In this document: positions 1 through 64,000 of the stretch, piece by piece | How the letters are laid out: every line of letters begins with the position of its first letter | How positions within the stretch are numbered: position 1 is the stretch's first letter | From: Anaerovoracaceae bacterium | GTDB lineage: Bacteria; Bacillota; Clostridia; Peptostreptococcales; Anaerovoracaceae | Assembly (NCBI GenBank): GCA_045643345.1 | Contig: JAZUKP010000033.1 | Location: 454 to 64,453 of the forward strand | Direction: 5' to 3' | DNA length: 64,000 nucleotides | Made by a program: the position numbers and the translations under genes | Notes under the pieces: model-generated | The model's input: the letters and a program-made list of their open reading frames with translations, nothing else | What the model was told of the DNA's origin: nothing | The model's database searches: none

Positions 1-54
1 GTACAGCCGGGGAGAATTTTCTCTCCGGCTACACTCCATAGATTAGGGGGAAAT

Positions 55-873
55 ATGTCTGATTACGATGATGGTTTTATAGAAGGCATGGCATTGGCTG
101 ATGCTGGAGCAGGGCTTGCCGAACTGTATGTTGGATTATTCATAGTCGCGTTTGTCCTCTTTGTAATAAAAATAGCCTTTATGATAGCCTTTATTTTAAT
201 GGAGGTTGCCCTTGCAGTATTGGCTGTTGGTAGCGTGCTTCTTGCAAGACAAAAGTTTAAGTGCAGAGAAGACCTGCTGCCCCTTTGTTATTGCGGAAGT
301 TGCCGCCCGGTAAGAGAGAGTGTACGAACCTATATAAGATCGGATCCCATAGATCCGCAGCCCATATGGATTAAACGTGTTCTGTTTAAAGATCCCAAAA
401 GGCAGGATAATGTTTTTTGGGATTTTGGCAATGTTATTGCCGGAATACTCTATTTGCCAAAAGTCATAAAGACGTATAGAGCTTGGCACAAAGAAGATGC
501 AGGGGAAGATCTGGTAATTGGGGTAGATGCATATTCTGATAGGAAAAAGCTCCAGGACAATATTCAGAACTTTCTAAAAAACAATAAACCTACCGCCTTT
601 TACATTCCTAAGTGGTTGTTTATTGTCTGCGGCATAATAACTGTTGTGGTACTCCCTGTTACAATTTGCAAAATAATAGGAGCGGTTGATTCCGCTACTT
701 CATGGTCAGCATTGCTGGTCTTGGCAGGAGAATTTGCTTTGGCTTTTGTTTTTTTAAAAAGTATATATGTAACAGACAATATCAACACCTATAATAACGT
801 TCTTTCTGCAGGCAAGAAACTTGATGAAATGATGGGAAAGAACGTGTTTGAGGATTATGAGGGAATTTATTAA
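55..873 (+). CDS. hypothetical membrane protein
   Basis: 272-aa ORF from ATG 55. It has a long N-terminal hydrophobic segment (LYVGLFIVAFVLFVIKIAFMIAFILMEVALAVLAVGSVLL) and C-terminal TM helices. No catalytic motif recognised. Confidence 0.5.
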   Translation: MSDYDDGFIEGMALADAGAGLAELYVGLFIVAFVLFVIKIAFMIAFILMEVALAVLAVGSVLLARQKFKCREDLLPLCYCGSCRPVRESVRTYIRSDPIDPQPIWIKRVLFKDPKRQDNVFWDFGNVIAGILYLPKVIKTYRAWHKEDAGEDLVIGVDAYSDRKKLQDNIQNFLKNNKPTAFYIPKWLFIVCGIITVVVLPVTICKIIGAVDSATSWSALLVLAGEFALAFVFLKSIYVTDNINTYNNVLSAGKKLDEMMGKNVFEDYEGIY

Positions 874-1330
874 GAACAGCTTCTTACAAATAAATAAACG
901 CTTGTTTGCGGTAATATTGCTTTTGGCTGCTTTGATGCTGTCTGGCTGCGAAGGAACCACAATCACAACGACCGAAAAAGAAAAAGTGTCGAAAGTGTAT
1001 GAGATTGAAGCCGGCTCCGAAGAAGAACTTGCAGAAAAAATCGAAAACCTTCCCGAAGAGATAACAGAAGACGGAAAGACCTATCACAAAAGGGGGGACA
1101 CAACTACCGGAGACGATGTAAAAGCGCCGGCAAAGGAAGGCACCGCATCATCTGTCGTTGAAACAAAGGATCCGCTGGTTAAGCACAAGGCAGATATCGC
1201 CGCAGCGATGCAGAGCGTAAAGCTGTTTATTGTGGCATATTACTTGCAGCTTGCAATCGCTATTATCGCAGCAGCGGGCATTATTATTGCAGGGAATATT
1301 ATGTATCACCGTTATGACCTTTGGTGGTAA
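857..1330 (+). CDS. putative lipoprotein with C-terminal membrane anchor
   Basis: Lipobox LAALMLSGC, an E/K-rich linker and a C-terminal hydrophobic helix (LQLAIAIIAAAGIIIAGNIM). The start is ambiguous (TTG 848 or ATG 857, poor SD spacing). Confidence 0.45.
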   Translation: MREFIKNSFLQINKRLFAVILLLAALMLSGCEGTTITTTEKEKVSKVYEIEAGSEEELAEKIENLPEEITEDGKTYHKRGDTTTGDDVKAPAKEGTASSVVETKDPLVKHKADIAAAMQSVKLFIVAYYLQLAIAIIAAAGIIIAGNIMYHRYDLWW

Positions 1331-1337
1331 GTGAAAA

Positions 1338-1360
1338 AGAGTGCATTACTGCACTCTTTT
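1338..1360 (+). terminator. intrinsic terminator
   Basis: AGAGTGCA-ttac-TGCACTCT perfect stem followed by TTTT, a few nt after the stop at 1330. Confidence 0.6.
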
Positions 1361-1471
1361 CCTTTGTGTCTTAATTTTTTTGAGGATGGGTCGGGCACTT
1401 TGGGAATGCCCGATAATGAATTGCTCGTGACACTTCATTACGTCTATAGTTTACCATAAATTACGATAAAT

Positions 1472-2239
1472 TTATAGTGCTAAAGCGGTTAATTTGGAGA
1501 ACTTCTTGATTTCTGCATGAAGCCGCTTATAGCCTTCTGCCATAGATACAGGCTTTCCGTTGATGGTCCAGCCGTTCTTTTCCATTTCGGTGATTTTACC
1601 GGAATTGAGCAGATTGTTGAAGCTTTCGTTTTCGGTATAGAGCTGGATTTCAAAGTTCTCCTTCATAGCGGAAAGTGCCTTAACGCAGCTCCAGAGCAGG
1701 GTGTACTTCTCGTCTCTTCCGGCAAAGCAGCCTTCTTCTTTCTTGGCGCGGCCTGCGCAGCTGGCTGTATAAGACCAACTTCCGCCTGCGTAAGCATTAA
1801 GATATATTGTAATAAGCCTTGGATTATCGCAAGTGGGAGAATCCGGGGCAGTCGTGTTGAAGGACTTGTTAAGCTCCGGATTCTCATAGAAATTGCCGCA
1901 TACCTCATAGGTTGTGACGGCTGAAAGCGGGTAGTCGTGTTCAGTTGTTTGGACAATATATGAGTACCTGGCTTCACTCCAGGATACAAGACCGATTTCG
2001 GGGCCAAGACCTGCATCGAACCGAATATAGTCGGATTCGTAAAGATCCGGATTTTCGGACAGCTTACGCATAAAGATTGTCGGCTCAACCGATTGTCTTC
2101 CGTTTAAAGCGCAGGCATAAGGCTGGCTCTTGCTTGCCATCGGAACTACGATCTGATAGCCGCGGCTTGTGGTAATCATCTTCCCAAGCTGAGGAAGGTA
2201 AAAGCGAATGCCATTTTCAGGGTAATTGTGATTTGTCAT
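1472..2239 (-). CDS. two-domain protein with degenerate RNase HI-like C-terminal domain
   Basis: Start moved to ATG 2239 (GGAGGA 5 nt upstream). The C-terminal ~110 aa align by eye to RNase HI (ITIYLNAYAGGS, VKALSAM, LYTENESF, EMEKNGWTINGKPV). The acidic catalytic positions read N/T/E, and the domain ends before the last Asp. Confidence 0.45.
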   Translation of the reverse strand: MTNHNYPENGIRFYLPQLGKMITTSRGYQIVVPMASKSQPYACALNGRQSVEPTIFMRKLSENPDLYESDYIRFDAGLGPEIGLVSWSEARYSYIVQTTEHDYPLSAVTTYEVCGNFYENPELNKSFNTTAPDSPTCDNPRLITIYLNAYAGGSWSYTASCAGRAKKEEGCFAGRDEKYTLLWSCVKALSAMKENFEIQLYTENESFNNLLNSGKITEMEKNGWTINGKPVSMAEGYKRLHAEIKKFSKLTALAL

Positions 2240-2265
2240 ATTTGTCCTCCAACAATGATATATTA

Positions 2266-2310
2266 ACACGAATTACCCACTTTGTCAACAGAAAAGGGTA
2301 AATTATGTTA
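2266..2310. promoter_or_regulatory. operator: inverted pair of GGYAWWTYRTGT boxes
   Basis: ACACGAATTACCC (2266-2278) and GGGTAAATTATGT (2296-2308) form an imperfect inverted repeat in the divergent 2239/2357 intergenic region. The same box recurs at 33288-33344, 35303-35316 and 37187-37244. Confidence 0.5.
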
Positions 2311-2356
2311 TATTTTTGTTCAAGTTTGCATCGGTGTGATATAATGAGGTATAGTG

Positions 2357-2656
2357 ATGAGTAAGAGAATAGACTTGATCAGAAGCTGCTGCAAGGCAAG
2401 CGATTTATCAGAAGACACGCTTGAAAATATCATTGCGACGGCTTACTATCTCGGACGGGAAGAAGCAACGCAGAAGATCATCCGGGAACACAATAAAATG
2501 ATTATAGATATGCGCCAGAGGGCAAGAGAATGTTCCTTTCCGCATCTTGCGGAAGGCGTGATAGGAACCAGTAAGGATACTTTCATCTATTCTCCGGACT
2601 ACACAGGGGACAAGACGAAGAAATATTCTGACATAGAAGTTAACTGCATGGAATAG
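2357..2656 (+). CDS. hypothetical protein
   Basis: ATG 2357 lies 8 nt after GAGGT. An extended -10 (TGaTATAAT, 2337-2345) is upstream. 99 aa, no motif recognised. Confidence 0.5.
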   Translation: MSKRIDLIRSCCKASDLSEDTLENIIATAYYLGREEATQKIIREHNKMIIDMRQRARECSFPHLAEGVIGTSKDTFIYSPDYTGDKTKKYSDIEVNCME

Positions 2657-2663
2657 AGGTATT

Positions 2664-3350
2664 ATGGACAAGATTTTGGTTTTTTACGGTGCGGATCATG
2701 CTGTGGGAACATCACAGATAGCATTATCGACAGCGGAAATTCTATCTAACGCAGGTGAGCGGGTATTATATATAGATGCCTCCGGCGAGCTTTATGATGG
2801 GTACACAGATTTGGGCTATGAGTATAAAGGAATAGATCAGATTCTTCGGGAGATAAACCCGCAGCAGGCTGTAATCCAAAGAGGCAAGCTGGATTATATT
2901 CTGGGTGTCCGTGCCACTGCCAAGATGAAATATGAAAAGGATTTTTTCCCGAAAGTAATCGGATCCTTACCAGAATATAACCATATCATAATTGATGCCG
3001 GCTCTGACGCGCGGGATGAACTATCGCTTCGTGCATTAGAATATGCGGATAAGAGGTACTTTATTGTACGGCAGAACCCGAAGACCATCGATAAATTCCG
3101 TATTATCGCAGAGAATATTCTGAACGGCAAAAATCTATATTCACGGACGGATGAAATTATTATTAACGCAATTCGAAAGTCCAAGATGCTTTATACCAAG
3201 GAGCAGGTGGAAGCCGCTCTTCTAAAAAAGGCTTATGCGCTGCCCTACATCAAAGATGCTATTAAGTGCGAGTATGCAAGGACTTCACTTGCAGCCAAGA
3301 GCCGGAAATACAGGAAGGCACTGCACAGTATTTTACGGGACAGTCTTTGA
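2664..3350 (+). CDS. ParA/MinD-like protein with deviant P-loop
   Basis: The N-terminus KILVFYGADHAVGTSQIALSTAEILSNAGERVLYIDAS has the ParA/CpaE fold pattern. The Walker A lysine/GKT is absent. Confidence 0.45.
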   Translation: MDKILVFYGADHAVGTSQIALSTAEILSNAGERVLYIDASGELYDGYTDLGYEYKGIDQILREINPQQAVIQRGKLDYILGVRATAKMKYEKDFFPKVIGSLPEYNHIIIDAGSDARDELSLRALEYADKRYFIVRQNPKTIDKFRIIAENILNGKNLYSRTDEIIINAIRKSKMLYTKEQVEAALLKKAYALPYIKDAIKCEYARTSLAAKSRKYRKALHSILRDSL

Positions 3351-3369
3351 GACGAAAAGTGAAAATTTT

Positions 3370-3401
3370 ACCGGATACTCTTTGGAGTATCCGGTTTTTT
3401 T
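3370..3401 (+). terminator. intrinsic terminator
   Basis: ACCGGATACTC-tttg-GAGTATCCGGT followed by T7. Confidence 0.8.
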
Positions 3402-3424
3402 ATTAGGGCTGATTTTTCCCAAAG

Positions 3425-3460
3425 TTGACACTCCCCATGGCTAAAGCCATGGGTTTTATG
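3425..3460 (-). repeat. solo IS200/IS605-type right-end (omega-RNA terminus-like) fragment R1
   Basis: The minus strand reads CCCATGGCtttaGCCATGGGGAGTGTCAA. It matches the hairpin plus GGGAGTRTGTCAA terminus of the intact TnpB element at 31931-31964 and abuts the stop codon of 3461..4741. Confidence 0.5.
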
Positions 3461-4741
3461 TCAATCTTTCAAACAGCCGATTGGTATTACTAATACTCCG
3501 TCTTCACGCTTGTATCCGTATTGTGTTCCGGTTATTACCAGTTTCAGATCAGGAGTCCGCAAAGGATTCTGTGATTCCTTTTTATTGTTTTCACGGATGA
3601 GTCGCTCCATTTCACACAAATGCTTTGCCCCTTCATCCACTTCTGATTGGCCCAACTTAAACTCAATCAGAGCGTATCTTCCATCGTTCAAATGCAAGAC
3701 AGCATCCGCTTCAAGACCAAGTCTGTCATGGTAGTATGAAATCGTGCCGTCATTACCAGATGAATAGATTTTTAAATCCCTGATACATAAACACTCAAAT
3801 AAGAACCCTAAGGTCTTATAATCCTTCGAAAAATATTCCGGTGACACGCCTAACGCGGCAGCCGCAATTGAAGGGTCGATGATGTTTCGTTTCTTTGATG
3901 ACCGGATGGATGTTTTTGACCGTATCGCGGGGCACCATGCGTCTATATCTTCCAGGATCATCAGCTTTTCAAAGCCAGAGACATAATCATAGTAGGTCTG
4001 TTTTGAAATGTCACAAGTTGCCGAAATATCCGCAAGTATTGTCTTAGCCTCTGCAAGCGTACAAAGATTCCGGGCATAAGACCTCAAAATCATCTTCGCC
4101 CATGTGGGATTTCTTTTCACTTTGTCAATGTTGGAAATATCAACCTCACAGGTCTGGGCAAACAGGTCCTTCGCGATGGATAGTTTTGCCTTATCTGTTT
4201 TTCCTCGCAGGCTTGCAGGCCAACCGCCCCGACATATCGCAAACTTAATGTTGTCAATCGTAAGATCGGATCTGCATCCTTCAAATGAGCCTGGATCGTC
4301 AAACAGCTGCGCCAGAGAAACAGTTCCGTTTGATTCCCCCGTTTCATACAAACTCATTGGATACATTTTAATCTTTGAAATTCTCAATGTTCCAGTATGC
4401 GGAGTTTCTACCGAAGCAGAACTGGATCCCGTCAGTATATACTGCCCGACTTCACCAGAATCATCTACATCCTTTCTGATTGCCCCCCATATTTTTGGGG
4501 CGTCTTGCCATTCATCGAACAGCCTTGGTTTTTCGCCTTTCAATAAATCAGACGGATGCGTGTTGGCAATAAGTAGATAGTTCTCCCGCTCATCTTCATC
4601 CTGAAATTCAATAAAACTTTTTGCTTTCATTTTTGCTGTTGTTGTTTTTCCGCAGCCCTTAGGTCCTATAATTAGCGCTGCACCAAATGCATCCAGTTTC
4701 TGTGAAAGCAGTTCGTCAGCAATTCTTTTTAGGTAGTTCAT
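3461..4741 (-). CDS. AAA-family ATPase (AAA_14/DUF4143-type)
   Basis: Walker A GPKGCGKT and the family-typical N-terminus MNYLKRIADELL. Start moved to ATG 4741 (GGAG 9 nt upstream). The -10 TATAAT (minus; 4771-4776) and -35 TTGCAA (4794-4799) lie inside repeat 1. Confidence 0.6.
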   Translation of the reverse strand: MNYLKRIADELLSQKLDAFGAALIIGPKGCGKTTTAKMKAKSFIEFQDEDERENYLLIANTHPSDLLKGEKPRLFDEWQDAPKIWGAIRKDVDDSGEVGQYILTGSSSASVETPHTGTLRISKIKMYPMSLYETGESNGTVSLAQLFDDPGSFEGCRSDLTIDNIKFAICRGGWPASLRGKTDKAKLSIAKDLFAQTCEVDISNIDKVKRNPTWAKMILRSYARNLCTLAEAKTILADISATCDISKQTYYDYVSGFEKLMILEDIDAWCPAIRSKTSIRSSKKRNIIDPSIAAAALGVSPEYFSKDYKTLGFLFECLCIRDLKIYSSGNDGTISYYHDRLGLEADAVLHLNDGRYALIEFKLGQSEVDEGAKHLCEMERLIRENNKKESQNPLRTPDLKLVITGTQYGYKREDGVLVIPIGCLKD

Positions 4742-4784
4742 CTTCTTTTTCTCCATGATTTTATGAGTATATTATATGCGCGAG

Positions 4785-4853
4785 TTGACAGATTTGCAAT
4801 AATCTGGTTGACAGATTTGCAATAACTTAATTGACAGATTTGCAAAAACGCAA
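4785..4853. repeat. three tandem 23-bp repeats TTGACAGATTTGCAAWAA
   Basis: Units start at 4785, 4808 and 4831. They overlap the -35 of the ATPase promoter and are a likely operator. Confidence 0.7.
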
Positions 4854-4909
4854 AACTATGGATTTTTTCTGCTAAGTGCGAAGAAAAACATGCAAAAGAG
4901 ATATTTTTA

Positions 4910-5046
4910 TTGATTTTTTTTAAATCATACAGTATACTGTACTTGTATCTTAATTTATGCTTTGCGAAGTATTATATCTTTGGCAAAGCCGCAAGTATTA
5001 TAATGATGTGATAATTTACGGATTCTATTGGAGAACCCGTTTTTTT
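4910..5046 (+). promoter_or_regulatory. structured leader copy A (promoter, covarying stem-loop, conserved box, terminator)
   Basis: Promoter TTGATT-17-TATACT (4910-4938). Stem-loop GCTTTGC-GAAG-tattatat-CTTT-g-GCAAAGC (4959-4989). Box GCAAGTATTATAATG. Hairpin ACGGATTCT-attg-GAGAACCCGT plus T6 (5018-5046), then GGAGGG and ATG 5071. Confidence 0.6.
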
Positions 5047-5070
5047 ATTGCAGAATTGAAGGAGGGAAAA

Positions 5071-5814
5071 ATGACATTGTTAAAAATCGTGGCACGCTTA
5101 GGTCTTTTCTTGTTGTTCTGGGTAGTATCTGGAATCACCTTTATGCAGTTCTTTGCATCTGATGGTGCAAAAAAAGCGTTTGCCTGGCTGAAGAAGTTCC
5201 GCAGCCGCATCGAAAATGCTGTGCGGGTATTTAAGGAGCCGGATAATACCAAGGTGCTGTTCGGCTATCCGTCGGTTGAGTCTTATTCGCGGGAAAGAAA
5301 TCAGAATCTGAATGCGATAAGACGCTGGGCGCAGGATGAAAGAAAAAATGGTCACACATTATCCTTTGAACTGAAGGAAGGAAGAACAAATCTGATGTTC
5401 TTAAAGTATGATGGGATTCGGTATGAAGCGGAAGTATTCTTTATTGAAGAGTACGGTACTTTATATGTAGATAAAATTTCTGCAAAACTGGCAAACGGCA
5501 GTTCGATTGAACTTGAAGGGAATTTACCCAAGAAGCCGAAGCTCGACATTAAGAAATTTTTCGAAAACGAAAATACCCAAAAATACTGTAGGGAAATCGC
5601 AGAAACCGTAAACGATTATGGAGAAGGAATGTTTTCCATATATAAATGTGCGGGCTGCGAAACCTATGCAGATATGGTGGCCCAGTACACTAAAGAAGAA
5701 ATTAAGGCCATGGAAGAAGAAGTATCCCACAGTTATAAGTCTTTCGAAGAATTAGCCGAAGGACTTTATCTGTGCAAAGGATACATTGAACAAGACGCCA
5801 TAACAGAAGAATAA
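5071..5814 (+). CDS. hypothetical membrane-anchored protein
   Basis: ATG 5071 follows GGAGGG. N-terminal TM helix LGLFLLFWVVSGITFMQFF. The 4957 start in the ORF track would translate the leader RNA. Confidence 0.55.
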   Translation: MTLLKIVARLGLFLLFWVVSGITFMQFFASDGAKKAFAWLKKFRSRIENAVRVFKEPDNTKVLFGYPSVESYSRERNQNLNAIRRWAQDERKNGHTLSFELKEGRTNLMFLKYDGIRYEAEVFFIEEYGTLYVDKISAKLANGSSIELEGNLPKKPKLDIKKFFENENTQKYCREIAETVNDYGEGMFSIYKCAGCETYADMVAQYTKEEIKAMEEEVSHSYKSFEELAEGLYLCKGYIEQDAITEE

Positions 5815-5831
5815 TTTGAGGAGGGAAAAAA

Positions 5832-6260
5832 ATGGCAACAAATCTTGTAGTTTTAACGGGTAGACTTACGGATAACCCGACCGTGCGTTACGGTGCACAA
5901 TCCCAGACAGCGGTAGCCCGCTTTAATCTTGCCGTAGACCGCGGCAAGAAAGACGGTAAAGATCTGGGAACGGATTTTCCGTCGATTGTCGCTTTTGGAA
6001 AAACTGCCGAAAACATCGAAAAATACTGCAAAAAAGGTTCCCTGGTACTCATCATGGGAAGACTTCAAACAGGTTCTTACGAAAAAGACGGCAGAAAGAT
6101 CTACACAACGGAAGTTTTGCTTGACCGTGTAGAGTTTCTGGAGAAGAAGAGTGATTCTGCTGCCGGCACACCGGCTCCTGCAGATGCAGCTCCGGCAAGC
6201 TCCGGTTCTGGGGATCCGCTTGGCGGAGTCAACCTTGACCCGGACGATATTCCGTTCTAA
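5832..6260 (+). CDS. ssb: single-stranded DNA-binding protein
   Basis: OB-fold SSB pattern (LTGRLTDNPTVRY, VAFGKTAENIEKYCKKGSLVLIMGRLQTGSYEKDG), a Gly/Pro/Ala-rich tail and an acidic tip DDIPF. Confidence 0.9.
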   Translation: MATNLVVLTGRLTDNPTVRYGAQSQTAVARFNLAVDRGKKDGKDLGTDFPSIVAFGKTAENIEKYCKKGSLVLIMGRLQTGSYEKDGRKIYTTEVLLDRVEFLEKKSDSAAGTPAPADAAPASSGSGDPLGGVNLDPDDIPF

Positions 6261-6277
6261 CAGCCATTTTAATGACA

Positions 6278-6317
6278 GGGGAAGATGCTTAAAAAGTATC
6301 TTCCCCGTAATTTTTTT
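6278..6317 (+). terminator. junction terminator 1 (hairpin, T7, fused to GAGGAGG)
   Basis: GGGGAAGAT-loop-ATCTTCCCC, then T7 running into GAGGAGG (6318-6324). Confidence 0.6.
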
Positions 6318-6335
6318 GAGGAGGATTTTAGAAAA

Positions 6336-6584
6336 ATGAATAGCAATTTAACACACTGCGTATCAACAAATTTAGGCGATGATTGTTCAAGTGAAATCAT
6401 CATTCACAGCGTCTGGACGCATATGATGCTGCCGAAAACCAACAGAGACCTTTTGCTGTTTTTAAACAACGGGGGCATTTCGATTGGCCGGTATGTAGGA
6501 GAAGATACCTGGATTGACAATAATGCCCTGGCAACAGAACATTACTTGTCCGATTCCGACGTGGGCCTGTGGATGTACTTGTAA
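6336..6584 (+). CDS. hypothetical protein
   Basis: 82 aa. ATG 6336 lies 11 nt after GAGGAGG. Confidence 0.5.
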   Translation: MNSNLTHCVSTNLGDDCSSEIIIHSVWTHMMLPKTNRDLLLFLNNGGISIGRYVGEDTWIDNNALATEHYLSDSDVGLWMYL

Positions 6585-6597
6585 GGAGGATATATGT

Positions 6598-7101
6598 ATG
6601 GATCTTCGGAAAAAATTCAAAGGTGTTCTGGAAGTTGCGTCTGGATATGTTACGGTTACAGACCCCGGATATGATGCTGATGAAGACTGCTTTATCCAGG
6701 TTACAGTAAAAAACGGCAGCTACCTCTGCTACACTTACGAAGCCGAAAAAACGGATTGGATTCAGAGAATGTGCCTGATGGATCAGGAAGATAACTTCTC
6801 CGAATCCGACTGGGAAATGATTGGATATCTTCCGGTAGATGCGGGCCTAATGTCTATCTGTGACGGACAAAAGCCGGATTACACCGATGCTGAATGGGAG
6901 ACATTCTGCGATATGCTTTCGGATAATATCTTTTACCATAAAGGCAAAAAAATGTTCGTTTCTCCGTCAGGGGAAGGGGACGGGTTCTATCCAGTGTATG
7001 CGGTTATGGACAAGGACAGAAATGCGATTGCAATAGAGATCCGCTTCCGTGACATGTGGATTAACCGTCAGGATGGGACCGTTCTCTACGATTTCTTTTA
7101 A
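6598..7101 (+). CDS. hypothetical protein (DUF4241-like, tentative)
   Basis: ATG 6598 lies 8 nt after AAGGAGGA. The C-terminal SPSGEGDGFYPVYAV motif resembles DUF4241-type proteins. Confidence 0.45.
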   Translation: MDLRKKFKGVLEVASGYVTVTDPGYDADEDCFIQVTVKNGSYLCYTYEAEKTDWIQRMCLMDQEDNFSESDWEMIGYLPVDAGLMSICDGQKPDYTDAEWETFCDMLSDNIFYHKGKKMFVSPSGEGDGFYPVYAVMDKDRNAIAIEIRFRDMWINRQDGTVLYDFF

Positions 7102-7141
7102 TTAAATTTTTTGGCTCCTTGTGGAGCTGTGCTTTTAGAAA

Positions 7142-7174
7142 GTTCAGCTCCTTTAGGGCTGAACAATTTTTTTT
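7142..7174 (+). terminator. junction terminator 2
   Basis: GTTCAGCtCC-ttta-GGgCTGAAC plus T8 running into GAGGAG. A second small hairpin GCTCC-ttgt-GGAGC lies at 7114-7127. Confidence 0.6.
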
Positions 7175-7186
7175 GAGGAGAAAAAA

Positions 7187-7942
7187 ATGGACGTAAACAA
7201 AATCAAAGAGTTGTATCCCGCCGGCACAAGAATCGTGCTGCTTTCCATGGGTGATGACCCTCGGCCGATTCCGCCGGGAACCAAAGGCACCGTAGACTAT
7301 GTGGATGATATCGGACAGCTGCATTGCAGCTTCGATAACGGAAGATACCTGGGGATTATCCCTGGGGAAGATGAATTCAAAAAGGTTTACTCTTCCGATG
7401 ATATCTCATTAAATCTTCGCGAGGACGGCAAACTTGAAATCTATCTTAAAAACTGCCTTGCAGCAGAAATTTCTGATGGAAAATATAGTCTGGAATTTGC
7501 TTTGGAAGTCTTGACCGGCATGGGTTATTATTTCGACGATGAGATAAAACCGTCTAATAAGATTACCGTATTGGTAATCGAACCCGGAAAAATCGCAAGA
7601 GTTGAAGAAGTAGAAACCGGGCTGAAAAGCTACCAAAAGCTCGTGGGCGGTGATATCGAAGGCTACTATCCCTTTGAGGAGGCGGTTTGCATTGTCTGTG
7701 ATGATTCCGGCAAATTCGATGGCAGCCTGCCAAACCGTGCAGTATATGACAGTGATGGGCGGATGCTGGATATCATCTTCGGAACATTCTTCATCTGCGA
7801 TTGCAGCGGGGAAGACTTTGGAAGTCTTTCTCCGTCTCAGATAGATAAATACAAAAAGATGTTTTTCTATCCGGAAAGATTTTTCGCCGCAGACGGGAAA
7901 GTTCAGGCAGTCAAAATTCAGACCAAGGAGGATTCGAAATGA
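7187..7942 (+). CDS. DUF4314/DUF3846-type conjugative-element protein
   Basis: The N-terminal YPAGTRIVLLSMGDDPRPIPPGTKGTVDYVDDIGQLHCSFDNG and C-terminal LVGGDIE...FGTFFICD modules are typical of Firmicutes ICE and plasmid leading regions. Confidence 0.55.
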   Translation: MDVNKIKELYPAGTRIVLLSMGDDPRPIPPGTKGTVDYVDDIGQLHCSFDNGRYLGIIPGEDEFKKVYSSDDISLNLREDGKLEIYLKNCLAAEISDGKYSLEFALEVLTGMGYYFDDEIKPSNKITVLVIEPGKIARVEEVETGLKSYQKLVGGDIEGYYPFEEAVCIVCDDSGKFDGSLPNRAVYDSDGRMLDIIFGTFFICDCSGEDFGSLSPSQIDKYKKMFFYPERFFAADGKVQAVKIQTKEDSK

Positions 7943-8106
7943 CAAAAGCCTTAAAAGAGAAAATCGAAGACATTGTGTTTGATTCATTGGCAGGGTATGT
8001 GTACGGCTATTACGGCGAGTCCGTGGAAGATGCCTGTTACGATTTGCACTCGCTTGCAAACTGCATCACAGAAGATCTGGCAAAGTTTCTTACAGAAGCG
8101 AAATAG
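7939..8106 (+). CDS. small hypothetical protein (55 aa, not in ORF track)
   Basis: ATGA start/stop overlap with 7187..7942. AAGGAGG lies 7 nt upstream. Translation: MTKALKEKIEDIVFDSLAGYVYGYYGESVEDACYDLHSLANCITEDLAKFLTEAK. Confidence 0.45.
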   Translation: MTKALKEKIEDIVFDSLAGYVYGYYGESVEDACYDLHSLANCITEDLAKFLTEAK

Positions 8107-8176
8107 CTTCTTACATTTCCTCCTTCGAAGGAAATAACAAAGCTTCATCGAAGCTGACATATATATCTATATATAA

Positions 8177-8210
8177 GATCAGCTTCGAAGGGGCTGGTCT
8201 TATTTTTTTT
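8177..8210 (+). terminator. junction terminator 3
   Basis: GATCAGCTT-cgaag-GGGCTGGTC pairs only with G-U wobbles on the + transcript. T8 runs into GAGGAG. Extra hairpins lie at 8115-8135 and 8141-8155. Confidence 0.55.
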
Positions 8211-8222
8211 GAGGAGAAAACT

Positions 8223-9050
8223 ATGAAAGAAGAAGCAAAAAGCCTTCTTACGATGAAGGGCACCCTGAAGAGTATTGCACGTGTATCGGATTACATCGAA
8301 GGGCTGATTGAAGCCGGCAATTCTGGGTTGGAAGAGAAGATCATCGAATCCAAGAAGACCATCAGCGATTGCTGGAAGTACATCACAAGCAAAGCAAAAG
8401 ACCAGGTAACAGATGGTTCTGCTTGCATTGAAGATGAAGAGGTCTACGGCTGGGCGGTGCATTACTTCGAAGAGCTGAGCCACCCGGACGGGTATGATGT
8501 GCCGAAGCCTGCAAAAAAGCCGGATGCAGCAAAAGCAGAAGATAAAACTGAGAAAAAAAGCCGCAAAAAGAAGGGCGAAGAGGTTAAGGCAGAAGAAAAA
8601 GCCGAAGAAAAACCTCCGATTATGGCTGAAGAAGTAAAGCCGGAAGCTGCTCCTGAAATGAAGGATGCAGCACCCGCGGAAACCGCAGAAGGTCTGCCGG
8701 ATGGCTTCATCAAGATTACCGAAGCCGAAGAAGATGTCTTCGCAGAGGAGGAATCTGAAGTTCTGGAAGGGCAGCTTGCTCTTTGCACTGATCAGCTTAT
8801 TCCCGAGCAGCCTGTTTCGGAGCCGGAAGCAAAAGAAGAAGAGGATCCTATCATTGACACCCCGGAAGAAGTGCTGGGCGAGAACCGCTGCTGCGCTGTA
8901 TGCGGGAAGAAGATGATGGATGCCTTCTCCGGGACCCCGGTAGAGACAATCCGCAAATGGACCGAAAGCTGGCTGCGTAATTACGGCGAAGTATTCTGCT
9001 GCAAAGACCATATGACGGAATTTCTTTCCAAGAAGGAGGCCGCTGTATGA
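8223..9050 (+). CDS. PcfK-like (AcrIIA9-family-like) protein with acidic linker and Cys-rich tail
   Basis: The N-terminal ~85 aa, ending DEEVYGWAVHYFEE, resemble PcfK-like proteins. An E/K/A/P low-complexity linker follows, then a C-terminal CCAVCGKK...FCCKDH. Confidence 0.45.
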   Translation: MKEEAKSLLTMKGTLKSIARVSDYIEGLIEAGNSGLEEKIIESKKTISDCWKYITSKAKDQVTDGSACIEDEEVYGWAVHYFEELSHPDGYDVPKPAKKPDAAKAEDKTEKKSRKKKGEEVKAEEKAEEKPPIMAEEVKPEAAPEMKDAAPAETAEGLPDGFIKITEAEEDVFAEEESEVLEGQLALCTDQLIPEQPVSEPEAKEEEDPIIDTPEEVLGENRCCAVCGKKMMDAFSGTPVETIRKWTESWLRNYGEVFCCKDHMTEFLSKKEAAV

Positions 9051-10378
9051 CGAAAGCAGAAAAAGAAAAGCTGGAAAAGGATACAGAGGAACTTGTTACT
9101 GCAAATCTTCCGATACCAAAGGAAATCAAAGCATTTTATAAAAAATGTGTTGAGCCTTCCATCGGCCGAGGATATGAATATGCGGAATACATTACCGAGA
9201 GGAAGGGAAGACTTCTTCAGAGGATATTCTGTTTTCAAGTTTTCGGGCTTGGCGGTAAAAAGCCGAGAGTCCGAGAAATTGCCCGCCGGTACGAAGGCGG
9301 AAAATTGGTCTGCTCCAATCTGATTGGCGGATATATGAGTAATCCATATCTTCCGGATACGGCGCACAGCGAGGAGATGCATGAGTCCGGCTGGGATCCA
9401 AAGTATGCGGGAGTCGTCCAAGGAAACACGAAGGCCAACTTCACGAATCCATATATTTGCGTCAACGAAAAAAGCATGATGAAGAAATATCCGTACTGTG
9501 CGTATGACCAGTACCGCGGATACCTGTGTATGTTCAAGTACTTGTGTGCATACAGGAAATACCCGTTAATTGAACTTCTGGTAAAAGCAGGATATGCCAA
9601 TTTTGTGCCGTTTGCCGGGTGGCTCGATATGAACGGAAAGACCGTCAGACAGATCTTCAAGGTAAAGCAGGATTTTGCAGCGGAATATCTGAAACACGGA
9701 AGCTCATACGATCTTTCGATTCTCCGGAAAAATGAGTGGATCGACAGCGCTGACAAGCTCGTCTCTTATGAGAAAGTCTTACATGATGATTTAAGGAGCA
9801 ACTTTTCAGATGAAGAACTCCGCTATGTGGCATGCCAGAGAAGTGATCTCCAGACATATAAGGACTATTTGAGAATTGCAGATTTACTTGCCTACCCTCT
9901 GCATGAGAAACGGTACAAATACCCGAAGAATCTGAAGGAAGCGCATGACGAAGCCAGCAAGACCTATAAGGTCATTCTCGATGCAAAAAACGATGCAGCG
10001 ATTAAGGCAGTTTCCGAACAATGCGGGAAACTTGCATTTGCAAAAAACGGATACTGCATATTCCCGCTTTCGTGCAGCCAGGATCTTATTGACGAATCCG
10101 CTGCTTTAAATCACTGCGTAAGAAGCTATGTAGACCGCGTGGTAAAAGGGGAGTCGCTTATTCTTTTCGTCCGTAAAGAATCGGATCCTGGAAAGCCTTT
10201 CGTTACGCTTGAACTGGTAAAGCCCAAGAACGTTGATACATCACTTCCGCTGGAAAAGCAGTTTACGAAGATATCCCAGGTACATGGATTGCGGAATGCT
10301 GCGCCGGATGCTGATACGGCAAAGTTCATCATGTCGTGGAAAAAAGAAAACCACCTGACCGGCTGGAAGGCCGCGTAA
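9047..10378 (+). CDS. PcfJ-like protein
   Basis: ATGA overlap with the upstream gene. The C-terminal AALNHCVRSYVDRVVKGESLILFVRK...PFVTLEL resembles the PcfJ-like family. The pcfK-pcfJ adjacency is known from pCF10. Confidence 0.45.
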   Translation: MTKAEKEKLEKDTEELVTANLPIPKEIKAFYKKCVEPSIGRGYEYAEYITERKGRLLQRIFCFQVFGLGGKKPRVREIARRYEGGKLVCSNLIGGYMSNPYLPDTAHSEEMHESGWDPKYAGVVQGNTKANFTNPYICVNEKSMMKKYPYCAYDQYRGYLCMFKYLCAYRKYPLIELLVKAGYANFVPFAGWLDMNGKTVRQIFKVKQDFAAEYLKHGSSYDLSILRKNEWIDSADKLVSYEKVLHDDLRSNFSDEELRYVACQRSDLQTYKDYLRIADLLAYPLHEKRYKYPKNLKEAHDEASKTYKVILDAKNDAAIKAVSEQCGKLAFAKNGYCIFPLSCSQDLIDESAALNHCVRSYVDRVVKGESLILFVRKESDPGKPFVTLELVKPKNVDTSLPLEKQFTKISQVHGLRNAAPDADTAKFIMSWKKENHLTGWKAA

Positions 10379-10430
10379 ATCCGCTCTGAAGGATTTGTAA
10401 TGCTCCCTCCGGGGGCTGAAGCTATCATAG

Positions 10431-10462
10431 CTGCAGCCTTCAGAGGGGCTGCAGAGTTTTTT
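10431..10462 (+). terminator. junction terminator 4
   Basis: CTGCAGCC-ttcagag-GGCTGCAG plus T6 into GAGGAG. The 24-nt hairpin is identical to 14172-14195. Confidence 0.65.
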
Positions 10463-10475
10463 GAGGAGAAGAATA

Positions 10476-10760
10476 ATGTTTACCGAAACAGATAAAAAGC
10501 TTCTATTTGAAATGGGAAAATCCAGCAGAGATATTCTTCAGATAGAACGTGCCTTCAATAAGACCAATTTCACTCTATTCTGGGAAAGATCGGGGAAAAA
10601 CTACTCAATCAGCGCAGCAAAAGCAAGTGAAATTCTCGGAAGAGCAGTATTCCTTTCTGGGCTTGCAAGAAGTACATTCCATTGGAGCGCAGTTCGTCTG
10701 GTTCCAGAGCAGGAAGGGAAGATGGTATATTTCGACAGTTCTGAGTTCTTCAGAAGTTAG
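10476..10760 (+). CDS. hypothetical protein
   Basis: 94 aa. ATG 10476 lies 7 nt after GAGGAG. Confidence 0.5.
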   Translation: MFTETDKKLLFEMGKSSRDILQIERAFNKTNFTLFWERSGKNYSISAAKASEILGRAVFLSGLARSTFHWSAVRLVPEQEGKMVYFDSSEFFRS

Positions 10761-10797
10761 TTTTACATAGCTCTAAAAGGAGCTGCAGCTTATATTT

Positions 10798-10833
10798 AGG
10801 CTCGGCTCCTTTGGGACCGGGCCTTCTTTTTTT
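10798..10833 (+). terminator. junction terminator 5
   Basis: AGGCTCGGCTCC-tttg-GGACCGGGCCT plus T-run into GAGGAGG. The upstream hairpin AGCTC-taaaag-GAGCT lies at 10769-10784. Confidence 0.65.
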
Positions 10834-10846
10834 GAGGAGGAATCAC

Positions 10847-11362
10847 ATGATAAAACATTCTATCTGGAGTAACGATGTATCTGAGATAGATGCAATCGCA
10901 CGAGGATTGATGCAGGAAGAGCCGGAGCTGTCCGAGAGGGAAGCCTGGGATCTTGCAGAAGATTACAACAGCGAGTATTTGCTGGATGAGCGCTACAATC
11001 TGAATATCTTGCTTCCAACAGACATCATCATAATTGCGGATCTGGGGCTGTGGAACGGGCGTGTCAAGGCATATAAGGAGCTTAACAGCTGCAACATCAA
11101 AAGCTGTCTTTACGCAAGTTCTGATGGAGAATATATGTCTTGGTACGTTGACGGCAATGCCGGCCGCGGGGACCTTCGGTGCGACGAAACACATCATGAC
11201 GGCACCAATCACTATCTGTATCGCAGATGGAAAGAAGGGATTTCCGAGGCAGCCAAAGAAAGTTTCTTGGAAAAAATCTACAACTCCACGGCAACCCCGA
11301 AAGATGTATCCCGGTATACAAAAAGCCTTGCACCTGAAATTGCAAAAGCCTACGGCTGGTAG
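10847..11362 (+). CDS. hypothetical protein
   Basis: 171 aa. ATG 10847 lies 6 nt after GAGGAGG. No motif recognised. Confidence 0.5.
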   Translation: MIKHSIWSNDVSEIDAIARGLMQEEPELSEREAWDLAEDYNSEYLLDERYNLNILLPTDIIIIADLGLWNGRVKAYKELNSCNIKSCLYASSDGEYMSWYVDGNAGRGDLRCDETHHDGTNHYLYRRWKEGISEAAKESFLEKIYNSTATPKDVSRYTKSLAPEIAKAYGW

Positions 11363-11421
11363 ATAGTCCGCTGAAAACGGACAGAAAAGCTCAGATAGAG
11401 CTGAATCATATTATTATTTTG

Positions 11422-11452
11422 GTTCGGCTCTTCGGAGCCGGACTGTTTTTTT
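11422..11452 (+). terminator. junction terminator 6
   Basis: GTTCGGCTC-ttcg-GAGCCGGAC plus T7 into GAGGAGG. Upstream hairpins lie at 11366-11382 and 11388-11402. Confidence 0.7.
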
Positions 11453-11467
11453 GAGGAGGATTATTTA

Positions 11468-11878
11468 ATGAGAGAAAACTTAAAGACGTTGCCCATATGT
11501 ACGTGGTTCGACGAAGAAATCGAAGTCTGCTTTGAGATTGGGGCCTACTTTTATGGCAACCGGCTGGCAGTCAATGCGCTGTGTCTGGAAGAAGGGGAAT
11601 ATGTTCCTTTTGCCGATCTTACCGTGAACCTTCCGGAAGAAGAATTATCCGGTCCCTGTTGTGCCTATCTTGACATCAACAATTTTTTCCGGGGGACATT
11701 GCTTGTGATGCAGGCTGGAATAGCGCAGCCAACCGGAAAGTATGGAAGATCCGGCTACTGCACTTATCCGGAATACGAATTTGACTTGGAAAAGCTGAAG
11801 GAGTACATCTATAATCTGGAAGAATTCGACGAAGTTAAGCGCGCGATTTTCGGAGAAGGAGGACGTGAAGATGCCTAA
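11468..11878 (+). CDS. hypothetical protein (DUF4313-like, tentative)
   Basis: 136 aa. It resembles small conjugative-element proteins (GRSGYCTYPEYEFD). The family call is low confidence. Confidence 0.4.
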   Translation: MRENLKTLPICTWFDEEIEVCFEIGAYFYGNRLAVNALCLEEGEYVPFADLTVNLPEEELSGPCCAYLDINNFFRGTLLVMQAGIAQPTGKYGRSGYCTYPEYEFDLEKLKEYIYNLEEFDEVKRAIFGEGGREDA

Positions 11879-12581
11879 TTACTGCACGTACGACCTCCGG
11901 GCAGAAGGGAAAAAGAAAGACCTTCTTACTCTTACGGATTGGCTTGCTGCGGATTATCACTATAACGAAGATCCGCCGGTTATAGTAAAAAAAGAAACCG
12001 GAATCGTTCCTACCGAGCATCACATCGGATACCGCGTATTCGACTTTTACCCGCTGGAATACGGAGAAAACTTCGAAAATGCGAGGCCGAATGAAGTAGT
12101 TAAAATGAGCGGTTACGGGGATGTAGCCTGGTCTGTTGAAACAACGATGTTCGACGGGCCGCACACCTATACCGAGGACGCGAAAGACTTGCCGAACAGG
12201 AAGAGTATTACCCTCCCGGACGCGTGCAGGATGCTGCATGTGCGAGCTGAAATTTACTCATTGGAAGAAGGCGTTGGTTTTGTGGAGCATTATCTTGTCT
12301 CCGAAGATGGAGAAGTTGTAGTCTCTGACTGCTTCGATTGTGCTGCCTTCTGGATTCCGGAGCAAAACACGCTTCAGGAAGTCGCCGAAGAGCATGATTT
12401 AGTACTGAAAGATGATAAGCTGTATTCTGCAGGAAGCGAAAAAAAACTGATCATTACAAAAGAGCAGTTTGAAGCGGTAAAAGACGCCGGCGAAGATATC
12501 TTCTATGTATGCGATATCGCAGATCCGGAATATCCTTGCTATATTCAGCAGGACTGGAGCATTGAGATACAATCTATCTAA
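11871..12581 (+). CDS. DUF1281/Api92-like ferredoxin-like domain protein
   Basis: Start moved to ATG 11871 (AGGAGGA 7 nt upstream). This gives the N-terminus MPNYCTYDLRAEG, which is typical of the family. 8-nt overlap with the upstream stop. Confidence 0.45.
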   Translation: MPNYCTYDLRAEGKKKDLLTLTDWLAADYHYNEDPPVIVKKETGIVPTEHHIGYRVFDFYPLEYGENFENARPNEVVKMSGYGDVAWSVETTMFDGPHTYTEDAKDLPNRKSITLPDACRMLHVRAEIYSLEEGVGFVEHYLVSEDGEVVVSDCFDCAAFWIPEQNTLQEVAEEHDLVLKDDKLYSAGSEKKLIITKEQFEAVKDAGEDIFYVCDIADPEYPCYIQQDWSIEIQSI

Positions 12582-12613
12582 AACGCAGGATATGCTGCGA
12601 TTCACAATTTTGA

Positions 12614-12645
12614 GTCTGCGGCATATCCCCGCAGACCTTGTTTTC
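12614..12645 (+). terminator. intrinsic terminator
   Basis: GTCTGCGG-catatc-CCGCAGAC followed by CTTGTTTTC. Confidence 0.6.
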
Positions 12646-12699
12646 TATCTATGATGTCTGAGTGAGTTTAGATATAATAGAGGATGAAAGGACGAAGAA

Positions 12700-14121
12700 A
12701 TGTTTTTCAAGAAATTAAAAAAACAAGTTCCCGATATCCCGGAAGATACACCTGCCATCACAAAAGAACAGGTACATCCGGAGCAAAGCACTTGCGACTT
12801 TATTATCCGGGCTTATGGCGGTCGGGCAAGCGCCCTGATCAGTGCTATGCCGCTTCATCCCTTAACCGGCGAAAATGCTTCGGGGGTATATCATCCAAGA
12901 TACAACAGAACTTATTATAATGATAAGATGATGCAGTTATTTAATCGTTTCGGTATAGACGAACAGCCCGGTTATTGCATCGGTTCGCTTAAAAAGAGCT
13001 TTGTTGGTTCTGAAAAGGATAGGAGCTGCAACAACAATTTTTCTATCGAAAAAGCATGTGATACGTATAATTGCATAGCCGAAATATTCGGATTTAATGC
13101 AGCAAGCGGGATCATAGAGCATCTTATTGTAGATGATACAGGGACAATTATTTTCTATAACCATCATGAAAATAAAAAGCCGTGGAATGAGTACCGCGAG
13201 GAGCTTCCCTGGATTATCAGTGATAAGATGGAAGAGTGTTTGCGCATCATTCATAATCTCCAAGAGATTGCAAAGAATCCCTCTGATGTTTACATCGACA
13301 GGGATTTTCTTTGGACGAAGGATGATACCATTTGCGGCCGGTACAGCATTGCCGAATTGAATGATCCTGATTATGACGGAATCCATGTCGTATCAAGTAT
13401 GCCGACGATGTACCGGGCCAAGATTGATTCCTTTGGACAATACATTGCTACCCCGAACACAACATGGGTCGAAGAGAATGATAAAAACAATATCCAAAGA
13501 TTTTGGGGAGCGGGAACTTATCTTTTTACGCTTTATGATACTTTTCTCGAAGAGCCGGCACGTCGTAGCTGCAATAACAACTATTCAATCTGCGACGAGT
13601 GCAAAAAAGAGGGTTCAACAATCGAACTTAACGGTCATAATCGTGAACTTCATTTCGAAGAACATATTATCATAAATAAGTTCGGAAAGCTGATTCTTTA
13701 CGAGAAGCATTCGCATAAAGAAGGTGAAGATACTGAGCATTATACGCCACTGATTTTGACGAAGGAATACACCCGGTTTTCAAAAGATTCAACAAGGCCG
13801 ATTCTTGTATGTCAAAAAACAAACAAGGAATATATAGTCACAAGTGATATATTTACCATCGGCTTCAATGAAAAAAATGATTTACGCATTGAGCAACCGA
13901 AAGAGGATCACTATGTCAGTAATTTCCATGCGACGCTGATTGTAATGCCGAATGGAAAGATAACCATATCTGACTATTCGCGCAACGGCACATTTATTTC
14001 AGGTAAAGGCTCCGAAGATGATTGCTTTGTTCGCATTCCGCCTAATATGGCTATCAAGATTGAAAACGGAATGTATGTAAAGTTTGCAAACGAAGTGTTC
14101 CAATTCTTTGAAAATTCTTAG
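12700..14121 (+). CDS. FHA-domain protein with internally duplicated N-terminal region
   Basis: The C-terminal FHA pattern is FTIGFNEKNDLRI...VSNFHATL...ISDYSRNGTFISG. Two N-terminal repeats are (D/R)RSCNNN(F/Y)SI, each followed by a beta-rich IIxxxG.IIFY/LILYEKH segment. Confidence 0.7.
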   Translation: MFFKKLKKQVPDIPEDTPAITKEQVHPEQSTCDFIIRAYGGRASALISAMPLHPLTGENASGVYHPRYNRTYYNDKMMQLFNRFGIDEQPGYCIGSLKKSFVGSEKDRSCNNNFSIEKACDTYNCIAEIFGFNAASGIIEHLIVDDTGTIIFYNHHENKKPWNEYREELPWIISDKMEECLRIIHNLQEIAKNPSDVYIDRDFLWTKDDTICGRYSIAELNDPDYDGIHVVSSMPTMYRAKIDSFGQYIATPNTTWVEENDKNNIQRFWGAGTYLFTLYDTFLEEPARRSCNNNYSICDECKKEGSTIELNGHNRELHFEEHIIINKFGKLILYEKHSHKEGEDTEHYTPLILTKEYTRFSKDSTRPILVCQKTNKEYIVTSDIFTIGFNEKNDLRIEQPKEDHYVSNFHATLIVMPNGKITISDYSRNGTFISGKGSEDDCFVRIPPNMAIKIENGMYVKFANEVFQFFENS

Positions 14122-14171
14122 TCTCTCTGAAAGACTAACAAAGCCCTCTTGGGCTGCAATAATTTTATTAA

Positions 14172-14205
14172 CTGCAGCCTTCAGAGGGGCTGCAGTTGTT
14201 TTTTT
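14172..14205 (+). terminator. junction terminator 7
   Basis: CTGCAGCC-ttcagag-GGCTGCAG (identical to 10431-10454) plus T-run into GAGGAG (14206-14211). Confidence 0.65.
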
Positions 14206-14220
14206 GAGGAGAAAAAGAAA

Positions 14221-14673
14221 TTGAGTTACTATTACGAAACAACAACAAAACTTGTAAGAGAAGAAAAGGAATTCTTATACGAACCAAAATGCACGAAAAT
14301 TTCAGATCTGGACGCAGCAAAGCAGTTTATTTTGTACCAGCTCATGCTTTCCGATAAACCTCAGGAAGAACTGTGGATCTTGATGCTTGACAATAAGCTC
14401 CATTTGATCGGGACCCAGATGATATCCAGAGGCAGCGTGAATCAATGCGCAGCCAACCCCGCTGATATTCTTCGTCCAGTAATTCTTTCCGGAGCGACAG
14501 GATTCATTCTCATACACAATCATCCTTCTGGGGATCCTACAGCAAGTGCCGAGGATAACAAACTTACCAAGACGATTAAAAGCGCATGCGAATTGCTTGG
14601 CGTGCAGTTGTATGACCACATTATTATCGGGCTTAACAACTTTTTTAGTTACAATGAGGCAGCACTGCTGTAA
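14221..14673 (+). CDS. radC: RadC-like JAB/MPN domain protein
   Basis: HNHPSGDPTASAEDNKLT JAMM motif with flanking RadC pattern (ADILRPVILSGATGFILIHNHPSG). TTG 14221 lies 9 nt after GAGGAG. The upstream part of the ORF-track frame is terminator sequence. Confidence 0.75.
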   Translation: MSYYYETTTKLVREEKEFLYEPKCTKISDLDAAKQFILYQLMLSDKPQEELWILMLDNKLHLIGTQMISRGSVNQCAANPADILRPVILSGATGFILIHNHPSGDPTASAEDNKLTKTIKSACELLGVQLYDHIIIGLNNFFSYNEAALL

Positions 14674-14709
14674 AATTGCTATTCATGCTCCTTTGGGGGC
14701 TGAAGCTAT

Positions 14710-14748
14710 GAAGGCCAAGCTCCTTTGGAGCAGGGCCTTCATTTTTTT
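14710..14748 (+). terminator. junction terminator 8
   Basis: GAAGGCC-AAGCTCC-tttg-GGAGCAG-GGCCTTC plus T7 into GGAGG. It is followed only by a 15-codon mini-ORF (14760-14807). Confidence 0.65.
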
Positions 14749-14911
14749 GGAGGTGTATTATGAAAAAGAAAATATATTGCGAGCCCAGTACGAATAGTAC
14801 GCTGTAACGTCTGTGATGTTTACAAGATTTGGTTTATGCGGTAGAATAGGAGTGACAAAACAACAAATGCTAACAAAGACAACAAAAGCTAACAAATACA
14901 ACACGGACGAT

Positions 14912-16042
14912 ATGAGAAATCCATTTACCCCAACTTTTGGCCATGTTCCAAGACAGATGGCAGGAAGAGAAGAAATCATAAACGAAATACTCAGCGGTTA
15001 TGAAAACGGCCCCGGAGATCCGAGCCTTACCACAATCCTTATCGGAGCAAGAGGTACCGGAAAGACGGCGCTTCTTTCCTACATAGCGAATGAAGCAGAA
15101 TCCGAAGGATGGATTGCAGTCAGCACGTCTTGCACCAAAGGCATGATGGAAGATATCTATGAGCAGACCATAAGAAAGTCTGAACACCTTCTGGATGAGG
15201 AAACCATGGGTCGTCTTTCAAGTCTTTCATTAAAGGTCAGCGCAGGGAAACTTGGGGCAGAAGTAGGATTCAAGTTTGATGAAAAAGAGAAAACGCTGAA
15301 CTGGAGAAGCCGAATTACGGTGATTATTGAGAAGCTGCATTCGTTAGATATCGGTCTTTTAATTACGATCGATGAAGTGAATCCAAAGCTGGATGAAATG
15401 GTGGAATTTGCATCGGTTTATCAATTGATAGCAAGGGAAAACTACCGCGTGGCATTGCTTATGGCGGGGCTTCCGCATAATGTGTCTCTTCTTACAAAGG
15501 ATACCAGCGTATCATTTTTGAGAAGAGCAAATCAAGTTTATCTTGGGCTTATCGAAGATTACGAAATCGAAGATGCTTTAAAAGAAACCGTAAAAATCGG
15601 TGGAAAAGAGATAAGTGATGAAGCAGCGCGCCGCGGCGCAGAAGCGATAAAAGGCTTCCCGTATATGCTGCAGCTGGTTGGATTTAGGGCCTGGGATAAG
15701 GCGAAAGATCGTACAAATATAACCATTGAGGATGTAGAAAAAGGGATTTCTCTTGCGGAAAATGATTTAAAAACAAGAGTTTTGAAATCCACTCTGGAAG
15801 AAGCATCAAAAAGGGAAATGGAGTTTCTGGAAGCAATGCTTCCCGATGAAAAGTTTTCTACAAGTGCGGAGATTGGGAAACGTCTTGGTTGGGAATCCGG
15901 ATATGTTTCTACTTACAAAAAAAGACTGTGCGATAAAGGAATTCTTGAAGAGATGCAGAAAGGTATATTTACCTTTGCTTTGCCGTTTTTGAAAGAATAT
16001 CTTCCTGAATTTATCGAAATGTATTGCGTGCAGCCAGAATAG
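14912..16042 (+). CDS. ATP-binding protein (archaeal-ATPase/ORC-like AAA with C-terminal wHTH)
   Basis: Family-typical N-terminus MRNPFTPTFGHVPRQMAGREEI, Walker A GARGTGKT and Walker B LLITIDEV. Alternative starts at 14867 and 14813. Confidence 0.6.
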   Translation: MRNPFTPTFGHVPRQMAGREEIINEILSGYENGPGDPSLTTILIGARGTGKTALLSYIANEAESEGWIAVSTSCTKGMMEDIYEQTIRKSEHLLDEETMGRLSSLSLKVSAGKLGAEVGFKFDEKEKTLNWRSRITVIIEKLHSLDIGLLITIDEVNPKLDEMVEFASVYQLIARENYRVALLMAGLPHNVSLLTKDTSVSFLRRANQVYLGLIEDYEIEDALKETVKIGGKEISDEAARRGAEAIKGFPYMLQLVGFRAWDKAKDRTNITIEDVEKGISLAENDLKTRVLKSTLEEASKREMEFLEAMLPDEKFSTSAEIGKRLGWESGYVSTYKKRLCDKGILEEMQKGIFTFALPFLKEYLPEFIEMYCVQPE

Positions 16043-16050
16043 AATCGAAA

Positions 16051-16080
16051 AGACTTCGGAGAAATCCGGAGTCTTTTTTT
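16051..16080 (+). terminator. intrinsic terminator
   Basis: AGACTTCGGA-gaaa-TCCGGAGTCT plus T7. Confidence 0.75.
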
Positions 16081-16108
16081 GTGGGAAACAGCACCATAAC
16101 TTAAAAGT

Positions 16109-16137
16109 ATTGACGCCAAAACGGAAATGTAGTAAAA
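16109..16137 (+). promoter_or_regulatory. sigma-A-type promoter of the recombinase gene
   Basis: TTGACG-17-TAAAAT. Confidence 0.55.
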
Positions 16138-16191
16138 TCAATGCATAAGGGCGTGTCAAAACATAGTGTTAAAACCATAGGAGTAAAAAAC

Positions 16192-16764
16192 GTGATTTAC
16201 GGTTATGCCAGAGTGTCAACAAAAGGACAGGAAGAAAATAACTCCTTGCAGCAGCAGGAGAACGAGCTTCGAACTGCCGGAGCGGTCGAAGTAATAAAAG
16301 AAGCCTTCACCGGTACGAAATTTCACAGACCAAAACTTGATTCCTTGCTGGATCAGATCCAGGAGGGCGATGTTTTGATTGTAACAAAGCTCGACAGAAT
16401 CGCCCGAAGCGCCAAAGACGGAATCACGATAATCGACTTTGTAATGGAGAAAGGTGCATCAATCCAGGTTCTTAACATGGGTACTTTCGACAACTCTCCG
16501 ATGGGCAAAGTCGTCCGGACCGTTATGCTCGGGTTTGCGGAATTTGAACGGGACATGATTGTGCAGAGGACACAGGAAGGAAAGGCCTTAGCAAGAAAAA
16601 ACCCGGATTTTGTTGAGGGTCGTCCGAGAAAATTCACAGACTTTCAGATAGAAAGCGCCTTGAAGCTTCTGGATGAAGGAAAACCCTACAAGGAAGTAGT
16701 AAAACTGACCGGGATCAGCAAAAGCACGCTGATCCGGGCAAAAAGACAGAAGAGTATAGAGTAA
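16192..16764 (+). CDS. serine recombinase (resolvase/invertase family)
   Basis: [13 protein letters not shown] catalytic Ser motif, [12 protein letters not shown] and a C-terminal HTH ([15 protein letters not shown]). GTG 16192 lies 8 nt after TAGGAG. Confidence 0.85.
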
Positions 16765-16885
16765 AATCAGGATTTTTCATTTACCTTTATTTTGTGGTGA
16801 ATTTGAAGGTATAATCTATCCAAGAAGGAAAATTTCTTCGCTTAAACAGGCGATTTTTCAGAGGGAAAAACCGGGGAAATAAGAT

Positions 16886-17854
16886 ATGGCAAAATATATA
16901 GATTTATTTGGAAAACGGAATGGAAAAGTAACTGTCCTTTTTGGACCATTTAAACCAGAAGGCATAAAATGCACGTATTGGTATTGCTACTGCGATTGTG
17001 GACGTTACTTCAAAGCAAAAACTACTGATTTAAAAAAAGGCACCATTACGGATTGTGGCTGTGAGCCAAAAGATCGTCGCCTCGTTGATCTTTCTGGTCA
17101 AAGATTCGGAAAACTTCTGGTGCAACGGCGCATACCGGATAAGCGCGACCATGGATACTATGTTTATGAATGCAAATGCGATTGCGGAAACACCTGCGAG
17201 GTTAGTTCTGTTCGCCTTAGAAGTGGAAGAGTTAAAGACTGCGGCTGTGTTCCTCCAACACCACGATATAAAGATTTCGCCGGAAAACGTTTTGGCATGC
17301 TCACCGTTGTAAAAAGGGTCGAAAACAAAAATAAGCAAATAATGTGGCTTTGTCGTTGCGATTGCGGAAATGAATTAACCTTATCAACAGCACAACTCCA
17401 ATATGGAAGAAATCATTGCGGAAATCATCAAGAGCCAAAAACCTATCCTCTTGTTGGAAAAAGGTTCGGAAAGCTCCAGGTTGTTGGTGTTGTTGAAGGG
17501 AAGAGAGAGTATCGCGGCTATGTATATAAATGTCTGTGTGACTGTGGGAACACCTGTGAGGCAGGTTCCCTTCGTCTGCAACACGGAACTGTCAAGGACT
17601 GTGGGTGCGTTCCTAAAAAGCCTCGCTATATCGACCTTACAGGGCAAAGATTCGGAATGTTGACCGTATTAGATAGAATTGAGAATACCGAAAAAGGAAT
17701 CATGTGGCGCTGCCGGTGTGACTGCGGTGAAGAACATCCATTCTCAACATATCAGCTTCGTCATGGGGGAAAGGACCAATGCGGCAATCATCCACAAGAG
17801 CAGAAGCCAAAATCCTCAACAAGAAAAACAACAAAACCGGGTATAAAGGGATAG
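16886..17854 (+). CDS. Cys-rich repeat protein (CxCDCG...DCGC modules), truncated by an in-frame TAG
   Basis: Five CxCDCG modules. A ~113-aa unit is duplicated (RFGKL...YVYECKCDCGNTCE...DCGCVP...RFGMLTV...WLCRCDCG). The ORF ends at TAG 17852-17854. Confidence 0.6.
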   Translation: MAKYIDLFGKRNGKVTVLFGPFKPEGIKCTYWYCYCDCGRYFKAKTTDLKKGTITDCGCEPKDRRLVDLSGQRFGKLLVQRRIPDKRDHGYYVYECKCDCGNTCEVSSVRLRSGRVKDCGCVPPTPRYKDFAGKRFGMLTVVKRVENKNKQIMWLCRCDCGNELTLSTAQLQYGRNHCGNHQEPKTYPLVGKRFGKLQVVGVVEGKREYRGYVYKCLCDCGNTCEAGSLRLQHGTVKDCGCVPKKPRYIDLTGQRFGMLTVLDRIENTEKGIMWRCRCDCGEEHPFSTYQLRHGGKDQCGNHPQEQKPKSSTRKTTKPGIKG

Positions 17855-18052
17855 AGAAAAGAAAAGAAAATTCAACATACCGTGGCGGGCATCGGACTGG
17901 CTGGACAATGGATTCATCTTGGAACCTTCGATACATTGGAAGAAGCGACTGAACTGGATTGTCTAAAGGAAAAAGTAATCCCATTAAAAATTAAACATGG
18001 CAAGGATAGGTCAAAGTATTATAAAGAGCATTACGTGAGATGTGAAAGATAA
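17855..18052 (+). pseudogene. AP2-like DNA-binding tail in frame behind TAG 17852
   Basis: The same frame continues RKEKKIQHTVAGIGLAGQWIHLGTFDTLEEATELDCLKEKV... to TAA 18050-18052. GK.IHLGTFDTLEEA is the AP2-type strand-helix pattern seen in phage HNH/GIY-YIG-associated proteins. Confidence 0.45.
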
Positions 18053-18097
18053 CGAAAGTTACTTTTTATACTAATCTTAATTAAACAATATACGATT

Positions 18098-18925
18098 ATG
18101 CAATCCCAAATAGAAAACCATTCAAAACACTATATTTACCTATACTATATCGATAAGAACCTCGTATATATAGGCAAAGCTACCACGAATCCGTATAATA
18201 GATTTTATAGTCATTGCAAGGAAGCCGGATGGAATAATTACGAATATGTAAATAAAATTGACATAATTGAATTGGAAAACCAAACAGAAATGGAAATGCT
18301 GGAACATTATCTAATTATGAGAGATCATCCACGTTGGAACACAAAAGATATTGAACAAATAGAACCGCAATTAGAAATTCGAAAAATCCCAAACGCTATC
18401 TCATATGATAGAACTGAATTTTTAAGAGTTTTTTCCAATAATTCCTCCATTGTGGAGGTGCCTCGCTGTCCATATGATTTTTCATACCCCAGCTCCAAAG
18501 AATCGTTGCTTGAAAATTGTACCGGGCAGTATGATATATTAGTTTATTATGAAGATAAGGAATTATTGTTCGTGGATAATCCCAGCATCTTTTTAAAAAG
18601 GCGGCAGTGGCTTTTGTATTTTAAGACTTTAAAAGACGCAGGCTTTGATCCAATGAGTGTTACTCGGTGTGAAGCATACAGTTTTAATACGAAAACTGAG
18701 GCAAAAATATTTTATAAATATCTTATAGCAAAAACAAAGCCGACATATATGAAGTATAGCGATTACTATAAAGATGATATTAGTTTTGAATTATTTAATC
18801 TACCTAAGCCAAAGATTCAACAAAAAAGATGGCTGAAAGATAATTTAAAACAATTTCAAGATGTGTTTGACACTTTGGAACAAAAAATTGCGGAATATAA
18901 TAAAAGAAATCGCCAAAAAATATAG
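18098..18925 (+). CDS. GIY-YIG nuclease-superfamily protein
   Basis: The motifs YIYLYYIDKNLVYIGKA, NRFYSH, EMLEHYLI and PRWN match the GIY-YIG/R/E/N order. A second degenerate copy lies in the C-terminal half. No clear SD. Confidence 0.5.
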   Translation: MQSQIENHSKHYIYLYYIDKNLVYIGKATTNPYNRFYSHCKEAGWNNYEYVNKIDIIELENQTEMEMLEHYLIMRDHPRWNTKDIEQIEPQLEIRKIPNAISYDRTEFLRVFSNNSSIVEVPRCPYDFSYPSSKESLLENCTGQYDILVYYEDKELLFVDNPSIFLKRRQWLLYFKTLKDAGFDPMSVTRCEAYSFNTKTEAKIFYKYLIAKTKPTYMKYSDYYKDDISFELFNLPKPKIQQKRWLKDNLKQFQDVFDTLEQKIAEYNKRNRQKI

Positions 18926-19003
18926 CGACTTGAATTTAGGGATAGTCCTGCCTAACCAGAAATAAGAAGACTGAAAATACGAGGCTGGCGCACAATATAA
19001 GGA

Positions 19004-20026
19004 ATGAAAAAACACAAAAAAACCCTTCCCCTGGAAGTCACAAATCTATATAAATCCCACGGGATCCTGGATGCCGCTGCAGAAATTCTTGGCCAGGCAG
19101 AGGCCACCCCGGTGAGCGAGCGCAAAATTATCACGCCGCTACATCCGGAAGGAATCGTCGCAAATATCAGGCAATATGCCGAAGCCATGTTTGTGTCGGC
19201 AAACAGGGACTATCTGGATTATATAGATTTTTCGACGGCAAAATACATCCTCTCCGTGCTGCATTGGAGCCGGTACAAGGAAATATACTCCTTCAGCCGG
19301 GAAATGGTTGAGTTGCTTGCGGACGGAAGCATGACCATACCCATTGAAGCATTACACCTTCTTCCGTTTCCGTGTCTCTATGTCCAAATGGAAGGAAGAG
19401 AAAACGACGGATTTATCGCAGATTCATATGATGGGGACAACGGTAAAGTACTGCGCCTGACATTCCTTAAAGACGATGGGACGGACACGCTGTACCGGTT
19501 CTTTGAGTTTGATCTTTCCAAGAATGATACCATTGACGAAGCGCTGCGCTGGCAAACGAAGCAAACGAAGGATTCTCTTGCAAGAATGGGGCAGGAAGAT
19601 TCTATAATAGAAGACTATTCTGTAGACGAAGTGAGCGTGGCGTTTTCATTGCTTCTTTATCTCTGCTGCCAGAACGCCGAAATTAAAGAAAGCTCCGAGA
19701 CCGCATCACTGCACAAAAATGGAAGGACGAAAGAAGAAATTGCTTCGGACAGCTTCCGATCCGTAAGAAAATGGACGGCAGGGGAGGAGATCACCCGAAA
19801 AATCAAAGTTCTATCTAAGAAGAAACCACAAGCGGTCAAAGAATACTACCAGCAGAAGGCGTCCTCATCCAAGCGGCCACACATCAGAGCGGCACACTAT
19901 CACCATTACTGGACGGGGAAGAGGGACGGATCTGAAGAACGAAAACTGATTGTCAAATGGCTGCAGCCAACGTTCATCAACGGGGATAGCGAAGACCTGA
20001 CCGTTAAGACAACAAAATTCGAATAA
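19004..20026 (+). CDS. hypothetical protein
   Basis: 340 aa with a C-terminal basic motif KRPHIRAAHYHHYWTGKRDG. No family recognised. Confidence 0.5.
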   Translation: MKKHKKTLPLEVTNLYKSHGILDAAAEILGQAEATPVSERKIITPLHPEGIVANIRQYAEAMFVSANRDYLDYIDFSTAKYILSVLHWSRYKEIYSFSREMVELLADGSMTIPIEALHLLPFPCLYVQMEGRENDGFIADSYDGDNGKVLRLTFLKDDGTDTLYRFFEFDLSKNDTIDEALRWQTKQTKDSLARMGQEDSIIEDYSVDEVSVAFSLLLYLCCQNAEIKESSETASLHKNGRTKEEIASDSFRSVRKWTAGEEITRKIKVLSKKKPQAVKEYYQQKASSSKRPHIRAAHYHHYWTGKRDGSEERKLIVKWLQPTFINGDSEDLTVKTTKFE

Positions 20027-20090
20027 TTATATGTGAATAAGTAGCTCGTTTAAGATAGAAAAATGCCTTGGAGCAATAAGGGGAAATATC

Positions 20091-20552
20091 ATGACAGAAG
20101 AAAAACAGGAACTTGAATTCAGACGCGCATATGTGAAGGCATTAGCCGATAGAAATCCTTCGGAAGAAATGAAATACAAAACAAATCACGAATATCCGCT
20201 GAATGGCTATGAAATGATGGCACAAGATTATGAAAAAATGCTTCATGACAAGTCAACGGATGAATACTTCGATGCCGCAGACGCAAGAGATGTTGAAATG
20301 AAAATCAAGGCTCTGCGAACGGTTGCCAGGTTGAATGAAGAAGAAATAGATGCTCTCTTCGACACCAGTGCATTCAACAGCATCGTTAAAGGCTACCTTT
20401 GGGCGGCCATGGAGCAGACAGATCCTGAGCTGACCGAGGAACAGAAAAATGCCATAGCAGGATGCTTTTCGCTTGTGCTGAGTGAAATGAGCGCATGGGA
20501 CGCACGCAGAAAGTATGTCAACAATTTGAAGGAAGGAAAGGAGAATGAGTAA
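20091..20552 (+). CDS. hypothetical protein
   Basis: 153 aa, helical and acidic. AAGGGGA lies 7 nt upstream. Confidence 0.5.
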   Translation: MTEEKQELEFRRAYVKALADRNPSEEMKYKTNHEYPLNGYEMMAQDYEKMLHDKSTDEYFDAADARDVEMKIKALRTVARLNEEEIDALFDTSAFNSIVKGYLWAAMEQTDPELTEEQKNAIAGCFSLVLSEMSAWDARRKYVNNLKEGKENE

Positions 20553-20848
20553 TGGATACCGTAAGCGATTTTATATCTTATGTGAAACTCGACATCAGTA
20601 GCGTTAAAAACGGAACACTGCCTTTAGAACTTTTTGTGAGGGATTATTGTGGCGTGCTTTTTATTCTTGGGATTCTGGCAATGTCATGCCTTCTCATGCT
20701 TAAATTAGGTCGTCTTGTATTAGAAGCTGCCAAAGACACACATACTTGCAACGATAACATGGTTGTTCTAACTAAAAAACAAGTTACAACATGCATGGCC
20801 CCGTGGGCTATTAGTTCGGTAATCTGGATGATAATAGCGTCAATTTGA
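20552..20848 (+). CDS. hypothetical membrane protein
   Basis: 98 aa with two hydrophobic helices. AAAGGAGAA is upstream. The stop codon lies inside RE-like fragment R2. Confidence 0.45.
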   Translation: MDTVSDFISYVKLDISSVKNGTLPLELFVRDYCGVLFILGILAMSCLLMLKLGRLVLEAAKDTHTCNDNMVVLTKKQVTTCMAPWAISSVIWMIIASI

Positions 20849-20894
20849 CACTCCCCATGGCTAAAGCAAGGGGTTTTACGGCGGCGCTTGATAA
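20843..20894 (-). repeat. solo IS605-type right-end fragment R2
   Basis: The minus strand reads TTATCAAGCGCCGCCGTAAAACCCCTTGCTTTAGCCATGGGGAGTGTCAAATT. It is near-identical to R3 (25528-25578) in inverted orientation. Confidence 0.55.
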
Positions 20895-21040
20895 GAGTTT
20901 TTCCATAAAACTGCATACTGCCCATCGTGTAGAGTATTTGAGACAAATTGCAGATACACAAGAAATATATAGAGTGAAAAGTTGAGCAGACGCTGTAATG
21001 ATAGAGGAAACGGCAGCTCGTCTTAGATAGACAAGCTGCT

Positions 21041-21295
21041 TTAGTTTGTTCCAATCAGGATCCAACTCATATCCGCTTCGATATAGCAGAGTTGGTAGGT
21101 CAGGCGACGACCGTTGAAATTGTTGGTCACGCATTCAAAAAACATCCGGCCGCTGGCGCGGGATACGGATACAACCTTATCAACCGGATATATTACCGGA
21201 TCCCCATCCTCATCAATCAGGCGGAAGCGCCTCGGTACCATTCCGTCTTTGACAGTGAAAGAGGCTATGACATCAATGGATTTTCGAAACTGCAT
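21041..21295 (-). CDS. hypothetical protein
   Basis: 84 aa. Last gene of the minus-strand CoiA-like operon. Confidence 0.4.
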   Translation of the reverse strand: MQFRKSIDVIASFTVKDGMVPRRFRLIDEDGDPVIYPVDKVVSVSRASGRMFFECVTNNFNGRRLTYQLCYIEADMSWILIGTN

Positions 21296-21317
21296 CTTTT
21301 AATGAGATGAAATGTTA

Positions 21318-21833
21318 TTATTCAAATACATTTCTGTTTTCTCCGTAGAAAATACGTCCATGTTCAAGGTTTGATTTATATGCGCAGCCTTCGCTCAAAA
21401 TCTTATTTTTATTAACACAATGTTTTGCATTTGAACATTCAAGATACTGGCTGCAGCAACCAAATGATTCATGTTCATAATCCTTTAAGACCTTTACAAA
21501 TGCGGCTGCAATATTTTCTGAGAAACCAATTATTCCATCAATATTCTTGAATTCAATCTTTGCCCATTCTTCATCATAAGAAAGAACTATCTCCGCTGGG
21601 AAGAACTTTGCGTTTGCAACTCTCACAAGCATATACGAAGATGATTTAACGCGAAAAACCAACTTTACAACAATAGAATCCTTCGCTTTAATTGAAATCG
21701 CTCCATCTGAAATCCTATTGACATTCAAAAGTCGGATATACTCCTCGTCAACCAATTTTTCTTTCAAAGCATCTTTAATTTTACAAACATCAAGGTCTGT
21801 ATCTAATGTAAGATTTAACTCAATTTGCTCCAT
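21318..21833 (-). CDS. hypothetical protein with Cys-rich C-terminus
   Basis: 171 aa with C-terminal FGCCSQYLECSNAKHCVNKNKILSEGCAYKSNLEHGRIFYG. The SD lies inside the upstream gene end. Confidence 0.5.
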   Translation of the reverse strand: MEQIELNLTLDTDLDVCKIKDALKEKLVDEEYIRLLNVNRISDGAISIKAKDSIVVKLVFRVKSSSYMLVRVANAKFFPAEIVLSYDEEWAKIEFKNIDGIIGFSENIAAAFVKVLKDYEHESFGCCSQYLECSNAKHCVNKNKILSEGCAYKSNLEHGRIFYGENRNVFE

Positions 21834-21836
21834 ATT

Positions 21837-23036
21837 TTATTCCTCTGCCATCCGATAAAACTCATACTCGCTAATTATCTCTATATCGTATCCTTTTTCT
21901 TTATATTCTTCAGCTTTTTTTTGCTTGTTGCTTTTCCCCTCTTTGATTACTCCTTCTCTATATCCTCCAACAACAAGATAATTGACTTTTTTTGTTACAG
22001 AATCGGCACAATGCCCCCCATAATTAACAACCAACTGCATCGCGTTTTTTCTATCAAATTTTTCCAGAGTTCCGGTAAACACAAAGGTTTTATTATAAAT
22101 AGGAGAGTCCTCATCTATCAGATCCTTTTGAGCAACAATTTGTTTTGCGCGTACAGCAGAAGAATGTTTTTTGAATGTTTTCTGTATCTCCTCAATCGAG
22201 CCAAAAACAGCATATACATCTTTCAACAAACAGGAATATACTTGAATTGTAGTAAAACAATCTCCTAATGCTCTATGAGCTTCCATTTGAGGGATATTAT
22301 AATACTCCGCAAGATCGGAAAGGCGATGGTGTTTTAAATTTTTAAGAACTTTTCGAGCAACCCGTAATGTGTCAATAAAATCATTCGAGAACTTTTGTCC
22401 CAGGGATAATTCTGCTGCATCATATATAAAATTTATATCAAAATTAACATTGTGACCTATGACAATATTTTCTCCAATAAAATTCAAGAATTCCGAAAGA
22501 ACTTCTTTTTCACTTCTTGCATTTTCAAGCATTCTGTTTGTTATTCCTGTCAAGCTTGTTATGAAAGAATCAACATATCTTACTTTCTGCCCATCTACAA
22601 CACAATAGTCTACAATATCCTCATCACAGATAGTATAGTACGCAGGTTTAATTAACTCTGAAAAATACGCTACTACCTTACCATCCTTTACTTTTAATCC
22701 GGCTACTTCAATTAAAGAATCCGAATTATAATCAAGACCCGTCGTTTCGGTATCGATCACAACATAATCCTTTAAGTCAAGAATCGTACTATTCCCTTTT
22801 TCTCGAATTCTTTTTTTCTCTGTGTAAATTTCTTCTTTATCGAAACCAGAAAGAGCTGCTGAATATAAAAGCCTTAGCCGTTCTTCTTTATCTTCATCAT
22901 CAATCGCTTCGTTAAGAAAATCTGTTATTTCTTTCTTTATAGAAGGTTCCATATTATCGGAATCAAGAAACGATTGAAATGTTTTCTTAAAAACATCAAA
23001 TGAAAGACCTATTTCTACATTTATCCCTCTACTCAT
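21837..23036 (-). CDS. DEDD 3'-5' exonuclease (DnaQ/epsilon-like) with C-terminal BRCT domain
   Basis: Exo I VIDTETTGL, Exo II HNVNFDINFIY and Exo III HRALGDCFTT. The BRCT-like part is FVFTGTLEKFDRKNAMQLVVNYGGHCADSVTKKVNYLVVGG. Confidence 0.8.
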   Translation of the reverse strand: MSRGINVEIGLSFDVFKKTFQSFLDSDNMEPSIKKEITDFLNEAIDDEDKEERLRLLYSAALSGFDKEEIYTEKKRIREKGNSTILDLKDYVVIDTETTGLDYNSDSLIEVAGLKVKDGKVVAYFSELIKPAYYTICDEDIVDYCVVDGQKVRYVDSFITSLTGITNRMLENARSEKEVLSEFLNFIGENIVIGHNVNFDINFIYDAAELSLGQKFSNDFIDTLRVARKVLKNLKHHRLSDLAEYYNIPQMEAHRALGDCFTTIQVYSCLLKDVYAVFGSIEEIQKTFKKHSSAVRAKQIVAQKDLIDEDSPIYNKTFVFTGTLEKFDRKNAMQLVVNYGGHCADSVTKKVNYLVVGGYREGVIKEGKSNKQKKAEEYKEKGYDIEIISEYEFYRMAEE

Positions 23037-23156
23037 TATCTTTGCTCCCTCTACTTCAAATATCTCACGAATATCACTTTGCCAAGAATATATATCTCAG
23101 AAATTCCAGACTCGTCGAATATGCGAAAAACCACTGGAAACTATAAGGTCAATTTA

Positions 23157-24665
23157 TTATATCTTATCCCTGCAGTCATAACAAACACCAAAGTTTACCT
23201 GGCCTTTTCCTCCGTAGGATATGAAATTTTCCTCCGTCCCGATATGACCACATTTTTTGCATTTAATCAGCCTCCCATGAATGGGGGCATTGATTACCGC
23301 CTCCTGTTCGAAGATCTCCGGATGATTAAAATAGAAGCTAATTTCAGATGCGCGCTGCTCTTTTTTTATTTGTTCCTGCATCCGGAAGGCATCAAATTTT
23401 TCACGTGCGGTCTTTAATAATTTTTCATATTGCAAACCAACCCGGACCGCTGCAGGGAGATTTTCGACTATTTTTTCAGCGGCCTTAATCATTTCATCCG
23501 CATTTTCGGGAATCCCTTCAAATTCATTGAGATACCCATACCTTACAGATATAGGGGTATCATTCGGAAAGATTTTCCCGACGGTCTCTATAATCTTATT
23601 ATCAATTTTTTGGGATTCTATCTCAGTTTTGATTTTGGCAATCTTCTGCGCTTGGTTCTTCTCGTTTTCTTCTCGGATCCTCCGTTGCGTTTCCTCTTGT
23701 ACTTGTTTCTCTTTTTCGAAATCCCTTTCCTTAAAATGAACCAGTTTCCATATCGGAAGATACGCATTTTTTACGGCATATTTTTTGCTTTTGTACCGCC
23801 ATGCCTTATCATAATAAGCATAGTATCCTTCCGGTTGTCCGTAATCATTTGTCTGTAGCACTCCGTTCCGGCCAAAGATAAACATCGCCTGGTTGGTATA
23901 TTTATTTCCGACAACCATAAATTGATATTTTGAATTCCATAATTCCTCAATAGTATTCCCTTGAACTTCCGCAACAAGCTCCGGTTTATTTGAAAGATCT
24001 GGTTCGTGGTAGGGGAGGAGCTTTTGAATATTATCCTTTGCAGTAGAAATAAAATCCTGAATAGAAAAACATGGATTACCGGTTTTAAAGTAATGATCTC
24101 CGTTATAGACCATTCTCTCGATGCATTCTTTATAATCATCGAACTGCACATATATTTCTGCCTCTTCCTGCTTAATATCCAGCTTGCCGAGCGGGGTCCG
24201 GATCCCGCTATAGGTGTATTTATGCTGATATCCACCGTCTATATATTCTTTGCTTATATCAAAGAGCCAAACGACTTTGTATCCGGCTTCTGTATAAAAG
24301 CTGTTTCTATCTCTAAACTCATCAATCGACAAGCTGCTATGTTGGAACTCTATAACAGTATCGTTAATCAGGACATCGGCATAATGCTTTTTCCCGGATT
24401 TATCAGATACAACAACTTCCCGGCATTCCTCCGGAAACCGCTCCTGCCACTCCCGGTGCCAATCAGTCATATCGTATGTCCAAGAATCAACACACTTAAT
24501 ATATTGATACTTCGCATTTGAAGGGAAATGTGCAAAATGCGGAGATCTCTCCGAACCTCTTTTCTGAAAGACTGGCTGCGCACACATTGGACAAAAATAA
24601 TGTTTCCCGGAAACTGCATTTTCAATCCAAACGGATTGATTGTTTTCATCAAAAGCTTTGAACAT
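23157..24665 (-). CDS. CoiA-like nuclease-family protein with long C-terminal extension
   Basis: N-terminal zinc-ribbon YFCPMCAQPVFQKRGSERSPHFAH, then WHREWQ...HYADVLINDTVIEFQHSSLS (CoiA pattern). A coiled-coil and a C-terminal CKKCG...CYDC ribbon follow. Confidence 0.6.
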   Translation of the reverse strand: MFKAFDENNQSVWIENAVSGKHYFCPMCAQPVFQKRGSERSPHFAHFPSNAKYQYIKCVDSWTYDMTDWHREWQERFPEECREVVVSDKSGKKHYADVLINDTVIEFQHSSLSIDEFRDRNSFYTEAGYKVVWLFDISKEYIDGGYQHKYTYSGIRTPLGKLDIKQEEAEIYVQFDDYKECIERMVYNGDHYFKTGNPCFSIQDFISTAKDNIQKLLPYHEPDLSNKPELVAEVQGNTIEELWNSKYQFMVVGNKYTNQAMFIFGRNGVLQTNDYGQPEGYYAYYDKAWRYKSKKYAVKNAYLPIWKLVHFKERDFEKEKQVQEETQRRIREENEKNQAQKIAKIKTEIESQKIDNKIIETVGKIFPNDTPISVRYGYLNEFEGIPENADEMIKAAEKIVENLPAAVRVGLQYEKLLKTAREKFDAFRMQEQIKKEQRASEISFYFNHPEIFEQEAVINAPIHGRLIKCKKCGHIGTEENFISYGGKGQVNFGVCYDCRDKI

Positions 24666-25303
24666 GGAGAATCCCTTTCGATATGATAAAACAAAAAAGA
24701 CCTAACACGACTTGATTATATCACAGGGACTACATAACCCAGTACAAAAAATACGCCAAGTCTGGGAAAAACACCGGCAAGGAAGGGGAAAGGAGGCGGG
24801 ATTTTAGGGGATTTAGGGCGGAATTTGCTCTACGCATGTAGAACAACTATTCCTAAAATGTAATTTTTGGGAAATGTTGCTTTCTTTGGTATAATTTGGC
24901 ATTTATGCCGGTAAAGATGAGCCAGGTAATCCTGGCTCGATTTTCTATTCAAACTATGAAAGTCAAATTTATTGTAACGCTGTTGCAAGGTTTAATCAAT
25001 TTAATTTTTTGATTTAGCCTTCGGAAAAATCGCCTGTTTCAGCCATTCTATTTTTTCTTTTGATATATATATCCTTGAATTTTCAACGAATTTCGTCTAT
25101 AATTTATTTGTTTCAAAGTATACCCGCTTTTTAGAAAAGCCCGGAGCCCCCATCCCTTATGCCTCCAGGCTTTTTCTTTTTCAATAATTGACCAATATTC
25201 CTTTTTATGAGAAAATATTCCCGGAGCTACCATAATACGGTAGGCGGTTTGCCCTCACCAGAGGGTGAGAACCCTCTGACAGAAATGAAAGGGGGTGATC
25301 AGA

Positions 25304-25405
25304 ATGAGCGATTTTGAGATTCTCAGCATCGTATTTGCTGTTTTAGGAATCGTTGTATCCATGCTGATTGCATGGATTAAAGAAATTAGTTCAAGAAAAA
25401 AATAA
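25304..25405 (+). CDS. holin-like type I toxin peptide, copy 1 (33 aa, not in ORF track)
   Basis: MSDFEILSIVFAVLGIVVSMLIAWIKEISSRKK has a single TM helix with a basic tail (Hol-Tox-like pattern). GGGGGTGA SD. Own promoter TTGACC-17-GAAAAT (25188-25216). Confidence 0.6.
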   Translation: MSDFEILSIVFAVLGIVVSMLIAWIKEISSRKK

Positions 25406-25482
25406 CCGCCGGACCTGACAAAACGGCGATTATTTTTATTCGCTTTTTTTAGGGCAAACCGTCTATCGGTAGCTCTTTTTCT
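25393..25482 (-). ncRNA. candidate antitoxin antisense RNA, copy 1
   Basis: Minus-strand promoter TTGACA-17-TATCAT (plus coordinates 25517-25489). The shared bidirectional terminator CGCCG-loop-CGGCG (25407-25428) has U-runs both ways, so the transcript overlaps the toxin 3' end. Confidence 0.45.
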
Positions 25483-25527
25483 GTATCAATGATAGCAAAT
25501 TTTATGAATTGTGTCAAGACATTGAAT

Positions 25528-25578
25528 TATCAAGCGCCGCAGTAAAACCCCTTGCTTTAGCTATGGGGAGTGTCAATT
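25528..25578 (+). repeat. solo IS605-type right-end fragment R3
   Basis: TTATCAAGCGCCGCAGTAAAACCCCTTGCTTTAGCTATGGGGAGTGTCAATT. It begins exactly where similarity between the two toxin repeat units stops. Confidence 0.55.
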
Positions 25579-25819
25579 TCCTTCTTGGCGTTATTATACC
25601 TTAAATTAAAAAGCCTGGTAAATAGCACTTTGCTACTTCCGGGCTTGTTTATTTATATTCGTTAACTTTATTGAAAATTCAACACTTTTTAGCTGTCAAA
25701 GCATTGTTCTTACATGGGAAATATGCGATAATACCTATGGAGCTACCATAATACGGTAGGCGGTTTGCCCTCACCAGAGGGTGAGAACCCTCTGACAGAA
25801 ATGAAAGGGGGTGATCAGA

Positions 25820-25921
25820 ATGAGCGATTTCGAGATTCTAAGCATCGTATTCGTTGTTTTGGGAATTGTGGTATCCATCTTAATTGCATGGATTAAAGAA
25901 ATAAGTTCAAGAAAAAAGTAA
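25820..25921 (+). CDS. holin-like type I toxin peptide, copy 2 (33 aa)
   Basis: MSDFEILSIVFVVLGIVVSILIAWIKEISSRKK. Promoter TTGTTC-17-GATAAT (25708-25736). Confidence 0.6.
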   Translation: MSDFEILSIVFVVLGIVVSILIAWIKEISSRKK

Positions 25922-25991
25922 CCGCCGGACCAAGGGAAGGTTACTTTTTAACTAATCTTTGGGCAAACCGTCTATCGGTAGCTCTTTTTCT
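25908..25991 (-). ncRNA. candidate antitoxin antisense RNA, copy 2
   Basis: Minus-strand promoter TTGACA-17-TATTAT (plus coordinates 26026-25998). Bidirectional terminator GTAACC-loop-GGTTAC (25918-25944), with stem changes compensatory relative to copy 1. Confidence 0.45.
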
Positions 25992-26022
25992 GTACTAATA
26001 ATATCAAGTTTAAAAGGCTGTG

Positions 26023-26256
26023 TCAAGGCGTTGAATTATCCCTGATGAACTGATGCAGCCTTTGAATTTCAGTGCGGCAACTGTCAAGAGAATCTTCTGC
26101 GTACTGTAGATCCCTCCGAAGGTTCTCATTCTCATCTTCAAGACTATTATATTCTTCAAAAAGCGCAAGAAGTGCTTCAGATAGAACTTCCTCCGATGGC
26201 TGCGGATAGTGATGTTCTATCCTATATACGAGTTCTTTTATCTCTAACATACTCAT
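26023..26256 (-). CDS. hypothetical coiled-coil protein
   Basis: 77 aa. ATG 26256 lies 7 nt after GGAGG and overlaps the upstream stop. Confidence 0.45.
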   Translation of the reverse strand: MSMLEIKELVYRIEHHYPQPSEEVLSEALLALFEEYNSLEDENENLRRDLQYAEDSLDSCRTEIQRLHQFIRDNSTP

Positions 26257-26654
26257 CACACTTCCTCCTGCGGCTCTTTGAGAACATCTTTTTTCAGATA
26301 CCCGTTGATGTACAGGTTATAATCGTGGTATCCGCTGTCACCGTCGAACTTAATCCGGATCCAATACATCCCATCTGAACCCACCGCATACAGATTATAT
26401 TCCGTATCTGACACTTTATCGATCTTCGGTTCATTCCGGCAGTATTCTTCCAGCTCTTTTATATTGGGAAACCGCTCGATTAAACGGTCATAAATATAAT
26501 CGAACTCCTTTGCCATGGGGTCCGGGACCGGGACTATCTTCGTTACTGTATTCCACCACTTACCCTTGTCATAGTCAGCCCGGATATACCCTGCCTTTTT
26601 TTCCGAAAATTCATAAAACAAACCAAACGGGTTCTCATATTCTATGTGTACCAT
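26256..26654 (-). CDS. hypothetical protein
   Basis: Start moved to ATG 26654 (GGAGG 8 nt upstream). Confidence 0.5.
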   Translation of the reverse strand: MVHIEYENPFGLFYEFSEKKAGYIRADYDKGKWWNTVTKIVPVPDPMAKEFDYIYDRLIERFPNIKELEEYCRNEPKIDKVSDTEYNLYAVGSDGMYWIRIKFDGDSGYHDYNLYINGYLKKDVLKEPQEEV

Positions 26655-26704
26655 CCACATTACCTCCGCACATGATTCTATCTAACACGAGATATTTTTT
26701 GTAC

Positions 26705-28720
26705 TTACTCCCCTGCTTCTTCTGACAAATTCCCAAAGCAAACCGGCTCTCCCTGATCCAGCATCCATGCAGCTACCTTCTGCGCCTTTGAGAATTCCGC
26801 GGGATATGCCAGGATTAGATTTAAGAAGCGGTTGGTCCCGCTCTGCCGGGTGCCTACCAGATCGCCGGGGCCGCGCAGCTCCAGGTCTTTTTCAGATAGA
26901 ATAAAACCATCTGTTGTCTCACACATGGCAGTCAGCCTTGGGTTATTATCCTCCGTTGCCTTTTCACTGCATAAGACGCAGTATCCCTGATATGTTCCTC
27001 TGCAAACTCTTCCCCGGAGCTGATGCAGCTGCGACAGACCGAAGCGTTCTGCACTTTCTATTATAATAAAGGAAGCGTTCTTGACCGAGACCCCGACCTC
27101 CACAACGGTAGTTGAGATAAGAAGATCAATTTTGCCGTCCCGAAAATCATTCAGAGTCTTCTGCGCTTCGTCTTTTTTATCTTTCCCGGTGAGGGTCGCT
27201 ATCCGGACCCCGTATGGCTCCAGCATCTTAGAGTAGAGTTCGGATACTTCTTCTACGGATAAAACGCCTTCCAGCTTCTCATTCGCGTCAATCATCGGAC
27301 AAACGATGTACCCTTGCCTGCCCTTGTCTATCTGAGAACGGATAAACTTCGCTGTTCTCTGATGGTAAGATAATCCGTCCTTTGCTTTTGCAACGCCGGT
27401 GATTACCGGAAGTCTTCCCGCAGGCATACCGATAATCTGGTACACTTCAATAGAAGATCCGTTTACAGCCTGTGCCAGAGTCTTTGGAATTGGCGTTGCA
27501 GACATATACATCGTATGAATTCCCGCAGCACCCTTCTTGGCAAGATTTTCCTTACAAGCGACACCAAACCGCTGTTCTTCGTCTACTACGCAGATCCGCA
27601 GGTCTTTATATATTACATCTTCAGACACCAGTGAGTGTGTCCCGACGACGATCCGAGTTTCTCCGGACTTGATATATCCGAGGATTTTCTTCTTTTCAGA
27701 CGCTTTTACATCAGATCCAAGATAAGACACCTTGATTCCGAGCGGTCCGAATATAGACTGAAAATCCTCATAGTGCTGCCGGGCAAGTACCGTCGTGGGT
27801 GCCATAAGAGCTGCCTGCGCCGTTCCACTTTTTCCGATTATTTCGGATAATAGCAGCATCGCAACCGCAGTCTTCCCGGAGCCGACATCCCCTTGCACAA
27901 GTGCATTAAGCCTTCTGCCGCTCTGGATCTGCTTCTCCATCTTGTCAAGTACATCCTTCTGCCCTTCCGTAAGATCAAATCCCAGAGAATCCAAAACGTC
28001 GTTATACAGCGCTTTTGAGGCAATCTGGTACGGTGATCCGATGGCAGCGCAGCGGTTGCCGATTTCAACCTGATATGTAAAATTCAAAATCTCGTAAAAC
28101 AGATTCTCCAGTTCTGCCTTGCCCGCTGCTTCGACACTTTTGGGGAAGTGCATCTGCTCAAAAATTTCAGATAGAGAAGAAATGTTAAACTCTTCCCTTG
28201 TTCTATCTGAAATGGGTTCTGCCGGTCTTACTCCGGCATCCCACGCAGCATGGAGCTTTGCAGCGAAATAATCTTCTGCCATTCCGGGAATCTTCGGGTA
28301 CACCGGACTTACATTCATGACTTCTTTCGGAAGGCCAAATGCCTCCGGCGCAGAACACTTATATGTATTCCATTGGTAGTCATAAGTGATAATCCCGGCA
28401 ACATATACCCTCTTCCCCGATAAGCGGCAAAGTTCGTTGTATCTAAAATTCTGGTTAAAGAATGTCACCTGCAGCTTATCCTCCGTACCGGCAATCGTTC
28501 CTTCAATACGAATCGTTGGAACAGATCCATACGACTGACGCACAGATAGAATATCCATATATACTGAAGACTGCCCTTCTGCTCCGACAATTCCAAGAAT
28601 TTTCGTGTAATCCAGGAATTTTTTGGGGGCAATACAGACGAGTTCTTCTGGAGTATAGATACCCTTTTTATTGAATTGTTTCTCCTTTGCAGGCGTAACG
28701 CCCAGGTCTTTTAATGTCAT
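26705..28720 (-). CDS. recG: RecG-like ATP-dependent DNA helicase
   Basis: N-terminal wedge-like region and SF2 motifs GDVGSGKT, DEEQRFGV, SATPIPKT and QLHQLRGRVCRG. Confidence 0.85.
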   Translation of the reverse strand: MTLKDLGVTPAKEKQFNKKGIYTPEELVCIAPKKFLDYTKILGIVGAEGQSSVYMDILSVRQSYGSVPTIRIEGTIAGTEDKLQVTFFNQNFRYNELCRLSGKRVYVAGIITYDYQWNTYKCSAPEAFGLPKEVMNVSPVYPKIPGMAEDYFAAKLHAAWDAGVRPAEPISDRTREEFNISSLSEIFEQMHFPKSVEAAGKAELENLFYEILNFTYQVEIGNRCAAIGSPYQIASKALYNDVLDSLGFDLTEGQKDVLDKMEKQIQSGRRLNALVQGDVGSGKTAVAMLLLSEIIGKSGTAQAALMAPTTVLARQHYEDFQSIFGPLGIKVSYLGSDVKASEKKKILGYIKSGETRIVVGTHSLVSEDVIYKDLRICVVDEEQRFGVACKENLAKKGAAGIHTMYMSATPIPKTLAQAVNGSSIEVYQIIGMPAGRLPVITGVAKAKDGLSYHQRTAKFIRSQIDKGRQGYIVCPMIDANEKLEGVLSVEEVSELYSKMLEPYGVRIATLTGKDKKDEAQKTLNDFRDGKIDLLISTTVVEVGVSVKNASFIIIESAERFGLSQLHQLRGRVCRGTYQGYCVLCSEKATEDNNPRLTAMCETTDGFILSEKDLELRGPGDLVGTRQSGTNRFLNLILAYPAEFSKAQKVAAWMLDQGEPVCFGNLSEEAGE

Positions 28721-28724
28721 AATT

Positions 28725-28967
28725 TTACGATGCTTCCGCCAGTTTCTTGTTGATTACTTTATTCTTCCAGCTTTGGAGCTGTCCGAGCGACACAACATCC
28801 GCAGGGATAACAAGTTCTTCCCCGGAGCAGCCAAAGTCTTTCAGAACGCTGATAATCATGTTTTTATCTCTTTTAGTATATTGTCCTTTTCTGCGTTTTT
28901 CTACTTCTTCGACGGTTTTCGGAAGAAGGAAATCCGGAATGTTCGTTCCATAACTTAATGATGCCAT
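28725..28967 (-). CDS. hypothetical protein
   Basis: 80 aa, tightly packed in the minus-strand operon. Confidence 0.45.
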   Translation of the reverse strand: MASLSYGTNIPDFLLPKTVEEVEKRRKGQYTKRDKNMIISVLKDFGCSGEELVIPADVVSLGQLQSWKNKVINKKLAEAS

Positions 28968-28970
28968 ATT

Positions 28971-29228
28971 TTATTTTTCTTCCTTTCCTATTTTTTGATG
29001 AAGCTTTCGCCGTAAAGCCTCTCTGGTTCTACTTTCGCAGCAATCTACCTCGCAGAAAATTCGAATGTCAGTCGTAAGGCACGCATCATCAAATTCTTCC
29101 GTCCCCGGTAAAATACCTATTTTTTCCGCATAATCATCAATGATTTGTTCTGCCAATCTCATTTCCACGATGCATTTTGTGCGCTTTTTAAGCGCGGTTT
29201 CAACATACTTTGGAATATCCCTCGTCAT
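28971..29228 (-). CDS. hypothetical protein
   Basis: 85 aa, in the operon. Confidence 0.45.
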   Translation of the reverse strand: MTRDIPKYVETALKKRTKCIVEMRLAEQIIDDYAEKIGILPGTEEFDDACLTTDIRIFCEVDCCESRTREALRRKLHQKIGKEEK

Positions 29229-29599
29229 TCCTCTTCCTCCGGATCAAAGCCAAAACACTCTTTCATTATCGTAAGATACCGTTTCGTCGCTTCCGCATTA
29301 AGCGGTGCTTTCAGCGAAGCAAAACTCCAAAGCACCGCCTCTTCTTCCGGAATATCGAAGCTTCCGGGAGCCGGTATAAATTCGCACCCATTGTAATAAG
29401 GCTTGGGCGATTCCATGAGCTTTTTTATTTCCGTCATTGTCTTGCAGGTCCTCAGCAGCTCACTCCTCTTAACATTGATTGTATTTACGATGTTCGGATC
29501 AATACCGGCGTTAAGATAGGATGCCGTCCTGCTTGCCGTATCTGCCATACAGGCGATATATGCCTTTTTTAACGATTCTTCTCTTGTCATAAATTCCAT
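29225..29599 (-). CDS. hypothetical protein
   Basis: 124 aa. 4-nt overlap with the downstream gene. Confidence 0.5.
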   Translation of the reverse strand: MEFMTREESLKKAYIACMADTASRTASYLNAGIDPNIVNTINVKRSELLRTCKTMTEIKKLMESPKPYYNGCEFIPAPGSFDIPEEEAVLWSFASLKAPLNAEATKRYLTIMKECFGFDPEEEE

Positions 29600-29609
29600 C
29601 CCAAATGTT

Positions 29610-29990
29610 TTAAACGTTCAAAATTTCTGCAACACTTTTCAGCTGAGCTGCACTGATAGTGCCGTTATTAACCAATGCACGCAAATCGTAAAGTTTATCC
29701 CTGATTAAATCAATCAGTTCAATACTATCAATATAGTCCTGCGCTTCACGCTCGGTCGGAAAGGCAATTATAAATCCATTAAACCCGTATGTACTGTCGT
29801 AGGAAGTTAAATAGATATCTTCGTTACTCTGCCGGTATTTATCATACCTCCCTGCAGATACATATTTTCGCCCAACTGCTGTTATTATTTGGCTTCTAAT
29901 CTCATGTTTAAGAGAATGACTTTTGCTGTCATACTGCGTGCAAACAATATAGAGATTTTGCCCAACAGAATATTTATCTTTTAATTTCAT
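29610..29990 (-). CDS. hypothetical protein
   Basis: 126 aa. 4-nt overlap with the upstream gene. Confidence 0.5.
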   Translation of the reverse strand: MKLKDKYSVGQNLYIVCTQYDSKSHSLKHEIRSQIITAVGRKYVSAGRYDKYRQSNEDIYLTSYDSTYGFNGFIIAFPTEREAQDYIDSIELIDLIRDKLYDLRALVNNGTISAAQLKSVAEILNV

Positions 29991-30526
29991 CCTTTACCTT
30001 TCCCGTCCGAAAGAGCCTTTACCGGCTGTTCGTCGGACAATCCAACCATAAATAACGCCATCTTTTTTATTTCCTCTGAACTGATTTCACGTCCTTTTTC
30101 GCCTTCTTTTAGGCTTCCGTAAATATCATGCTTATGAATGAAAGCAAGCAGTAAAGCCTCTTTTTCTTTTTCCCATAGGGTTTTATAGAACTCAAACAGA
30201 AATTCTATCTCGGCCTTTTGCGCTTTCGTGCAATACGTTCCAGACTGTGTTTTTTTCTTTCTGCCGGTGCGACTATTATATACATCAAAAATATTATTGA
30301 TATCGCCCGTAACCTTGTAGATAGTTTGATTAAGAATTCGCCGTTCGTCTATTCCATGATAATCAAACGAATAGAATTCAACCTTATCTTCACTCAATTC
30401 TTCGAGTGACATTTCATATTTGATAAGCAGCTTGTCAAGAATAGCTTTTGCCTGTTCTTTTTCGCCGTCCGTGCCGCGAAGGGCAAGCTCATATATTTTT
30501 TTTAATCTTTCTTTTTCGGTTCCCAT
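29987..30526 (-). CDS. DUF2786-like protein
   Basis: The N-terminal KERLKKIYELALRGTDGEKEQAKAILDKLLIKYEMSLEEL matches the DUF2786 helical pattern. GGAG SD at 30531-30540. Confidence 0.45.
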   Translation of the reverse strand: MGTEKERLKKIYELALRGTDGEKEQAKAILDKLLIKYEMSLEELSEDKVEFYSFDYHGIDERRILNQTIYKVTGDINNIFDVYNSRTGRKKKTQSGTYCTKAQKAEIEFLFEFYKTLWEKEKEALLLAFIHKHDIYGSLKEGEKGREISSEEIKKMALFMVGLSDEQPVKALSDGKGKG

Positions 30527-30684
30527 TGAATAGCTCCGTCTGCTGAATACTGAAAAGGTTCTATCTTACGCCATGCAATTACAGAAAACCGCCGAGAAAG
30601 CCCACTGCGTAAGCTGTGGGATGAGAGGCGGCCTGCGATTGCCGAACATTTGTTTGTTTTTATATTTTGTGATATAATAAATGC

Positions 30685-31827
30685 ATGAAACAGATCCGTA
30701 CCTACAAGTACAAACTGTATACTTCCAAGAAAAACCGCAGCCTTGATGATGCGGTTTCCTTGGCGTGTGAAATCTGGAACCACTGCATCATGCTTCACAG
30801 AAAATACTACCGCATCTACGGTAAGTATCTAAACAAGTACAAGCTTCAGAAGCACCTGACAAAGCTGATGCGCCTGCCAAGATACAAACACTGGCACAAT
30901 CTTGGCTCTCAAGCGATTCAGGATATCACCGACAGGATAGACCGTTCCTACAAGGCGTTCTTTTCCCATGTAAAAGAGCATCGTCACGGGAAGAAATCTG
31001 TCCCTCATTTCTGCAAAGAAAGCAAGTACAGAAGCATCACGTTTAAACAGGCCGGGTACAAGTTCCTTGAAGGTACAAACCGCATTGTTATCATGGGAAA
31101 GACTTACAAGTATGCAAAGTCCCGTAAGCTGCCGGAAGGAAAGATTAAAACCCTCACCGTAAAGAGAAATACACTTGGCGAATTCTTCATCTACGTATGT
31201 ATGGAAGTTGAAACTCCTGAAATCATTGCACGAGCAGGTAATGCTGCCGGCATGGATTTCGGGCTGGAAGACTTCCTCACATTGTCAGATGGAACCCGCA
31301 TAGCGTCCCCTCTTTGGATGAAGGAAAACCTTTCTGCAGTCCGCAGTGCTCACCGAAGAGTTTCTCGGTGCGTTAAGGGCTCAAACAACCGCATGCGTGC
31401 CGTAAAGGATCTTGACAGGCTGTACTCCCATATGGCAGATTCACGGACAGACTGGTTTATGAAACTTGCCGGTGATCTGACTGCAAAGTACAGTGCGATC
31501 CGTATAGAGGATCTAAACCTTGACGGAATGAAACGTCTGTGGGGCAGAAAAGTATCAGATCTTTCTTACGCAGAGTTTGTCAAGATCCTCGAATACAAAG
31601 CATCTCTTAACGGCTGCGCTGTTGAGAAAATCCCACGTACCTACCCATCAAGTAAAATCTGCCATAAGTGCGGCTGTCTTAATGAGGTAATCAATTCCGA
31701 GTCTCCCGATTCCGGTACATTCAGAAAAGACAGCAGGCGGCATTGGATATGTCCATCTTGCAGCGCAATTCTTGACAAGGACGTAAATGCTGCATGCAAT
31801 GTCCGGGACTATATTAGAATCGCATAG
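30685..31827 (+). CDS. tnpB: TnpB (IS605 OrfB-family RNA-guided nuclease)
   Basis: RuvC motifs GMDFGLEDF, IEDLNLDGMKR and DKDVNAACNV, with zinc finger CHKCG...CPSC. Confidence 0.9.
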   Translation: MKQIRTYKYKLYTSKKNRSLDDAVSLACEIWNHCIMLHRKYYRIYGKYLNKYKLQKHLTKLMRLPRYKHWHNLGSQAIQDITDRIDRSYKAFFSHVKEHRHGKKSVPHFCKESKYRSITFKQAGYKFLEGTNRIVIMGKTYKYAKSRKLPEGKIKTLTVKRNTLGEFFIYVCMEVETPEIIARAGNAAGMDFGLEDFLTLSDGTRIASPLWMKENLSAVRSAHRRVSRCVKGSNNRMRAVKDLDRLYSHMADSRTDWFMKLAGDLTAKYSAIRIEDLNLDGMKRLWGRKVSDLSYAEFVKILEYKASLNGCAVEKIPRTYPSSKICHKCGCLNEVINSESPDSGTFRKDSRRHWICPSCSAILDKDVNAACNVRDYIRIA

Positions 31828-31964
31828 AAAATCTTAAGGGCGGGGCATCGTCCTTTGCTGAGAGATGTAAGACCTTTCGCTACGAATGGCCATCTCTGTG
31901 AAGCACAATTCCAACCTGCGAAGTGGGTAGAATCCCACTCCGTAAGGGGTGGGAGTATGTCAAT
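31790..31964 (+). ncRNA. putative omega RNA (reRNA) scaffold of the TnpB element
   Basis: By analogy with characterised TnpB loci, the scaffold spans the tnpB 3' end to the right end. Structured GC-rich segments lie at 31840-31964. The 5' extent is unknown. Confidence 0.4.
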
Positions 31965-31978
31965 CTCTTCACTCATAT

Positions 31979-32926
31979 CTACTTTTCTCCGCAATCTGTA
32001 ATAAAGGCCTCCGGATCAAGAAGAAGCGCATCCTCTTTTTCCTCTTTTTTTGCTTTTCTTTTTTCTTCGTAATATTCCGGCGGCATACCTTTTATGAAGC
32101 TGTCGATCCAGATTACTTTATCTTTCTTATAGAACTTTCCTGCTTTCATCCGGCGAAGGTGTCCTCTTACCGGAATCACCTTTCCGGAGCCGTCCTTTTG
32201 CTCCTTTGTCTGCACAACATATATATTGTTGCCGCTTTCTTCTTTCAGCATCCGAAAAACGATAACCTTTTTCCCGTCCTCATCCCGGGTGCCGATAGCT
32301 TTTACAACCTTATCTTCGTCCTTATTTGCGTAATACAGATAGGCATTGGCTGCGATAAAGGTCTGACAGATAAAAACGGAATCGGAGCGCAGCTTATCCT
32401 GCACATTTTCTGCTGTTATCTCACAAAACTTCTTGTATTCAAGCTCTTGCTGTCTATCTGACAATTTATTGTTTCTATAGTGCCGGTACAGGGTATCAAA
32501 TACAATTCTCGGAGAGAAACCATAGTATTCTGCAAGAGAAGAAAACTTATACTTCCCTACTTGATAGTCCTGTTCTTCTTCATTGTACCGGCATTTAAAG
32601 GAATACTTTGCGGTTGTCCGCTTGTAGAACTCCTCTTTACCCTTCATCAGCCTCAGCTGCTGCTTCATAAGTGATACATCCATGCCGTTCTTGATATTAA
32701 GCTTTGTGTCCTCGTAAAAGGATAACTGCCCTGCCCGGACACGGAATGTATTGCCGTGATAATCGGAATTTTTTTGGACCATCGCCGTCATGCTGCACGG
32801 CGTAGTGCGAAGCTCCATCTGCACCGCATCGTAAAAGTTCCCGCATCGATCCGCATACTCTTTATTCGCCTTGTACCAGTCTATCAGCGCAAGGCCGGTA
32901 TTATAATCAATATCGAATACAACCAT
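31979..32926 (-). CDS. hypothetical protein
   Basis: 315 aa with a lysine-rich tail. The stop is 14 nt from the IS right end. Confidence 0.55.
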   Translation of the reverse strand: MVVFDIDYNTGLALIDWYKANKEYADRCGNFYDAVQMELRTTPCSMTAMVQKNSDYHGNTFRVRAGQLSFYEDTKLNIKNGMDVSLMKQQLRLMKGKEEFYKRTTAKYSFKCRYNEEEQDYQVGKYKFSSLAEYYGFSPRIVFDTLYRHYRNNKLSDRQQELEYKKFCEITAENVQDKLRSDSVFICQTFIAANAYLYYANKDEDKVVKAIGTRDEDGKKVIVFRMLKEESGNNIYVVQTKEQKDGSGKVIPVRGHLRRMKAGKFYKKDKVIWIDSFIKGMPPEYYEEKRKAKKEEKEDALLLDPEAFITDCGEK

Positions 32927-33111
32927 TAGTACACCTCAACCAGTGTGCCTTGCCCGATAATTCGCCTGATGTCCTGTTCCAGACTTCTTTGTTCTTCGCA
33001 GACTTCAGGAACATCGGAATCAAGGTCAATGACTTCCACATCCACATCGATGCTGTTCGAATATACGTTCTGCACCCGGCCAGCTTCAACAACAACGACT
33101 ATTTTTGTCAT
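32926..33111 (-). CDS. hypothetical small protein
   Basis: 61 aa. Overlapping start/stop codons with both neighbours. Confidence 0.45.
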   Translation of the reverse strand: MTKIVVVVEAGRVQNVYSNSIDVDVEVIDLDSDVPEVCEEQRSLEQDIRRIIGQGTLVEVY

Positions 33112-33257
33112 TTCCGTTCCTCCCTCCGAAGTCTTCCCAGTTCCTTGGCAAGACGCTTGTAATGAATCGAATAATCTCTTTTTAATTTCGGGCTTTGTGT
33201 AGTTTCGATAACTTCCTTTACCCTTTTCATTTCCATTTCGATATCCGATATATTCAT
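33108..33257 (-). CDS. hypothetical small protein
   Basis: Start moved to ATG 33257 (MNISDIEMEMK...). The longer ORF-track start lies upstream of the promoter. Confidence 0.4.
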   Translation of the reverse strand: MNISDIEMEMKRVKEVIETTQSPKLKRDYSIHYKRLAKELGRLRREERK

Positions 33258-33281
33258 TGATTTTTCAACCTTTCTGCAATA

Positions 33282-33344
33282 ATTATATAACATGATTTGC
33301 CTATTGTCAACCATAATATGTAAGTTTTTAACACGAATTACCCA
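33282..33344 (-). promoter_or_regulatory. consensus promoter with two GGYAWWTYRTGT boxes
   Basis: The minus strand has TTGACA (33310-33305), a 17-nt spacer and TATAAT (33287-33282). The spacer contains GGCAAATCATGTTA. A second box, GGGTAATTCGTGT, lies at 33344-33331. Confidence 0.6.
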
Positions 33345-33410
33345 CATCGTCCGTTGCATAAAAAAAGAAGGCTTCCAAGAAGTCTTCTTTTCGGCATTAT
33401 ATTTTTCTCC

Positions 33411-33857
33411 TTATTTTGCGTAAAGTTTTTTGACCGCTTGTTTCTGATCAACGTGTTCTTTAAACAACAGGAAATTTTTCTTGTTCACGTATTGAGCATA
33501 CCGTGAAGAAACAAAGAACACAATCATCGCAGCCATAAGATAAGCGGTTGGAATCTGTCCGATATACTCAGAATAAAGATAGACAAGAAGCCCAATCGTG
33601 AGCATTATCCCAACCCTGATCTTTGTGAAAGTGTCTTTTAAGGGATACAGCTTTGTGTAAATTCCGCCGAAAATGGCACTGTATGGGAGCTGCAGCCATA
33701 GAATCTCCCATTCCCGGCCGCCGCGAATAAATTGTTCTATACATACAATAAACGCAAGTAATGCCGCATAAATACAGATATGCTTTGCCGACATTGACCG
33801 CATCATATTTCTGATATATCCCTGTGAAATTTTATCGGGATGATTGAGTCTTACCAT
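33411..33857 (-). CDS. hypothetical multi-pass membrane protein
   Basis: 148 aa with four hydrophobic helices. Confidence 0.5.
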   Translation of the reverse strand: MVRLNHPDKISQGYIRNMMRSMSAKHICIYAALLAFIVCIEQFIRGGREWEILWLQLPYSAIFGGIYTKLYPLKDTFTKIRVGIMLTIGLLVYLYSEYIGQIPTAYLMAAMIVFFVSSRYAQYVNKKNFLLFKEHVDQKQAVKKLYAK

Positions 33858-33859
33858 GC

Positions 33860-34843
33860 TTAATTTCCTTTTGCCCCGGCATCATTCTGCGTAAGAACCT
33901 GCTTTGAATCATTGAGCAATACAACCTGTCTGCCATCAGATGTGAAAACAATGTCCCCGGATCGGAACGTGCCATATATCTTTTTTGTGTACTTCATCAT
34001 ATCAGAAAGCACAGATTCATGCGGCTGAAAGTAATCATTATTACGCCCGCAGCTGATTGCAATATAGGCCGGCTTCAGGTACTTGTAAATGCTGTTGCTT
34101 GTGTTGCTTCCATGATGTCCGGCCACAACAACGCTTGTCTGTCCAACAAGAGTTGTCAGCTTCGCTTCCTGTTCTTTTTCCAAATCTCCCGTGCAGAGGA
34201 AGGATGTGTTGCCATACTTTATCAGCGTAACAACGCTGTTATTGTTGGTATTCTCCTCATTGTCTGCAATATCATAAATGGTAAGGGTGCAATTTGCGTT
34301 CCTTCCGAGGCTGATCGTTGTGTCATAATCCTCAACGAACTCACTCTTTGCCTTTGCTGCAGCTTCGAAATAATAAAAATAATTCTCGTCTGATAAATCG
34401 CCATAAATCGTTTTATCGACATCGAAGGCATCGTATACGAATTGCAGACCGCCCACATGGTCTTCATGTGAGTGGGTTGCTATGACATATTCAATCGGGC
34501 CGTCCACATAGGGCTTAATTTTTTCCACGACGCTTGGGCCTGCTTCATACGGTCCGCCGTCTATCAAGACTTCGGTATTGCCGAAATCTATAAAGACGGA
34601 TAAGCCTTGACCTACATCCAGCACCATGTATGTCAGTTTCTCCGGGTCTTTTTTCTCCGGATCATCTATTTTTTGATCGCCCTTATCGACGTCAACATCT
34701 GAAAACCCGCCCTGTTCCTTTTCCGGTTTTGGTGCATTAAGTGCTGATACTATATACATTCCGGCAAGGAGCAATACCCCGGCAATCAGAATGGCCGCAG
34801 CAATCTTGACCCATAATTTAATTTTTCTTTTTTTCTTGGTCAT
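33860..34843 (-). CDS. membrane-anchored MBL-fold hydrolase (ComEC C-terminal-domain-like)
   Basis: Start at ATG 34843 (MTKKKRKIKLWVKIAAAILIAG anchor). Motifs DVGQGLS, HSHEDHVGGL, GDLEKEQE and AGHHGS. Confidence 0.65.
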   Translation of the reverse strand: MTKKKRKIKLWVKIAAAILIAGVLLLAGMYIVSALNAPKPEKEQGGFSDVDVDKGDQKIDDPEKKDPEKLTYMVLDVGQGLSVFIDFGNTEVLIDGGPYEAGPSVVEKIKPYVDGPIEYVIATHSHEDHVGGLQFVYDAFDVDKTIYGDLSDENYFYYFEAAAKAKSEFVEDYDTTISLGRNANCTLTIYDIADNEENTNNNSVVTLIKYGNTSFLCTGDLEKEQEAKLTTLVGQTSVVVAGHHGSNTSNSIYKYLKPAYIAISCGRNNDYFQPHESVLSDMMKYTKKIYGTFRSGDIVFTSDGRQVVLLNDSKQVLTQNDAGAKGN

Positions 34844-34844
34844 A

Positions 34845-35183
34845 CTAAAGATGATGGCACAGCGCTGCCACATTTTTCTTTGTCATGGATGCCGGCTCCC
34901 AGCCTGCTGCATTCCTTCGAATTATAACATACAGTACCGGCCCGTACATACTAATATCTTCCGCCGCAAAATCTTCTGCAATCTTGTTTTTCGTTCCGGA
35001 ACGCTCTTCAGAACTATAGTAACACACAATTCCCGCATCCGGGATGATTTCCTGACACAAACAAAAAGATGCAGCCGCATTAAGTTCAATATTTGCTACC
35101 GATGAAAAACTTGCCGGAAGACTATCATCTTGAACTTCTATCTGTTCTTTTTCCCCATTCGGAAAAACCTTTAAAACCGTCAT
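34845..35183 (-). CDS. hypothetical protein (weak DUF3846-like pattern)
   Basis: 112 aa. First gene of the minus-strand unit divergent from the XRE gene. Confidence 0.4.
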   Translation of the reverse strand: MTVLKVFPNGEKEQIEVQDDSLPASFSSVANIELNAAASFCLCQEIIPDAGIVCYYSSEERSGTKNKIAEDFAAEDISMYGPVLYVIIRRNAAGWEPASMTKKNVAALCHHL

Positions 35184-35302
35184 TTTAACTCCTTAAATAT
35201 GTTTACATAGATACTATACAATATAAATGAGATAAAAATATGAATATTGATAAATTTCTATCTGAAATTTGTTTCTTTTTTTTGTAATTAAGGATATAAT
35301 TT

Positions 35303-35316
35303 TAACATGATTTACC
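35303..35316 (-). promoter_or_regulatory. GGTAAATCATGTTA operator box
   Basis: It lies in the divergent 35183/35371 intergenic region, around the -35 position of the XRE gene promoter (-10 TATAAT 35337-35342). Confidence 0.45.
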
Positions 35317-35370
35317 GAATGTCTTATTCAAAATTGTATAATAGATATATAGACGCTTAGGAGACAAATT

Positions 35371-35979
35371 ATGGACCCCGAAAAAACAAATAAATGTTAT
35401 CTGCGCGATGAACTGAACATCGTACTGAAACGAAAAGAAATCATCCAGCTGACCGGAACAACAAATAAGACCTTTATCACCTGGAATACCCACAGAAAAA
35501 TACCCAATTTACCCGCCCTTCTTGTTTTGGCCGAATTATATAATACAAACATCAGCTATCTTTTATCTCTTGCAGAAAACAATATGAAGCTTGAATCGTA
35601 TGAGATAGATCCGGCGAAAATGCGCTTCGCGGATATAAGAGCCGAATGGAAAATCTCGCAGCTGGATCTTGCGGAGCTTACAGGGCTTCAGCCCAAAACT
35701 ATCCGAGGGTATGAAAAAGGAATCCTTACAAGCAATTTTAACGCGGTATTCGCCCTGGCCGACGCATACAATGTCTGCGTAGAATACCTACTTGGCCTTA
35801 CGAATATCAAGCACCTTGATTCTGTACTGATTACGCCCAACACCGTGCTTCAAATCGTCAAAGACAATGAAAAAATCAACTGCCTGGTAGGGCAAGACAA
35901 CCTGATCCGCACTCCGGCAGGAGAAATTATAGATAGAAAGGAATTGGACAGTTTATGTTTTCGAATTTTGGCAAAATAA
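35371..35979 (+). CDS. XRE-family regulator with two HTH domains
   Basis: Two Cro/C1-type HTH units (IIQLTGTTNKTFITWNTHRKIP...ISYLLSL and ISQLDLAELTGLQPKTIRGYEKG...VEYLLGLT). AGGAG SD. Confidence 0.75.
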   Translation: MDPEKTNKCYLRDELNIVLKRKEIIQLTGTTNKTFITWNTHRKIPNLPALLVLAELYNTNISYLLSLAENNMKLESYEIDPAKMRFADIRAEWKISQLDLAELTGLQPKTIRGYEKGILTSNFNAVFALADAYNVCVEYLLGLTNIKHLDSVLITPNTVLQIVKDNEKINCLVGQDNLIRTPAGEIIDRKELDSLCFRILAK

Positions 35980-37175
35980 AAAAAGTTTTCGCCTTGTTTA
36001 TGATACTTGCCCTGGCATTAAGTTTATCTTGCTGCGGCAAAAAAGAAGAACAGCCTCAGGGTGGATTTTCGGACGTTGAAATATCTGAAAAGGAAAAGGA
36101 AAAAGAAAACCCCAAAAACACCTTTACGCAGCTGCCCGAACCGCTGGGACTTACCTACACAACGCAGGAGATTCCGTATGCACGTCAGCAATTTCAGGTT
36201 CCGGACTGTTTTTTGATGCTTCCGCAAACCGCTCGGCATATTGCTTTCAGCGGGAGTGGAGATTTTGAAGGAGTACAGCTTCATCTTTACACGGACATTC
36301 CTGACTGGTTCGGTATTGAATGTGATCCAGAGTGGCAGGACAGAAGCGCAATGGATGTATGGGACAGATTCGATGATGATGTGTTTGTAGATTATTCCAT
36401 TAAAAAGGAAAAGTGCCGTCTTGATTATCCCCTTATGCCTACTGCCTTTGACATCGAAACAGGAATTGAGGACTTTCATAAGGTATGCGGATATATCTTC
36501 GACTGTGCCCCTTTTAGATCGAAATATGATTCAAATGTTATTTCGGAATATCGACTTTACGGATATGGATATGTATTCGATCATGTAAGCTGCTTGTGGA
36601 CAGCAATATATCCGGTAGAAAAGCAGGCGGATGTTGAAGCTCTTTTATCTTATATCGTATCGACGGTAAAGGCCCTGGATGTTAAGCCGGCAGCGTACAA
36701 ACAAGTTCAGATTGATGATTTTATCCTTTCGGTTCCGGAAGATCTGAATCAAGTTTCAATCAACGGACGCCAATTCGTATATGTTTCGCCGCATTACAAT
36801 GTATCTCAGTACACCGGCATGGGTTTTGCAGTTTATCCTTTCCTTGAATTAAATGCACACGACTTTTCGTCTCTGATCCGGGCAGCCGTCGGTAGTGACC
36901 TTGAATATAAATGTGTGCGGGTAGATCACAAGGAGAATATTGATTTTAACGGTACGATTGTAAAAGAAGCAGATAAATACGAAGCAATCGTGCTGGACAT
37001 CCCCGGAGATCAAATGTATGAAAGAGCGCATAATGTTGTATTCTGGGTATATCATTTCGGGAATGCCGACGATAAGGTTTTAATATTCTTCGATCACTCC
37101 GCAAGATTTGATGATCATTACGAAGAGATACTAAACAATAGCCTTAAAAAAACCTTCAAATATGTAGGGAATTAG
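35955..37175 (+). CDS. putative lipoprotein
   Basis: The signal/lipobox is ALFMILALALSLSCCGKK. 406 aa, no motif recognised. Confidence 0.5.
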   Translation: MFSNFGKIKKVFALFMILALALSLSCCGKKEEQPQGGFSDVEISEKEKEKENPKNTFTQLPEPLGLTYTTQEIPYARQQFQVPDCFLMLPQTARHIAFSGSGDFEGVQLHLYTDIPDWFGIECDPEWQDRSAMDVWDRFDDDVFVDYSIKKEKCRLDYPLMPTAFDIETGIEDFHKVCGYIFDCAPFRSKYDSNVISEYRLYGYGYVFDHVSCLWTAIYPVEKQADVEALLSYIVSTVKALDVKPAAYKQVQIDDFILSVPEDLNQVSINGRQFVYVSPHYNVSQYTGMGFAVYPFLELNAHDFSSLIRAAVGSDLEYKCVRVDHKENIDFNGTIVKEADKYEAIVLDIPGDQMYERAHNVVFWVYHFGNADDKVLIFFDHSARFDDHYEEILNNSLKKTFKYVGN

Positions 37176-37186
37176 TGACCAAAATA

Positions 37187-37244
37187 GGTAAATCATGTTG
37201 CACGTCTGGGCATTTCATGTTATAATATTTACATGAATTACCCA
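37187..37244 (+). promoter_or_regulatory. promoter with three GGYAWWTYRTGT boxes
   Basis: GGTAAATCATGTT (37187-37199), -35 TTGCAC (37198-37203), GGGCATTTCATGT (37208-37220), -10 TATAAT (37221-37226), and an inverted box ACATGAATTACCCA (37231-37244). Confidence 0.6.
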
Positions 37245-37263
37245 TAAAGGAGGGCGTGCGACA

Positions 37264-37842
37264 ATGTTAAAAGATAGCGGACAGATTATAAAAATTGACG
37301 GGAAGGATGTATTTGTTGACATCCGGGAAGCATTTACCATTGATAAGGTTGTTTTCCAGTTCCGTAAGTACAACAATCAGGCAGAAAAGGGAAATAAAAT
37401 CACGAAGCAGGTTGACTACTACATGAACCTTGATGATTTTTCTTACTTCTGCTATTGCCTTTATACAGGCGGCATTAAAAAGGTTATCGCTGAATCCGGT
37501 TATACTTGTTATGGCGGATCCGTAAGAGACGGGAAGATTTATTCCCGCATATTAAAAATTGAAGGCGGAGAAGACGGAAAATTCTATCTGAAGGTACAGC
37601 AGGGTCCCGGAAAGAAAACCTCTACCGGAGCAATCACCCCGGCATATGTAGACAACAAGCCTGAGACAGAGATTATATTAAGACTTACCTGTGAGCAGCT
37701 TAAAAAGATAGGACTTACCGGGGAACGTGCGATTCGCATAAGAGATATGTGGGTCGCAAACGGATGTTTAGAAGAAAAATGCAGTGCGCTGCACTTTGCG
37801 AAAACACCGCAGCCAACGGAGGATCGAACCGACGCCTTCTAA
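37264..37842 (+). CDS. hypothetical protein
   Basis: 192 aa. AAGGAGGG SD. Confidence 0.55.
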   Translation: MLKDSGQIIKIDGKDVFVDIREAFTIDKVVFQFRKYNNQAEKGNKITKQVDYYMNLDDFSYFCYCLYTGGIKKVIAESGYTCYGGSVRDGKIYSRILKIEGGEDGKFYLKVQQGPGKKTSTGAITPAYVDNKPETEIILRLTCEQLKKIGLTGERAIRIRDMWVANGCLEEKCSALHFAKTPQPTEDRTDAF

Positions 37843-37858
37843 ATAAAGAGGAGCACCG

Positions 37859-38512
37859 ATGAGTGAATTTTTACGGCTTAAAAAAACTACTTATCACAAA
37901 AAAGAATTGCACAAAAAGTTAGACCGTGCAGACAAAGCTCTTGCGGCCGAAATGATAAAGCAGGACAGTTCTTCTGATCTCTATGTAAAAACAGAAGAAC
38001 CTCCTGTTTTTGTCACAACAAATGCAGAATCTGCTCCAGCCATAGAAGAAAGTTTTGAAACCCAGGCTGCCGTTTCAGAAGAACCAGAAGAAGAAATAGT
38101 TATTCCGCAGTATATCGGGCAAACAGACCCCGAAGAACCGGAAGCCAGGATCGAAACGGCAAAAGAAAGAAAAGCCCGCGAAAAGCTCGCAAAAAAATCA
38201 AAAGCCGTCGATGAAATCGACAACGCAGCCAGAAGAAAATATGAGCGTTTATCCGGGAAAACCCAGGAAGACAAAAAGAAGTTCTCTATTTATGAAGATG
38301 CGCCTGAAACCCCGGAAGAACGAGAAGAACGGGCGATGTACGACAGAATCAATAATGACGGATTTTATAATCTCATTACGCCCCTTGATGAAAACATCAA
38401 AGTTGAGCGAAGAAAGAAGAAAAGCGGCTCTAAAGAGAAGCTTATCATTGTTATAGTTATAGCTGTGCTGCTGATTGCAATGTCACTCACGCTCATTAAA
38501 TATATTAGATAG
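37859..38512 (+). CDS. hypothetical charged protein with C-terminal TM anchor
   Basis: E/K-rich, with a C-terminal LIIVIVIAVLLIAMSLTLI. Confidence 0.5.
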   Translation: MSEFLRLKKTTYHKKELHKKLDRADKALAAEMIKQDSSSDLYVKTEEPPVFVTTNAESAPAIEESFETQAAVSEEPEEEIVIPQYIGQTDPEEPEARIETAKERKAREKLAKKSKAVDEIDNAARRKYERLSGKTQEDKKKFSIYEDAPETPEEREERAMYDRINNDGFYNLITPLDENIKVERRKKKSGSKEKLIIVIVIAVLLIAMSLTLIKYIR

Positions 38513-38521
38513 AAAAAAAGA

Positions 38522-40777
38522 ATGAATATCATTTTTACCGAACAATTTAAAGATCTTGCCCGGATCCTCGCCGCAACCAACGGATTCCCTGCTGACGGGA
38601 GGATAATCGGATTAAACGATCTCGATAAAAATATGGCCGCAGCCACCCGTACTGCCGAAAACTTCGGCTATATTACAGCACCATGCCGAGACCTTGGCTA
38701 TGTAGATGATGTATTTTGGACATGGGGTTCTGACCTTGTTGATAAGAAATGCACTTTTGAAGCTGGCAGCTATGGATATAGTATAGAAGGGAAAGATGAT
38801 ATTCAGCTTCGAACCCTCGTAAAATTATTCTCCCGAAAAGATATCATGAATATCTACTATCTGAATACGAAGGGTTCTGACAGTTCATATTTTATGAATC
38901 TTTTAACTTATGCAAACAAGGATATTTCTGCCGACGATTTCGACTTTAAAATTCGTATCATTGATATTAAAGCAATGACCCAGGATGATATCAAAAAAGC
39001 CTTTTCTCTTGCCGAAAATGATACGAACTCCAACCTCAGATTCAGCGCTGCTTCTTTGGAAGAGGATTTATATCTTATGGCAGATGCCAGAATATCTGAA
39101 GCTACAAAAGAGGTGTGCCCGCAGGCCCAATATCCCGGCATCAAGTCGCTCCCCGTCCTTCAATATATTTATTCCAAGACGCAGACCATTCTTGCCACAG
39201 ATCTATCTGCACAGTACACGATTAAGGTCACGAGCAGCGCATACAATACTGATTTTTCGCTGTCGGCCAAAGGTCTTTCGTTCCGCAATAAGCTTCTTGC
39301 CGAAAAACAGATTGAGACCCTTCCCAAAGAAGCGACAGTAACAAAAGTAACACAAAAAATATGGGCCGAATATTCGAAAGGCACCTTCACCAAAAGCCGT
39401 CTTCTTGAAAAAGCTCGCGTCAAACTTGGATATAGCTATGATAAGACCGAAAAGGTTCTTGATAGCTTGTTTTCGGGCGGTTACATTTCGAATCCCAATA
39501 CCAATAGTTGCCGTCTCCCGCAAAACAGCAGAACTGAAATATACAAAAGGCTTATGACCTTAAAGGACACGACAACTTTTAGGGATATGCTCAAAGAAGC
39601 CAGGCCATATTATGCGATTGAACCAATTTTCTCTGATAATAATGAACATGGAATTATCATTACAGATAAACGGCCAACCCTGAAGAATCCGGATGAAATA
39701 AAGATTTATGAGCTGATTTTTGTGGAACTTATCAAGATTTATTATCCCCCACGCGAAACAAGCTCTATTCACTTTGAAGCGGAAGCCGGCAAAATGAAAT
39801 TCACCGGCACAGGAAGAATTCTTGTAAAGGAAGGCTTTTCTGCTCTGGAAGAACGCAGGCCGCCCAGACAAAATGCGCCAATGGTAATTAAGGAAGGCGA
39901 TTCTCTTCCTTTGTATTATTCCGTCGCGCACACACAGCCTGCCACCCCGCCCTACCCCGACATTTTTGAAATTGAAAAAGGGGTCAATCTGCCGCTGGAT
40001 AGTGTCAAAGCTGCACTTTCCTCTTTAGAAGAAATCGGCCTGATTATTAAAATAAAGGACAAGTATTCCGTGACACAAGATGCCAGTCCGCTTATCCGGA
40101 TATATCGCGGTGCCAACGGGCTTTTAAGCGGCATGATTATTCCGTTGATCCAGAACAATGTATCGGAATATTCGAAATTTTCCGAAGCAAAGCAAGAAGA
40201 AGTAAAAGAGTCCCTTTACGAAAGTCTTTCAGAGCTTCTGACGTTTTGGGACCAAGCAATTAGGAAAAACTACGCACAGAAAACATCCCTCTCCTGCCCG
40301 ATCTGCGAAAAAGCATTGCTTCATAATGAAAGCAGCCTGTTTTGTGATTCCTGCGGATTTTCAATGTTCAAAAATTACAACGGAAAGGATCTGCAGGATA
40401 AAGAGCTTTCTTATCTGTTCCAGTATAAGAAGACCCCCCTTATTTCCGGTTTCGACGGAGAATACATGGGACGCCTGCTTTTAGGCGGAATGAAAGTCAA
40501 TTTTACGAATGATTCGGATTTTTCTTGTCCGCGCTGCGCGAAAAAACTTTTCGTTTCCAAAAAGACCAAAGAATATGTCTGCGAAAGCTGCGGATTCCGG
40601 CTTCCGAATGAGTATATGAACTACAGTCTTACAGCCCAGGATAAAAAAGACCTTCTTACCCAGCGTCAAAGCTCAATTATTACCATCCGAAACGATAGCG
40701 GGGAAGCATTTAATGCGGCACTTATCATAGATAGAAATAAGGATTATACTTTATCTCACATTCCACAGGAGTTTTAA
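38522..40777 (+). CDS. type IA topoisomerase homologue lacking catalytic residues, with C-terminal zinc ribbons
   Basis: GTFTKSRLLEKARVKLGYSYDKTEKVLDSLFSGGYISNPNTNS aligns to the Topo IA segment ending ...LYE.GyITYpRTDS. Here Tyr, Arg and Asp are all Asn (39476-39508). No Toprim DxD(E)G cluster was seen. The C-terminal CPICE...CDSCGF and CPRC...CESCGF ribbons are typical of conjugative TopB. Confidence 0.55.
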   Translation: MNIIFTEQFKDLARILAATNGFPADGRIIGLNDLDKNMAAATRTAENFGYITAPCRDLGYVDDVFWTWGSDLVDKKCTFEAGSYGYSIEGKDDIQLRTLVKLFSRKDIMNIYYLNTKGSDSSYFMNLLTYANKDISADDFDFKIRIIDIKAMTQDDIKKAFSLAENDTNSNLRFSAASLEEDLYLMADARISEATKEVCPQAQYPGIKSLPVLQYIYSKTQTILATDLSAQYTIKVTSSAYNTDFSLSAKGLSFRNKLLAEKQIETLPKEATVTKVTQKIWAEYSKGTFTKSRLLEKARVKLGYSYDKTEKVLDSLFSGGYISNPNTNSCRLPQNSRTEIYKRLMTLKDTTTFRDMLKEARPYYAIEPIFSDNNEHGIIITDKRPTLKNPDEIKIYELIFVELIKIYYPPRETSSIHFEAEAGKMKFTGTGRILVKEGFSALEERRPPRQNAPMVIKEGDSLPLYYSVAHTQPATPPYPDIFEIEKGVNLPLDSVKAALSSLEEIGLIIKIKDKYSVTQDASPLIRIYRGANGLLSGMIIPLIQNNVSEYSKFSEAKQEEVKESLYESLSELLTFWDQAIRKNYAQKTSLSCPICEKALLHNESSLFCDSCGFSMFKNYNGKDLQDKELSYLFQYKKTPLISGFDGEYMGRLLLGGMKVNFTNDSDFSCPRCAKKLFVSKKTKEYVCESCGFRLPNEYMNYSLTAQDKKDLLTQRQSSIITIRNDSGEAFNAALIIDRNKDYTLSHIPQEF

Positions 40778-41583
40778 TGGAAAAGACAATAGTTGCGGAA
40801 CTGGATATAACCGGCAGAGTTTTAGGACTTTACGAAAAAGACAAAAACGATAAAATCACGCCATCAAAGCTAAAAAAAATCTCGAACCATTCGGATCTGT
40901 TTGAAGCGTTAGCCCAGCGTCTTGAAATGGCAGAAGCTTTTTATAGCCCGGACGGGCCTGCCTACAATATGGCGCGAAGAATACTGGATGCGTTTGTTTT
41001 ATTCGCATATCCTACTTCTGTTGCCAATCATCTGCAGCAATATGGATATAAAAATACCGAAACCATCCATTCTCAGATGGTTAAAAGCGGCTCCGAAATG
41101 AAGGTAATCACCCCAGATGAAGATATCCCCCTTCCGAAAAACCTTCCCCCGGATGATTTGCTTTATTACGTTTTTAAAAATAATGGTATTCAGCAAAAAG
41201 CGGAAAAGTACCTGGAAAACATGAAAGTCAAAGAGAATATGCCGCTTTATTATGCTGTATCAGCTTATATCGTGGATTTTTTCATTTCGCTTGCGGAAAA
41301 CGAAAAAACAAAGAAATATGCCTTCATCCTGTTTTATCACTATATGGATCCGAGTAATTCCCATAAACCTATTACCCAGAAGGCGGAAGAATATGCGAAG
41401 TTATACGGCATTGCAGAAGCCACCTATTATCGCCACATTAAGACAGCAACTATTCTTTTCGCAAAGTCAATCTGGGGAGAACTCCCAGCACCGGAAAACA
41501 ATTCTTCTCTTGAAATTGTCAATAACAGAATTGTTTTCAAAAAACCGAAAAAGTTTGACGCGGGCGAAGGACATAAGGTATAA
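40777..41583 (+). CDS. hypothetical protein with C-terminal sigma region-4-like HTH
   Basis: The C-terminal ITQKAEEYAKLYGIAEATYYRHIKTATILFAKSIWG resembles a sigma-70 region 4 / phage late-regulator HTH. This is weak. Confidence 0.4.
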   Translation: MEKTIVAELDITGRVLGLYEKDKNDKITPSKLKKISNHSDLFEALAQRLEMAEAFYSPDGPAYNMARRILDAFVLFAYPTSVANHLQQYGYKNTETIHSQMVKSGSEMKVITPDEDIPLPKNLPPDDLLYYVFKNNGIQQKAEKYLENMKVKENMPLYYAVSAYIVDFFISLAENEKTKKYAFILFYHYMDPSNSHKPITQKAEEYAKLYGIAEATYYRHIKTATILFAKSIWGELPAPENNSSLEIVNNRIVFKKPKKFDAGEGHKV

Positions 41584-41695
41584 TACCCTTGTAGTTTTAT
41601 TAAAACTCACACGAAGCATTGCGTCTTTAAGTGAGTATGTAGCATTATAGTGAGTATGTTAATTTACGGTTTTTCATTTTGAGAAGCCGTTTTTA
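41555..41695 (+). promoter_or_regulatory. structured leader copy C
   Basis: Promoter TTGACG-18-TATAAT (41555-41584). Stem-loop CTCAC-ac-GAAG-cattgcgt-CTTT-aa-GTGAG (41606-41635). Box GTAGCATTATAGTG. Hairpin CGGTTTTTC-atttt-GAGAAGCCG plus T5 (41666-41695). Confidence 0.6.
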
Positions 41696-41719
41696 ATTTG
41701 TAAATGAAAGGAGGAAAAA

Positions 41720-42034
41720 ATGCTTGCTATAAATGAACTGAGTTTCAGCGGAATCGTCTCAGATAAATCCGTAAATGAGAAAGGCACCTATTTTACGCTT
41801 TCGCAAAGAGTTTACGGCAAAATTGATACGGCTCTTGAAGTATTCGCTCCGCTTATTGCTTTCCCGGAAGGCCTTCCGATAGAAAACGGTGATACCGTCT
41901 ATATCAGCAGCGCCCTTCTGTATCAAAACGGTAATGGTTATCTTGCCCGGATTGCACACAAGGAACAGCTTCAGATCGTTGAAAAAAATTTTGACCTGGG
42001 AGAAATCTCCGCAGACAAAGAATTCAAATTATAA
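41720..42034 (+). CDS. hypothetical small protein
   Basis: 104 aa. AAAGGAGG SD. First gene behind leader C. A possible OB-like beta-rich fold is only a guess. Confidence 0.45.
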   Translation: MLAINELSFSGIVSDKSVNEKGTYFTLSQRVYGKIDTALEVFAPLIAFPEGLPIENGDTVYISSALLYQNGNGYLARIAHKEQLQIVEKNFDLGEISADKEFKL

Positions 42035-42136
42035 AAAAGCATTAGTTTAAACAGAGTTAAGCATTTAAAAGCAGCCGGCCGAAAAGATTTTTCTTTTTGG
42101 AGGCTTTTTTATTTGCAAAAAAAGCGAGGTAGAAAA

Positions 42137-44077
42137 ATGAAACAAGTAGAATCAAACGCCAGTCTTTGGGGCTGGAAGTACAGCGGCTTTAAGGTGGATC
42201 TTTTTGACAAAGTTTCACATCCCATATTAAAGCCTGTTCCGTTCAACTATAAGAACGGGGATTCCATTCCAATGATTAAGCCCATTCAGGGCCTTATCAA
42301 TGCCGAGGTTTTTTATGCGGCTTTAACTTCGCCGCACAAAGACTGTATTCTTCCCAGGCCGGATCATGTGGCAATCGGCACAAAATCCTTAAAGGCAGGC
42401 GAGGAGACTATCTATGTTGAATACCGGAGAAATCCCGGCATGGCAACAGACTGTGTAATGTACAGTCCATCAACCGGAGAACTTTCCGCCTGCAGAATTA
42501 AAGGTACCGGACTTGGCACAGAGTATTTCCGTTTAAAGGATGAAACCGGACAGGACGATTCGACGGCAATATATCTTGCCCTTCTCCCTACTCTTCAAAG
42601 CGGCATCGTAATGGACAGCATAGAAGATACCTTGAATGTGCTGCGTAATATTCGCAAGCCCTATGACCAGGAACGTTTGGACGAACTCTATGAAAGTTAC
42701 ATCTTGGTAGATGCCATAAAGCTATATGAAGCGGCAACAAGAACCAATCTTCTTCGGATAAATTGGCCGGATTCTGGCGAAAAATTACCGAAAATATCAA
42801 AGAAAATGATTTCTTCCGGTGAAGCCTGCCCTTCTCCAACAAAAATACTTGTTGGAAATTTCGAATTTTTGCGGCCGAGTACTTCTGCCGAAAGTATCAA
42901 CTTTGACCGGGCAAAATATGAAAATGCGCTTACTCCGGCAAGGAAATGGACAATCGAAGAAGAACGTCTAATCCCGAATCTTCCGAAAGATTTCGTTGTA
43001 ACGCAGGCCTTTGTTGATCTTTGCGACGCATTTTATATGGGCAAAGACAACTCCGGCATCCTGCGCATTACGCAGGCTCTTCTCGAAGGGTCTGCCGGAA
43101 CCGGTAAATCTGCCATGGGCCGAGCCTTTGCGGCAGTATTCCGCCTCCCGCTCGAAATCTATACTTGCGGAGACAGAGATACCAAGGAAGACATGGTAAT
43201 GACGATTATGCCTCTGGTAAGCAGCAATGAAGACGCATCTGCTTATGGTATATCTGAAGAAGAAAAAATAGCCTTAAACGCATTTTATGACTTTCAGGAA
43301 TCCGGCAGTCTGGATCCCGTGTGTCTTGCCCTGGGCCTTCCCACTTACGATGACTGCCTCGTTGATGCAGAAGGCGTATGGGAAGAACTGACCGGAAGAA
43401 CAGACGTCCCTGACACTTCGGAGATCTACAGAACACTTATTTCTTTTGCGACTGCAAAAATCAGCGCGATCGCAAAAAGAATTCCGAAAGATTCTGCCGT
43501 GCAGTATGTATCCATCAAGTCTTCCATTGTAAGAGCTATTGAAAATGGACATTTTCTGCTGTTTGAGGAAATTGGAAACCTTCGGGATGCCGGAGCACTA
43601 TCCTTCTTTAACGATGTGTTCGACAAAGAAGGTCTTGGGATTGTGAATACCATGTGCGGAGATATTAAGCGGCATGATGATTTTATCGTAATTGCCACAA
43701 CCAACCGCCCGGAAGATCCCGGTGTTCATGTAATGAATCCTGCTTTTCGCTCCAGGATGCAGTTCTTCCTTACGCTTGATAATCCTTCCGAAGATGTGAT
43801 TATGCAGCGAATCGGAAGCAAGTGCGGCATAACAGATGAGAATCTTCTTCGTAATATTACAGAAGTGTATCTAAAAACCGAACAAGCAGGACGCGATATC
43901 GGCGCCAATGCCTATCTTACTCTCCGCTCGGTATTTACTTTCGCCAATGCAATAAAATGCGGAATGGACATCCACAAAGCATTTACCAACTTCATTTTAT
44001 ATGCCGTCACAACGACTTACGACGAAACCCAGGATATCCTGGCTGCGGTAGAAGATTGTGCTCTTTTTGCGTCTTAA
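42137..44077 (+). CDS. AAA+ ATPase (MoxR/CobS/AAA_5-like) with ~300-aa N-terminal extension
   Basis: Walker A GSAGTGKS (43088-43111), Walker B HFLLFEEIG and sensor region ATTNRPED. ATG 42137 follows GAGGTAG. Confidence 0.7.
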   Translation: MKQVESNASLWGWKYSGFKVDLFDKVSHPILKPVPFNYKNGDSIPMIKPIQGLINAEVFYAALTSPHKDCILPRPDHVAIGTKSLKAGEETIYVEYRRNPGMATDCVMYSPSTGELSACRIKGTGLGTEYFRLKDETGQDDSTAIYLALLPTLQSGIVMDSIEDTLNVLRNIRKPYDQERLDELYESYILVDAIKLYEAATRTNLLRINWPDSGEKLPKISKKMISSGEACPSPTKILVGNFEFLRPSTSAESINFDRAKYENALTPARKWTIEEERLIPNLPKDFVVTQAFVDLCDAFYMGKDNSGILRITQALLEGSAGTGKSAMGRAFAAVFRLPLEIYTCGDRDTKEDMVMTIMPLVSSNEDASAYGISEEEKIALNAFYDFQESGSLDPVCLALGLPTYDDCLVDAEGVWEELTGRTDVPDTSEIYRTLISFATAKISAIAKRIPKDSAVQYVSIKSSIVRAIENGHFLLFEEIGNLRDAGALSFFNDVFDKEGLGIVNTMCGDIKRHDDFIVIATTNRPEDPGVHVMNPAFRSRMQFFLTLDNPSEDVIMQRIGSKCGITDENLLRNITEVYLKTEQAGRDIGANAYLTLRSVFTFANAIKCGMDIHKAFTNFILYAVTTTYDETQDILAAVEDCALFAS

Positions 44078-44106
44078 TTCTGTATTTTGAAAATTAGAGG
44101 AGAAAA

Positions 44107-46203
44107 ATGAATACAACTATAAAAAAATCAAGAAAGTGGTTTTTTGAGCGGCTGAAAAATTCCAACCGGCTGAAAACCTATCTTACATTAAAAGCTCGTG
44201 CGGTTCATAAAGATTTTGGCATCGCAGATGCAAAAATACGGCTTGTAAGTAAACCGGCAGGCATGATTGCCTGCACAAATAATGAAGAATATGTTCTCAA
44301 TACGGGGCATAAGCAGTTTTATGAGGGGCTGGATGAAGAGGAAACCTTCATTCGCCTCCTTGGTGTTCTCCTTCACGAAATCGGACATAGACTCTTTACA
44401 CCATTTACAGCATTTAAACTTTGGGCCGGGGCTTTACGCTCCGGCACCTTTTATCCTGCAGAGCCTGTACTGCTTGGCTCAATGAATAAAAGTTATCAAG
44501 AAGTAAAAATGTTCATATCCAAAAAGGAACAGGCACAGCTTCTTATATCCAATGTGGGGCAGCTGCTTTTTAATGTATTAGAGGATGCCAGGGAAGAAGA
44601 GCTTTGTCTTGATTACTGCTCCCGGCATAGGACGCTTTATCAGGGCCTACTTTTTGACCGGGAATTATCTTCAGAAAGAGATCTACCTTTCTCCGTAGCG
44701 AATTTAATGTATGAAGAAGGAACGCCGCAGAATAAGATCTCCGCTTTGATGTCCCTAATTCTTCATTATGCGAAGTTTACTGACATTAAAGATGATGAAG
44801 AAGCAGATATAACGGTAACGAATCTCTATCAAACTATCTCCGGCATCATTCCCTATATTGACACATATCTTACCGCAAGAACTGCCGTAGATATGTTTTC
44901 AGCATTAAACCTTGTATTGCTGTCAATATGGCCGGAAATAAAGGAGTTTTTTGAAGCAATGAAGAACCCAAAGGATCTTTCAGATGAATCAGAAAAAGCC
45001 GAATCAAGCGGCAGCTCGCCGGAATATTCAGAAGATGAAATCACGGAGGAAGAAGCTCCGGAAGATATATCTCTATCAGAAGAAGAAATTGAAGCATGCA
45101 CAAAAGCACTTTCTGCTGTTATGGATAACCTCATTGATCATCCGGAAGACCTGGAAGATTTAACCGGATCTGGAACCGATAGCGATTCCATGGACGCCTT
45201 ACTGGGGGATATGGATTGTGAATCAGTCCCAGAGGGAAGCGAGGAATTAAGCGAGGGTAAATTTCGAGCAAAAAAAGACTTGGATTCTCTTCTATCTGAA
45301 ATAAAGAGGGATAAAGAGGAAGAAGAAGCCGAAAAAAAGCTGAAAGAAACACTTAAAGATATCGGGAAAGATGTAAATATAGCGGACATTCACAAGGGGG
45401 TAAATATTGTAATTAAAAGACCCGATTATGATGAATCCAATCAGGCGGTATATAACGATATTGCTTCCCCACTAAAAAAGGTTGCAGCTATTATGGCCCG
45501 GAAATCCGTATTTTTCGATGAAACTGGAGAACAAATACTTACGAACCGTTACTACGGAAGTAAGCTGAATGCTCCCAGCTTCGCAAGAAACGATTTCAAA
45601 TTCTTTAAAAAACTCGTAGAAGGAGAACCCGGTTATGATATAGCTGTCAGTGTCCTTGTGGACGAAAGCGGAAGTATGAGCTGTGATAGAAGATATATTG
45701 CTGCAAGGGACACAGCCATTGTATTGTATGAATACTGCAATCTTCTCAATATTCCGATTGCAATATATGGACATTCGACAACCTATGAATGTTCCCGGGA
45801 AGACCTATTGATGATTCCCTATGCAGATTATGACAGGGAGTGCGATAAGGATAAATACCGGCTCGCGCAAATCTCTGCCAAATCAAACAATCGTGATGGC
45901 TTTGCCTTGGAGTTTATGCGTTGCCGTCTTGCTCGTCGCTCGGAACATACAAAGCTTTTGTTTATCATCAGCGACGGAGAACCTTATGCCAATGGATATT
46001 ATGGAGCGGAAGCAAATGCAGACCTTCATAATGTAGCGCAGCAATGCGAGAAGGACAATATCATCTTGATTGCCGCAGCCATAGGTTCTGATAAGGAGGA
46101 AATCAAGCAGATCTACGGAGAAACCCACTTTCTTGATATTTCTGACTTAAATGCGATGCCAACAAAATTGGTATCCTTAATTAAAAGACGGATAAGAAAA
46201 TAG
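44107..46203 (+). CDS. vWA-domain protein (CobT-like) with N-terminal HExxH motif
   Basis: MIDAS DESGSMS (45661-45678). LLFIISDGEPY. N-terminal LLHEIGHRLFT (HEIGH 44374-44388). Acidic low-complexity middle. Confidence 0.7.
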   Translation: MNTTIKKSRKWFFERLKNSNRLKTYLTLKARAVHKDFGIADAKIRLVSKPAGMIACTNNEEYVLNTGHKQFYEGLDEEETFIRLLGVLLHEIGHRLFTPFTAFKLWAGALRSGTFYPAEPVLLGSMNKSYQEVKMFISKKEQAQLLISNVGQLLFNVLEDAREEELCLDYCSRHRTLYQGLLFDRELSSERDLPFSVANLMYEEGTPQNKISALMSLILHYAKFTDIKDDEEADITVTNLYQTISGIIPYIDTYLTARTAVDMFSALNLVLLSIWPEIKEFFEAMKNPKDLSDESEKAESSGSSPEYSEDEITEEEAPEDISLSEEEIEACTKALSAVMDNLIDHPEDLEDLTGSGTDSDSMDALLGDMDCESVPEGSEELSEGKFRAKKDLDSLLSEIKRDKEEEEAEKKLKETLKDIGKDVNIADIHKGVNIVIKRPDYDESNQAVYNDIASPLKKVAAIMARKSVFFDETGEQILTNRYYGSKLNAPSFARNDFKFFKKLVEGEPGYDIAVSVLVDESGSMSCDRRYIAARDTAIVLYEYCNLLNIPIAIYGHSTTYECSREDLLMIPYADYDRECDKDKYRLAQISAKSNNRDGFALEFMRCRLARRSEHTKLLFIISDGEPYANGYYGAEANADLHNVAQQCEKDNIILIAAAIGSDKEEIKQIYGETHFLDISDLNAMPTKLVSLIKRRIRK

Positions 46204-46280
46204 AAGAATTGAAAGAAAAAAGTATTAAAGGAGGGACCATTTATGGCCCCTCCTTTGCCTTCACGCAAAAAATCCAACAT

Positions 46281-46376
46281 TTACAAGCAAAAAAAAGAAT
46301 GTTAAAATAATTATACCTTTTTAGTTTAACGCCCTTAGAAGCATTACGCCTTTGACGGGCAGCCAGTATTATAGTA
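46281..46376 (+). promoter_or_regulatory. structured leader copy E (truncated, no ORF)
   Basis: Promoter TTACAA-16-TAAAAT (46281-46308). Stem-loop GCCC-tta-GAAG-cattacgc-CTTT-gac-GGGC (46331-46360). Box GCCAGTATTATAGT. It lacks the usual terminator and SD. Confidence 0.5.
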
Positions 46377-46449
46377 CCTTTCGTTTTTTTATGGTGTTTT
46401 TTCACCGGCGAATTTCGCGAGAGACTATGACAATTTAAGTGATGGAAAG

Positions 46450-46480
46450 AGAGGGGTTTTCCCCTCTTTTTCTTTTTTTC
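46450..46480 (+). terminator. intrinsic terminator
   Basis: AGAGGGG-tttt-CCCCTCT followed by a long T-rich run. Confidence 0.75.
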
Positions 46481-46481
46481 T

Positions 46482-46618
46482 TTGACAAACCCAAATTTTC
46501 AGATATAATGAGAATGTAATTTAATTTGTAGCTTGCCGAAGCATTACGACTTCAACGAGCCGCCAGTATTATATTAAAGTGTTAATTTGCGATTTTTTAA
46601 ATAAAATCGCTTTTTTTG
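46482..46618 (+). promoter_or_regulatory. structured leader copy D
   Basis: Promoter TTGACA-16-TATAAT (46482-46509). Stem-loop GCTTG-cc-GAAG-cattacga-CTTC-aa-CGAGC (46531-46560). Box GCCAGTATTATATT. Hairpin GCGATTTT-ttaaat-AAAATCGC plus T7 (46589-46617). Confidence 0.6.
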
Positions 46619-46643
46619 TGTCTTAATTTAAGGAGGAAAATGA

Positions 46644-46886
46644 ATGATTGAACACTACGACACGCAAAGAGGCTACCTACTTCGGCTGCCTCCCGGAATC
46701 ACATCCGGAAACTATCTTGGATTTACCCTGAAAAAAGGCTTTTTTTACGGCCGCGATCAGGACGGAATCCCCATAGCTTACACAGGGTCCTTGACTGAGC
46801 CACACTTTATCTACAAGCTGCAGGCCGGGAAGTGGACGCCTTGTGATATAAGCCATGAAGCTTTGACCGCATTGATTGTAGGTTGA
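46644..46886 (+). CDS. hypothetical small protein
   Basis: 80 aa. AAGGAGG SD. First gene behind leader D. Confidence 0.45.
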   Translation: MIEHYDTQRGYLLRLPPGITSGNYLGFTLKKGFFYGRDQDGIPIAYTGSLTEPHFIYKLQAGKWTPCDISHEALTALIVG

Positions 46887-46918
46887 TAGTAGTTAATTCA
46901 ATGAACGCAGATAAATGG

Positions 46919-46949
46919 ATAGGCAATAATAGATGATGCCTATTTTTTT
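46919..46949 (+). terminator. intrinsic terminator
   Basis: ATAGGCA-loop-TGCCTAT plus T7. Confidence 0.6.
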
Positions 46950-47024
46950 ATTTGCCAAATTAAAACATTCTCGCCCCCGTATAAGTATTGTTATGCGGGT
47001 TCGAAGTGTAGAGAGGATTTTAGA

Positions 47025-48242
47025 ATGGAAAATTTAAACAAAAATACTGTTTCTATATCAAGGAACAACTATGCCGACTTCTTTGATACTCTTTCAGAGA
47101 TACAGGCAAGAGATATCTGGGAAGAATATTTATCTGAAGAACTTTCTGTTGGATATATGGTGCCGGGTGACACCCCGCCCTATTTTTTTCTGGCAGATAA
47201 ATCTCAGATAGACGATTTCACAGTACACGGGGGATTCTATCTGACAATATCAGATAAGACCTATATCATGCACAAAATTGCTCTGGATACGCTCATGGAC
47301 CGTGCAGGAATCAAGTCTGTTCTGTCCGCATCTTGCTTATCCAATAAGGAAGCGGAAGCAGATATTTCCCTTCTTGTGAATCTGATTAACGTCGGTCTTT
47401 CCCATTTCGGGAAAAAGAATACAAAAGTATTGTTCCGAGGTGGTCAGGTAATGGCCGTACACAGCAATCTTTACAGTGCTATGTCGCAGGCAGACGGACT
47501 GCAACTGATCAACGAAAGATTCTCCGATATGTTTAGTTCACCTGAATTCATCAAAGGAACCTTTGAATTTGATCGGACAGAAATTGTGTATAAAGTCTTC
47601 GACGCAGCAGACCCGCTGATGGAAGAATACGAAAAAGCCTGGAAGAAAGCCGGACTTTCCTGCAGTGAATTCTTAAAGAATTCCGCCTATGCAAGAATCG
47701 TTACATCAGATGTCGGAAATTACACTTTCGGAATTACGCCGTTTCTTACCATCGGGAAGACCTGGGTGCCGCTGTCCAAAGACCTTGAAGTAAAGCATCG
47801 CGGCTCCAACGAGATTGCCATGCTGAATTCATGTGTAGACAACTGCTTCACCCTTGCATCCCAGACCTTAAAAGAAGACATTCCGAGACTGCTTGGAACA
47901 ATTCTTGAATATCCCCAGCCGGCATTGGTTCGCATCCTTGAAAAACAGAAAATCACAGCAGGTGGTTCCAAACAGCTTGCCCGCAAGCTCGTTTCAAACT
48001 TCGAGGCAATGTACGACACCTATTCTACTGTCGTTAACGAATATGGTGTTACCGTACCCTCTCCGGATCGGGATATTTTATGTGCGTTTGATCTTTATTG
48101 CTTCGTTGCAGATATGCAGTATCTGCCCGAATTTAATAAGTTAAACGAAATCACACAGATTAAGCTAATTGAAAAGATTTTTTCAATCTTAAAAATGGAC
48201 TTTGCAGATCTGGACAAAGATGGTCCGCGCAACATTGATTAA
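47025..48242 (+). CDS. DUF932-like protein (tentative)
   Basis: The pattern IALDTLMDRAGIK...VMAVHSNLYSAMSQADGLQLI...ARIVTSDVGNYTFGITPFL resembles phage/plasmid DUF932 proteins. Confidence 0.4.
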   Translation: MENLNKNTVSISRNNYADFFDTLSEIQARDIWEEYLSEELSVGYMVPGDTPPYFFLADKSQIDDFTVHGGFYLTISDKTYIMHKIALDTLMDRAGIKSVLSASCLSNKEAEADISLLVNLINVGLSHFGKKNTKVLFRGGQVMAVHSNLYSAMSQADGLQLINERFSDMFSSPEFIKGTFEFDRTEIVYKVFDAADPLMEEYEKAWKKAGLSCSEFLKNSAYARIVTSDVGNYTFGITPFLTIGKTWVPLSKDLEVKHRGSNEIAMLNSCVDNCFTLASQTLKEDIPRLLGTILEYPQPALVRILEKQKITAGGSKQLARKLVSNFEAMYDTYSTVVNEYGVTVPSPDRDILCAFDLYCFVADMQYLPEFNKLNEITQIKLIEKIFSILKMDFADLDKDGPRNID

Positions 48243-48264
48243 CGATAAAGAAAGGAAATATAAA

Positions 48265-49461
48265 ATGTCTACATTAGAAAAGAAGAGAATCCCCGGAACC
48301 GAAATGTTCATCCTTGCTGATATGGTTGCCGAAACCAAGGAATACAAAGAAGGAAAAATAACTCTTGCAGAGTATTGTAAGCGTTTCGAAGAAAAAAGAC
48401 GCTCTGCATCCCTTTACGGAATCTTATGCTCTGTGGGCGGATCCGACACCTCAACAATTCTCGGATTATCCCCATGGAACCTGCCGTCAGAACTTGCAAA
48501 AAAACTGAGAAAGCAGCTCGCCGGCACAAACAAGGAAGAAACGAACTCCTGGGAGCAGGAGTTTTTATTTTTCAGGGGACATGCATTCGAAGATTCCATA
48601 AAAGAGATCTTTGCGTTTGTTATTTCGCATGAACACCCGGAACTTGCCATCAAGGTGGAAGACTTCCCCTACCAGATCGTAAATGAGAATTGGCCGCATT
48701 GTATCGCCAATGTAGACGGGATCGTTTGGGAGAACGGGAAACCGGGAATTTTGGAGATCAAAACAACAGATGCCTTTTCCAGCACGGCCAAGGACTTCTT
48801 TGAATATGGAGAAGTCCCCGAATACTATATGAGCCAGGTACAGTTTTATATGCAGGTACTCAACATGGACTTTACCTACATTGTATGCAGTAAAGACCTG
48901 TCCCGCAGAGGCGTTACATATATCCGCATTAACCGGGATGAAGAGTATGGCAAATATATTATGGATAAAGCTGAAGAGTTCGTTGAAAAAGTCATCAAAG
49001 GGCTTCCTATTGATGATTCCTGCGTAAAAAACGAAAGCCTCATTAAGAAAAAGGTTGATGAGCTGGTCGGGGACGGAGATCCGCTGCTTCCGGAGCTTAC
49101 CCTGAACGAATCTTATGGGGAACTGATGGAACAGTATTTTATGCTTGCGGAACAGAAGAAAGAAGTCAGCGATTCATATAAGGAGAAGCGCTCCGAAGAA
49201 GCAAAGATTAAAAAACAGCTTGAAGGCATCGAAAGAGAACTTGCCCTTGCCATGGCTGAGAACACCGCAGGGAAACTTATTTATGGCGGTAAAGAATACC
49301 ACATAGAATTTCCTGCCGCCGATCAGAGCAAACCCGGTCCCGGTGCCATGAATTTGCTGAAAGACAAATATGCGGATGTATACGAAGCACTTTGTCTGGA
49401 ATGTCCGAATTCCCGCAAGATTAAATTATCTCAGGTGACAATTCAAAAGGAGGCTGTCTAA
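48265..49461 (+). CDS. YqaJ-type PD-(D/E)XK exonuclease with C-terminal coiled coil
   Basis: Start at ATG 48265. Motifs GLSPWNLPSEL, FRGHAFEDSI, ANVDGIV...GILEIKTT and YYMSQVQFYMQVL. Confidence 0.65.
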   Translation: MSTLEKKRIPGTEMFILADMVAETKEYKEGKITLAEYCKRFEEKRRSASLYGILCSVGGSDTSTILGLSPWNLPSELAKKLRKQLAGTNKEETNSWEQEFLFFRGHAFEDSIKEIFAFVISHEHPELAIKVEDFPYQIVNENWPHCIANVDGIVWENGKPGILEIKTTDAFSSTAKDFFEYGEVPEYYMSQVQFYMQVLNMDFTYIVCSKDLSRRGVTYIRINRDEEYGKYIMDKAEEFVEKVIKGLPIDDSCVKNESLIKKKVDELVGDGDPLLPELTLNESYGELMEQYFMLAEQKKEVSDSYKEKRSEEAKIKKQLEGIERELALAMAENTAGKLIYGGKEYHIEFPAADQSKPGPGAMNLLKDKYADVYEALCLECPNSRKIKLSQVTIQKEAV

Positions 49462-51719
49462 TGCTAACGCTCGAAAATTGCAGCTATGCATTTACGGTTT
49501 TCGAGAAGGATGGATTTAGGATTGCCCGCTATACAGCGGGCAATCCGATCACCCTTCCCGATGGAACCCAAAAAACGGGCTTTACTGCAAAAGGCCCCTG
49601 CCCCACGACTAAAGGCGTATCTTATTCGCTTACGGGAGAATTTGAAAAATATAACGATAGTTATACTTTCGCTCTTACGTCATACGAAGAAATGCTCCCG
49701 TCCGAAAAGGATGCCATCATCGCATACCTTTGCACGTTGGAAGGGGTCGGGAGGAAACTTGCAAAAAGGCTTTACGAAAGCTATCCGGGAAATATCTTTT
49801 ATATCTTGGAACATAGTCCTTCCGATATTGCAAAAATTAAGGGCATCAGCGAGAAAAAAGCTGCTGACATCGGAACGTCCTATGCCCGGCGCAACCAGTA
49901 CAAAGACCTGTTTGAATATCTTTTCAGATATAAAATTTCTGAAAGTGCTATCTTTGCGTTTTCACAGATGCACAAAGAACAGTCTTTGGCTGTTATAAAA
50001 GATAACCCCTACTCTCTCATGGAGATCCCAGGCATCAGCTTTTACGCAGCGGACAGAATTGCAAGGGCAGAAAAAATTGCAGCAGATGATATCCGAAGAA
50101 TAAAGGGAGGAATTCTTGAAGTGCTTGAAGAAGCAGAAAGCGGCGGGAATTTATTCGGTTTTTCAGATAGATATCCAAACTTCATTTACAGAAAGTTTCT
50201 ACGCAAACCGATTTTTGATCTTCTTGCAGCAAATAAGGTAAAGACCGTAACAGGAAGCACGTTTGTGCGCTATCCGGCGCTTTATCTAAAGCTCCTTGCA
50301 CTTCTTGACACGCCGGTAACCGAAGAACTGTTCCAGCGCTGCCTTGTAAGCCTGAAGATTACAGGGACAATCCACCTTGATAAAGGAGATAAGGCAGAAG
50401 ACGGAATTATCTTCAGGAAAGATACCTATGCTGCGGAAAAAGATGCTGCGGAAAAAATCCGCTATCTCTTATCCCGGAAAGCTGATGTCCCGGAAGACCT
50501 TACCGAGCGAATCGACTATGCGGAACGCATGCAGAGTATACGCCTATCGGCAGAGCAAAGAGAAGCTGTAAAAAATTCGCTGTCTACTTCTCTATCTGTA
50601 ATCACTGGCGGTCCCGGAACCGGTAAAACTTCTATCTTAAAAGTTCTAATTGATGTCTATACCAAGGCTTTCCCGGAGAAAAATGTTGTTCTATGCTCCC
50701 CTACCGGACGCGCAGCCAAGAGAATGACGGAATCCACCGGCTATCCGGCGTCAACCATTCATTCGCTTCTTGGGATCCGCTCTGATGCAGCAGTCTATAC
50801 CCACGCAGACATAGGGAGCAGCCTGATTATCGTGGATGAATCTTCCATGATAGGTGCAAAACTTTTTAATGCACTTCTGCAGTCTGTTGGGTCAAAGTCC
50901 CAGATTGTATTCGTTGGAGACGTTGATCAGCTGCCTTCCGTTGAAGTAGGAAGCTGCCTCCGGGAACTGATTGACTGCGGATGTATTCCGACGGTAAGAC
51001 TGACACAGACCTTCCGCCAGAAGGACGGATCGACAATCTCGCTTAATGCAGCTCGCATAAAAAACGGCGAAACCAAGCTCGAATATGCTTCCGATTTTGT
51101 TCTTTATGAGGCTGAAAATAGTCAGGATATAGCAGAGCGTATCGCAGATCTATACAAAAAGCACGTAGATGTCTTCGGCATTGATAACGTTCTTGTTCTT
51201 ACTCCGTTCTACAAAAACACCCTGACCGGAGCAAGACTTCTTAACGAGCGCCTGCGGGATATAATCTGCCCGCCGATTCCCGGCGATCTTCATATTGAAC
51301 GCGGAGACGTGTCTTATTACGAAGGGAACAGAATCATGTTCACAAAGAATACCGCAGAGCTATCCAACGGCGATATTGGAGAGATAAAAAAAATCATCAT
51401 GGCTGCGGGAAAACCTGCTCTTGTCTGCGACTTTGAGGGCTGCGAAATAGAGCTTACCGGCGACGAACTTAACAACATCCGTCTTGCCTACGCCCTCACC
51501 GTGCATAAGGCACAGGGCGCCGAAGCTCCGGTTTGCATCTTCGCACTCGACAAGGCGCACTCTATTCTTGCGCAGCGGCCGCTGATCTATACGGCTATAT
51601 CAAGAGCTAAACAGAAATGTATCCTTGTCGGACAGGAAGAAGTTCTTACCAAAGGAATCATGAATCAGGAGACAGAACACCGAGCGTCAATTTTAGGACA
51701 ACAAATTAACCAAAAGTAA
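49461..51719 (+). CDS. RecD2-like SF1 helicase
   Basis: GGPGTGKT, SPTGRAAKRM, IIVDESSM, VGDVDQLPSV, TVHKAQGAE and YTAISRAK. The N-terminal HhH region is as in RecD2/YrrC. Confidence 0.85.
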   Translation: MLTLENCSYAFTVFEKDGFRIARYTAGNPITLPDGTQKTGFTAKGPCPTTKGVSYSLTGEFEKYNDSYTFALTSYEEMLPSEKDAIIAYLCTLEGVGRKLAKRLYESYPGNIFYILEHSPSDIAKIKGISEKKAADIGTSYARRNQYKDLFEYLFRYKISESAIFAFSQMHKEQSLAVIKDNPYSLMEIPGISFYAADRIARAEKIAADDIRRIKGGILEVLEEAESGGNLFGFSDRYPNFIYRKFLRKPIFDLLAANKVKTVTGSTFVRYPALYLKLLALLDTPVTEELFQRCLVSLKITGTIHLDKGDKAEDGIIFRKDTYAAEKDAAEKIRYLLSRKADVPEDLTERIDYAERMQSIRLSAEQREAVKNSLSTSLSVITGGPGTGKTSILKVLIDVYTKAFPEKNVVLCSPTGRAAKRMTESTGYPASTIHSLLGIRSDAAVYTHADIGSSLIIVDESSMIGAKLFNALLQSVGSKSQIVFVGDVDQLPSVEVGSCLRELIDCGCIPTVRLTQTFRQKDGSTISLNAARIKNGETKLEYASDFVLYEAENSQDIAERIADLYKKHVDVFGIDNVLVLTPFYKNTLTGARLLNERLRDIICPPIPGDLHIERGDVSYYEGNRIMFTKNTAELSNGDIGEIKKIIMAAGKPALVCDFEGCEIELTGDELNNIRLAYALTVHKAQGAEAPVCIFALDKAHSILAQRPLIYTAISRAKQKCILVGQEEVLTKGIMNQETEHRASILGQQINQK

Positions 51720-51723
51720 TCAA

Positions 51724-51753
51724 TCCAGGTGCAGAAAAAAAACTGCACCTGGA
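51724..51753. terminator. bidirectional terminator
   Basis: TCCAGGTGCAG-a8-CTGCACCTGGA flanked by A/T runs. Confidence 0.7.
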
Positions 51754-51871
51754 TAAAAAAAAGGAGAATTCTTTTAAAAAAAGGCGAAAAAAAGCCGAAA
51801 TTTCTATCTAAGATATTTTTTTAAAAACCCGATAAACTTTGAAATATCAACGTTTACCGGGATTTTGGCGT

Positions 51872-52286
51872 TTCCGTACTAAATGTAGCATTTGAGATAA
51901 AAAAACGGGCAAATTGTTAACCGTAAAATGATTATGTAAGCTATGCACATTTAAGAGAATAGTGATGAAATATATTGAAATTTCAACACTTTCTTTATGT
52001 TAGATAAAATTAAGGCTCTTAGCGGTTTCCGTACTAAATGTAGCATTTGCCACCCCTTTTTTGATTCCGTACTTACGTGTGTTTTTGATTGCACACAAAA
52101 TAAATTACTTTGTGTTTTTAACTACACATAATAATATTTACTTTGTGTTTTTCGGGTGTTATAATAATCAAAAAATAAAAGATTGCTGCTCCGTACCAAA
52201 TGTAGCGTTTCTCCGTACTAAATGTAGTAATTACCCCCTTTTATCCGTAGTAAATGTAGCATTTCCCCGTACTAAATGTAGCAATC
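51872..52286 (+). repeat. replication origin region: six ~22-bp iterons YCCGTACTAAATGTAGCATTT plus three TTACKTKTGTGTTTTT repeats
   Basis: Iterons lie at 51872, 52027, 52189, 52211, 52243 and 52265. The last four are near-tandem, just upstream of the Rep gene. AT-rich repeats lie at ~52072, 52105 and 52138. Confidence 0.75.
51975..51986. promoter_or_regulatory. TTGAAATTTCAA palindrome (site 1)
   Basis: A perfect 12-bp palindrome between the distal iterons. Identical sites lie at 55467, 60507 and 60622. Confidence 0.5.
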
Positions 52287-52335
52287 TACTATAATATAAA
52301 ATACTATAAATATTTAAAAGAGAAAGACTTCCATT

Positions 52336-53775
52336 ATGCCAAAAGATAAAAACGAAGATTTACTTGTAGCAACAGAATTTCACCAAGATTTGAAAGATAA
52401 ATCTGAATTGAACTTTAAAGTGACTCAAAGTAATTCGCTTGTTCAGTTGCAATACTCAGAATTCGCTTTAACCGCCCAAGAAAAAGATCTTGTTTCTTTT
52501 GTACTTTCTCGCATTAAACCGAATTCAAATAAAATTCATCCAGTCTCTTTTGCAATTAAAGATTATCTTAATTTTGTCGGCCTGACAGACGGTTCCAAAA
52601 ACTATGCAGCAGTTCGCGAGTCAGCCAAACATATACGAGATACATCTATCTGGCTTAAAACAAGTAAGTCTGATAACTGGTTCACCTTCTCCTGGTTTGA
52701 TAAAGTTGTCTCAACAAAAAATGATTCCGAGCTTACTATTTACGTATCAAAAGACCTTGAACCGTTTTTATTAAACTTATCAAAAAATTTTAATCAGTAC
52801 CAGCTCCGGATTATGCTTTCCTTAAATGGCTCTTATCCAAAAAAGCTTTATGAATTATTAAACTCTTATGCCTATCAGGGATTTGTAACCATCGGTGTAG
52901 ATGAACTTAAAGAATACCTTTCTATTCCAAACACAAAAAGCTATGAACGTTTCAATAACATAAAGAATAGAATCATAGAACCTTCTATCAACCAAATAAA
53001 CGATGTTTCCAACATTGCAGTTTCCGTGGAGTACCTTAAAACGGATAAAAAAGTTACAGCTTTTCGTTTTAATATTTCAGTAAAGGAGTTGGAGAAATCA
53101 ATTACTGCAAGCGAAAAAGCTAACTACGATTTTTATTTTAATAAGGCAGTTACAAATGGGTTCGATGATGAAATAGTTAAGTCTTCTTATTTTGTTAAGG
53201 TTCTCAGAACGCTTTGTGGTTGGGATCATTATAAAAATTCGCTATCGGACCCTTTTACGCTTGAAGTATATAGTGCTTTAATTTCTGCATTATCAAAGAT
53301 GCTTACTTTGAATAAACCAATGCGATATCAAGGAATTTCCTGTACTTCTGCGGATATTATGGAACTCGTAAACACAAGAATATCTCTTGGTAGAATGCAA
53401 GCTTCTGGGAAAAAAGATTACCTCTCCCCTATCCTCTTTTCCACCATCGAAAAATATCGGAGCCACCTCGAAAAAAGAGAAGACATTAAAAACCATAACT
53501 ATTATTTGAGAAGTATTCTTTATAATACTCTTGCAGAAGACACTTTCGTAAAATCTAACCACGTTATTGATCCAGCGGCATCTTACAGAGAATCGATCTA
53601 TGAAAAGTGTCCGGAGCTGAAGGAATTTATTATATTCTATTACTCTGATAAACAGGACAAAGACGAATATCACATGAAGCAGGATATCCGAAAATGTAAA
53701 GAAGCTCTCCGAAATGCTGGTTATGACGAATCTATCCTGTTTGCTGTTTTTCTTCAAGGCGAAACCGATTTGTAA
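52336..53775 (+). CDS. Rep_3-type (RepB-family) plasmid replication initiator
   Basis: The N-terminal pattern KVTQSNSLVQLQYSEFALTAQEKDLVSFVLSRIKP is typical of iteron-binding initiators. Iterons lie immediately upstream. Confidence 0.7.
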   Translation: MPKDKNEDLLVATEFHQDLKDKSELNFKVTQSNSLVQLQYSEFALTAQEKDLVSFVLSRIKPNSNKIHPVSFAIKDYLNFVGLTDGSKNYAAVRESAKHIRDTSIWLKTSKSDNWFTFSWFDKVVSTKNDSELTIYVSKDLEPFLLNLSKNFNQYQLRIMLSLNGSYPKKLYELLNSYAYQGFVTIGVDELKEYLSIPNTKSYERFNNIKNRIIEPSINQINDVSNIAVSVEYLKTDKKVTAFRFNISVKELEKSITASEKANYDFYFNKAVTNGFDDEIVKSSYFVKVLRTLCGWDHYKNSLSDPFTLEVYSALISALSKMLTLNKPMRYQGISCTSADIMELVNTRISLGRMQASGKKDYLSPILFSTIEKYRSHLEKREDIKNHNYYLRSILYNTLAEDTFVKSNHVIDPAASYRESIYEKCPELKEFIIFYYSDKQDKDEYHMKQDIRKCKEALRNAGYDESILFAVFLQGETDL

Positions 53776-53780
53776 TCTGA

Positions 53781-53810
53781 AAGCGATGTATTCAATGCAT
53801 CGCTTTTTTT
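53781..53810 (+). terminator. intrinsic terminator
   Basis: AAGCGATG-loop-CATCGCTT plus T7. Confidence 0.75.
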
Positions 53811-53850
53811 ATATTCTTCCATTGTTCAGCCAAAAATCTTTTATCTTCAC

Positions 53851-54025
53851 TGGAAAAATCTTAAAAGGTGTATTACCTACTACCTCATCATGTGCTAATA
53901 TACTTTTAACCCGGGGGAATGCTGTGGTGTCTGAAACATGAATCCCCTGGCTTTAGACATGGCCAATGTCAATTGGAAAAAACTTAAAAGGTGTATTACC
54001 TACTAACTTAATATGTGCTAATATA
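53851..54025 (+). repeat. two ~52-bp direct repeats flanking RE-like fragment R4
   Basis: TGGAAAAAWCTTAAAAGGTGTATTACCTACTA...ATGTGCTAATATA occurs at 53851-53902 and 53974-54025. Between them is CATGAATCCCCTGGCTTTAGACATGGCCAATGTCAAT (53937-53973). Confidence 0.6.
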
Positions 54026-54062
54026 TCTTCGAACAAAATAAAAAAGGAGTTCGTTATTTACT

Positions 54063-55385
54063 ATGACTTGGGACGAAAGTCGAGCAAGAGAAGAATTCGA
54101 AAAAAAGAATGCACTTCTTGATGCTCTTTGCGAAAAACTAAGTCCTTATGATTTTTACGAGGAAATATTCTTTGATTCAGAAATACCTGTTCCTCTCCGG
54201 CACATAGGAGAATCAGGGAAATTTGGCGTGGAAAAATTGGACCTATTTGATGCCGTAGATAAAGCGCAAGGGATTGAAAATGTTGTGTTATCCCCTTGTA
54301 CTTATGGTCGCTCTAATTATCCGAAAAGAATGCTACTGCAAAACATATATGCCTTTGTTGTTGATCTGGACTATGTTTCTGCTTATATGCTTCAGTCTCT
54401 TCTTCTTAGTGATTGGAAAGATAAAAATAATCTAAAGATGCCGATTCCCACTATGATAGTTAACTCTGGTGCTGGAGTTCATTTGTATTTTCATTTGGTT
54501 GAGCCTTTGTCTTATCCGACAGACCGGGATTCTATAGATTCGCTTAATACAAAACTGACCGAAAAAATGAGTAATCTTGAAGGAATATCTCCGGATCGGC
54601 GGCCTATTGGTCAAGGCTTCAGAGTGGTTGGTTCTTTAAATAAATTTGGTGAACCAATTACTGCTTATAGAGTTCCTGATTCTTCATCCTGGGATATTAA
54701 GTATCTTTCGGAGTCAATCAACCTTGCAGCTCCCAAAATGTTAACAGATAAAGAATTTGCAAGGAGGGAACTTGCTTTACAAGCAGTAAATTATAAAACG
54801 AAAACGGTTAATTTTCCGCAACGATGGAGAATGGGAAGATCGTGGTATGACGCAGATTTACAAAGATGCAAAAAAGATGTTTCAGAAGGAAACCGCTATA
54901 CGAGTTTTATGGCGCTATCCGTTGTCGCATATAAATGTGGAATTTCAAAAGACGAACTAATTAAGGATCTCGAAGAACTTGTAGATTGTTATAACAAAAA
55001 AAGCCATACAAGCATCGTAAAACGATCCGAAATAACTAAGGCTGTTCGAATGTACTCTCCGAGCGCGGTCATGGTTAAGAGCACAACTCTTGAAGAATGG
55101 TATGGATTTAGGTATAAACATGAGAACCGGCATAAAAAAGATAGGTTGCCTCGTAAAAAAACGCAGGAAATGAAAGACGCAGGGCTTATTACATCAATAG
55201 AAAAGTATGGATGGGAAGCCAGAGATAAAAAATATCCCGATGGTTCCTGGCGAAAAAATTCCGGAAGGAAAACAGCAGAAGAAAAAATAAAATTGTGGAG
55301 AGCTATGAATCCGGATGGCAACCAATCTCTTTGTGCGAAAGAACTGTCCCTTCATGTTAAAACGGTTAAGAAATGGTGGAAATGA
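54063..55385 (+). CDS. AEP-superfamily primase-polymerase-like replication protein
   Basis: The motifs VVDLDY (DxD), NSGAGVHLYFHL (sGxGxH) and FRVVGSLNKFG occur in the canonical order. The C-terminus is basic. Confidence 0.55.
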   Translation: MTWDESRAREEFEKKNALLDALCEKLSPYDFYEEIFFDSEIPVPLRHIGESGKFGVEKLDLFDAVDKAQGIENVVLSPCTYGRSNYPKRMLLQNIYAFVVDLDYVSAYMLQSLLLSDWKDKNNLKMPIPTMIVNSGAGVHLYFHLVEPLSYPTDRDSIDSLNTKLTEKMSNLEGISPDRRPIGQGFRVVGSLNKFGEPITAYRVPDSSSWDIKYLSESINLAAPKMLTDKEFARRELALQAVNYKTKTVNFPQRWRMGRSWYDADLQRCKKDVSEGNRYTSFMALSVVAYKCGISKDELIKDLEELVDCYNKKSHTSIVKRSEITKAVRMYSPSAVMVKSTTLEEWYGFRYKHENRHKKDRLPRKKTQEMKDAGLITSIEKYGWEARDKKYPDGSWRKNSGRKTAEEKIKLWRAMNPDGNQSLCAKELSLHVKTVKKWWK

Positions 55386-55466
55386 CGATATTATCATGTG
55401 AAGAAAATGCATATAAAATGCGCATTTTCTCCGCACAAAAATATTAAACTTTATATACTTTATTGC

Positions 55467-55494
55467 TTGAAATTTCAAATAAATATGTTATACT
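55467..55494 (+). promoter_or_regulatory. parA-1 promoter overlapping TTGAAATTTCAA palindrome (site 2)
   Basis: TTGAAA (55467-55472), a 16-nt spacer and TATACT (55489-55494). The -35 is the left half of the palindrome. Confidence 0.55.
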
Positions 55495-55565
55495 AACCTT
55501 AGTTTCTTAATGCGAATTTTTTATATATATTTTATATATTTTTTCCATATAGATAAGGAGAAGGC

Positions 55566-56339
55566 ATGACTAAGATAATATCTCTAATAAATCAAAAAGG
55601 GGGTTGTGGGAAAACTGTTTCTACTTATAACATAGCTGCAACTCTTTCGGAAAAAGGCTATAAGGTGCTGATGGTTGACAATGACCAGCAAGGTTCTCTT
55701 ACAATTTACTCCGGCTATAATCCAAATGAATTTGAAAATACTTTGGATAAAGTTTATCTTGGACAGATTCCCGCAGCAAAGGCAGTCTATGATACGCGCT
55801 ATGATAATCTGTTCCTTATGCCATCGAATATTGGCCTTGCAAAAGTGGATATGGCTCTTACAGGACAAGCGAGAAGCGGTAGAAGTACCCTTGGAAAAAT
55901 GCTGGATCCGATTAAAGATGCTTTTGACTTTATTCTTATTGATTGCCCCCCTGCCCTTTCAATGCTCACAATCAATGCGCTGGCTTGTTCAGATCATACA
56001 CTCATTCCATGTCAAACCAATCCATTGTGTACGGCGGCGCTGCATGACTTATTTGACACAATAGCGAATATCCAGGCATTAACCGGACATCTTCAGGTTC
56101 TTGGTGTTCTTGCAACTATGCACCAAAAAAGTGCAAGTGTTTACCGGAAAGAACTTGAAATGCTTGAAGCGAATTACAACGTAATTGGCGTTATAAAGCT
56201 TTCGTCTGTTGTTTCGGATTCCGTCGTAAACGGAGTTCCGGCAGTATATTTTAAACGTTCTTCTGAAGTAGCAAAACAGTATGTTGAAGCTACTGAAAAA
56301 CTTCTTAAAGAAATGGGGGTAGAAGTGAATGACAAATAA
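55566..56339 (+). CDS. parA: ParA-family partition ATPase (locus 1)
   Basis: Deviant Walker A NQKGGCGKTVST and the family pattern MVDNDQQGS. Confidence 0.9.
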   Translation: MTKIISLINQKGGCGKTVSTYNIAATLSEKGYKVLMVDNDQQGSLTIYSGYNPNEFENTLDKVYLGQIPAAKAVYDTRYDNLFLMPSNIGLAKVDMALTGQARSGRSTLGKMLDPIKDAFDFILIDCPPALSMLTINALACSDHTLIPCQTNPLCTAALHDLFDTIANIQALTGHLQVLGVLATMHQKSASVYRKELEMLEANYNVIGVIKLSSVVSDSVVNGVPAVYFKRSSEVAKQYVEATEKLLKEMGVEVNDK

Positions 56340-56550
56340 TAAACCTTCTCAGACTAAGACTGATGCAGTGATTCAAGCTCTTACAGGGGAGAAAAATACT
56401 TCAACATCAGGGAAGGTCAGAACAACTGTTGTGCTTTCAAAAAAAATTCACGAACTTGCTGTGGAAGAAGCTCATGAACAAGATATGACATTTACTGCGT
56501 ATGTAATAAATCTTATACGAAAAGATCTTCGCTCGAAAGGATATTTATAA
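56329..56550 (+). CDS. small RHH-type partner (centromere-binding protein candidate)
   Basis: 73 aa, overlaps the parA stop. The C-terminal TTVVLSKKIHELAVEEAHEQDMTFTAYVINLIRKDL has a ribbon-helix-helix pattern. Confidence 0.5.
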   Translation: MTNNKPSQTKTDAVIQALTGEKNTSTSGKVRTTVVLSKKIHELAVEEAHEQDMTFTAYVINLIRKDLRSKGYL

Positions 56551-56584
56551 AAATTATTTAAAGGACCGACATTGTATAGAAAAA

Positions 56585-56612
56585 ATGGTGTTCGTAAGGA
56601 CACCATTTTCTG
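56585..56612 (+). terminator. intrinsic terminator
   Basis: ATGGTGT-tcgtaagg-ACACCAT followed by a T-rich run. Confidence 0.65.
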
Positions 56613-56795
56613 TTTTAGTGTTTTTTATTTTTCGACGATTTTTCGAGGAAAATCATTCTTGTCGATAAATTACCCAACTTTACATATTAACCCGCCTCAA
56701 ATCCGATGTTTTTGGCCTTATTTTCATGTTCCCTCCCCTACCCTTCCCATCTATTTAACAAGTCCTGGAGTGTTTTTAGGTTTTTGGTCTTTTTA

Positions 56796-57135
56796 AGTAT
56801 ATATTTAAAGATATATAAAAGAATATATAAAAGAATATATAAAGATATATATAAATATATGTATTATGTATATGTTATAATATATCTAAATATATATATT
56901 TATAGATATGCAAACGCATATACTGCCGGGCGGTTTTTAACCCGGCCGTTTTGTGCGGGAATCTGTCACGAAAAATAGATATAGCCGTATATATTATAAA
57001 AGATATAATTTGATATATTAAATTATATAATATCATGGATATCATTAAGTATATATAATTAAATATACTTAAAGATATATAAAGATATAGTTTAATATAT
57101 ATATTTATATATATTTATGTATATACGAAAGATAT
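56796..57135. repeat. AT-rich field of degenerate (A/G)ATATATAAA repeats (centromere-like)
   Basis: More than ten copies of GATATATAAA/GAATATATAAAA-type units in both orientations. They are interrupted by a GC hairpin GCCGGG-loop-CCCGGC (56925-46). The field lies between the two par loci. Confidence 0.5.
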
Positions 57136-57160
57136 ATATATTCATAAATATATCAGTATA

Positions 57161-57189
57161 TTGACTTTGATAAACATAAAGTATATAAT
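57161..57189 (+). promoter_or_regulatory. parA-2 promoter
   Basis: TTGACT-17-TATAAT. Confidence 0.6.
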
Positions 57190-57229
57190 CCGGTATAGTC
57201 AATAAGATATATGAAAGGTGAGATATAAT

Positions 57230-57991
57230 ATGAGTAAAACGATATCGATTATCAACCAGAAGGGCGGTGTTGGGAAATCCACAACTGCGCAGGCTCTGGC
57301 AGCAGCTTTAACGATAAAAAAGTACAAAGTTCTTACGATTGACCTGGATCCGCAGATGAATACATCCTTGTCATTATGTGCAGACGACAGCGGAGACAAT
57401 ATTGCGGATGCCTTCAGCTCTGATTATGATATCCACGATGCGATACAGCACACGCAATACGGAGATATTGTATGTGGATCGAAGGATCTGAGTAATGCAG
57501 ACAGCGCACTCACAATGACAGGAAAGGAATTTCTTCTTCGGGAAGCACTGGAAAGGGTAGTGGATGAATACGACTATATCGTGATAGATACTCCTCCGGC
57601 GCTTGGGATCCTCACAATCGACGCTCTTACTGCATCGGATTCAATTATCATTCCAGCTCAGGCAGACATTTATTCACTTACCGGTATTGCGGATCTGGCG
57701 AAGACGATAAATACCATTCGGAAATACACAAATCCGAAATTGCAAGTAGAAGGAATCCTTCTTACAAGGTTCAATCCCCGGCTTCCGTTTAACCAGGAGC
57801 TTGTCGAAATGGCCGCAGGCCTTGCTGAAAACCTGAAAACAAAGCTCTATGACAGCACAATCCGCGAAGCAATCGCAATAAAAAAGGCCCAGGCAGCACA
57901 GCAAAGTATCTTTGAATTTGACGAAAAATCAAACGTCGCGCAGGATTACATGAAGTTTGTTGAGGAGCTTATAAAAAAGGAGGTAAAGTAG
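57230..57991 (+). CDS. parA: ParA-family partition ATPase (locus 2)
   Basis: NQKGGVGKSTTA and TIDLDPQMN. ATG 57230 follows AAAGGTGA. Confidence 0.9.
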   Translation: MSKTISIINQKGGVGKSTTAQALAAALTIKKYKVLTIDLDPQMNTSLSLCADDSGDNIADAFSSDYDIHDAIQHTQYGDIVCGSKDLSNADSALTMTGKEFLLREALERVVDEYDYIVIDTPPALGILTIDALTASDSIIIPAQADIYSLTGIADLAKTINTIRKYTNPKLQVEGILLTRFNPRLPFNQELVEMAAGLAENLKTKLYDSTIREAIAIKKAQAAQQSIFEFDEKSNVAQDYMKFVEELIKKEVK

Positions 57992-57992
57992 T

Positions 57993-58334
57993 ATGGCTGG
58001 TAAGAACCTTTTTGGCGGCGGCGCATTAAAACAGCTGGAAAATACGCATCTTGAAGAAGTTAAAACTGATAAAGGAATATTGGAACAGGAACCCAAGCCC
58101 AAAAAAGATAAGCCCTCTGAACCGAAACCGGCAGCAGCTACAAAGCAGAAGGCATCTTCGCTCCAGGCGGACTTTAAAAGTATTCAAAAAGGGAAAGGTA
58201 CTGAAAAAACAAAAAAACTGGTATCTATTCCGAAAGAATATGATAACAAGGTAAATGAAATGATTAAGAAAGGGGAGTGCGAGAGCTTCACGCAGCTTAT
58301 AAACTTCCTTCTGGATAAGTTCTTTGAAAGCTAA
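57993..58334 (+). CDS. small basic partner protein of ParA-2 (RHH-like C-terminus)
   Basis: 113 aa with a K/P-rich N-terminal half and C-terminal KKLVSIPKEYDNKVNEMIKKGECESFTQLINFLLDKF. Confidence 0.45.
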   Translation: MAGKNLFGGGALKQLENTHLEEVKTDKGILEQEPKPKKDKPSEPKPAAATKQKASSLQADFKSIQKGKGTEKTKKLVSIPKEYDNKVNEMIKKGECESFTQLINFLLDKFFES

Positions 58335-58340
58335 AGAGAA

Positions 58341-58374
58341 ATGGGGGGTGTAAATATATCCCCCCATTTTTTTT
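58341..58374 (+). terminator. intrinsic terminator
   Basis: ATGGGGGG-loop-CCCCCCAT plus T8. Confidence 0.8.
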
Positions 58375-58375
58375 A

Positions 58376-58514
58376 TTGCCATGAAGAAAAATGAATGATA
58401 TACTTGTGACATAATATGTTTATAGCTTCGAGAAGTATTGTATCTTCGGTGAAGCAGCAAGAATTATAATGATGTGCTAATTTACGGTTTTCAATTTGAG
58501 GGAACCGTTTTTTT
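58376..58514 (+). promoter_or_regulatory. structured leader copy B
   Basis: Promoter TTGCCA-17-TATACT (58376-58404). Stem-loop GCTTC-ga-GAAG-tattgtat-CTTC-ggt-GAAGC (58425-58455). Box GCAAGAATTATAATG. Hairpin ACGGTTTTC-aattt-GAGGGAACCGT plus T7 (58483-58514). Confidence 0.6.
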
Positions 58515-58543
58515 GTGTCCAAATTTAAGGAGGAAAAAAGAAA

Positions 58544-59434
58544 ATGAAAAGCGAAAAAATGAACCTGAAGGACTGCATTAAGCCTAAAATGGAAGACGGT
58601 AACGTGATCTTTGTGCAGGCAACCAACGAAAAAGGAGAACCCATCTATGGGAAGAATACCGATGGGAACCTGGTTGCTGTTCTGGTCCCGGATTACTATG
58701 TGGATGCCAATTCCCTGCGCGGCTTGTTCTGGTCGGAATATCCGCAAGGCAGAGAGGAAGCTATCAGAACCACATTAGATCCGGTGTACGATGCAGATAA
58801 GAAGACTTGGATCTGTGCGCCCGAAACGATTGAAGTCCGTCTGTATGCGAATGCAGCGGACACCAAACCCATTGCAAATGGCTTTGGAAAAAGCGTACCG
58901 ACAGAAGCCAACAAGTATCCGGAGCTGCCGTCTGCGATTTCTCTTGCTTTCAGCAATGCCATGAAAAACTTAGGTTACATTGGGGAAGACGAAATCAAAG
59001 AAATGCAAAGTGAATCTGCTTTGCATTATGAATTAAAGGCAGGGGAGAGACCATCTGCAATCGTTCCGATTGATCTGGCAGCACTTTTTGAAGAAGATGC
59101 CGCGAAAGATTCCGCTGTCTCCGAAGTAAAAGCGGAAGATAAGGAAATGACATTAGCCGGTTCTTCTATCTTTGCAGCCATGAGTGCAGCCGCAGCCATT
59201 GATGAAGCTCCGCAAACATTTGTTGCAGCAGAAATTACTGCTGAAAGTGCAGAGGATGTAGTATTCGCTACTACAAAAGAAACTTGGAGCAAGTATAACG
59301 GCAAGACATTCCGGGAAAATAAGGAAGATTCCCTGTTCTCCCAGCTTATCACGGCGATTGCCCGTAATCCGCAGCGGTACGAAAAGTTTATGTCTGCGGA
59401 TTCATTAAAGGCCGCAGCCATTCTTGCGAGATAA
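58544..59434 (+). CDS. hypothetical protein (possible Rad52/Sak-like annealing protein, weak)
   Basis: 296 aa. LPSAISLAFSNAMKNLGYIG is reminiscent of the conserved helix of phage Rad52-like SSAPs. The call is speculative. Confidence 0.35.
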   Translation: MKSEKMNLKDCIKPKMEDGNVIFVQATNEKGEPIYGKNTDGNLVAVLVPDYYVDANSLRGLFWSEYPQGREEAIRTTLDPVYDADKKTWICAPETIEVRLYANAADTKPIANGFGKSVPTEANKYPELPSAISLAFSNAMKNLGYIGEDEIKEMQSESALHYELKAGERPSAIVPIDLAALFEEDAAKDSAVSEVKAEDKEMTLAGSSIFAAMSAAAAIDEAPQTFVAAEITAESAEDVVFATTKETWSKYNGKTFRENKEDSLFSQLITAIARNPQRYEKFMSADSLKAAAILAR

Positions 59435-59451
59435 GAAGAAAGGATAATGAC

Positions 59452-60510
59452 ATGAATCAGCCAGCTCCGCTTACGCTCTATACAGCAGTTGATTTACTTA
59501 ACATCGGCCATGACCGGAACAGACCTAAAATCAATATCCGCTGCCCGCTTTGCGGGTCCGGGAGCGAAAAAAAACTCAATGTTGATTTTGAAAAAGATGT
59601 GTTTCGTTGTGCAAAATGCGGGGTTGCTGGTAAGTCTGTCGGATTCTGGGCTCTTTACAGGGGTCTGGATCCGGCAGACCTGAAAGCTGCTGCAAGGGAT
59701 TACTATGAATTTGCCGGGAATAAGCATTTATCTCCCGTAGTAAAAAAATATGTTTCCGTGCCGCAGACCGAGCTTGCCCCGATTGATACAAGAGACAGGA
59801 CATACCGTGCGCTGCTTTCGCTGCTGAATTTAAAAGAATTACATGAAAAAGATTTGCTTCGTCGTGGATTTACGAAAGACGAAATAAAACAAACTGATTA
59901 CAAATCGTATCCATCGTTAGGGAAGGGCGATATTGTCAAGGCCCTTCTTAAAAGAGGCTGTGTTCTCGAAGGTGTTCCGGGCTTTTATTATGATAATAAC
60001 ACCTGGAAGATAAGAACCCTGCCGGACGGGTACCTTATTCCGCAGAAAAACTCTGTGGGACAGATTCAGGGATTCCAGGTTCGTTTATCGAAAGGGAATA
60101 CAAGATATGTTACGCTTTCAACAGACGGTTATGCCAAAGGTGCGCCTGGGAAAGCCTATCCGCATTTTGTTAAGGGTTCAAAAAAGAACGGGAAGGTGAT
60201 TCTTACCGAAGGTCCGCTGAAAGCAGACCTGATCGCCAAGTTTACCGGGTATTCCGTCCTTGCTCTTCAGGGCGTAAATGCAACAGCATACTTTCCTGCA
60301 GCGATAAAAGCCTTGAAGGGGATGGGGTATGATACGATACTCCTTGCCTTTGACATGGATATGTATAGTAACGAATTTGTGGCAAAAGCATTTTTTAAGA
60401 TGAAGGAAATGCTTACGGAATACAAGATGCCGTTTTATACGCTTATCTGGGATAATAAGTATAAAGGTCTTGACGATTATTTGTATCACCGCGCGACGTG
60501 CAAACGTTGA
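59452..60510 (+). CDS. zinc-finger/Toprim DNA primase-like protein
   Basis: N-terminal CPLCGSGSEKK...FRCAKCG. The C-terminal Toprim pattern is VILTEGPLKADL...LAFDMDMYSNEF. Confidence 0.65.
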   Translation: MNQPAPLTLYTAVDLLNIGHDRNRPKINIRCPLCGSGSEKKLNVDFEKDVFRCAKCGVAGKSVGFWALYRGLDPADLKAAARDYYEFAGNKHLSPVVKKYVSVPQTELAPIDTRDRTYRALLSLLNLKELHEKDLLRRGFTKDEIKQTDYKSYPSLGKGDIVKALLKRGCVLEGVPGFYYDNNTWKIRTLPDGYLIPQKNSVGQIQGFQVRLSKGNTRYVTLSTDGYAKGAPGKAYPHFVKGSKKNGKVILTEGPLKADLIAKFTGYSVLALQGVNATAYFPAAIKALKGMGYDTILLAFDMDMYSNEFVAKAFFKMKEMLTEYKMPFYTLIWDNKYKGLDDYLYHRATCKR

Positions 60511-60519
60511 AATTTCAAC
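60506..60519. promoter_or_regulatory. GTTGAAATTTCAAC palindrome (site 3)
   Basis: A 14-bp perfect palindrome overlapping the primase stop codon. 17 nt (GTTGAAATTTCAACAGA) are identical to site 4. Confidence 0.5.
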
Positions 60520-60620
60520 AGATTTTAAGGAAGAAGGAGGGACTCTAAAAAAGGGTGCCTCCTTCTGCCACATCTAAAATATGTAGATTTTTTAGATAAA
60601 ATTTTTAAAACTCAAAATAT

Positions 60621-60634
60621 GTTGAAATTTCAAC
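60621..60634. promoter_or_regulatory. GTTGAAATTTCAAC palindrome (site 4)
   Basis: The second copy lies 115 bp downstream. The pair brackets the hairpin GAAGGAGG-loop-CCTCCTTC (60533-60565). Confidence 0.5.
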
Positions 60635-60661
60635 AGAAACAAGGAAAACAAGAAAGAAATA

Positions 60662-60690
60662 TTGACAAAAACCGTGTTAATAAATATAAT
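60662..60690 (+). promoter_or_regulatory. consensus promoter of the T4SS operon
   Basis: TTGACA-17-TATAAT. Confidence 0.7.
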
Positions 60691-60720
60691 TAGCATAATA
60701 AAATAGATATATTATGTTTT

Positions 60721-60755
60721 ACGACCGGTATCGTTTACCAGGTCGTTTTGTTTTA
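60721..60755 (+). terminator. promoter-proximal terminator/attenuator
   Basis: ACGACCGGT-atcgttt-ACCAGGTCGT followed by TTTGTTTT. It lies directly before GGAG and ATG 60769. Confidence 0.5.
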
Positions 60756-60768
60756 TGGAGATAAAAAA

Positions 60769-63261
60769 ATGAAAGAAATAGCAACACAAGAATATGTTCA
60801 TGTTCGGGACATATTAAGAGACGGAACAATAATCACGACAGAAGGAAAATACGTAAATATTTTGGAAGTGACGCCGCAAAATTTCTTTAATAAAGAAGAA
60901 GTGGAGCAGCTGATAATATTGCAGCGGTACGAGCGATTCTTAAAAAAGTTCCCGGAACTTTCTTTCAGAATTAAGGTAGTAACCCAGGCCATGCAGACGG
61001 ATACTTATGCCGATGGATTCCGGGAAGCAGCCCAAAAAGAAAAAAACCGCAAGGTTAAAGATATGATATCCGATCACATCGACTTTGCGCGGTCCGAAAC
61101 TTCTGTCAGCACAATTGACCGAAGATTTTATTTCATCTTCAGCTACGATCCGGAGAATCCTTACGCACTGGGAAGAGATGAAGAAGAAATCTTAAATGAG
61201 ATGGCAAAGGCCCGCAATATGGTCAAAGCGGATTTTAAAGCTATGGGTAATCCGATTGTAGAATATGCACAGGAAGACCAAATGCATGATATCGCAAAAA
61301 TCCTGTACAGCTTCTACAATAAAAGATTCTTATCTTCCCGGCCCATGGACCAGAAGATGGAAAGACTGATTCGCGATTACGAAGAAGTGTATCAGGTAAA
61401 TGATATTTCTGACTTGCCGCTCATAGACATTCGGGACTTGCTTTGCCCGCAGTCAGTTGTAAATACGGAAAGAGATTATCTTATTATCAACGGTCAGTAT
61501 TATGCGTTCCTTTATATGGACGGTTCAGATTTTCCGGCATCCATCAGTCCGTATTCCTGGGTTTCAGCATTGATTAACTTCGGGATGGGTTATGACGTAG
61601 ACCTTATTTATGAGAAGCAGAACCGGAAAGAATCATTAAAGAATTTAAAACTGAAAAAGAAAATTACAAAGCCGAGAGCGGAAGAAGCGCATTATGATGC
61701 CAATAACTACGAGGTAGTGCAGCAGGTAGATAGAGATATTGACATGCTGCAGGATGCAATCCGGAAAGAGCGGCAGAGCATTTATCAGTTTTACGTGCTT
61801 CTTACAGTAAGTGCAAATACCAAGCAGGAACTCTACGACAAGATTGACCGGCTCACAGATCTCGAAATCGACTATGACTGCACCATAAAGTCCTGCGATA
61901 AGCTGCAGAAGGAAGGATTCCTTTCCACGATGCCGTGCAATGACATTTATCGTGAAATAAAAAAGGACGCGCACCACAACATAACAACGGATGCTGTTGC
62001 TCTGGCATATCCATTTGTTTCATCTTCGATGTCAGATAGAGACGGTGTAATGCTGGGTGTATCTCTTAACATGGACGGTCTGATTGCCGTAAACAATTTC
62101 GACACGAAGAAATACACATCTGCGAATATGACGGTTTTCGGTAAGTCCGGCACAGGAAAGACATTTGCCATGCTGTGCTATACCACCCGGATGCGTCTTC
62201 GCGGAATCCAGAACTTTATATTCTCGCCGGATAAGCAGGACGAGTTCCGGCCGGTGTGTGATGCTCTGGGCGGACAGTTCATCGATGTGGGTGCCTCAGC
62301 CAAGACAAGGATCAATCCATTCGACATCTGGCCTTCAACTTCCGATATCGACAATGCCTTGTACAACAAGAGCGGGGACGAGAAGAGCTGGCTGAATGAG
62401 AAGATTGAGCATTTGAGTATTTTTTATAAATTCTACATTGACAATATAACAACAGCGGAAACCGTCCTTCTCAAAAGGCTTACGGAATCTATGTACCGCA
62501 AGAAGGGAATCACAACAGACAACGATTCCATTTACAAGAACAAAGAGAAAAAGATCTTAAAAGAAATGCCGACATTTTCGGATTTCGTTAAGGAGCTTAA
62601 AGAATTTGCTTCTCTGGAAGGCAGTTCTTTCAGACAAGAAATTATCACGATATTCGAGCAGTTTACCGAAGGAAACCTTCGCTACTTAAACGGCCAGACG
62701 AATGTGGATTTGACCAACAAGTATATTGTATTCGGGTTCGAAAATTGTAAGGGGGACAACACCAAGTTGGTTCCGCTGATGTATATCGTTCTCGAATATG
62801 TGATGAACGTTGTGCGTTCCGATAAGACCGTGCCGAAGATTATATCGCTGGATGAAGGCTGGATGCTCCTGGATGAAAAGAATCCGCAGGTGTCAGACTT
62901 CGTGATCCAGATGTTCAGAACAATCCGTGCATACAACGGGGGAATCATTTTCTCCACGCAGTCGATCACAGACTTTTATAACGCAGGGGAGAAGGTTGCC
63001 AATGCAATTCTTGCCAACACTCCGTCGAATATTCTGCTCGGCATGGAAGCCAAAGCGGTTGACAATTTAAAAGAGATTCTAAAACTGACGGATGAGGAAT
63101 GTAATGACATCATCACGTTTGACCGCGGGCAGGCACTTCTTTGTGCCGGCAGAAACCACGTTCCGATTAAAATAGTGGCCTCGCCCAAAGAACAGATGAT
63201 TTATTCAACGGATCCGCAGATTCTGCTTCAAAAGTTATACATGGAAGGTAAGATACAATGA
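60769..63261 (+). CDS. VirB4-like conjugative T4SS ATPase (TrsE/PrgJ-type)
   Basis: Walker A GKSGTGKT and Walker B IISLDEGWMLLD. The size and N-terminal domain are typical of Gram-positive VirB4 homologues. Confidence 0.85.
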   Translation: MKEIATQEYVHVRDILRDGTIITTEGKYVNILEVTPQNFFNKEEVEQLIILQRYERFLKKFPELSFRIKVVTQAMQTDTYADGFREAAQKEKNRKVKDMISDHIDFARSETSVSTIDRRFYFIFSYDPENPYALGRDEEEILNEMAKARNMVKADFKAMGNPIVEYAQEDQMHDIAKILYSFYNKRFLSSRPMDQKMERLIRDYEEVYQVNDISDLPLIDIRDLLCPQSVVNTERDYLIINGQYYAFLYMDGSDFPASISPYSWVSALINFGMGYDVDLIYEKQNRKESLKNLKLKKKITKPRAEEAHYDANNYEVVQQVDRDIDMLQDAIRKERQSIYQFYVLLTVSANTKQELYDKIDRLTDLEIDYDCTIKSCDKLQKEGFLSTMPCNDIYREIKKDAHHNITTDAVALAYPFVSSSMSDRDGVMLGVSLNMDGLIAVNNFDTKKYTSANMTVFGKSGTGKTFAMLCYTTRMRLRGIQNFIFSPDKQDEFRPVCDALGGQFIDVGASAKTRINPFDIWPSTSDIDNALYNKSGDEKSWLNEKIEHLSIFYKFYIDNITTAETVLLKRLTESMYRKKGITTDNDSIYKNKEKKILKEMPTFSDFVKELKEFASLEGSSFRQEIITIFEQFTEGNLRYLNGQTNVDLTNKYIVFGFENCKGDNTKLVPLMYIVLEYVMNVVRSDKTVPKIISLDEGWMLLDEKNPQVSDFVIQMFRTIRAYNGGIIFSTQSITDFYNAGEKVANAILANTPSNILLGMEAKAVDNLKEILKLTDEECNDIITFDRGQALLCAGRNHVPIKIVASPKEQMIYSTDPQILLQKLYMEGKIQ

Positions 63262-63830
63262 TTAACAGAGACGTCCTCCAAGTGAGAGGAGCGAAAGAAA
63301 CAATCAATCTGCTGCGTGTGCTTACATCAGTTTCAAGAAAGCAAATGCAGCGCTATGCCAACAATATGGAATTCGATCTGGCAAGGGTCGAATCCGCATT
63401 AACGGAATATAGATATGGCTATATTGATAGCCAAGAAGACTTGTTCAATGTGTGCAAAGGCGTAAGGTTTGACTTTATTTCGGCAACTTGCTTTTGTGCA
63501 GCACTCAAAATTGCCGACAAAAAAAAGCTCTGGCTTGAACGGTCCAGTATGTTGGGTTTTGAGTACAGTATGTCCATCGAAGGAGACCCGGCTTGTTATC
63601 AGCTGCTGTACTTTTCTAACGATGGCGCACGCAAGCTGAACCAATATAATCATTCGAAGTACCCCTATGAAAACATTGTTCCGGTAATCGTATTCCACAA
63701 CAAACCTGTGGATGAACTGTATAGCGAACCGGGGCTTGAACCGAAGGGCCGTTACATTGTGATATCTATTACGCAGCATTCAACGAAGGAAGGCAAAGTT
63801 GCCTTCTATAAAGAGGTTAATAATGAATAG
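63258..63830 (+). CDS. hypothetical conjugation-operon protein
   Basis: 190 aa. ATGA overlap with the virB4-like gene. Confidence 0.5.
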   Translation: MINRDVLQVRGAKETINLLRVLTSVSRKQMQRYANNMEFDLARVESALTEYRYGYIDSQEDLFNVCKGVRFDFISATCFCAALKIADKKKLWLERSSMLGFEYSMSIEGDPACYQLLYFSNDGARKLNQYNHSKYPYENIVPVIVFHNKPVDELYSEPGLEPKGRYIVISITQHSTKEGKVAFYKEVNNE

Positions 63831-64000
63831 CAGCATCGAGCCGGCACTTCTTGGAACAATAAGTGACAGCATAAATGAACTTCAAACAAGAGCCGCATAT
63901 CTTCAGGACTGCAGCGCAACATTAGATCCGGAGAAAAAAAGAAAACTCATAAAAAGTTTTCTTATCAAGTATGAAAAAGGATACTTAAACGCGAAGGATC
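63823..64000 (+). CDS. hypothetical protein (5' part, runs off window)
   Basis: ATG 63823 overlaps the upstream stop. The frame stays open to the window end. Confidence 0.4.
   Translation, partial: MNSSIEPALLGTISDSINELQTRAAYLQDCSATLDPEKKRKLIKSFLIKYEKGYLNAKD

Follow-up and report, generated by a model that had tools for sequence, protein, structure and literature searches.

One structured 5' leader in five copies heads four plasmid operons: probably a new RNA switch with a putative role in terminator read-through

Cis-acting antiterminator RNAs are known in conjugative elements, namely conAn2 (PMC8191782) and canT (PMC11658703). In the Gram-positive ConAn system of pLS20-type plasmids, terminators interspersed along a conjugative-element operon are read through processively (PMC8191782). 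The LoaP system of Bacillus velezensis comprises a small hairpin in the dfn and mln leaders, a NusA-dependent terminator and more terminators within the two operons (PMC12691694).

The element described here lies in a 64,000-nucleotide stretch of DNA (hereafter the window, to which all coordinates refer) belonging to a conjugative plasmid of Bacillota type with only very distant relatives. It is a real, multi-copy, + strand-specific structured element situated between promoter and ribosome binding site (RBS). One version of the leader heads four plasmid operons (copies A to D), and a fifth copy (E) is truncated. The element is a new sequence family, of a kind already known.

The composite pattern GAAGYATTNNNNCTT-N(8-18)-AGNATTATA matched five sites in the window (4966, 41613, 46338, 46538, and 58432), all on the + strand; no match occurred in 100 shuffles, so that none was expected by chance. 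A covariance model (R1), a check proposed in the initial annotation, recovered the same five at 57.6-66.9 bits with filters off, while the next match scored 17.8 bits. The pattern scan and R1 together bear out the five-copy + strand family at the coordinates first assigned to it, and the arrangement first described, a recognition hairpin followed by a linear box and a terminator, was confirmed.

The modules follow one order: promoter, stem-loop (SL1) and box, to which copies A to D add TAATTTRCG and a weak terminator before the RBS. Spacing was near-constant, with 20-22 nt from the -10 hexamer to SL1, 4-5 nt from SL1 to the box, 6-7 nt from the box to TAATTT and 12-13 nt from the T-run to AAGGAGG. 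Comparison of the five copies showed conserved blocks embedded in freely diverged flanks. A sigma-A-type promoter heads every copy, in agreement with the initial annotation, and scanner scores were 12/12 (D), 11/12 (C), 10/12 (B and E) and 9/12 (A). With transcription start sites and leader terminators both predicted, the element would be a transcribed 5' leader of about 100 nt, a cis-regulatory RNA running from the predicted start site to the T-run. The module is probably a new RNA switch, the putative mechanism being the setting of terminator read-through.

Copy A opens with the promoter TTGATT-17-TATACT (4910-4938), whose -10 hexamer ends 20 nt before SL1 (4959-4989; -10.8 kcal/mol). This SL1 has the outer stem GCTTTGC/GCAAAGC, the inner stem GAAGU/A-(U)-CUUU and the pentaloop AUUAU. 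The conserved box AGTATTATAATG, predicted to be single-stranded, occupies 4994-5005 and is followed by the conserved TAATTTACG with a weak predicted terminator and T7 (5012-5046; -6.4 kcal/mol). At 5059-5073 come the RBS AAGGAGG and the ATG that opens the gene for a 247-aa membrane protein. Copy B has the promoter TTGCCA-17-TATACT with a TG extension (58376-58404), SL1 with the outer stem GCTTC/GAAGC (58425-58455), the box AGAATTATAATG (58460-58471), and TAATTTACG with a predicted terminator containing two G-U pairs and T7 (58478-58514; -9.3 kcal/mol). At 58527-58546 it has its RBS and the gene start for a 296-aa orphan protein. In copy C, the promoter TTGACG-18-TATAAT (41555-41584) precedes SL1 with the outer stem CTCAC/GTGAG (41606-41635), the box AGCATTATAGTG (41641-41652), TAATTTACG with a predicted terminator and T5 (41660-41694; -11.9 kcal/mol on the + strand, -3.8 on the complement), and the RBS and start of a 104-aa orphan protein (41708-41722).

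Copies E and D stand in tandem. Copy E contains the promoter TTTACA-17-TAAAAT with a TG extension (46280-46308), SL1 with the outer stem GCCC/GGGC (46331-46360), the box AGTATTATAGTA (46365-46376) and a residual T-run, CGTTTTTTTAT (46382-46392). It had been annotated as truncated, and this is so in that the terminator hairpin is gone; the copy keeps its own promoter and its T-run. A strong predicted terminator (46444-46479; -20.2 kcal/mol) lies between E and D and abuts the -35 of D. Copy D has the promoter TTGACA-16-TATAAT (46482-46509), SL1 with the outer stem GCTTG/CGAGC (46531-46560), the box AGTATTATATTA (46565-46576), TAATTTGCG with the predicted terminator GCGATTTT/AAAATCGC and T7 (46583-46617; -7.5 kcal/mol), and the RBS and start of an 80-aa orphan protein (46630-46646). 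A further predicted terminator follows the 80-aa gene within operon D (46919-46949). After it comes an SL1-like hairpin, CCCGUAUAA-GUAUUG-UUAUGCGGG (46976-46999; -11.8 kcal/mol), upstream of a 405-aa gene (47025). This hairpin carries the AAGUAUUGU motif in its loop, has neither box nor terminator, and is possibly a sixth recognition site.

Scans of the whole window against Rfam 15 gave no match at gathering thresholds and nothing overlapping any copy at E<=5. In focused scans, L20_leader was the sole family to appear; it aligned to the terminator and AU-rich linker only, at 15.5-21.5 bits versus 58.7, and was rejected. The initial annotation had recognised no described RNA family, and the Rfam 15 scans, which included EAR, STAXI, radC, JUMPstart and ribosomal-protein leaders, agree with it. 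A search of plasmid collections had also been suggested, and no leader homologue emerged from PLSDB: megablast with positions 4000-12000 as query found nothing in PLSDB or in phage records, tblastn of the first genes behind copies A and B against PLSDB was likewise empty, and distant blastn of leader B against PLSDB returned noise only. Exact-pattern matches in IMG/VR (24), GTDB genomes (57) and JGI metagenomes (41) had no stem and no terminator and were attributed to chance. The 296-aa and 104-aa proteins were singletons in protein searches. The best VirB4 relative was 44% identical, and five VirB4-relative loci (L082, L083, and L125-L127) held no R1 match better than E=0.18; the match with that value was an ordinary promoter. 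As no homologue was found elsewhere, the comparative evidence consists of paralogues on one plasmid. The region upstream of VirB4 in the window contains a promoter, a terminator and an RBS, in that order, without SL1; L127, the closest relative, has the same promoter-terminator-RBS arrangement, also without SL1.

All outer stems quoted in the initial annotation were correct and complementary, and the covariation claimed for them was upheld on the basis of five paralogues in a hand-registered alignment: five of five outer-stem pairs were changed on both sides, and 100% of cells were paired. The covariation score was 0.58-0.60 compared with 0.27-0.30 in shuffles, with 0/500 shuffles as high, and it fell to 0.08-0.17 in a control in which the 3' partners were slid. 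The SL1 alignment was fitted to the structure by hand from five sequences only, and its counts lean towards structure, as the tool itself warns. N-padded alignments were used because MAFFT/RNAalifold misregistered the stems of the raw copies. A sixth covarying pair was added by loop positions 1 and 7 (U-A in A and B, C-G in the other three copies), leaving an AUURY pentaloop and a 1-nt bulge. Both SL1 helices were fully paired, and the tip is fixed in sequence, with the inner stem GAAGY/R-CUUY and pentaloops AUUAU, AUUGU, AUUGC and AUUAC. A perfect apical motif at 19346-19361, which lies inside an ORF and lacks the outer stem, was treated as a chance occurrence.

SL1 was about equally stable on either strand, as would suit an element acting as DNA, either as an Frpo-like single-stranded promoter or post-transfer priming site or as a double-stranded operator whose half-sites, GAAGYATT and AGWATTAT, a repressor would bind. 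Copy A moreover heads a gene set of leading-region type, and examples of single-stranded DNA promoters are known from leading regions (PMC11541004, PMC8708921). Action at the DNA level is nevertheless highly improbable. At 30-31 nt SL1 cannot accommodate both a -35 and a -10, and no hairpin includes the sigma-A promoter; a double-stranded operator would exert no selection for compensatory stem changes; only the + strand gives a good fold of the B and C terminators; and every copy sits exactly between promoter and RBS.

A conserved linear box does exist as first described, while the 15-nt consensus given for it was too strict: only AG-N-ATTATA-N-T is invariant, with six occurrences in the window versus 0.37 expected. 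The loop and the box each contain one AG-Y/W-AUUR motif, the two being separated by about 27 nt. A helix between 5' tail and box appeared in some MFE folds and was rejected, as pairing in RNA begun at the predicted start site was no better than with shuffled tails; the box is therefore probably presented single-stranded. A 4-bp loop-box pseudoknot was 95% paired and showed no double changes. On the non-template DNA strand the box resembles a -10 element (TATANT). Its use as a second + strand promoter was dismissed, the distance of about 13 nt to any TTG-type hexamer being too short.

On the - strand the same box reads a perfect TATAAT (the reverse complement of ATTATA) in all five copies. It could there serve as the -10 of a short antisense RNA that crosses SL1, kisses the loop and induces termination, and no sequence in the window was a better partner for any of the leaders than the antisense strands of the copies themselves. 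Such counter-transcript control is very unlikely, given that the - strand offers no consistent -35 or TG extension, that A, B, D, and E have no - strand terminator past SL1 (C has a T-run), and that classical systems require an alternative target fold, of which none was found.

The loop, the inner stem and the unpaired box are invariant while the outer stem drifts, which indicates sequence-specific recognition. The same invariance counts against a constitutive leader with no switch, in which SL1 would be a 5' stabiliser or processing signal, the weak terminator a fixed leak valve on strong promoters, and the five copies one expression cassette reused, since a stabiliser requires a stem only. 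This account is quite improbable, even with two observations on its side: the entire promoter-to-RBS geometry is conserved, including the spacer from T-run to RBS, and a promoter-terminator-RBS unit also exists without SL1 upstream of VirB4 here and in L127.

The leader terminators are weak, at -6.4 to -11.9 kcal/mol. The initial statement that they need G-U pairs is right for B and C and wrong for A and D. Folds of leaders truncated before the 3' arm revealed no conserved helix sequestering the terminator 5' arm; the structured part of the leader is one 30-nt hairpin, and an antiterminator helix of riboswitch or T-box type was not encountered. The lack of a competing antiterminator fold is evidence against a ligand-sensing or T-box-type attenuator, so that the ligand-controlled attenuator among the first suggestions is disfavored. 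It favors either a factor or RNA acting on the polymerase, or a protein acting directly on the terminator 5' arm.

The operons had been assigned collectively to DNA metabolism. This does not hold for all of them, as A is an establishment set and C encodes MoxR-like AAA and VWA proteins. Operon A is of leading-region type and begins with the 247-aa membrane protein, followed by SSB at 5832 and then by cassettes; its genes include SSB, DUF4314/DUF3846, PcfK, PcfJ and RadC. Operon B has two genes, for the 296-aa orphan and for a 352-aa protein that shows weak primase-like similarity. Operon C opens with the 104-aa orphan, followed by a terminator-like hairpin (42079-42100), and then the AAA_5 and VWA proteins.

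Copy A had been said to head a terminator-punctuated array, and operon A indeed contains seven strong predicted intrinsic terminators on the + strand (6278-14205; -12 to -19.4 kcal/mol), with stems beginning at 6278, 7142, 8173, 10431, 11420, 12614, and 14169. In all seven the T-run leads directly into GAGGAG, an RBS. Promoter-like sites across this terminator region numbered 29, compared with 31 in shuffles. Because the terminators adjoin RBSs and promoter-like sites do not exceed shuffles, the downstream cassettes of operon A need read-through. In operons C and D, too, a predicted terminator follows the first small gene, and copy E stands ahead of the -20.2 kcal/mol terminator. Operon B has no strong internal terminator, and processivity is therefore unneeded there.

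The preferred reading, held tentatively and at a little under even confidence, is processive antitermination: by analogy with N/nut, put and LoaP, a transcribed recognition module would let RNA polymerase read through terminators. Sigma-A RNA polymerase would start about 7 nt after the -10 hexamer and transcribe an AU-rich tail of 14-16 nt, then SL1, whose shape is kept by compensatory change, and then the single-stranded box AG-N-AUUAUA-N-U. It would next reach the weak intrinsic terminator, with its likewise conserved 5' flank UAAUUURCG. Together, the SL1 tip and the box would be recognised, as a two-part site, either by a sequence-specific factor or by the polymerase. On engagement, the elongation complex would resist the leader terminator and terminators further down the operon; without it, most transcripts would stop at the leader terminator. 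We infer from the sequence that read-through would be promoted rather than prevented, that the effect would be processive and that a factor may exist. The weakness of the leader terminators relative to the strong internal ones of operon A supports antitermination. Against it, the anatomy equally fits the opposite sign, a factor promoting termination, and UAAUUURCG at the terminator foot equally fits a protein acting locally on the terminator.

Such local action is the core of a non-processive attenuator, which is possible if rather unlikely. A plasmid-encoded RNA-binding protein or small RNA would bind the SL1 tip, the box and UAAUUURCG, and the local terminator would be stabilised or blocked. 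Under negative feedback, expression would burst on entry into a new host and be shut off as the factor accumulated; copy E, which lacks its own terminator, would give rise to a decoy of about 160 nt ending at the 46444-46479 terminator, and this RNA would titrate the factor. The three conserved blocks, one of them the 5' foot of the terminator, agree with this scheme, the repeated AG-Y/W-AUUR would suit a dimeric binder, and the leader terminators, being weak, are tunable. Precedents counted in its favor are the establishment regulons of the pLS20 family, in which expression is transient and repressor-limited (PMC8708921), and PrgU, which binds leader RNA on pCF10 (PMC8265641). The attenuator leaves unexplained, however, how genes behind the seven strong terminators of operon A are expressed, and neither a binder candidate nor a trans antisense RNA complementary to the leaders was found in the window.

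Candidate factors were sought in the 64-kb window of the 84.6-kb contig. Among 60 window ORFs scanned against Pfam there was no NusG_N or KOW match, and no domain resembling N or Q, or known to bind RNA, turned up in the window ORFs scanned. Two of the three candidate ORFs named in the initial annotation (41720, 46644 and 40777) encode the orphan proteins of 104 aa and 80 aa, respectively, which matched nothing by PDB sequence search, Pfam or NCBIfam. Their AlphaFold models (pLDDT 51 and 54, respectively) were too poor for a fold search.

In an unlikely variant, SL1 and the box would work unaided as an antiterminator RNA resembling put, or would constitute a sigma-dependent, -10-like pause site coupled to a loading hairpin, the unit being reused five times. 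Copy E would then serve as a booster without a terminator, or as a decoy, and the SL1-like hairpin (46976-46999) would be a reloading site. If so, most establishment and DNA-processing genes would be under one RNA-level, polymerase-directed regulon, which would represent a new class of processive antitermination signal and, for conjugative plasmids, the first description of an RNA regulon spanning several operons.

Global control circuits of plasmids usually consist of DNA operators and repressors, for example KorA/KorB, omega and Reg. The palindrome TTGAAATTTCAA at rep, par and virB4 appears to be a DNA-operator circuit of this type on the same plasmid. Alongside it, a second regulon, common to the establishment genes and three other operons, seems to be based on nascent RNA. 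An antitermination signal would account for expression of a cassette array punctuated by strong terminators, and would add a compact recognition module of about 60 nt to the few known Gram-positive antitermination systems. Being short and modular, with natural stem-swap variants, the element is directly testable with reporter fusions.

The initial annotation had likened the layout to nut, put, EAR and ConAn leaders. Membership in these systems was not sustained, as the defining features examined are absent, and the element is for the same reason not a member of the LoaP system either. Plasmid regulatory sequences of other kinds share parts of its design. In the pLS20 family of Gram-positive conjugative plasmids, EGeRS1 and EGeRS2 are regulatory sequences that likewise recur ahead of several establishment operons (PMC8708921). 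EGeRS1 is 400-600 bp long, with many inverted repeats and no strong sigma-A promoter (PMC8708921), and EGeRS2 elements are DNA operators for an RHH repressor, whereas the element here, set apart from them by description, forms a short leader that is transcribed and includes a terminator. The leaders of pT181, pIP501 and pAMbeta1, which are attenuated by counter-transcripts, share the series of promoter, leader stem-loop with conserved loop, terminator and RBS; they differ in that rep is controlled there and establishment and DNA-processing operons here, where no convincing promoter or terminator was seen on the antisense strand, nor any alternative fold. In an Frpo-type promoter, a long hairpin in single-stranded DNA restores the -35 and -10 as duplex, unlike SL1, which leaves the promoter outside.

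Among antitermination systems, lambda N/nut and rrn leaders share a bipartite, promoter-proximal RNA site ahead of terminators, with a conserved-pentaloop hairpin and a linear box. The order of hairpin then box is that of rrn and the reverse of nut. In nut, a boxA of the CGCUCUUA type lies 5' of boxB, which has a GNRA-like pentaloop; here an unrelated box lies 3' of a hairpin with an AUURY pentaloop, and no arginine-rich N-like protein was recognised. Put, EAR and canT, compared here by anatomy, are also structured RNAs that follow promoters and act on the transcribing polymerase. HK022 put, which works in cis and needs no phage protein, likewise occurs in more than one copy (putL and putR, two), with two adjacent stem-loops in place of the single conserved stem-loop found here between start site and terminator. 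EAR, which the Rfam scan did not detect in the window, is about 120 nt with a pseudoknot, as opposed to one stem-loop and a box. Tn916 canT is single-copy, in contrast to five copies. The ConAn system, also in Gram-positive bacteria, shares a conjugative-element operon with interspersed terminators; conAn2, however, is 260-600 nt, single-copy and located after the conAn1 gene where the conjugation operon begins, while the present leader is about 100 nt, in five copies, and 5' of the first gene. LoaP recognition involves a UNCG tetraloop and a NusG paralogue, whereas this element has a bulge and an AUURY pentaloop in its hairpin, carries a conserved linear box in addition and occurs in five copies on a plasmid, with no NusG/KOW protein found in the window. 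The two nevertheless share a leader hairpin with a sequence-specific loop, use of the same hairpin in more than one operon, and an RNA with no competing fold; the weak, NusA-dependent leader terminator of LoaP and the further terminators within its operons may have counterparts here in the weak predicted leader terminators (-6.4 to -11.9 kcal/mol) and the predicted internal ones (-12 to -20 kcal/mol).

The initial annotation described leader loci with one common architecture, and reading all five bore this out: copies A (4910-5046), B (58376-58514), C (41555-41695), and D (46482-46618) and the truncated copy E (46280-46392), all on the + strand. The pattern GAAGYATTNNNNCTT-N(8-18)-AGNATTATA had five matches in the window (4966, 41613, 46338, 46538, and 58432), none on the - strand, and none in 100 shuffles. 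A covariance model, built from the 5' tail, the leader stem-loop (SL1), and the region of the conserved linear motif 3' of it (the box), was run unfiltered on the entire window and recovered those five sites with scores of 57.6-66.9 bits. The next-best match scored 17.8 bits; therefore, the window contained five copies and no degenerate extras. One related feature was a stable hairpin at 46976-46999 (CCCGUAUAA-GUAUUG-UUAUGCGGG), which carried the SL1-loop motif AAGUAUUGU in its loop and had neither box nor terminator.

The claimed sigma-A-type promoter was present ahead of each copy, with scanner scores of 12/12 (D), 11/12 (C), 10/12 (B and E), and 9/12 (A). In the five copies SL1 began 20-22 nt past the -10 hexamer and a purine occurred 7 nt past it; from the predicted start site the leader RNA would begin with a 14-16 nt AU-rich tail. 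The outer stem of SL1 was 4-7 bp long and different in each copy; the other elements were a small internal loop, an inner stem that did not vary (G-A-A-G-Y with R-(bulged N)-C-U-U-Y), and an AUURY pentaloop. The box was located 4-5 nt 3' of SL1 and had the invariant core AG-N-ATTATA-N-T, found six times in the window (0.37 expected). In copies A-D, TAATTTRCG followed 6-7 nt past the box as the 5' foot of a hairpin ending in T5-T7, with AAGGAGG and a start codon 12-13 nt past the T-run. Copy E had its own promoter, SL1, and box; its terminator hairpin was lost and CGTTTTTTTAT alone was kept. A strong terminator (46444-46479; -20.2 kcal/mol) was located about 50 nt past copy E, adjoining the -35 hexamer of copy D.

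A MAFFT alignment was discarded because it placed the stems out of register, and the register was fixed instead by changing gaps to N. All structural counts therefore come from n = 5 sequences hand-fitted to the structure, and in this alignment the proposed outer-stem covariation held, with both partners changed in 5/5 pairs and pairing kept in all cells. The pair between loop positions 1 and 7 covaried too (U-A in A and B; C-G in C, D, and E). The covariation score was 0.58-0.60, compared with 0.27-0.30 in shuffles (0/500 reached the observed value) and 0.08-0.17 in slid-partner controls. The terminator helix had double changes at 3/9 pairs, with 94% of cells paired. The flanks and outer stems had drifted, but the SL1 tip, the box, and UG-N-UAAUUURCG had not changed; the copies are therefore old paralogues in which selection has kept shape at one site and sequence at these three blocks. 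This structural evidence rests on five paralogues from one plasmid. Folding of the + strand versus its complement gave a clear strand bias for the terminators of B (-9.3 vs. -5.4 kcal/mol) and C (-11.9 vs. -3.8 kcal/mol), and no clear bias for the terminators of A and D or for SL1. DNA-level roles are the least probable of the lesser rival explanations.

Leaders cut before the 3' arm of the terminator and folded formed no conserved helix sequestering the 5' arm; thus an antiterminator/terminator toggle of the riboswitch, T-box, or counter-transcript type was not evident. Pairing of the box with the 5' tail was no better than with shuffled tails, and the box probably stays single-stranded. A loop-box pseudoknot of 4 bp may form but had no covariation support. 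Each leader contained two AG-Y/W-AUUR motifs about 27 nt apart, one in the loop and one in the box, and AAGYATTRY occurred 15 times in the window (6 expected). The box was also -10-like on both strands. Its TATANT on the non-template + strand may act as a sigma-dependent pause signal. The perfect TATAAT on the - strand is a weak candidate for an antisense promoter because it had no -35 hexamer or TG extension; counter-transcript control of the leader is a very improbable lesser rival.

Operon A, headed by copy A, encoded a 247-aa membrane protein, SSB, DUF4241, DUF4314/DUF3846, PcfK, PcfJ, DUF4313, an FHA protein, and RadC, a typical leading-region/establishment set. The terminator-punctuated array reported behind copy A was confirmed as seven strong predicted intrinsic terminators (6278-14205, + strand; -12 to -19.4 kcal/mol) between the operon A cassettes. 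They belonged to three repeat families (D8, D14, and D15), and several had the common core CAGCCTTCAGAGGGGCTG. Each of the seven T-runs led directly into GAGGAG and a start codon, leaving no space for a promoter, and promoter-like sites in this region numbered 29 (31 in shuffles). Genes downstream in operon A therefore need read-through. Operon C encoded a 104-aa orphan protein, a MoxR-like AAA_5 protein, and a VWA protein; operon D encoded an 80-aa orphan protein, a 405-aa protein, a YqaJ-like nuclease, and a RecD2-like helicase. Both likewise had a terminator behind the first small gene. Operon B encoded a 296-aa orphan protein and a 352-aa protein with a weak primase-like match.

The leader terminators were predicted to be weak (-6.4 to -11.9 kcal/mol). 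We tentatively favor, at somewhat short of even likelihood, the leader as a module that is recognized to allow read-through of terminators. On this reading, either a specific factor or polymerase itself would bind the SL1 tip and box of the nascent transcript, and the elongation complex thus engaged would resist termination both at the weak leader hairpin and at the strong hairpins downstream. The main rival, which we regard as unlikely, is a local attenuator in which an RNA-binding repressor or activator contacts the conserved terminator foot; copy E could then be a decoy RNA. A constitutive stabiliser with a leak valve is a lesser rival and improbable. Candidates for the trans-acting factor are the small beta-rich proteins (104 and 80 aa) encoded by the first genes behind leaders C (41720-42034) and D (46644-46886). 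Neither had a Pfam, NCBIfam, or PDB match, and the 104-aa protein had no sequence homologue in a 5.8-billion-protein collection; its low-confidence predicted model showed beta-beta-alpha-beta-beta-beta elements in an OB-like order.

The window belongs to a Bacillota-type conjugative plasmid and encodes a Rep3 initiator (52336), two ParA proteins (55566 and 57218), VirB4 (60748), and a type IA topoisomerase (38522). Its proteins had just 25-28% identity to anything in PLSDB, the closest VirB4 was 44% identical, and the plasmid proteins looked up were singletons, all from one 84.6-kb NCBI contig, of which the analysis covered the 64-kb window. Promoters of rep, par, and virB4 in the window lacked this leader element and bore another signal, the palindromic TTGAAATTTCAA.

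The palindrome GTTGAAATTTCAAC and near copies occurred seven times in the window (0.7 expected), upstream of virB4, rep, and parA, with sites at 60506-60519, 60621-60634, 51974-51987, 55466-55479, 25074-25087, and 25670-25683. The closest relative had a similar CGTTGAGTTTTCAACAG ahead of VirB4 (L127: 424-440), and these palindromes look like a separate DNA-level regulon. At 60662-60745 a perfect TTGACA-17-TATAAT promoter and a short leader with a terminator-like hairpin led directly into VirB4. The 44%-identical relative had the same layout (L127: 455-560), and the order promoter, terminator, RBS seems to be customary in this plasmid group. Upstream of the copy A promoter, at a distance of 65-125 bp, the 15-bp sequence TTGACAGATTTGCAA was perfectly repeated three times in direct orientation with 23 bp spacing (4785-4845, +). 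The repeats overlapped a - strand promoter-like site (TTGCAA-17-TATAAT) of the divergent DUF4143 ATPase gene (3461-4756) and probably serve as a DNA operator or as iterons. Six 22-25 bp iterons, (G)TTTCCGTACTAAATGTAGCATTT, upstream of the Rep3 gene (51870-52287) mark the likely replication origin. Dense AT-rich repeats, (A)TATATA(A)AAGA, with a 10-14 bp period (56775-57161) between the two parA-type genes may be a partition site or DNA-unwinding region. A tandem pair of ~300-nt non-coding units (25206-25531 and 25722-26040; 91% and 79% identity over two segments) occupied a ~1.2 kb gap with no long ORF, and an IS605-family OrfB/TnpB-like gene (OrfB_IS605 and Cas12f1-like TNB domain) was found at 30685-31827 (+) within a - strand gene block. 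A distant relative (VirB4 42% identical) encoded a Sigma70_r2 sigma factor beside its T4SS genes (L082: 13247-13897); the window studied here yielded none. Upstream of its VirB4, a 61-nt element with a GGCACGCGTGCC hairpin was duplicated 225 nt apart (L082: 1887-1947 and 2112-2172); this repeated leader element is distinct from the five-copy leader and shares no homology with it.

The initial annotation recognised no described RNA family in the motif, and Rfam 15 gave no matches at gathering thresholds and none at E<=5. A sub-threshold L20_leader alignment in focused Rfam scans covered the terminator alone and was rejected. No homologue of the leader was found in PLSDB, phage records, IMG/VR, GTDB genomes, JGI metagenomes, or five VirB4-relative loci. 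The leader is a real, well-defined, undescribed structured leader family, so far on one divergent plasmid alone. The suggestion of an antitermination-type or attenuator leader stood in part: the weak leader terminators and the need for read-through agree with it, but the tested features of nut, put, and ConAn were absent, as were those of LoaP, riboswitch-type attenuators, and Frpo. In kind, the leader belongs with known leader-terminator control elements. Its proposed read-through mode is like lambda N/nut, HK022 put, and LoaP with the dfn hairpin. The last is the nearest precedent, with a small leader hairpin, a NusA-dependent terminator, more terminators inside the operon, and the hairpin reused in two operons (PMC12691694). 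In function the leader is comparable to EGeRS, a concept from the pLS20 family in which one regulatory sequence is repeated ahead of several establishment operons (PMC8708921). Unlike EGeRS1, it is far shorter, is transcribed from a strong promoter, and has a terminator at its end; what is unusual is a multi-operon RNA-level regulon on a plasmid.

Follow-up and report, generated by a model that had tools for sequence, protein, structure and literature searches.

The ssb-to-radC operon, carried on a conjugative plasmid of the gut-Firmicutes type, has a strong terminator fused to the next ribosome-binding site at eight of its gene boundaries, which raises the question of how the genes beyond them are transcribed. 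The space between terminator and start codon is too small for a promoter, as a sequence-only reading had argued, and promoter-like sites in the region occur at chance level (44 found, 38.5 expected), so downstream genes need read-through. Given this fusion, and the competing fold built into most of the terminators, the junctions resemble chained on/off switches rather than plain stops, and the array may best be read as serial transcription attenuation decided locally, to which we give slightly less than an even chance. The evidence is wholly in silico, drawn from paralogous junctions of one plasmid within a 64-kb window (the whole stretch of DNA analysed).

The operon and its gene boundaries

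The array is headed by leader copy A, as proposed earlier, one of four conserved promoter-plus-leader copies in the window (the others lie at ~41.6, 46.5 and 58.4 kb). The leader consensus folds as two hairpins, and no Rfam family matches, even at E<=1. Copies B, C and D carry stronger sigma-70-type sites at the same aligned position. Leader and genes are arranged as follows.

4910-4938, +, promoter-like site of leader copy A (TTGATT-17-TATACT)
4959-5046, +, leader A: hairpin 1 (4959-4989), the conserved stretch AGTATTATAATGATGTG-TAATTT, an imperfect terminator-like hairpin (5019-5039) and T7, then AAGGAGG and ATG 5071
5071-6260, +, first cassette: 247-aa protein of unassigned function with a hydrophobic N-terminus (5071-5814) and SSB (5832-6260)
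6336-7101, +, cassette: 82-aa ORF and DUF4241 protein
7187-8106, +, cassette: DUF4314+DUF3846 protein and overlapping 55-aa ORF
8223-10378, +, cassette: overlapping PcfK-like and PcfJ-like proteins
10476-10760, +, cassette: 94-aa ORF, for which family searches gave no family
10847-11362, +, cassette: 171-aa ORF of a large uncharacterised family
11468-12581, +, cassette: DUF4313 protein and overlapping 236-aa ORF
12700-14121, +, gene for a 473-aa protein with a C-terminal FHA domain, of lower GC (0.40)
14221-14673, +, RadC-like JAB protein with a TTG start (E 7e-37)

Pfam confirms the gene content (SSB, DUF4241, DUF4314+DUF3846, PcfK, PcfJ, DUF4313, FHA and RadC), and the cargo has the establishment or leading-region flavour first ascribed to it; the label 'DUF1281-like' for 11871-12581 is not borne out by Pfam, PHROG or NCBIfam. 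Neither a relaxase nor an oriT is present in the 64-kb window.

The eight junctions lie where they had been placed. The sequence TTTTTTGAGGAG occurs in exactly seven copies in the window, all on the + strand at 6312-14211, i.e. inside the array, each directly 3' of a GC-rich hairpin; the eighth junction has T7-GGAGG instead. Allowing <=1 mismatch gives nine matches, against 1.08 expected from shuffles. These are canonical terminators, whose stems have 9-13 bp (-11.6 to -21 kcal/mol) and run into T6-T8, and six of the eight hairpins are among the top matches of an independently run terminator scan. All eight junctions fold far more strongly than their own shuffles (z -3.4 to -7.8). That every junction has this build was too broad a claim: it holds for eight of the 14 boundaries in the array, while five are tight or overlapping gene pairs that lack a hairpin, and at the remaining one (12582-12699) the hairpin is followed by a broken T-run, not fused to a Shine-Dalgarno sequence (SD). 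The 17-nt gap between the 247-aa gene and ssb, which contains TTTGAGGAGG, has no hairpin.

This build is a peculiarity of the array. Related loci totalling ~0.9 Mb are essentially free of it, and internal terminator-SD junctions are lacking in the three other operons headed by the same leader. The 171-aa ORF has 1156 homologues (best 56% identity), and homologues elsewhere are not accompanied by such junctions. No collection searched contained a close relative; for PcfJ, the best relative shares 48% identity.

Competing folds within the junctions

Examined individually, the junctions contain up to three hairpins, here called a, b and c, of which c is the terminator. Taken with narrower limits, the terminator hairpins of J3, J6 and J7 span 8177-8199, 11421-11444 and 14172-14195.

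6278-6324, +, J1: hairpin 6278-6306, T7, GAGGAGG, ATG 6336
7113-7180, +, J2: b 7113-7128, self-complementary spacer, c 7142-7164, T8, GAGGAG, ATG 7187
8116-8216, +, J3: a 8116-8136, b 8141-8156, AT-palindromic spacer, c 8175-8201, T8, GAGGAG, ATG 8223
10377-10468, +, J4: a 10377-10396 (overlapping the stop codon), b 10402-10416, spacer hairpin AGCTATCATAGCT, c 10431-10454, T6, GAGGAG, ATG 10476
10768-10840, +, J5: b 10768-10784, spacer, c 10798-10826, T7, GAGGAGG, ATG 10847
11366-11459, +, J6: a 11366-11382, b 11389-11403, A/T spacer, c 11420-11445, T7, GAGGAGG, ATG 11468
14118-14211, +, J7: a 14118-14138 (containing the stop codon), b 14142-14155, spacer, c 14170-14197, T7, GAGGAG, TTG 14221
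14687-14753, +, J8: b 14687-14700, terminator 14710-14740, T7, GGAGG, ATG 14760

A new finding is that J2-J7 are nested palindromes, in which the terminator's 5' arm can be zipped up by b together with the self-complementary A/T spacer. Upstream sequence pairs with this arm more strongly than dinucleotide shuffles do, z being -2.4 for J2, -3.8 for J3, -0.9 for J4, -5.2 for J5, -3.7 for J6 and -4.0 for J7; the controls were not significant, namely J1 (+0.4), J8 (+0.3), seven other terminators of the window and those of the four leaders. Five to six junctions have an antiterminator-like alternative fold of their own, and pairing within a junction exceeds that between junctions (permutation p = 0.011). 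In J3, ten perfect Watson-Crick pairs join the 3' arm of b to the 5' arm of c. Before the terminator 3' arm is made, the minimum-energy fold of J2-J7 is the zipped b:c helix, and the predicted probability of the terminator stem in context is 0.97 for J1 and 0.99 for J8, 0.61 for J5, 0.25 for J7, 0.08 for J6 and ~0 for J2-J4. In the zipped folds of J2 and J6 the terminator 3' arm pairs with upstream sequence; the long hairpin so formed would still abut the U-tract and might permit termination, a point against attenuation.

In J2-J8 the start of the first hairpin falls -2 to +13 nt from the stop codon, and J3, J4, J6 and J7 fold as one long, nearly continuous hairpin from stop codon to SD, which in J6 spans the whole intergenic region from stop to start codon (z -7.75). 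Stop-adjacent sequence can pair with the U-tract and SD, most clearly in J6 (z -4.2; p ~0.06 in J2, J3 and J7).

Strandedness points to RNA. There are 12 G·U pairs across the eight terminator stems, and in the whole-junction folds 41 of them compare with one A·C single mismatch. Antisense RNA folds more weakly than sense RNA at all eight junctions. The J3 stem, singled out earlier for its wobbles, indeed has three G·U pairs and folds at -14.1 kcal/mol in sense against -5.9 kcal/mol in antisense. The many G·U pairs and weaker antisense folds argue that the hairpins act on the sense strand, in keeping with the RNA-level structure first suggested.

The junctions are clearly paralogous and mosaic. 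The sharing of modules noticed earlier is exact (10431-10454 is identical to 14172-14195, and 10411-10425 to 14695-14709), and J4 is chimeric, with b of the J8 type and c of the J7 type. The 3' end GCTG of hairpin b (AGCYC-N-GRGCTG) is invariant in all seven junctions that have b.

Proposed serial attenuation and its rivals

On the attenuation reading the ssb-to-radC block would be a single sense-strand transcription unit on the conjugative plasmid, its cassette boundaries formed by RNA-level intrinsic terminators immediately 5' of the next SD, with six of the eight (J2-J7) acting as attenuators and J1 and J8 as plain terminators. Since b and spacer can zip onto the terminator 5' arm, each attenuator would adopt either the b + c fold, which terminates, or a zipped one in which the terminator is removed or reshaped, and with two alternatives per boundary read-through into the next cassette would be decided junction by junction, the zipped fold presumably being the permissive one. 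The strong terminator J1, after ssb, would set a step down in expression and J8 would close the operon; the predicted outcome is that the establishment and anti-defence cargo is expressed in a graded and possibly conditional manner, with junctions that would also insulate against spurious transcription. This is close to the graded attenuation that the sequence-only reading had listed as an alternative. Candidate triggers are a factor binding the conserved b hairpin or, as the position of the first hairpin near the stop codon suggests, a terminating ribosome. Counting against the ribosome, coupled attenuation of that kind is considered uncommon in Firmicutes; masking the ribosome footprint in silico did not switch the junctions in any one consistent direction. 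J1 lacks a local antiterminator although it is followed by 12 genes, an observation that speaks against attenuation.

A three-part zipper-type attenuator has been shown experimentally in pLS20-family leaders (2026), where terminator and SD are 0-26 bp apart (PMC13401043). J2-J7 share this anatomy; however, it is intergenic and repeated here whereas in pLS20 it lies in leaders, and, compared with the long ext-SL-3 of pLS20, the stems at the centre have just 4-6 bp and J6 lacks one altogether.

The model first proposed, that RNA polymerase starting at leader A or modified by a plasmid or host factor becomes terminator-resistant and passes all eight sites while spurious transcripts are stopped, strikes us as improbable, if the foremost of the rivals. 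It would account for eight strong terminators in series with internal promoters not above chance, for passage of the bare terminator J1 and for overcoming the leader's own terminator-like hairpin. Processive antitermination of multi-terminator operons is moreover established in Gram-positive conjugative elements, by conAn (PMC8191782, PMC8955417) and by canT of Tn916 (PMC11658703), and the array stems are shorter than the 15-bp stem of TerR, which resists conAn (PMC10325885). However, the nut-like leader finds no specific support: three operons under the same leader are free of internal terminators, no ConAn1 (PF17362), NusG/LoaP-like, Q/N-like or other antiterminator protein was detected among the window ORFs, and there is neither a 260-600-nt conAn2-like region nor an Rfam match. 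Junction-specific antiterminator folds would also be superfluous, and long zipped stems could even resist such a polymerase (PMC10325885). Somewhat less likely still are constitutively leaky terminators that grade expression (SSB high, distal genes low), with b and the palindromic spacers as functionless traces of events between paralogous junctions, whether duplication, gene conversion or template switching. The mosaic junctions suit this, as do the outer complementarity and ribosome-mask results, which are inconsistent across junctions, and the resemblance of b to c would yield complementarity automatically, by local duplication or quasi-palindrome template switching. Yet complementarity is greater within junctions than between them, the spacers too are self-complementary, G·U pairs leave the terminator weaker in relation to the alternative helix, and the b:c helices of J3 and J5 continue through the loops and past the b stem, which fits an inverted relation and not direct duplication.

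The long hairpins of J3, J4, J6 and J7, and the pairing of stop-adjacent sequence with U-tract and SD, would suit processing or stability modules, in which RNase III cuts junction-spanning 30-40-bp hairpins, or RNase Y the A/U spacer, splitting a polycistronic RNA into cassette mRNAs with a protective 3' hairpin b and a 5' hairpin c with GAGGAG. Early transcripts of phages T7 and SP82 are processed in such a way. We consider this unlikely here, as all eight junctions share a perfect T6-T8 after a compact GC hairpin, a termination signature needless for processing, and J1 and J8 lack the long hairpin. Least probable are DNA-level palindromes, serving as priming or ssDNA-promoter signals on the transferred strand or as attC-like joints for cassette exchange. 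With DNA parameters both strands are foldable and differ by only 0.3-2.5 kcal/mol, the layout is cassette-like, and in J4 the J8-type b meets the J7-type c exactly at the palindrome centre, the joint expected had the radC cassette circularised. Against this, the sense strand is favoured in all eight junctions whereas leading genes are normally encoded with the T-strand as template (PMC11541004), which disfavours the Frpo/ssi-like role entertained earlier; no junction holds a GTTRRRY core or a -35/-10 pair inside its stems, no integron-type integrase is adjacent (the only nearby recombinase is a serine resolvase, 16141-16764), homologous cassettes elsewhere lack these junctions, and the fusion of T-run and SD is left unexplained.

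Variant and terminal junctions

The boundary with the broken T-run carries a variant of the junction build.

12584-12636, +, variant junction: hairpin 12584-12599 and terminator-like hairpin 12614-12636, which can zip together

Here the T-run reads CTTGTTTTCT, and an arm-only duplex test against shuffles was not significant (z -1.3). At the extremes of the array stand the plain terminators J1 (13-bp stem, -19.4 kcal/mol) and J8, the strongest of all (-21 kcal/mol), where the operon probably ends; neither has a competing fold. The J8 SD leads only to a 15-codon ORF (14760-14807, +), either an empty slot or a cassette remnant, and beyond this lie a promoter-like site (14819-14847) and then an AAA ATPase gene.

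Terminator–Shine-Dalgarno junctions of the ssb–radC array

The ssb-to-radC block comprises 14 co-oriented genes headed by leader A (4959-5046), one of four leader copies in the window.

Genes of the array in order (5071-14673, plus strand)
Genes 1-4: 247-aa protein without assigned function; SSB; 82-aa ORF; DUF4241 protein
Genes 5-8: DUF4314+DUF3846 protein; 55-aa ORF; PcfK; PcfJ
Genes 9-12: 94-aa ORF; 171-aa ORF (orf171, 10847-11362); DUF4313 protein; 236-aa ORF
Genes 13-14: FHA-domain protein; RadC

The first gene product (247 aa) has a hydrophobic N-terminus, and a gap of 17 nt separates its gene from ssb. PHROGs and NCBIfam added nothing on the unknown array proteins, and the label 'DUF1281-like' used in the sequence-only reading is without support in Pfam, PHROGs or NCBIfam.

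The eight junctions (plus strand): start of terminator hairpin c; z-score of the duplex between upstream sequence and the c arm, against dinucleotide shuffles of the upstream sequence; probability of the terminator stem in context
J1: 6278; nothing comparable; 0.97
J2: 7142; -2.4; about 0
J3: 8177; -3.8; about 0
J4: 10431; -0.9; about 0
J5: 10798; -5.2; 0.61
J6: 11421; -3.7; 0.08
J7: 14172; -4.0; 0.25
J8: 14710; nothing comparable; 0.99

At these eight of the 14 boundaries a GC-rich hairpin is followed by T6-T8, the Shine-Dalgarno (SD) sequence GAGGAG(G/A) and, after 6-11 nt, a start codon; J8 has GGAGG in place of GAGGAG. The junction coordinates are exactly those of the sequence-only reading, and the module sharing it described is exact, with 24 nt at 10431 identical to those at 14172 and 15 nt at 10411 identical to those at 14695. 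Its statement that every junction has the same build holds for the eight, but not for the five boundaries without a hairpin, which are tight or overlapping gene pairs, nor for 12582-12699. The terminator stems are 9-13 bp long (-11.6 to -21 kcal/mol) and T6-T8 follows in all eight, the U-tract directly abutting GAGGAG at J1-J7 and GGAGG at J8. The sequence pattern of an intrinsic terminator, a GC-rich stem-loop with a U-tract of at least 5-6 U within 0-3 nt on the transcribed strand, is present at all eight.

Within the window this build is confined to the array. TTTTTTGAGGAG occurs in exactly 7 copies in the 64 kb, every one inside the array block, and with at most one mismatch there are 9 matches against 1.08 expected. 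Six junction hairpins are among the strongest matches of a terminator scan, and a combined scan for hairpin, T-run, SD and ORF found the build nowhere in the window outside the array. Every junction folds more stably than its dinucleotide shuffles (z -3.4 to -7.8).

Internal promoters are ruled out as a general explanation of the array, promoter-like matches being at chance level; the sole candidate inside it with 10/12 matches (11786-11815) lies within a cassette. Ahead of the FHA gene, 12582-12699 holds two zippable hairpins and a broken T-run (CTTGTTTTCT) that is not SD-fused and is followed by a TATAAT-containing stretch and a weaker SD. The FHA gene has a lower GC content (0.40) and could have been inserted later, bringing a promoter of its own. 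At the far end, J8 has the hairpin, T-run and SD attributed to it, but its SD opens only a 15-codon ORF (14760-14807, MKKKIYCEPSTNSTL), after which come a promoter-like site (14819-14847), an AAA ATPase gene and the resolvase gene. In L057, a contig carrying one of the nearest PcfJ relatives, array, ATPase-sized gene and resolvase follow one another in the same order, so J8 is probably the conserved end of the array. Upstream of the array, three direct repeats (G/A)TTGACAGATTTGCAA(T/A)AA with a spacing of 22-24 nt (4784-4848) lie between a divergent DUF4143 ATPase gene and leader A and share sequence with a promoter-like site on the minus strand (4799-4771); an operator or iteron-like binding role is possible.

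Nested palindromes and predicted alternative folds

Most junctions go beyond a bare terminator and form nested palindromes. At J2-J8 the terminator hairpin c is preceded by an upstream hairpin, b, of consensus (A/T)GCYC-loop-GRGCTG, with a terminal GCTG that is invariant in all seven and a fold energy of -4.9 to -9.3 kcal/mol. At J2-J7 b and c are separated by an A/T-rich spacer, self-complementary except at J6, which gives short central stems (4-6 bp; none at J6), and the 3' arm of b can pair with the 5' arm of c in a duplex (-10.6 to -17.8 kcal/mol) comparable in energy to the terminators. Pairing of b with c is stronger within a junction than across junctions (permutation p = 0.011). The upstream:c complementarity is significant at J2, J3, J5, J6 and J7 and weaker at J4, and the shuffle test found nothing comparable at J1, J8, seven other terminators of the window or the four leader terminators. 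These statistics derive from per-junction folding and duplex tests, as MAFFT alignments of the short hairpins were out of register for pair counting. At J3 the b:c helix consists of 10 perfect Watson-Crick pairs where the terminator needs three G·U pairs, and at J5 it runs across both loops, pairings that fit an inverted, palindromic relation of the two hairpins, not a simple direct duplication.

Before the 3' arm of c exists, the minimum-energy fold at J2-J7 is a zipped b:c helix around the spacer hairpin. The variant junction ahead of the FHA gene (12584-12636) is likewise zipped in its minimum-energy fold. Once J2 and J6 are zipped the 3' arm of c pairs upstream, leaving a long hairpin that still abuts the U-tract; at J3, J4 and J7 this arm is partly free. 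The four long junctions (J3, J4, J6 and J7) carry a further hairpin, a, at or overlapping the stop codon, and from stop to start each of them folds as a single long hairpin across the intergenic region, SD included. Three a hairpins (10377-10396, 11366-11382 and 14118-14138) have different stems and a common CUGAA loop motif. At J4 and J7 the a loop (CUCUGAA) and the terminator loop (UUCAGAG) are perfectly complementary, which could reflect a kissing interaction or a protein-binding loop. Pairing of the stop-adjacent sequence with the U-tract and SD, a test aimed at translational coupling and kept as a side observation, is significant at J6 only and marginal at J2, J3 and J7.

The junction structures are those of the sense strand. 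Twelve G·U pairs lie in the eight terminator stems, all of which fold more weakly as antisense RNA (at J3, -14.1 kcal/mol sense against -5.9 antisense). Whole-junction RNA folds favour the plus strand at all eight, by 4-18 kcal/mol, with 41 G·U pairs against one A·C mismatch. With DNA parameters the bias has the same sign but is small (0.3-2.5 kcal/mol), so that folding of single-stranded DNA is physically possible for either strand. Leading-region genes are normally encoded with the transferred strand as template (PMC11541004), and were this array leading, the transferred strand would be the weaker-folding one. Given the sense-strand bias and the fusion of U-tract to SD, the data point to junction structures that act as RNA.

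Proposed local attenuation and its alternatives

The finding is real and statistically strong, and more elaborate than the sequence-only reading had seen; what supports it is thermodynamic prediction in a single plasmid lineage. Both zipper-type terminator-based attenuation and multi-terminator operons of conjugative elements are kinds already known. The former is exemplified by cATT, an attenuator published in July 2026 that lies in the 5' leader of the conjugation operon in plasmids of the pLS20 family. It combines a weak stem-loop at its upstream end with a central stem and a terminator, the 5' arm of which can pair with the 3' arm of the first stem-loop; in pLS20 the antiterminator is the default fold and terminator and SD are 0-26 bp apart (PMC13401043). 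In the junctions, likewise, a weak stem-loop precedes the terminator and has a 3' arm able to pair with the terminator 5' arm and loop. This pairing could extend a central stem, the two conformations are similar in energy, the terminator lies close to the SD, and the upstream stem-loop is the best conserved part, as it is in cATT, where it is proposed to bind a factor (PMC13401043). However, cATT is present in one copy, within a 456-nt 5' leader upstream of conAn1 (PMC13401043), whereas the junctions are six or seven compact copies (85-116 nt) between the genes of an establishment-type operon, with a central stem of 4-6 bp in place of the long ext-SL-3, which nucleates the zipper in cATT, no sequence similarity to cATT and no association with conAn1. 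By analogy they are predicted to work like cATT, without being members of the cATT family.

Our in silico analysis establishes the junction elements, their strandedness and their junction-specific complementarity, and from these we infer that the zipped fold would cause read-through. We tentatively favour a series of transcription-attenuation steps on the sense RNA, each decided locally, in which J1 would provide a step-down in expression after ssb, J2-J7 would each switch between the terminating fold (b plus c) and the zipped fold, and J8 would end the operon. The trigger would be either a terminating ribosome or a factor that binds the conserved b hairpin. The ribosome is a candidate given where the first hairpin begins, -2 to +13 nt from the stop codon at J2-J8 and 17 nt from it at J1; masking of a ribosome footprint in silico gave no consistent switching direction across junctions.

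The principal alternative is processive antitermination launched from the leader.

Leader copies and the genes they head
4959-5071 (leader A): ssb array
41591-41722: AAA_5/VWA pair
46516-46643: YqaJ/RecD2 block
58411-58546: T4SS

Each copy is short (about 125 nt transcribed) and comprises, 5' to 3', a sigma-70-type promoter, hairpin 1, a conserved single-stranded stretch (AGTATTATAATGATGTG-TAATTT), a terminator-like hairpin, a T-run, AAGGAGG and the start codon; the outer stem of the leader hairpin covaries among copies (GCTTTGC/GCAAAGC, CTCAC/GTGAG, GCTTG/CGAGC, GCTTC/GAAGC). As a structured, conserved sequence placed before several operons of one plasmid, the leader, though not the junctions, resembles EGeRS1 and EGeRS2, the repeated establishment-gene regulatory sequences of pLS20-family plasmids (PMC8708921, PMC6294495). 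EGeRS blocks read-through, and in concept the four copies may be likened to that role, but the two share no sequence similarity and the leader is short, with an evident sigma-70-type promoter.

Long operons of Gram-positive conjugative elements with many internal intrinsic terminators, which the array resembles, are read by processive antitermination in the conAn systems of pLS20, pCF10 and others (PMC8191782, PMC8955417) and by canT in Tn916 (PMC11658703). Their terminators are thought to suppress spurious transcription and allow differential expression (PMC8191782, PMC8955417, PMC11658703), and one with a 15-bp stem, TerR, resists conAn (PMC10325885). Here, by contrast, the terminators lie in an establishment block, not a T4SS operon, and are stereotyped, SD-fused and equipped with local alternative folds. 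J1, a strong but bare terminator ahead of twelve genes, is what processive antitermination would account for, yet we think this reading unlikely. The three sister leaders head operons without internal terminator-SD junctions, and the window yielded no antiterminator protein or Rfam element: ConAn1 (pXO2-34, PF17362) had no match among array proteins at E<=0.01 or among other window ORFs of at least 120 aa at E<=0.001, no NusG/LoaP-, Q- or N-like protein was found among the window ORFs, and Rfam gave no match at gathering thresholds in the whole window and none at E<=1 in 4700-15000. A non-coding region of conAn2 type (260-600 nt) is absent from the start of the array, the leader of about 125 nt being followed by a gap of just 17 nt, and no canT-like element was identified. 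There is therefore nothing specific to favour a terminator-proofing leader, nor the nut-like leader licensing RNA polymerase that had been proposed from the sequence.

Terminators that are constitutively leaky, with non-functional b hairpins, seem to us quite unlikely. That the junctions are modules for RNase III/Y processing and transcript stability we judge distinctly improbable. Early operons of phages T7 and SP82, which include anti-restriction genes, are RNase III-processed and have a large hairpin at each gene junction, as does this putatively early operon at its junctions, but the phage hairpins, unlike those of the array, lack a following U-tract and are not terminators. Roles at the DNA level, as single-stranded signals or recombination joints, appear most improbable of all. 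J4 corresponds exactly to a b of J8 type and a c of J7 type fused at the palindrome centre, the joint expected had the radC cassette once circularised, but gene conversion among paralogous junctions explains it equally well. The array also resembles leading-region anti-defence islands in its co-oriented ssb, small uncharacterised genes and typical domains, though those islands have Frpo/ssi single-stranded DNA promoters and serial terminators have not been reported for them (PMC11541004). SSB, RadC, PcfK/PcfJ, DUF3846/DUF4314 and DUF4313 are present as candidate leading-region cargo, with a putative anti-defence role. Integron cassette arrays likewise have promoterless cassettes separated by imperfect palindromes behind one upstream promoter, but the palindromes here are terminators with U-tracts and their strand bias fits RNA. 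An integron attC reading is ruled out, with no GTTRRRY/RYYYAAC core in any junction; no IntI or other integron integrase is adjacent, the only nearby recombinase being a serine resolvase.

A bolder version of the attenuation reading, which we regard as improbable, would make the array a set of modular attenuator cassettes, each with its own compact, riboswitch-like junction of zipper type, so that one trans factor recognising b hairpins, or the terminating ribosome, would flip all together. The block would be open to read-through when the plasmid enters a new host and closed at every boundary thereafter, and the palindromes would double as cassette-exchange joints. Establishment and anti-defence genes of conjugative plasmids need fast but brief expression. 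Were the junctions functional attenuators, the zipper-type attenuator, described in 2026 from leaders only, would also be a portable intergenic element, an operon could be throttled at each cassette boundary and not at the promoter alone, and seven natural variants of 85-116 nt would be available for dissecting how G·U pairs and spacer stems tune terminator against antiterminator. The stereotyped terminator-SD joint would then also offer a search signature for such arrays and an insulating part for synthetic operons.

Plasmid setting and distribution among relatives

Pfam annotation of the ORFs identifies the window, which comes from a contig of 84.6 kb, as part of a large Firmicutes-type plasmid.

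Plasmid features of the window (Pfam)
16141-16764: serine resolvase, the sole recombinase near the array
30685-31827: IS605-family OrfB/TnpB gene
52336-53775: Rep3 initiator, with iterons 5' at 51870-52287
60748-63261: VirB4/TraG-like T4SS ATPase
Elsewhere in the window: two ParA ATPases; topoisomerase, RecD2-like helicase, YqaJ nuclease and AAA_5/VWA pair

Within the 64 kb neither a relaxase nor an oriT was recognised. Best DNA and protein neighbours are from gut Clostridia, e.g. Subdoligranulum, Monoglobus, Vescimonas and Ruminococcus. Upstream of the Rep3 gene, 51870-52287 contains six copies of a 22-25-nt iteron (TCCGTACTAAATGTAGCA) and is probably the replication origin; between the two parA genes, 56775-57129 is densely packed with AT-rich repeats (ATATATAAAAGA-like) recurring about every 12 nt and is probably a partition centromere.

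The serial junctions were not found beyond this plasmid. Megablast of 4900-14900 against PLSDB gave no match, nor did distant blastn of the concatenated junctions. PcfJ-based scans of genome and metagenome contig collections reached relatives at 24-36% identity only, and in 56 such loci (775 kb) the terminator-SD-ORF build is essentially absent, with one weak case. A protein search found the nearest PcfJ relatives (39-48% identical, contigs L057-L062), whose contigs share with the window a backbone of PcfK-PcfJ, resolvase, AAA_5/CobT, YqaJ and RecD2. None of these contigs has a junction array; there are isolated single builds, one in L060 and L061, two contigs carrying the same sequence, and a weaker one in L062. 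Contigs with orf171 homologues have tightly packed small-ORF arrays without such junctions, and in IMG/VR a pattern scan gave 11 matches, all single and isolated, and no arrays. The junctions therefore do not accompany the genes and resemble paralogous copies spread within this plasmid lineage.

Two of the nearest contigs, L057 (3990-4181 and 12284-12555) and L059 (1025-1451 and 16934-17505), have multi-copy leaders of their own. These are long and highly structured (plasmid GC 34%), end in a long-stem terminator and RBS, and precede several operons including the ssb one. Multi-copy leaders thus appear characteristic of this plasmid group, unlike the serial junctions.

A tandem non-coding repeat of about 320 nt is present twice (25206-25531 and 25722-26040), the copies being 79-91% identical and 509-516 nt apart. 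Beside the TnpB gene, 29610-29990 (minus strand) encodes a small protein with a phage ProQ C-terminal-like domain. Since terminator hairpins are bound by members of the ProQ/FinO family, it might, speculatively, be a factor that binds the junctions. Finally, a 573-bp contig (JALNLU010120265.1) of the highly fragmented assembly GCA_024500515.1 encodes a protein identical to the product of 63258-63830, and this second sample probably carries the same plasmid.
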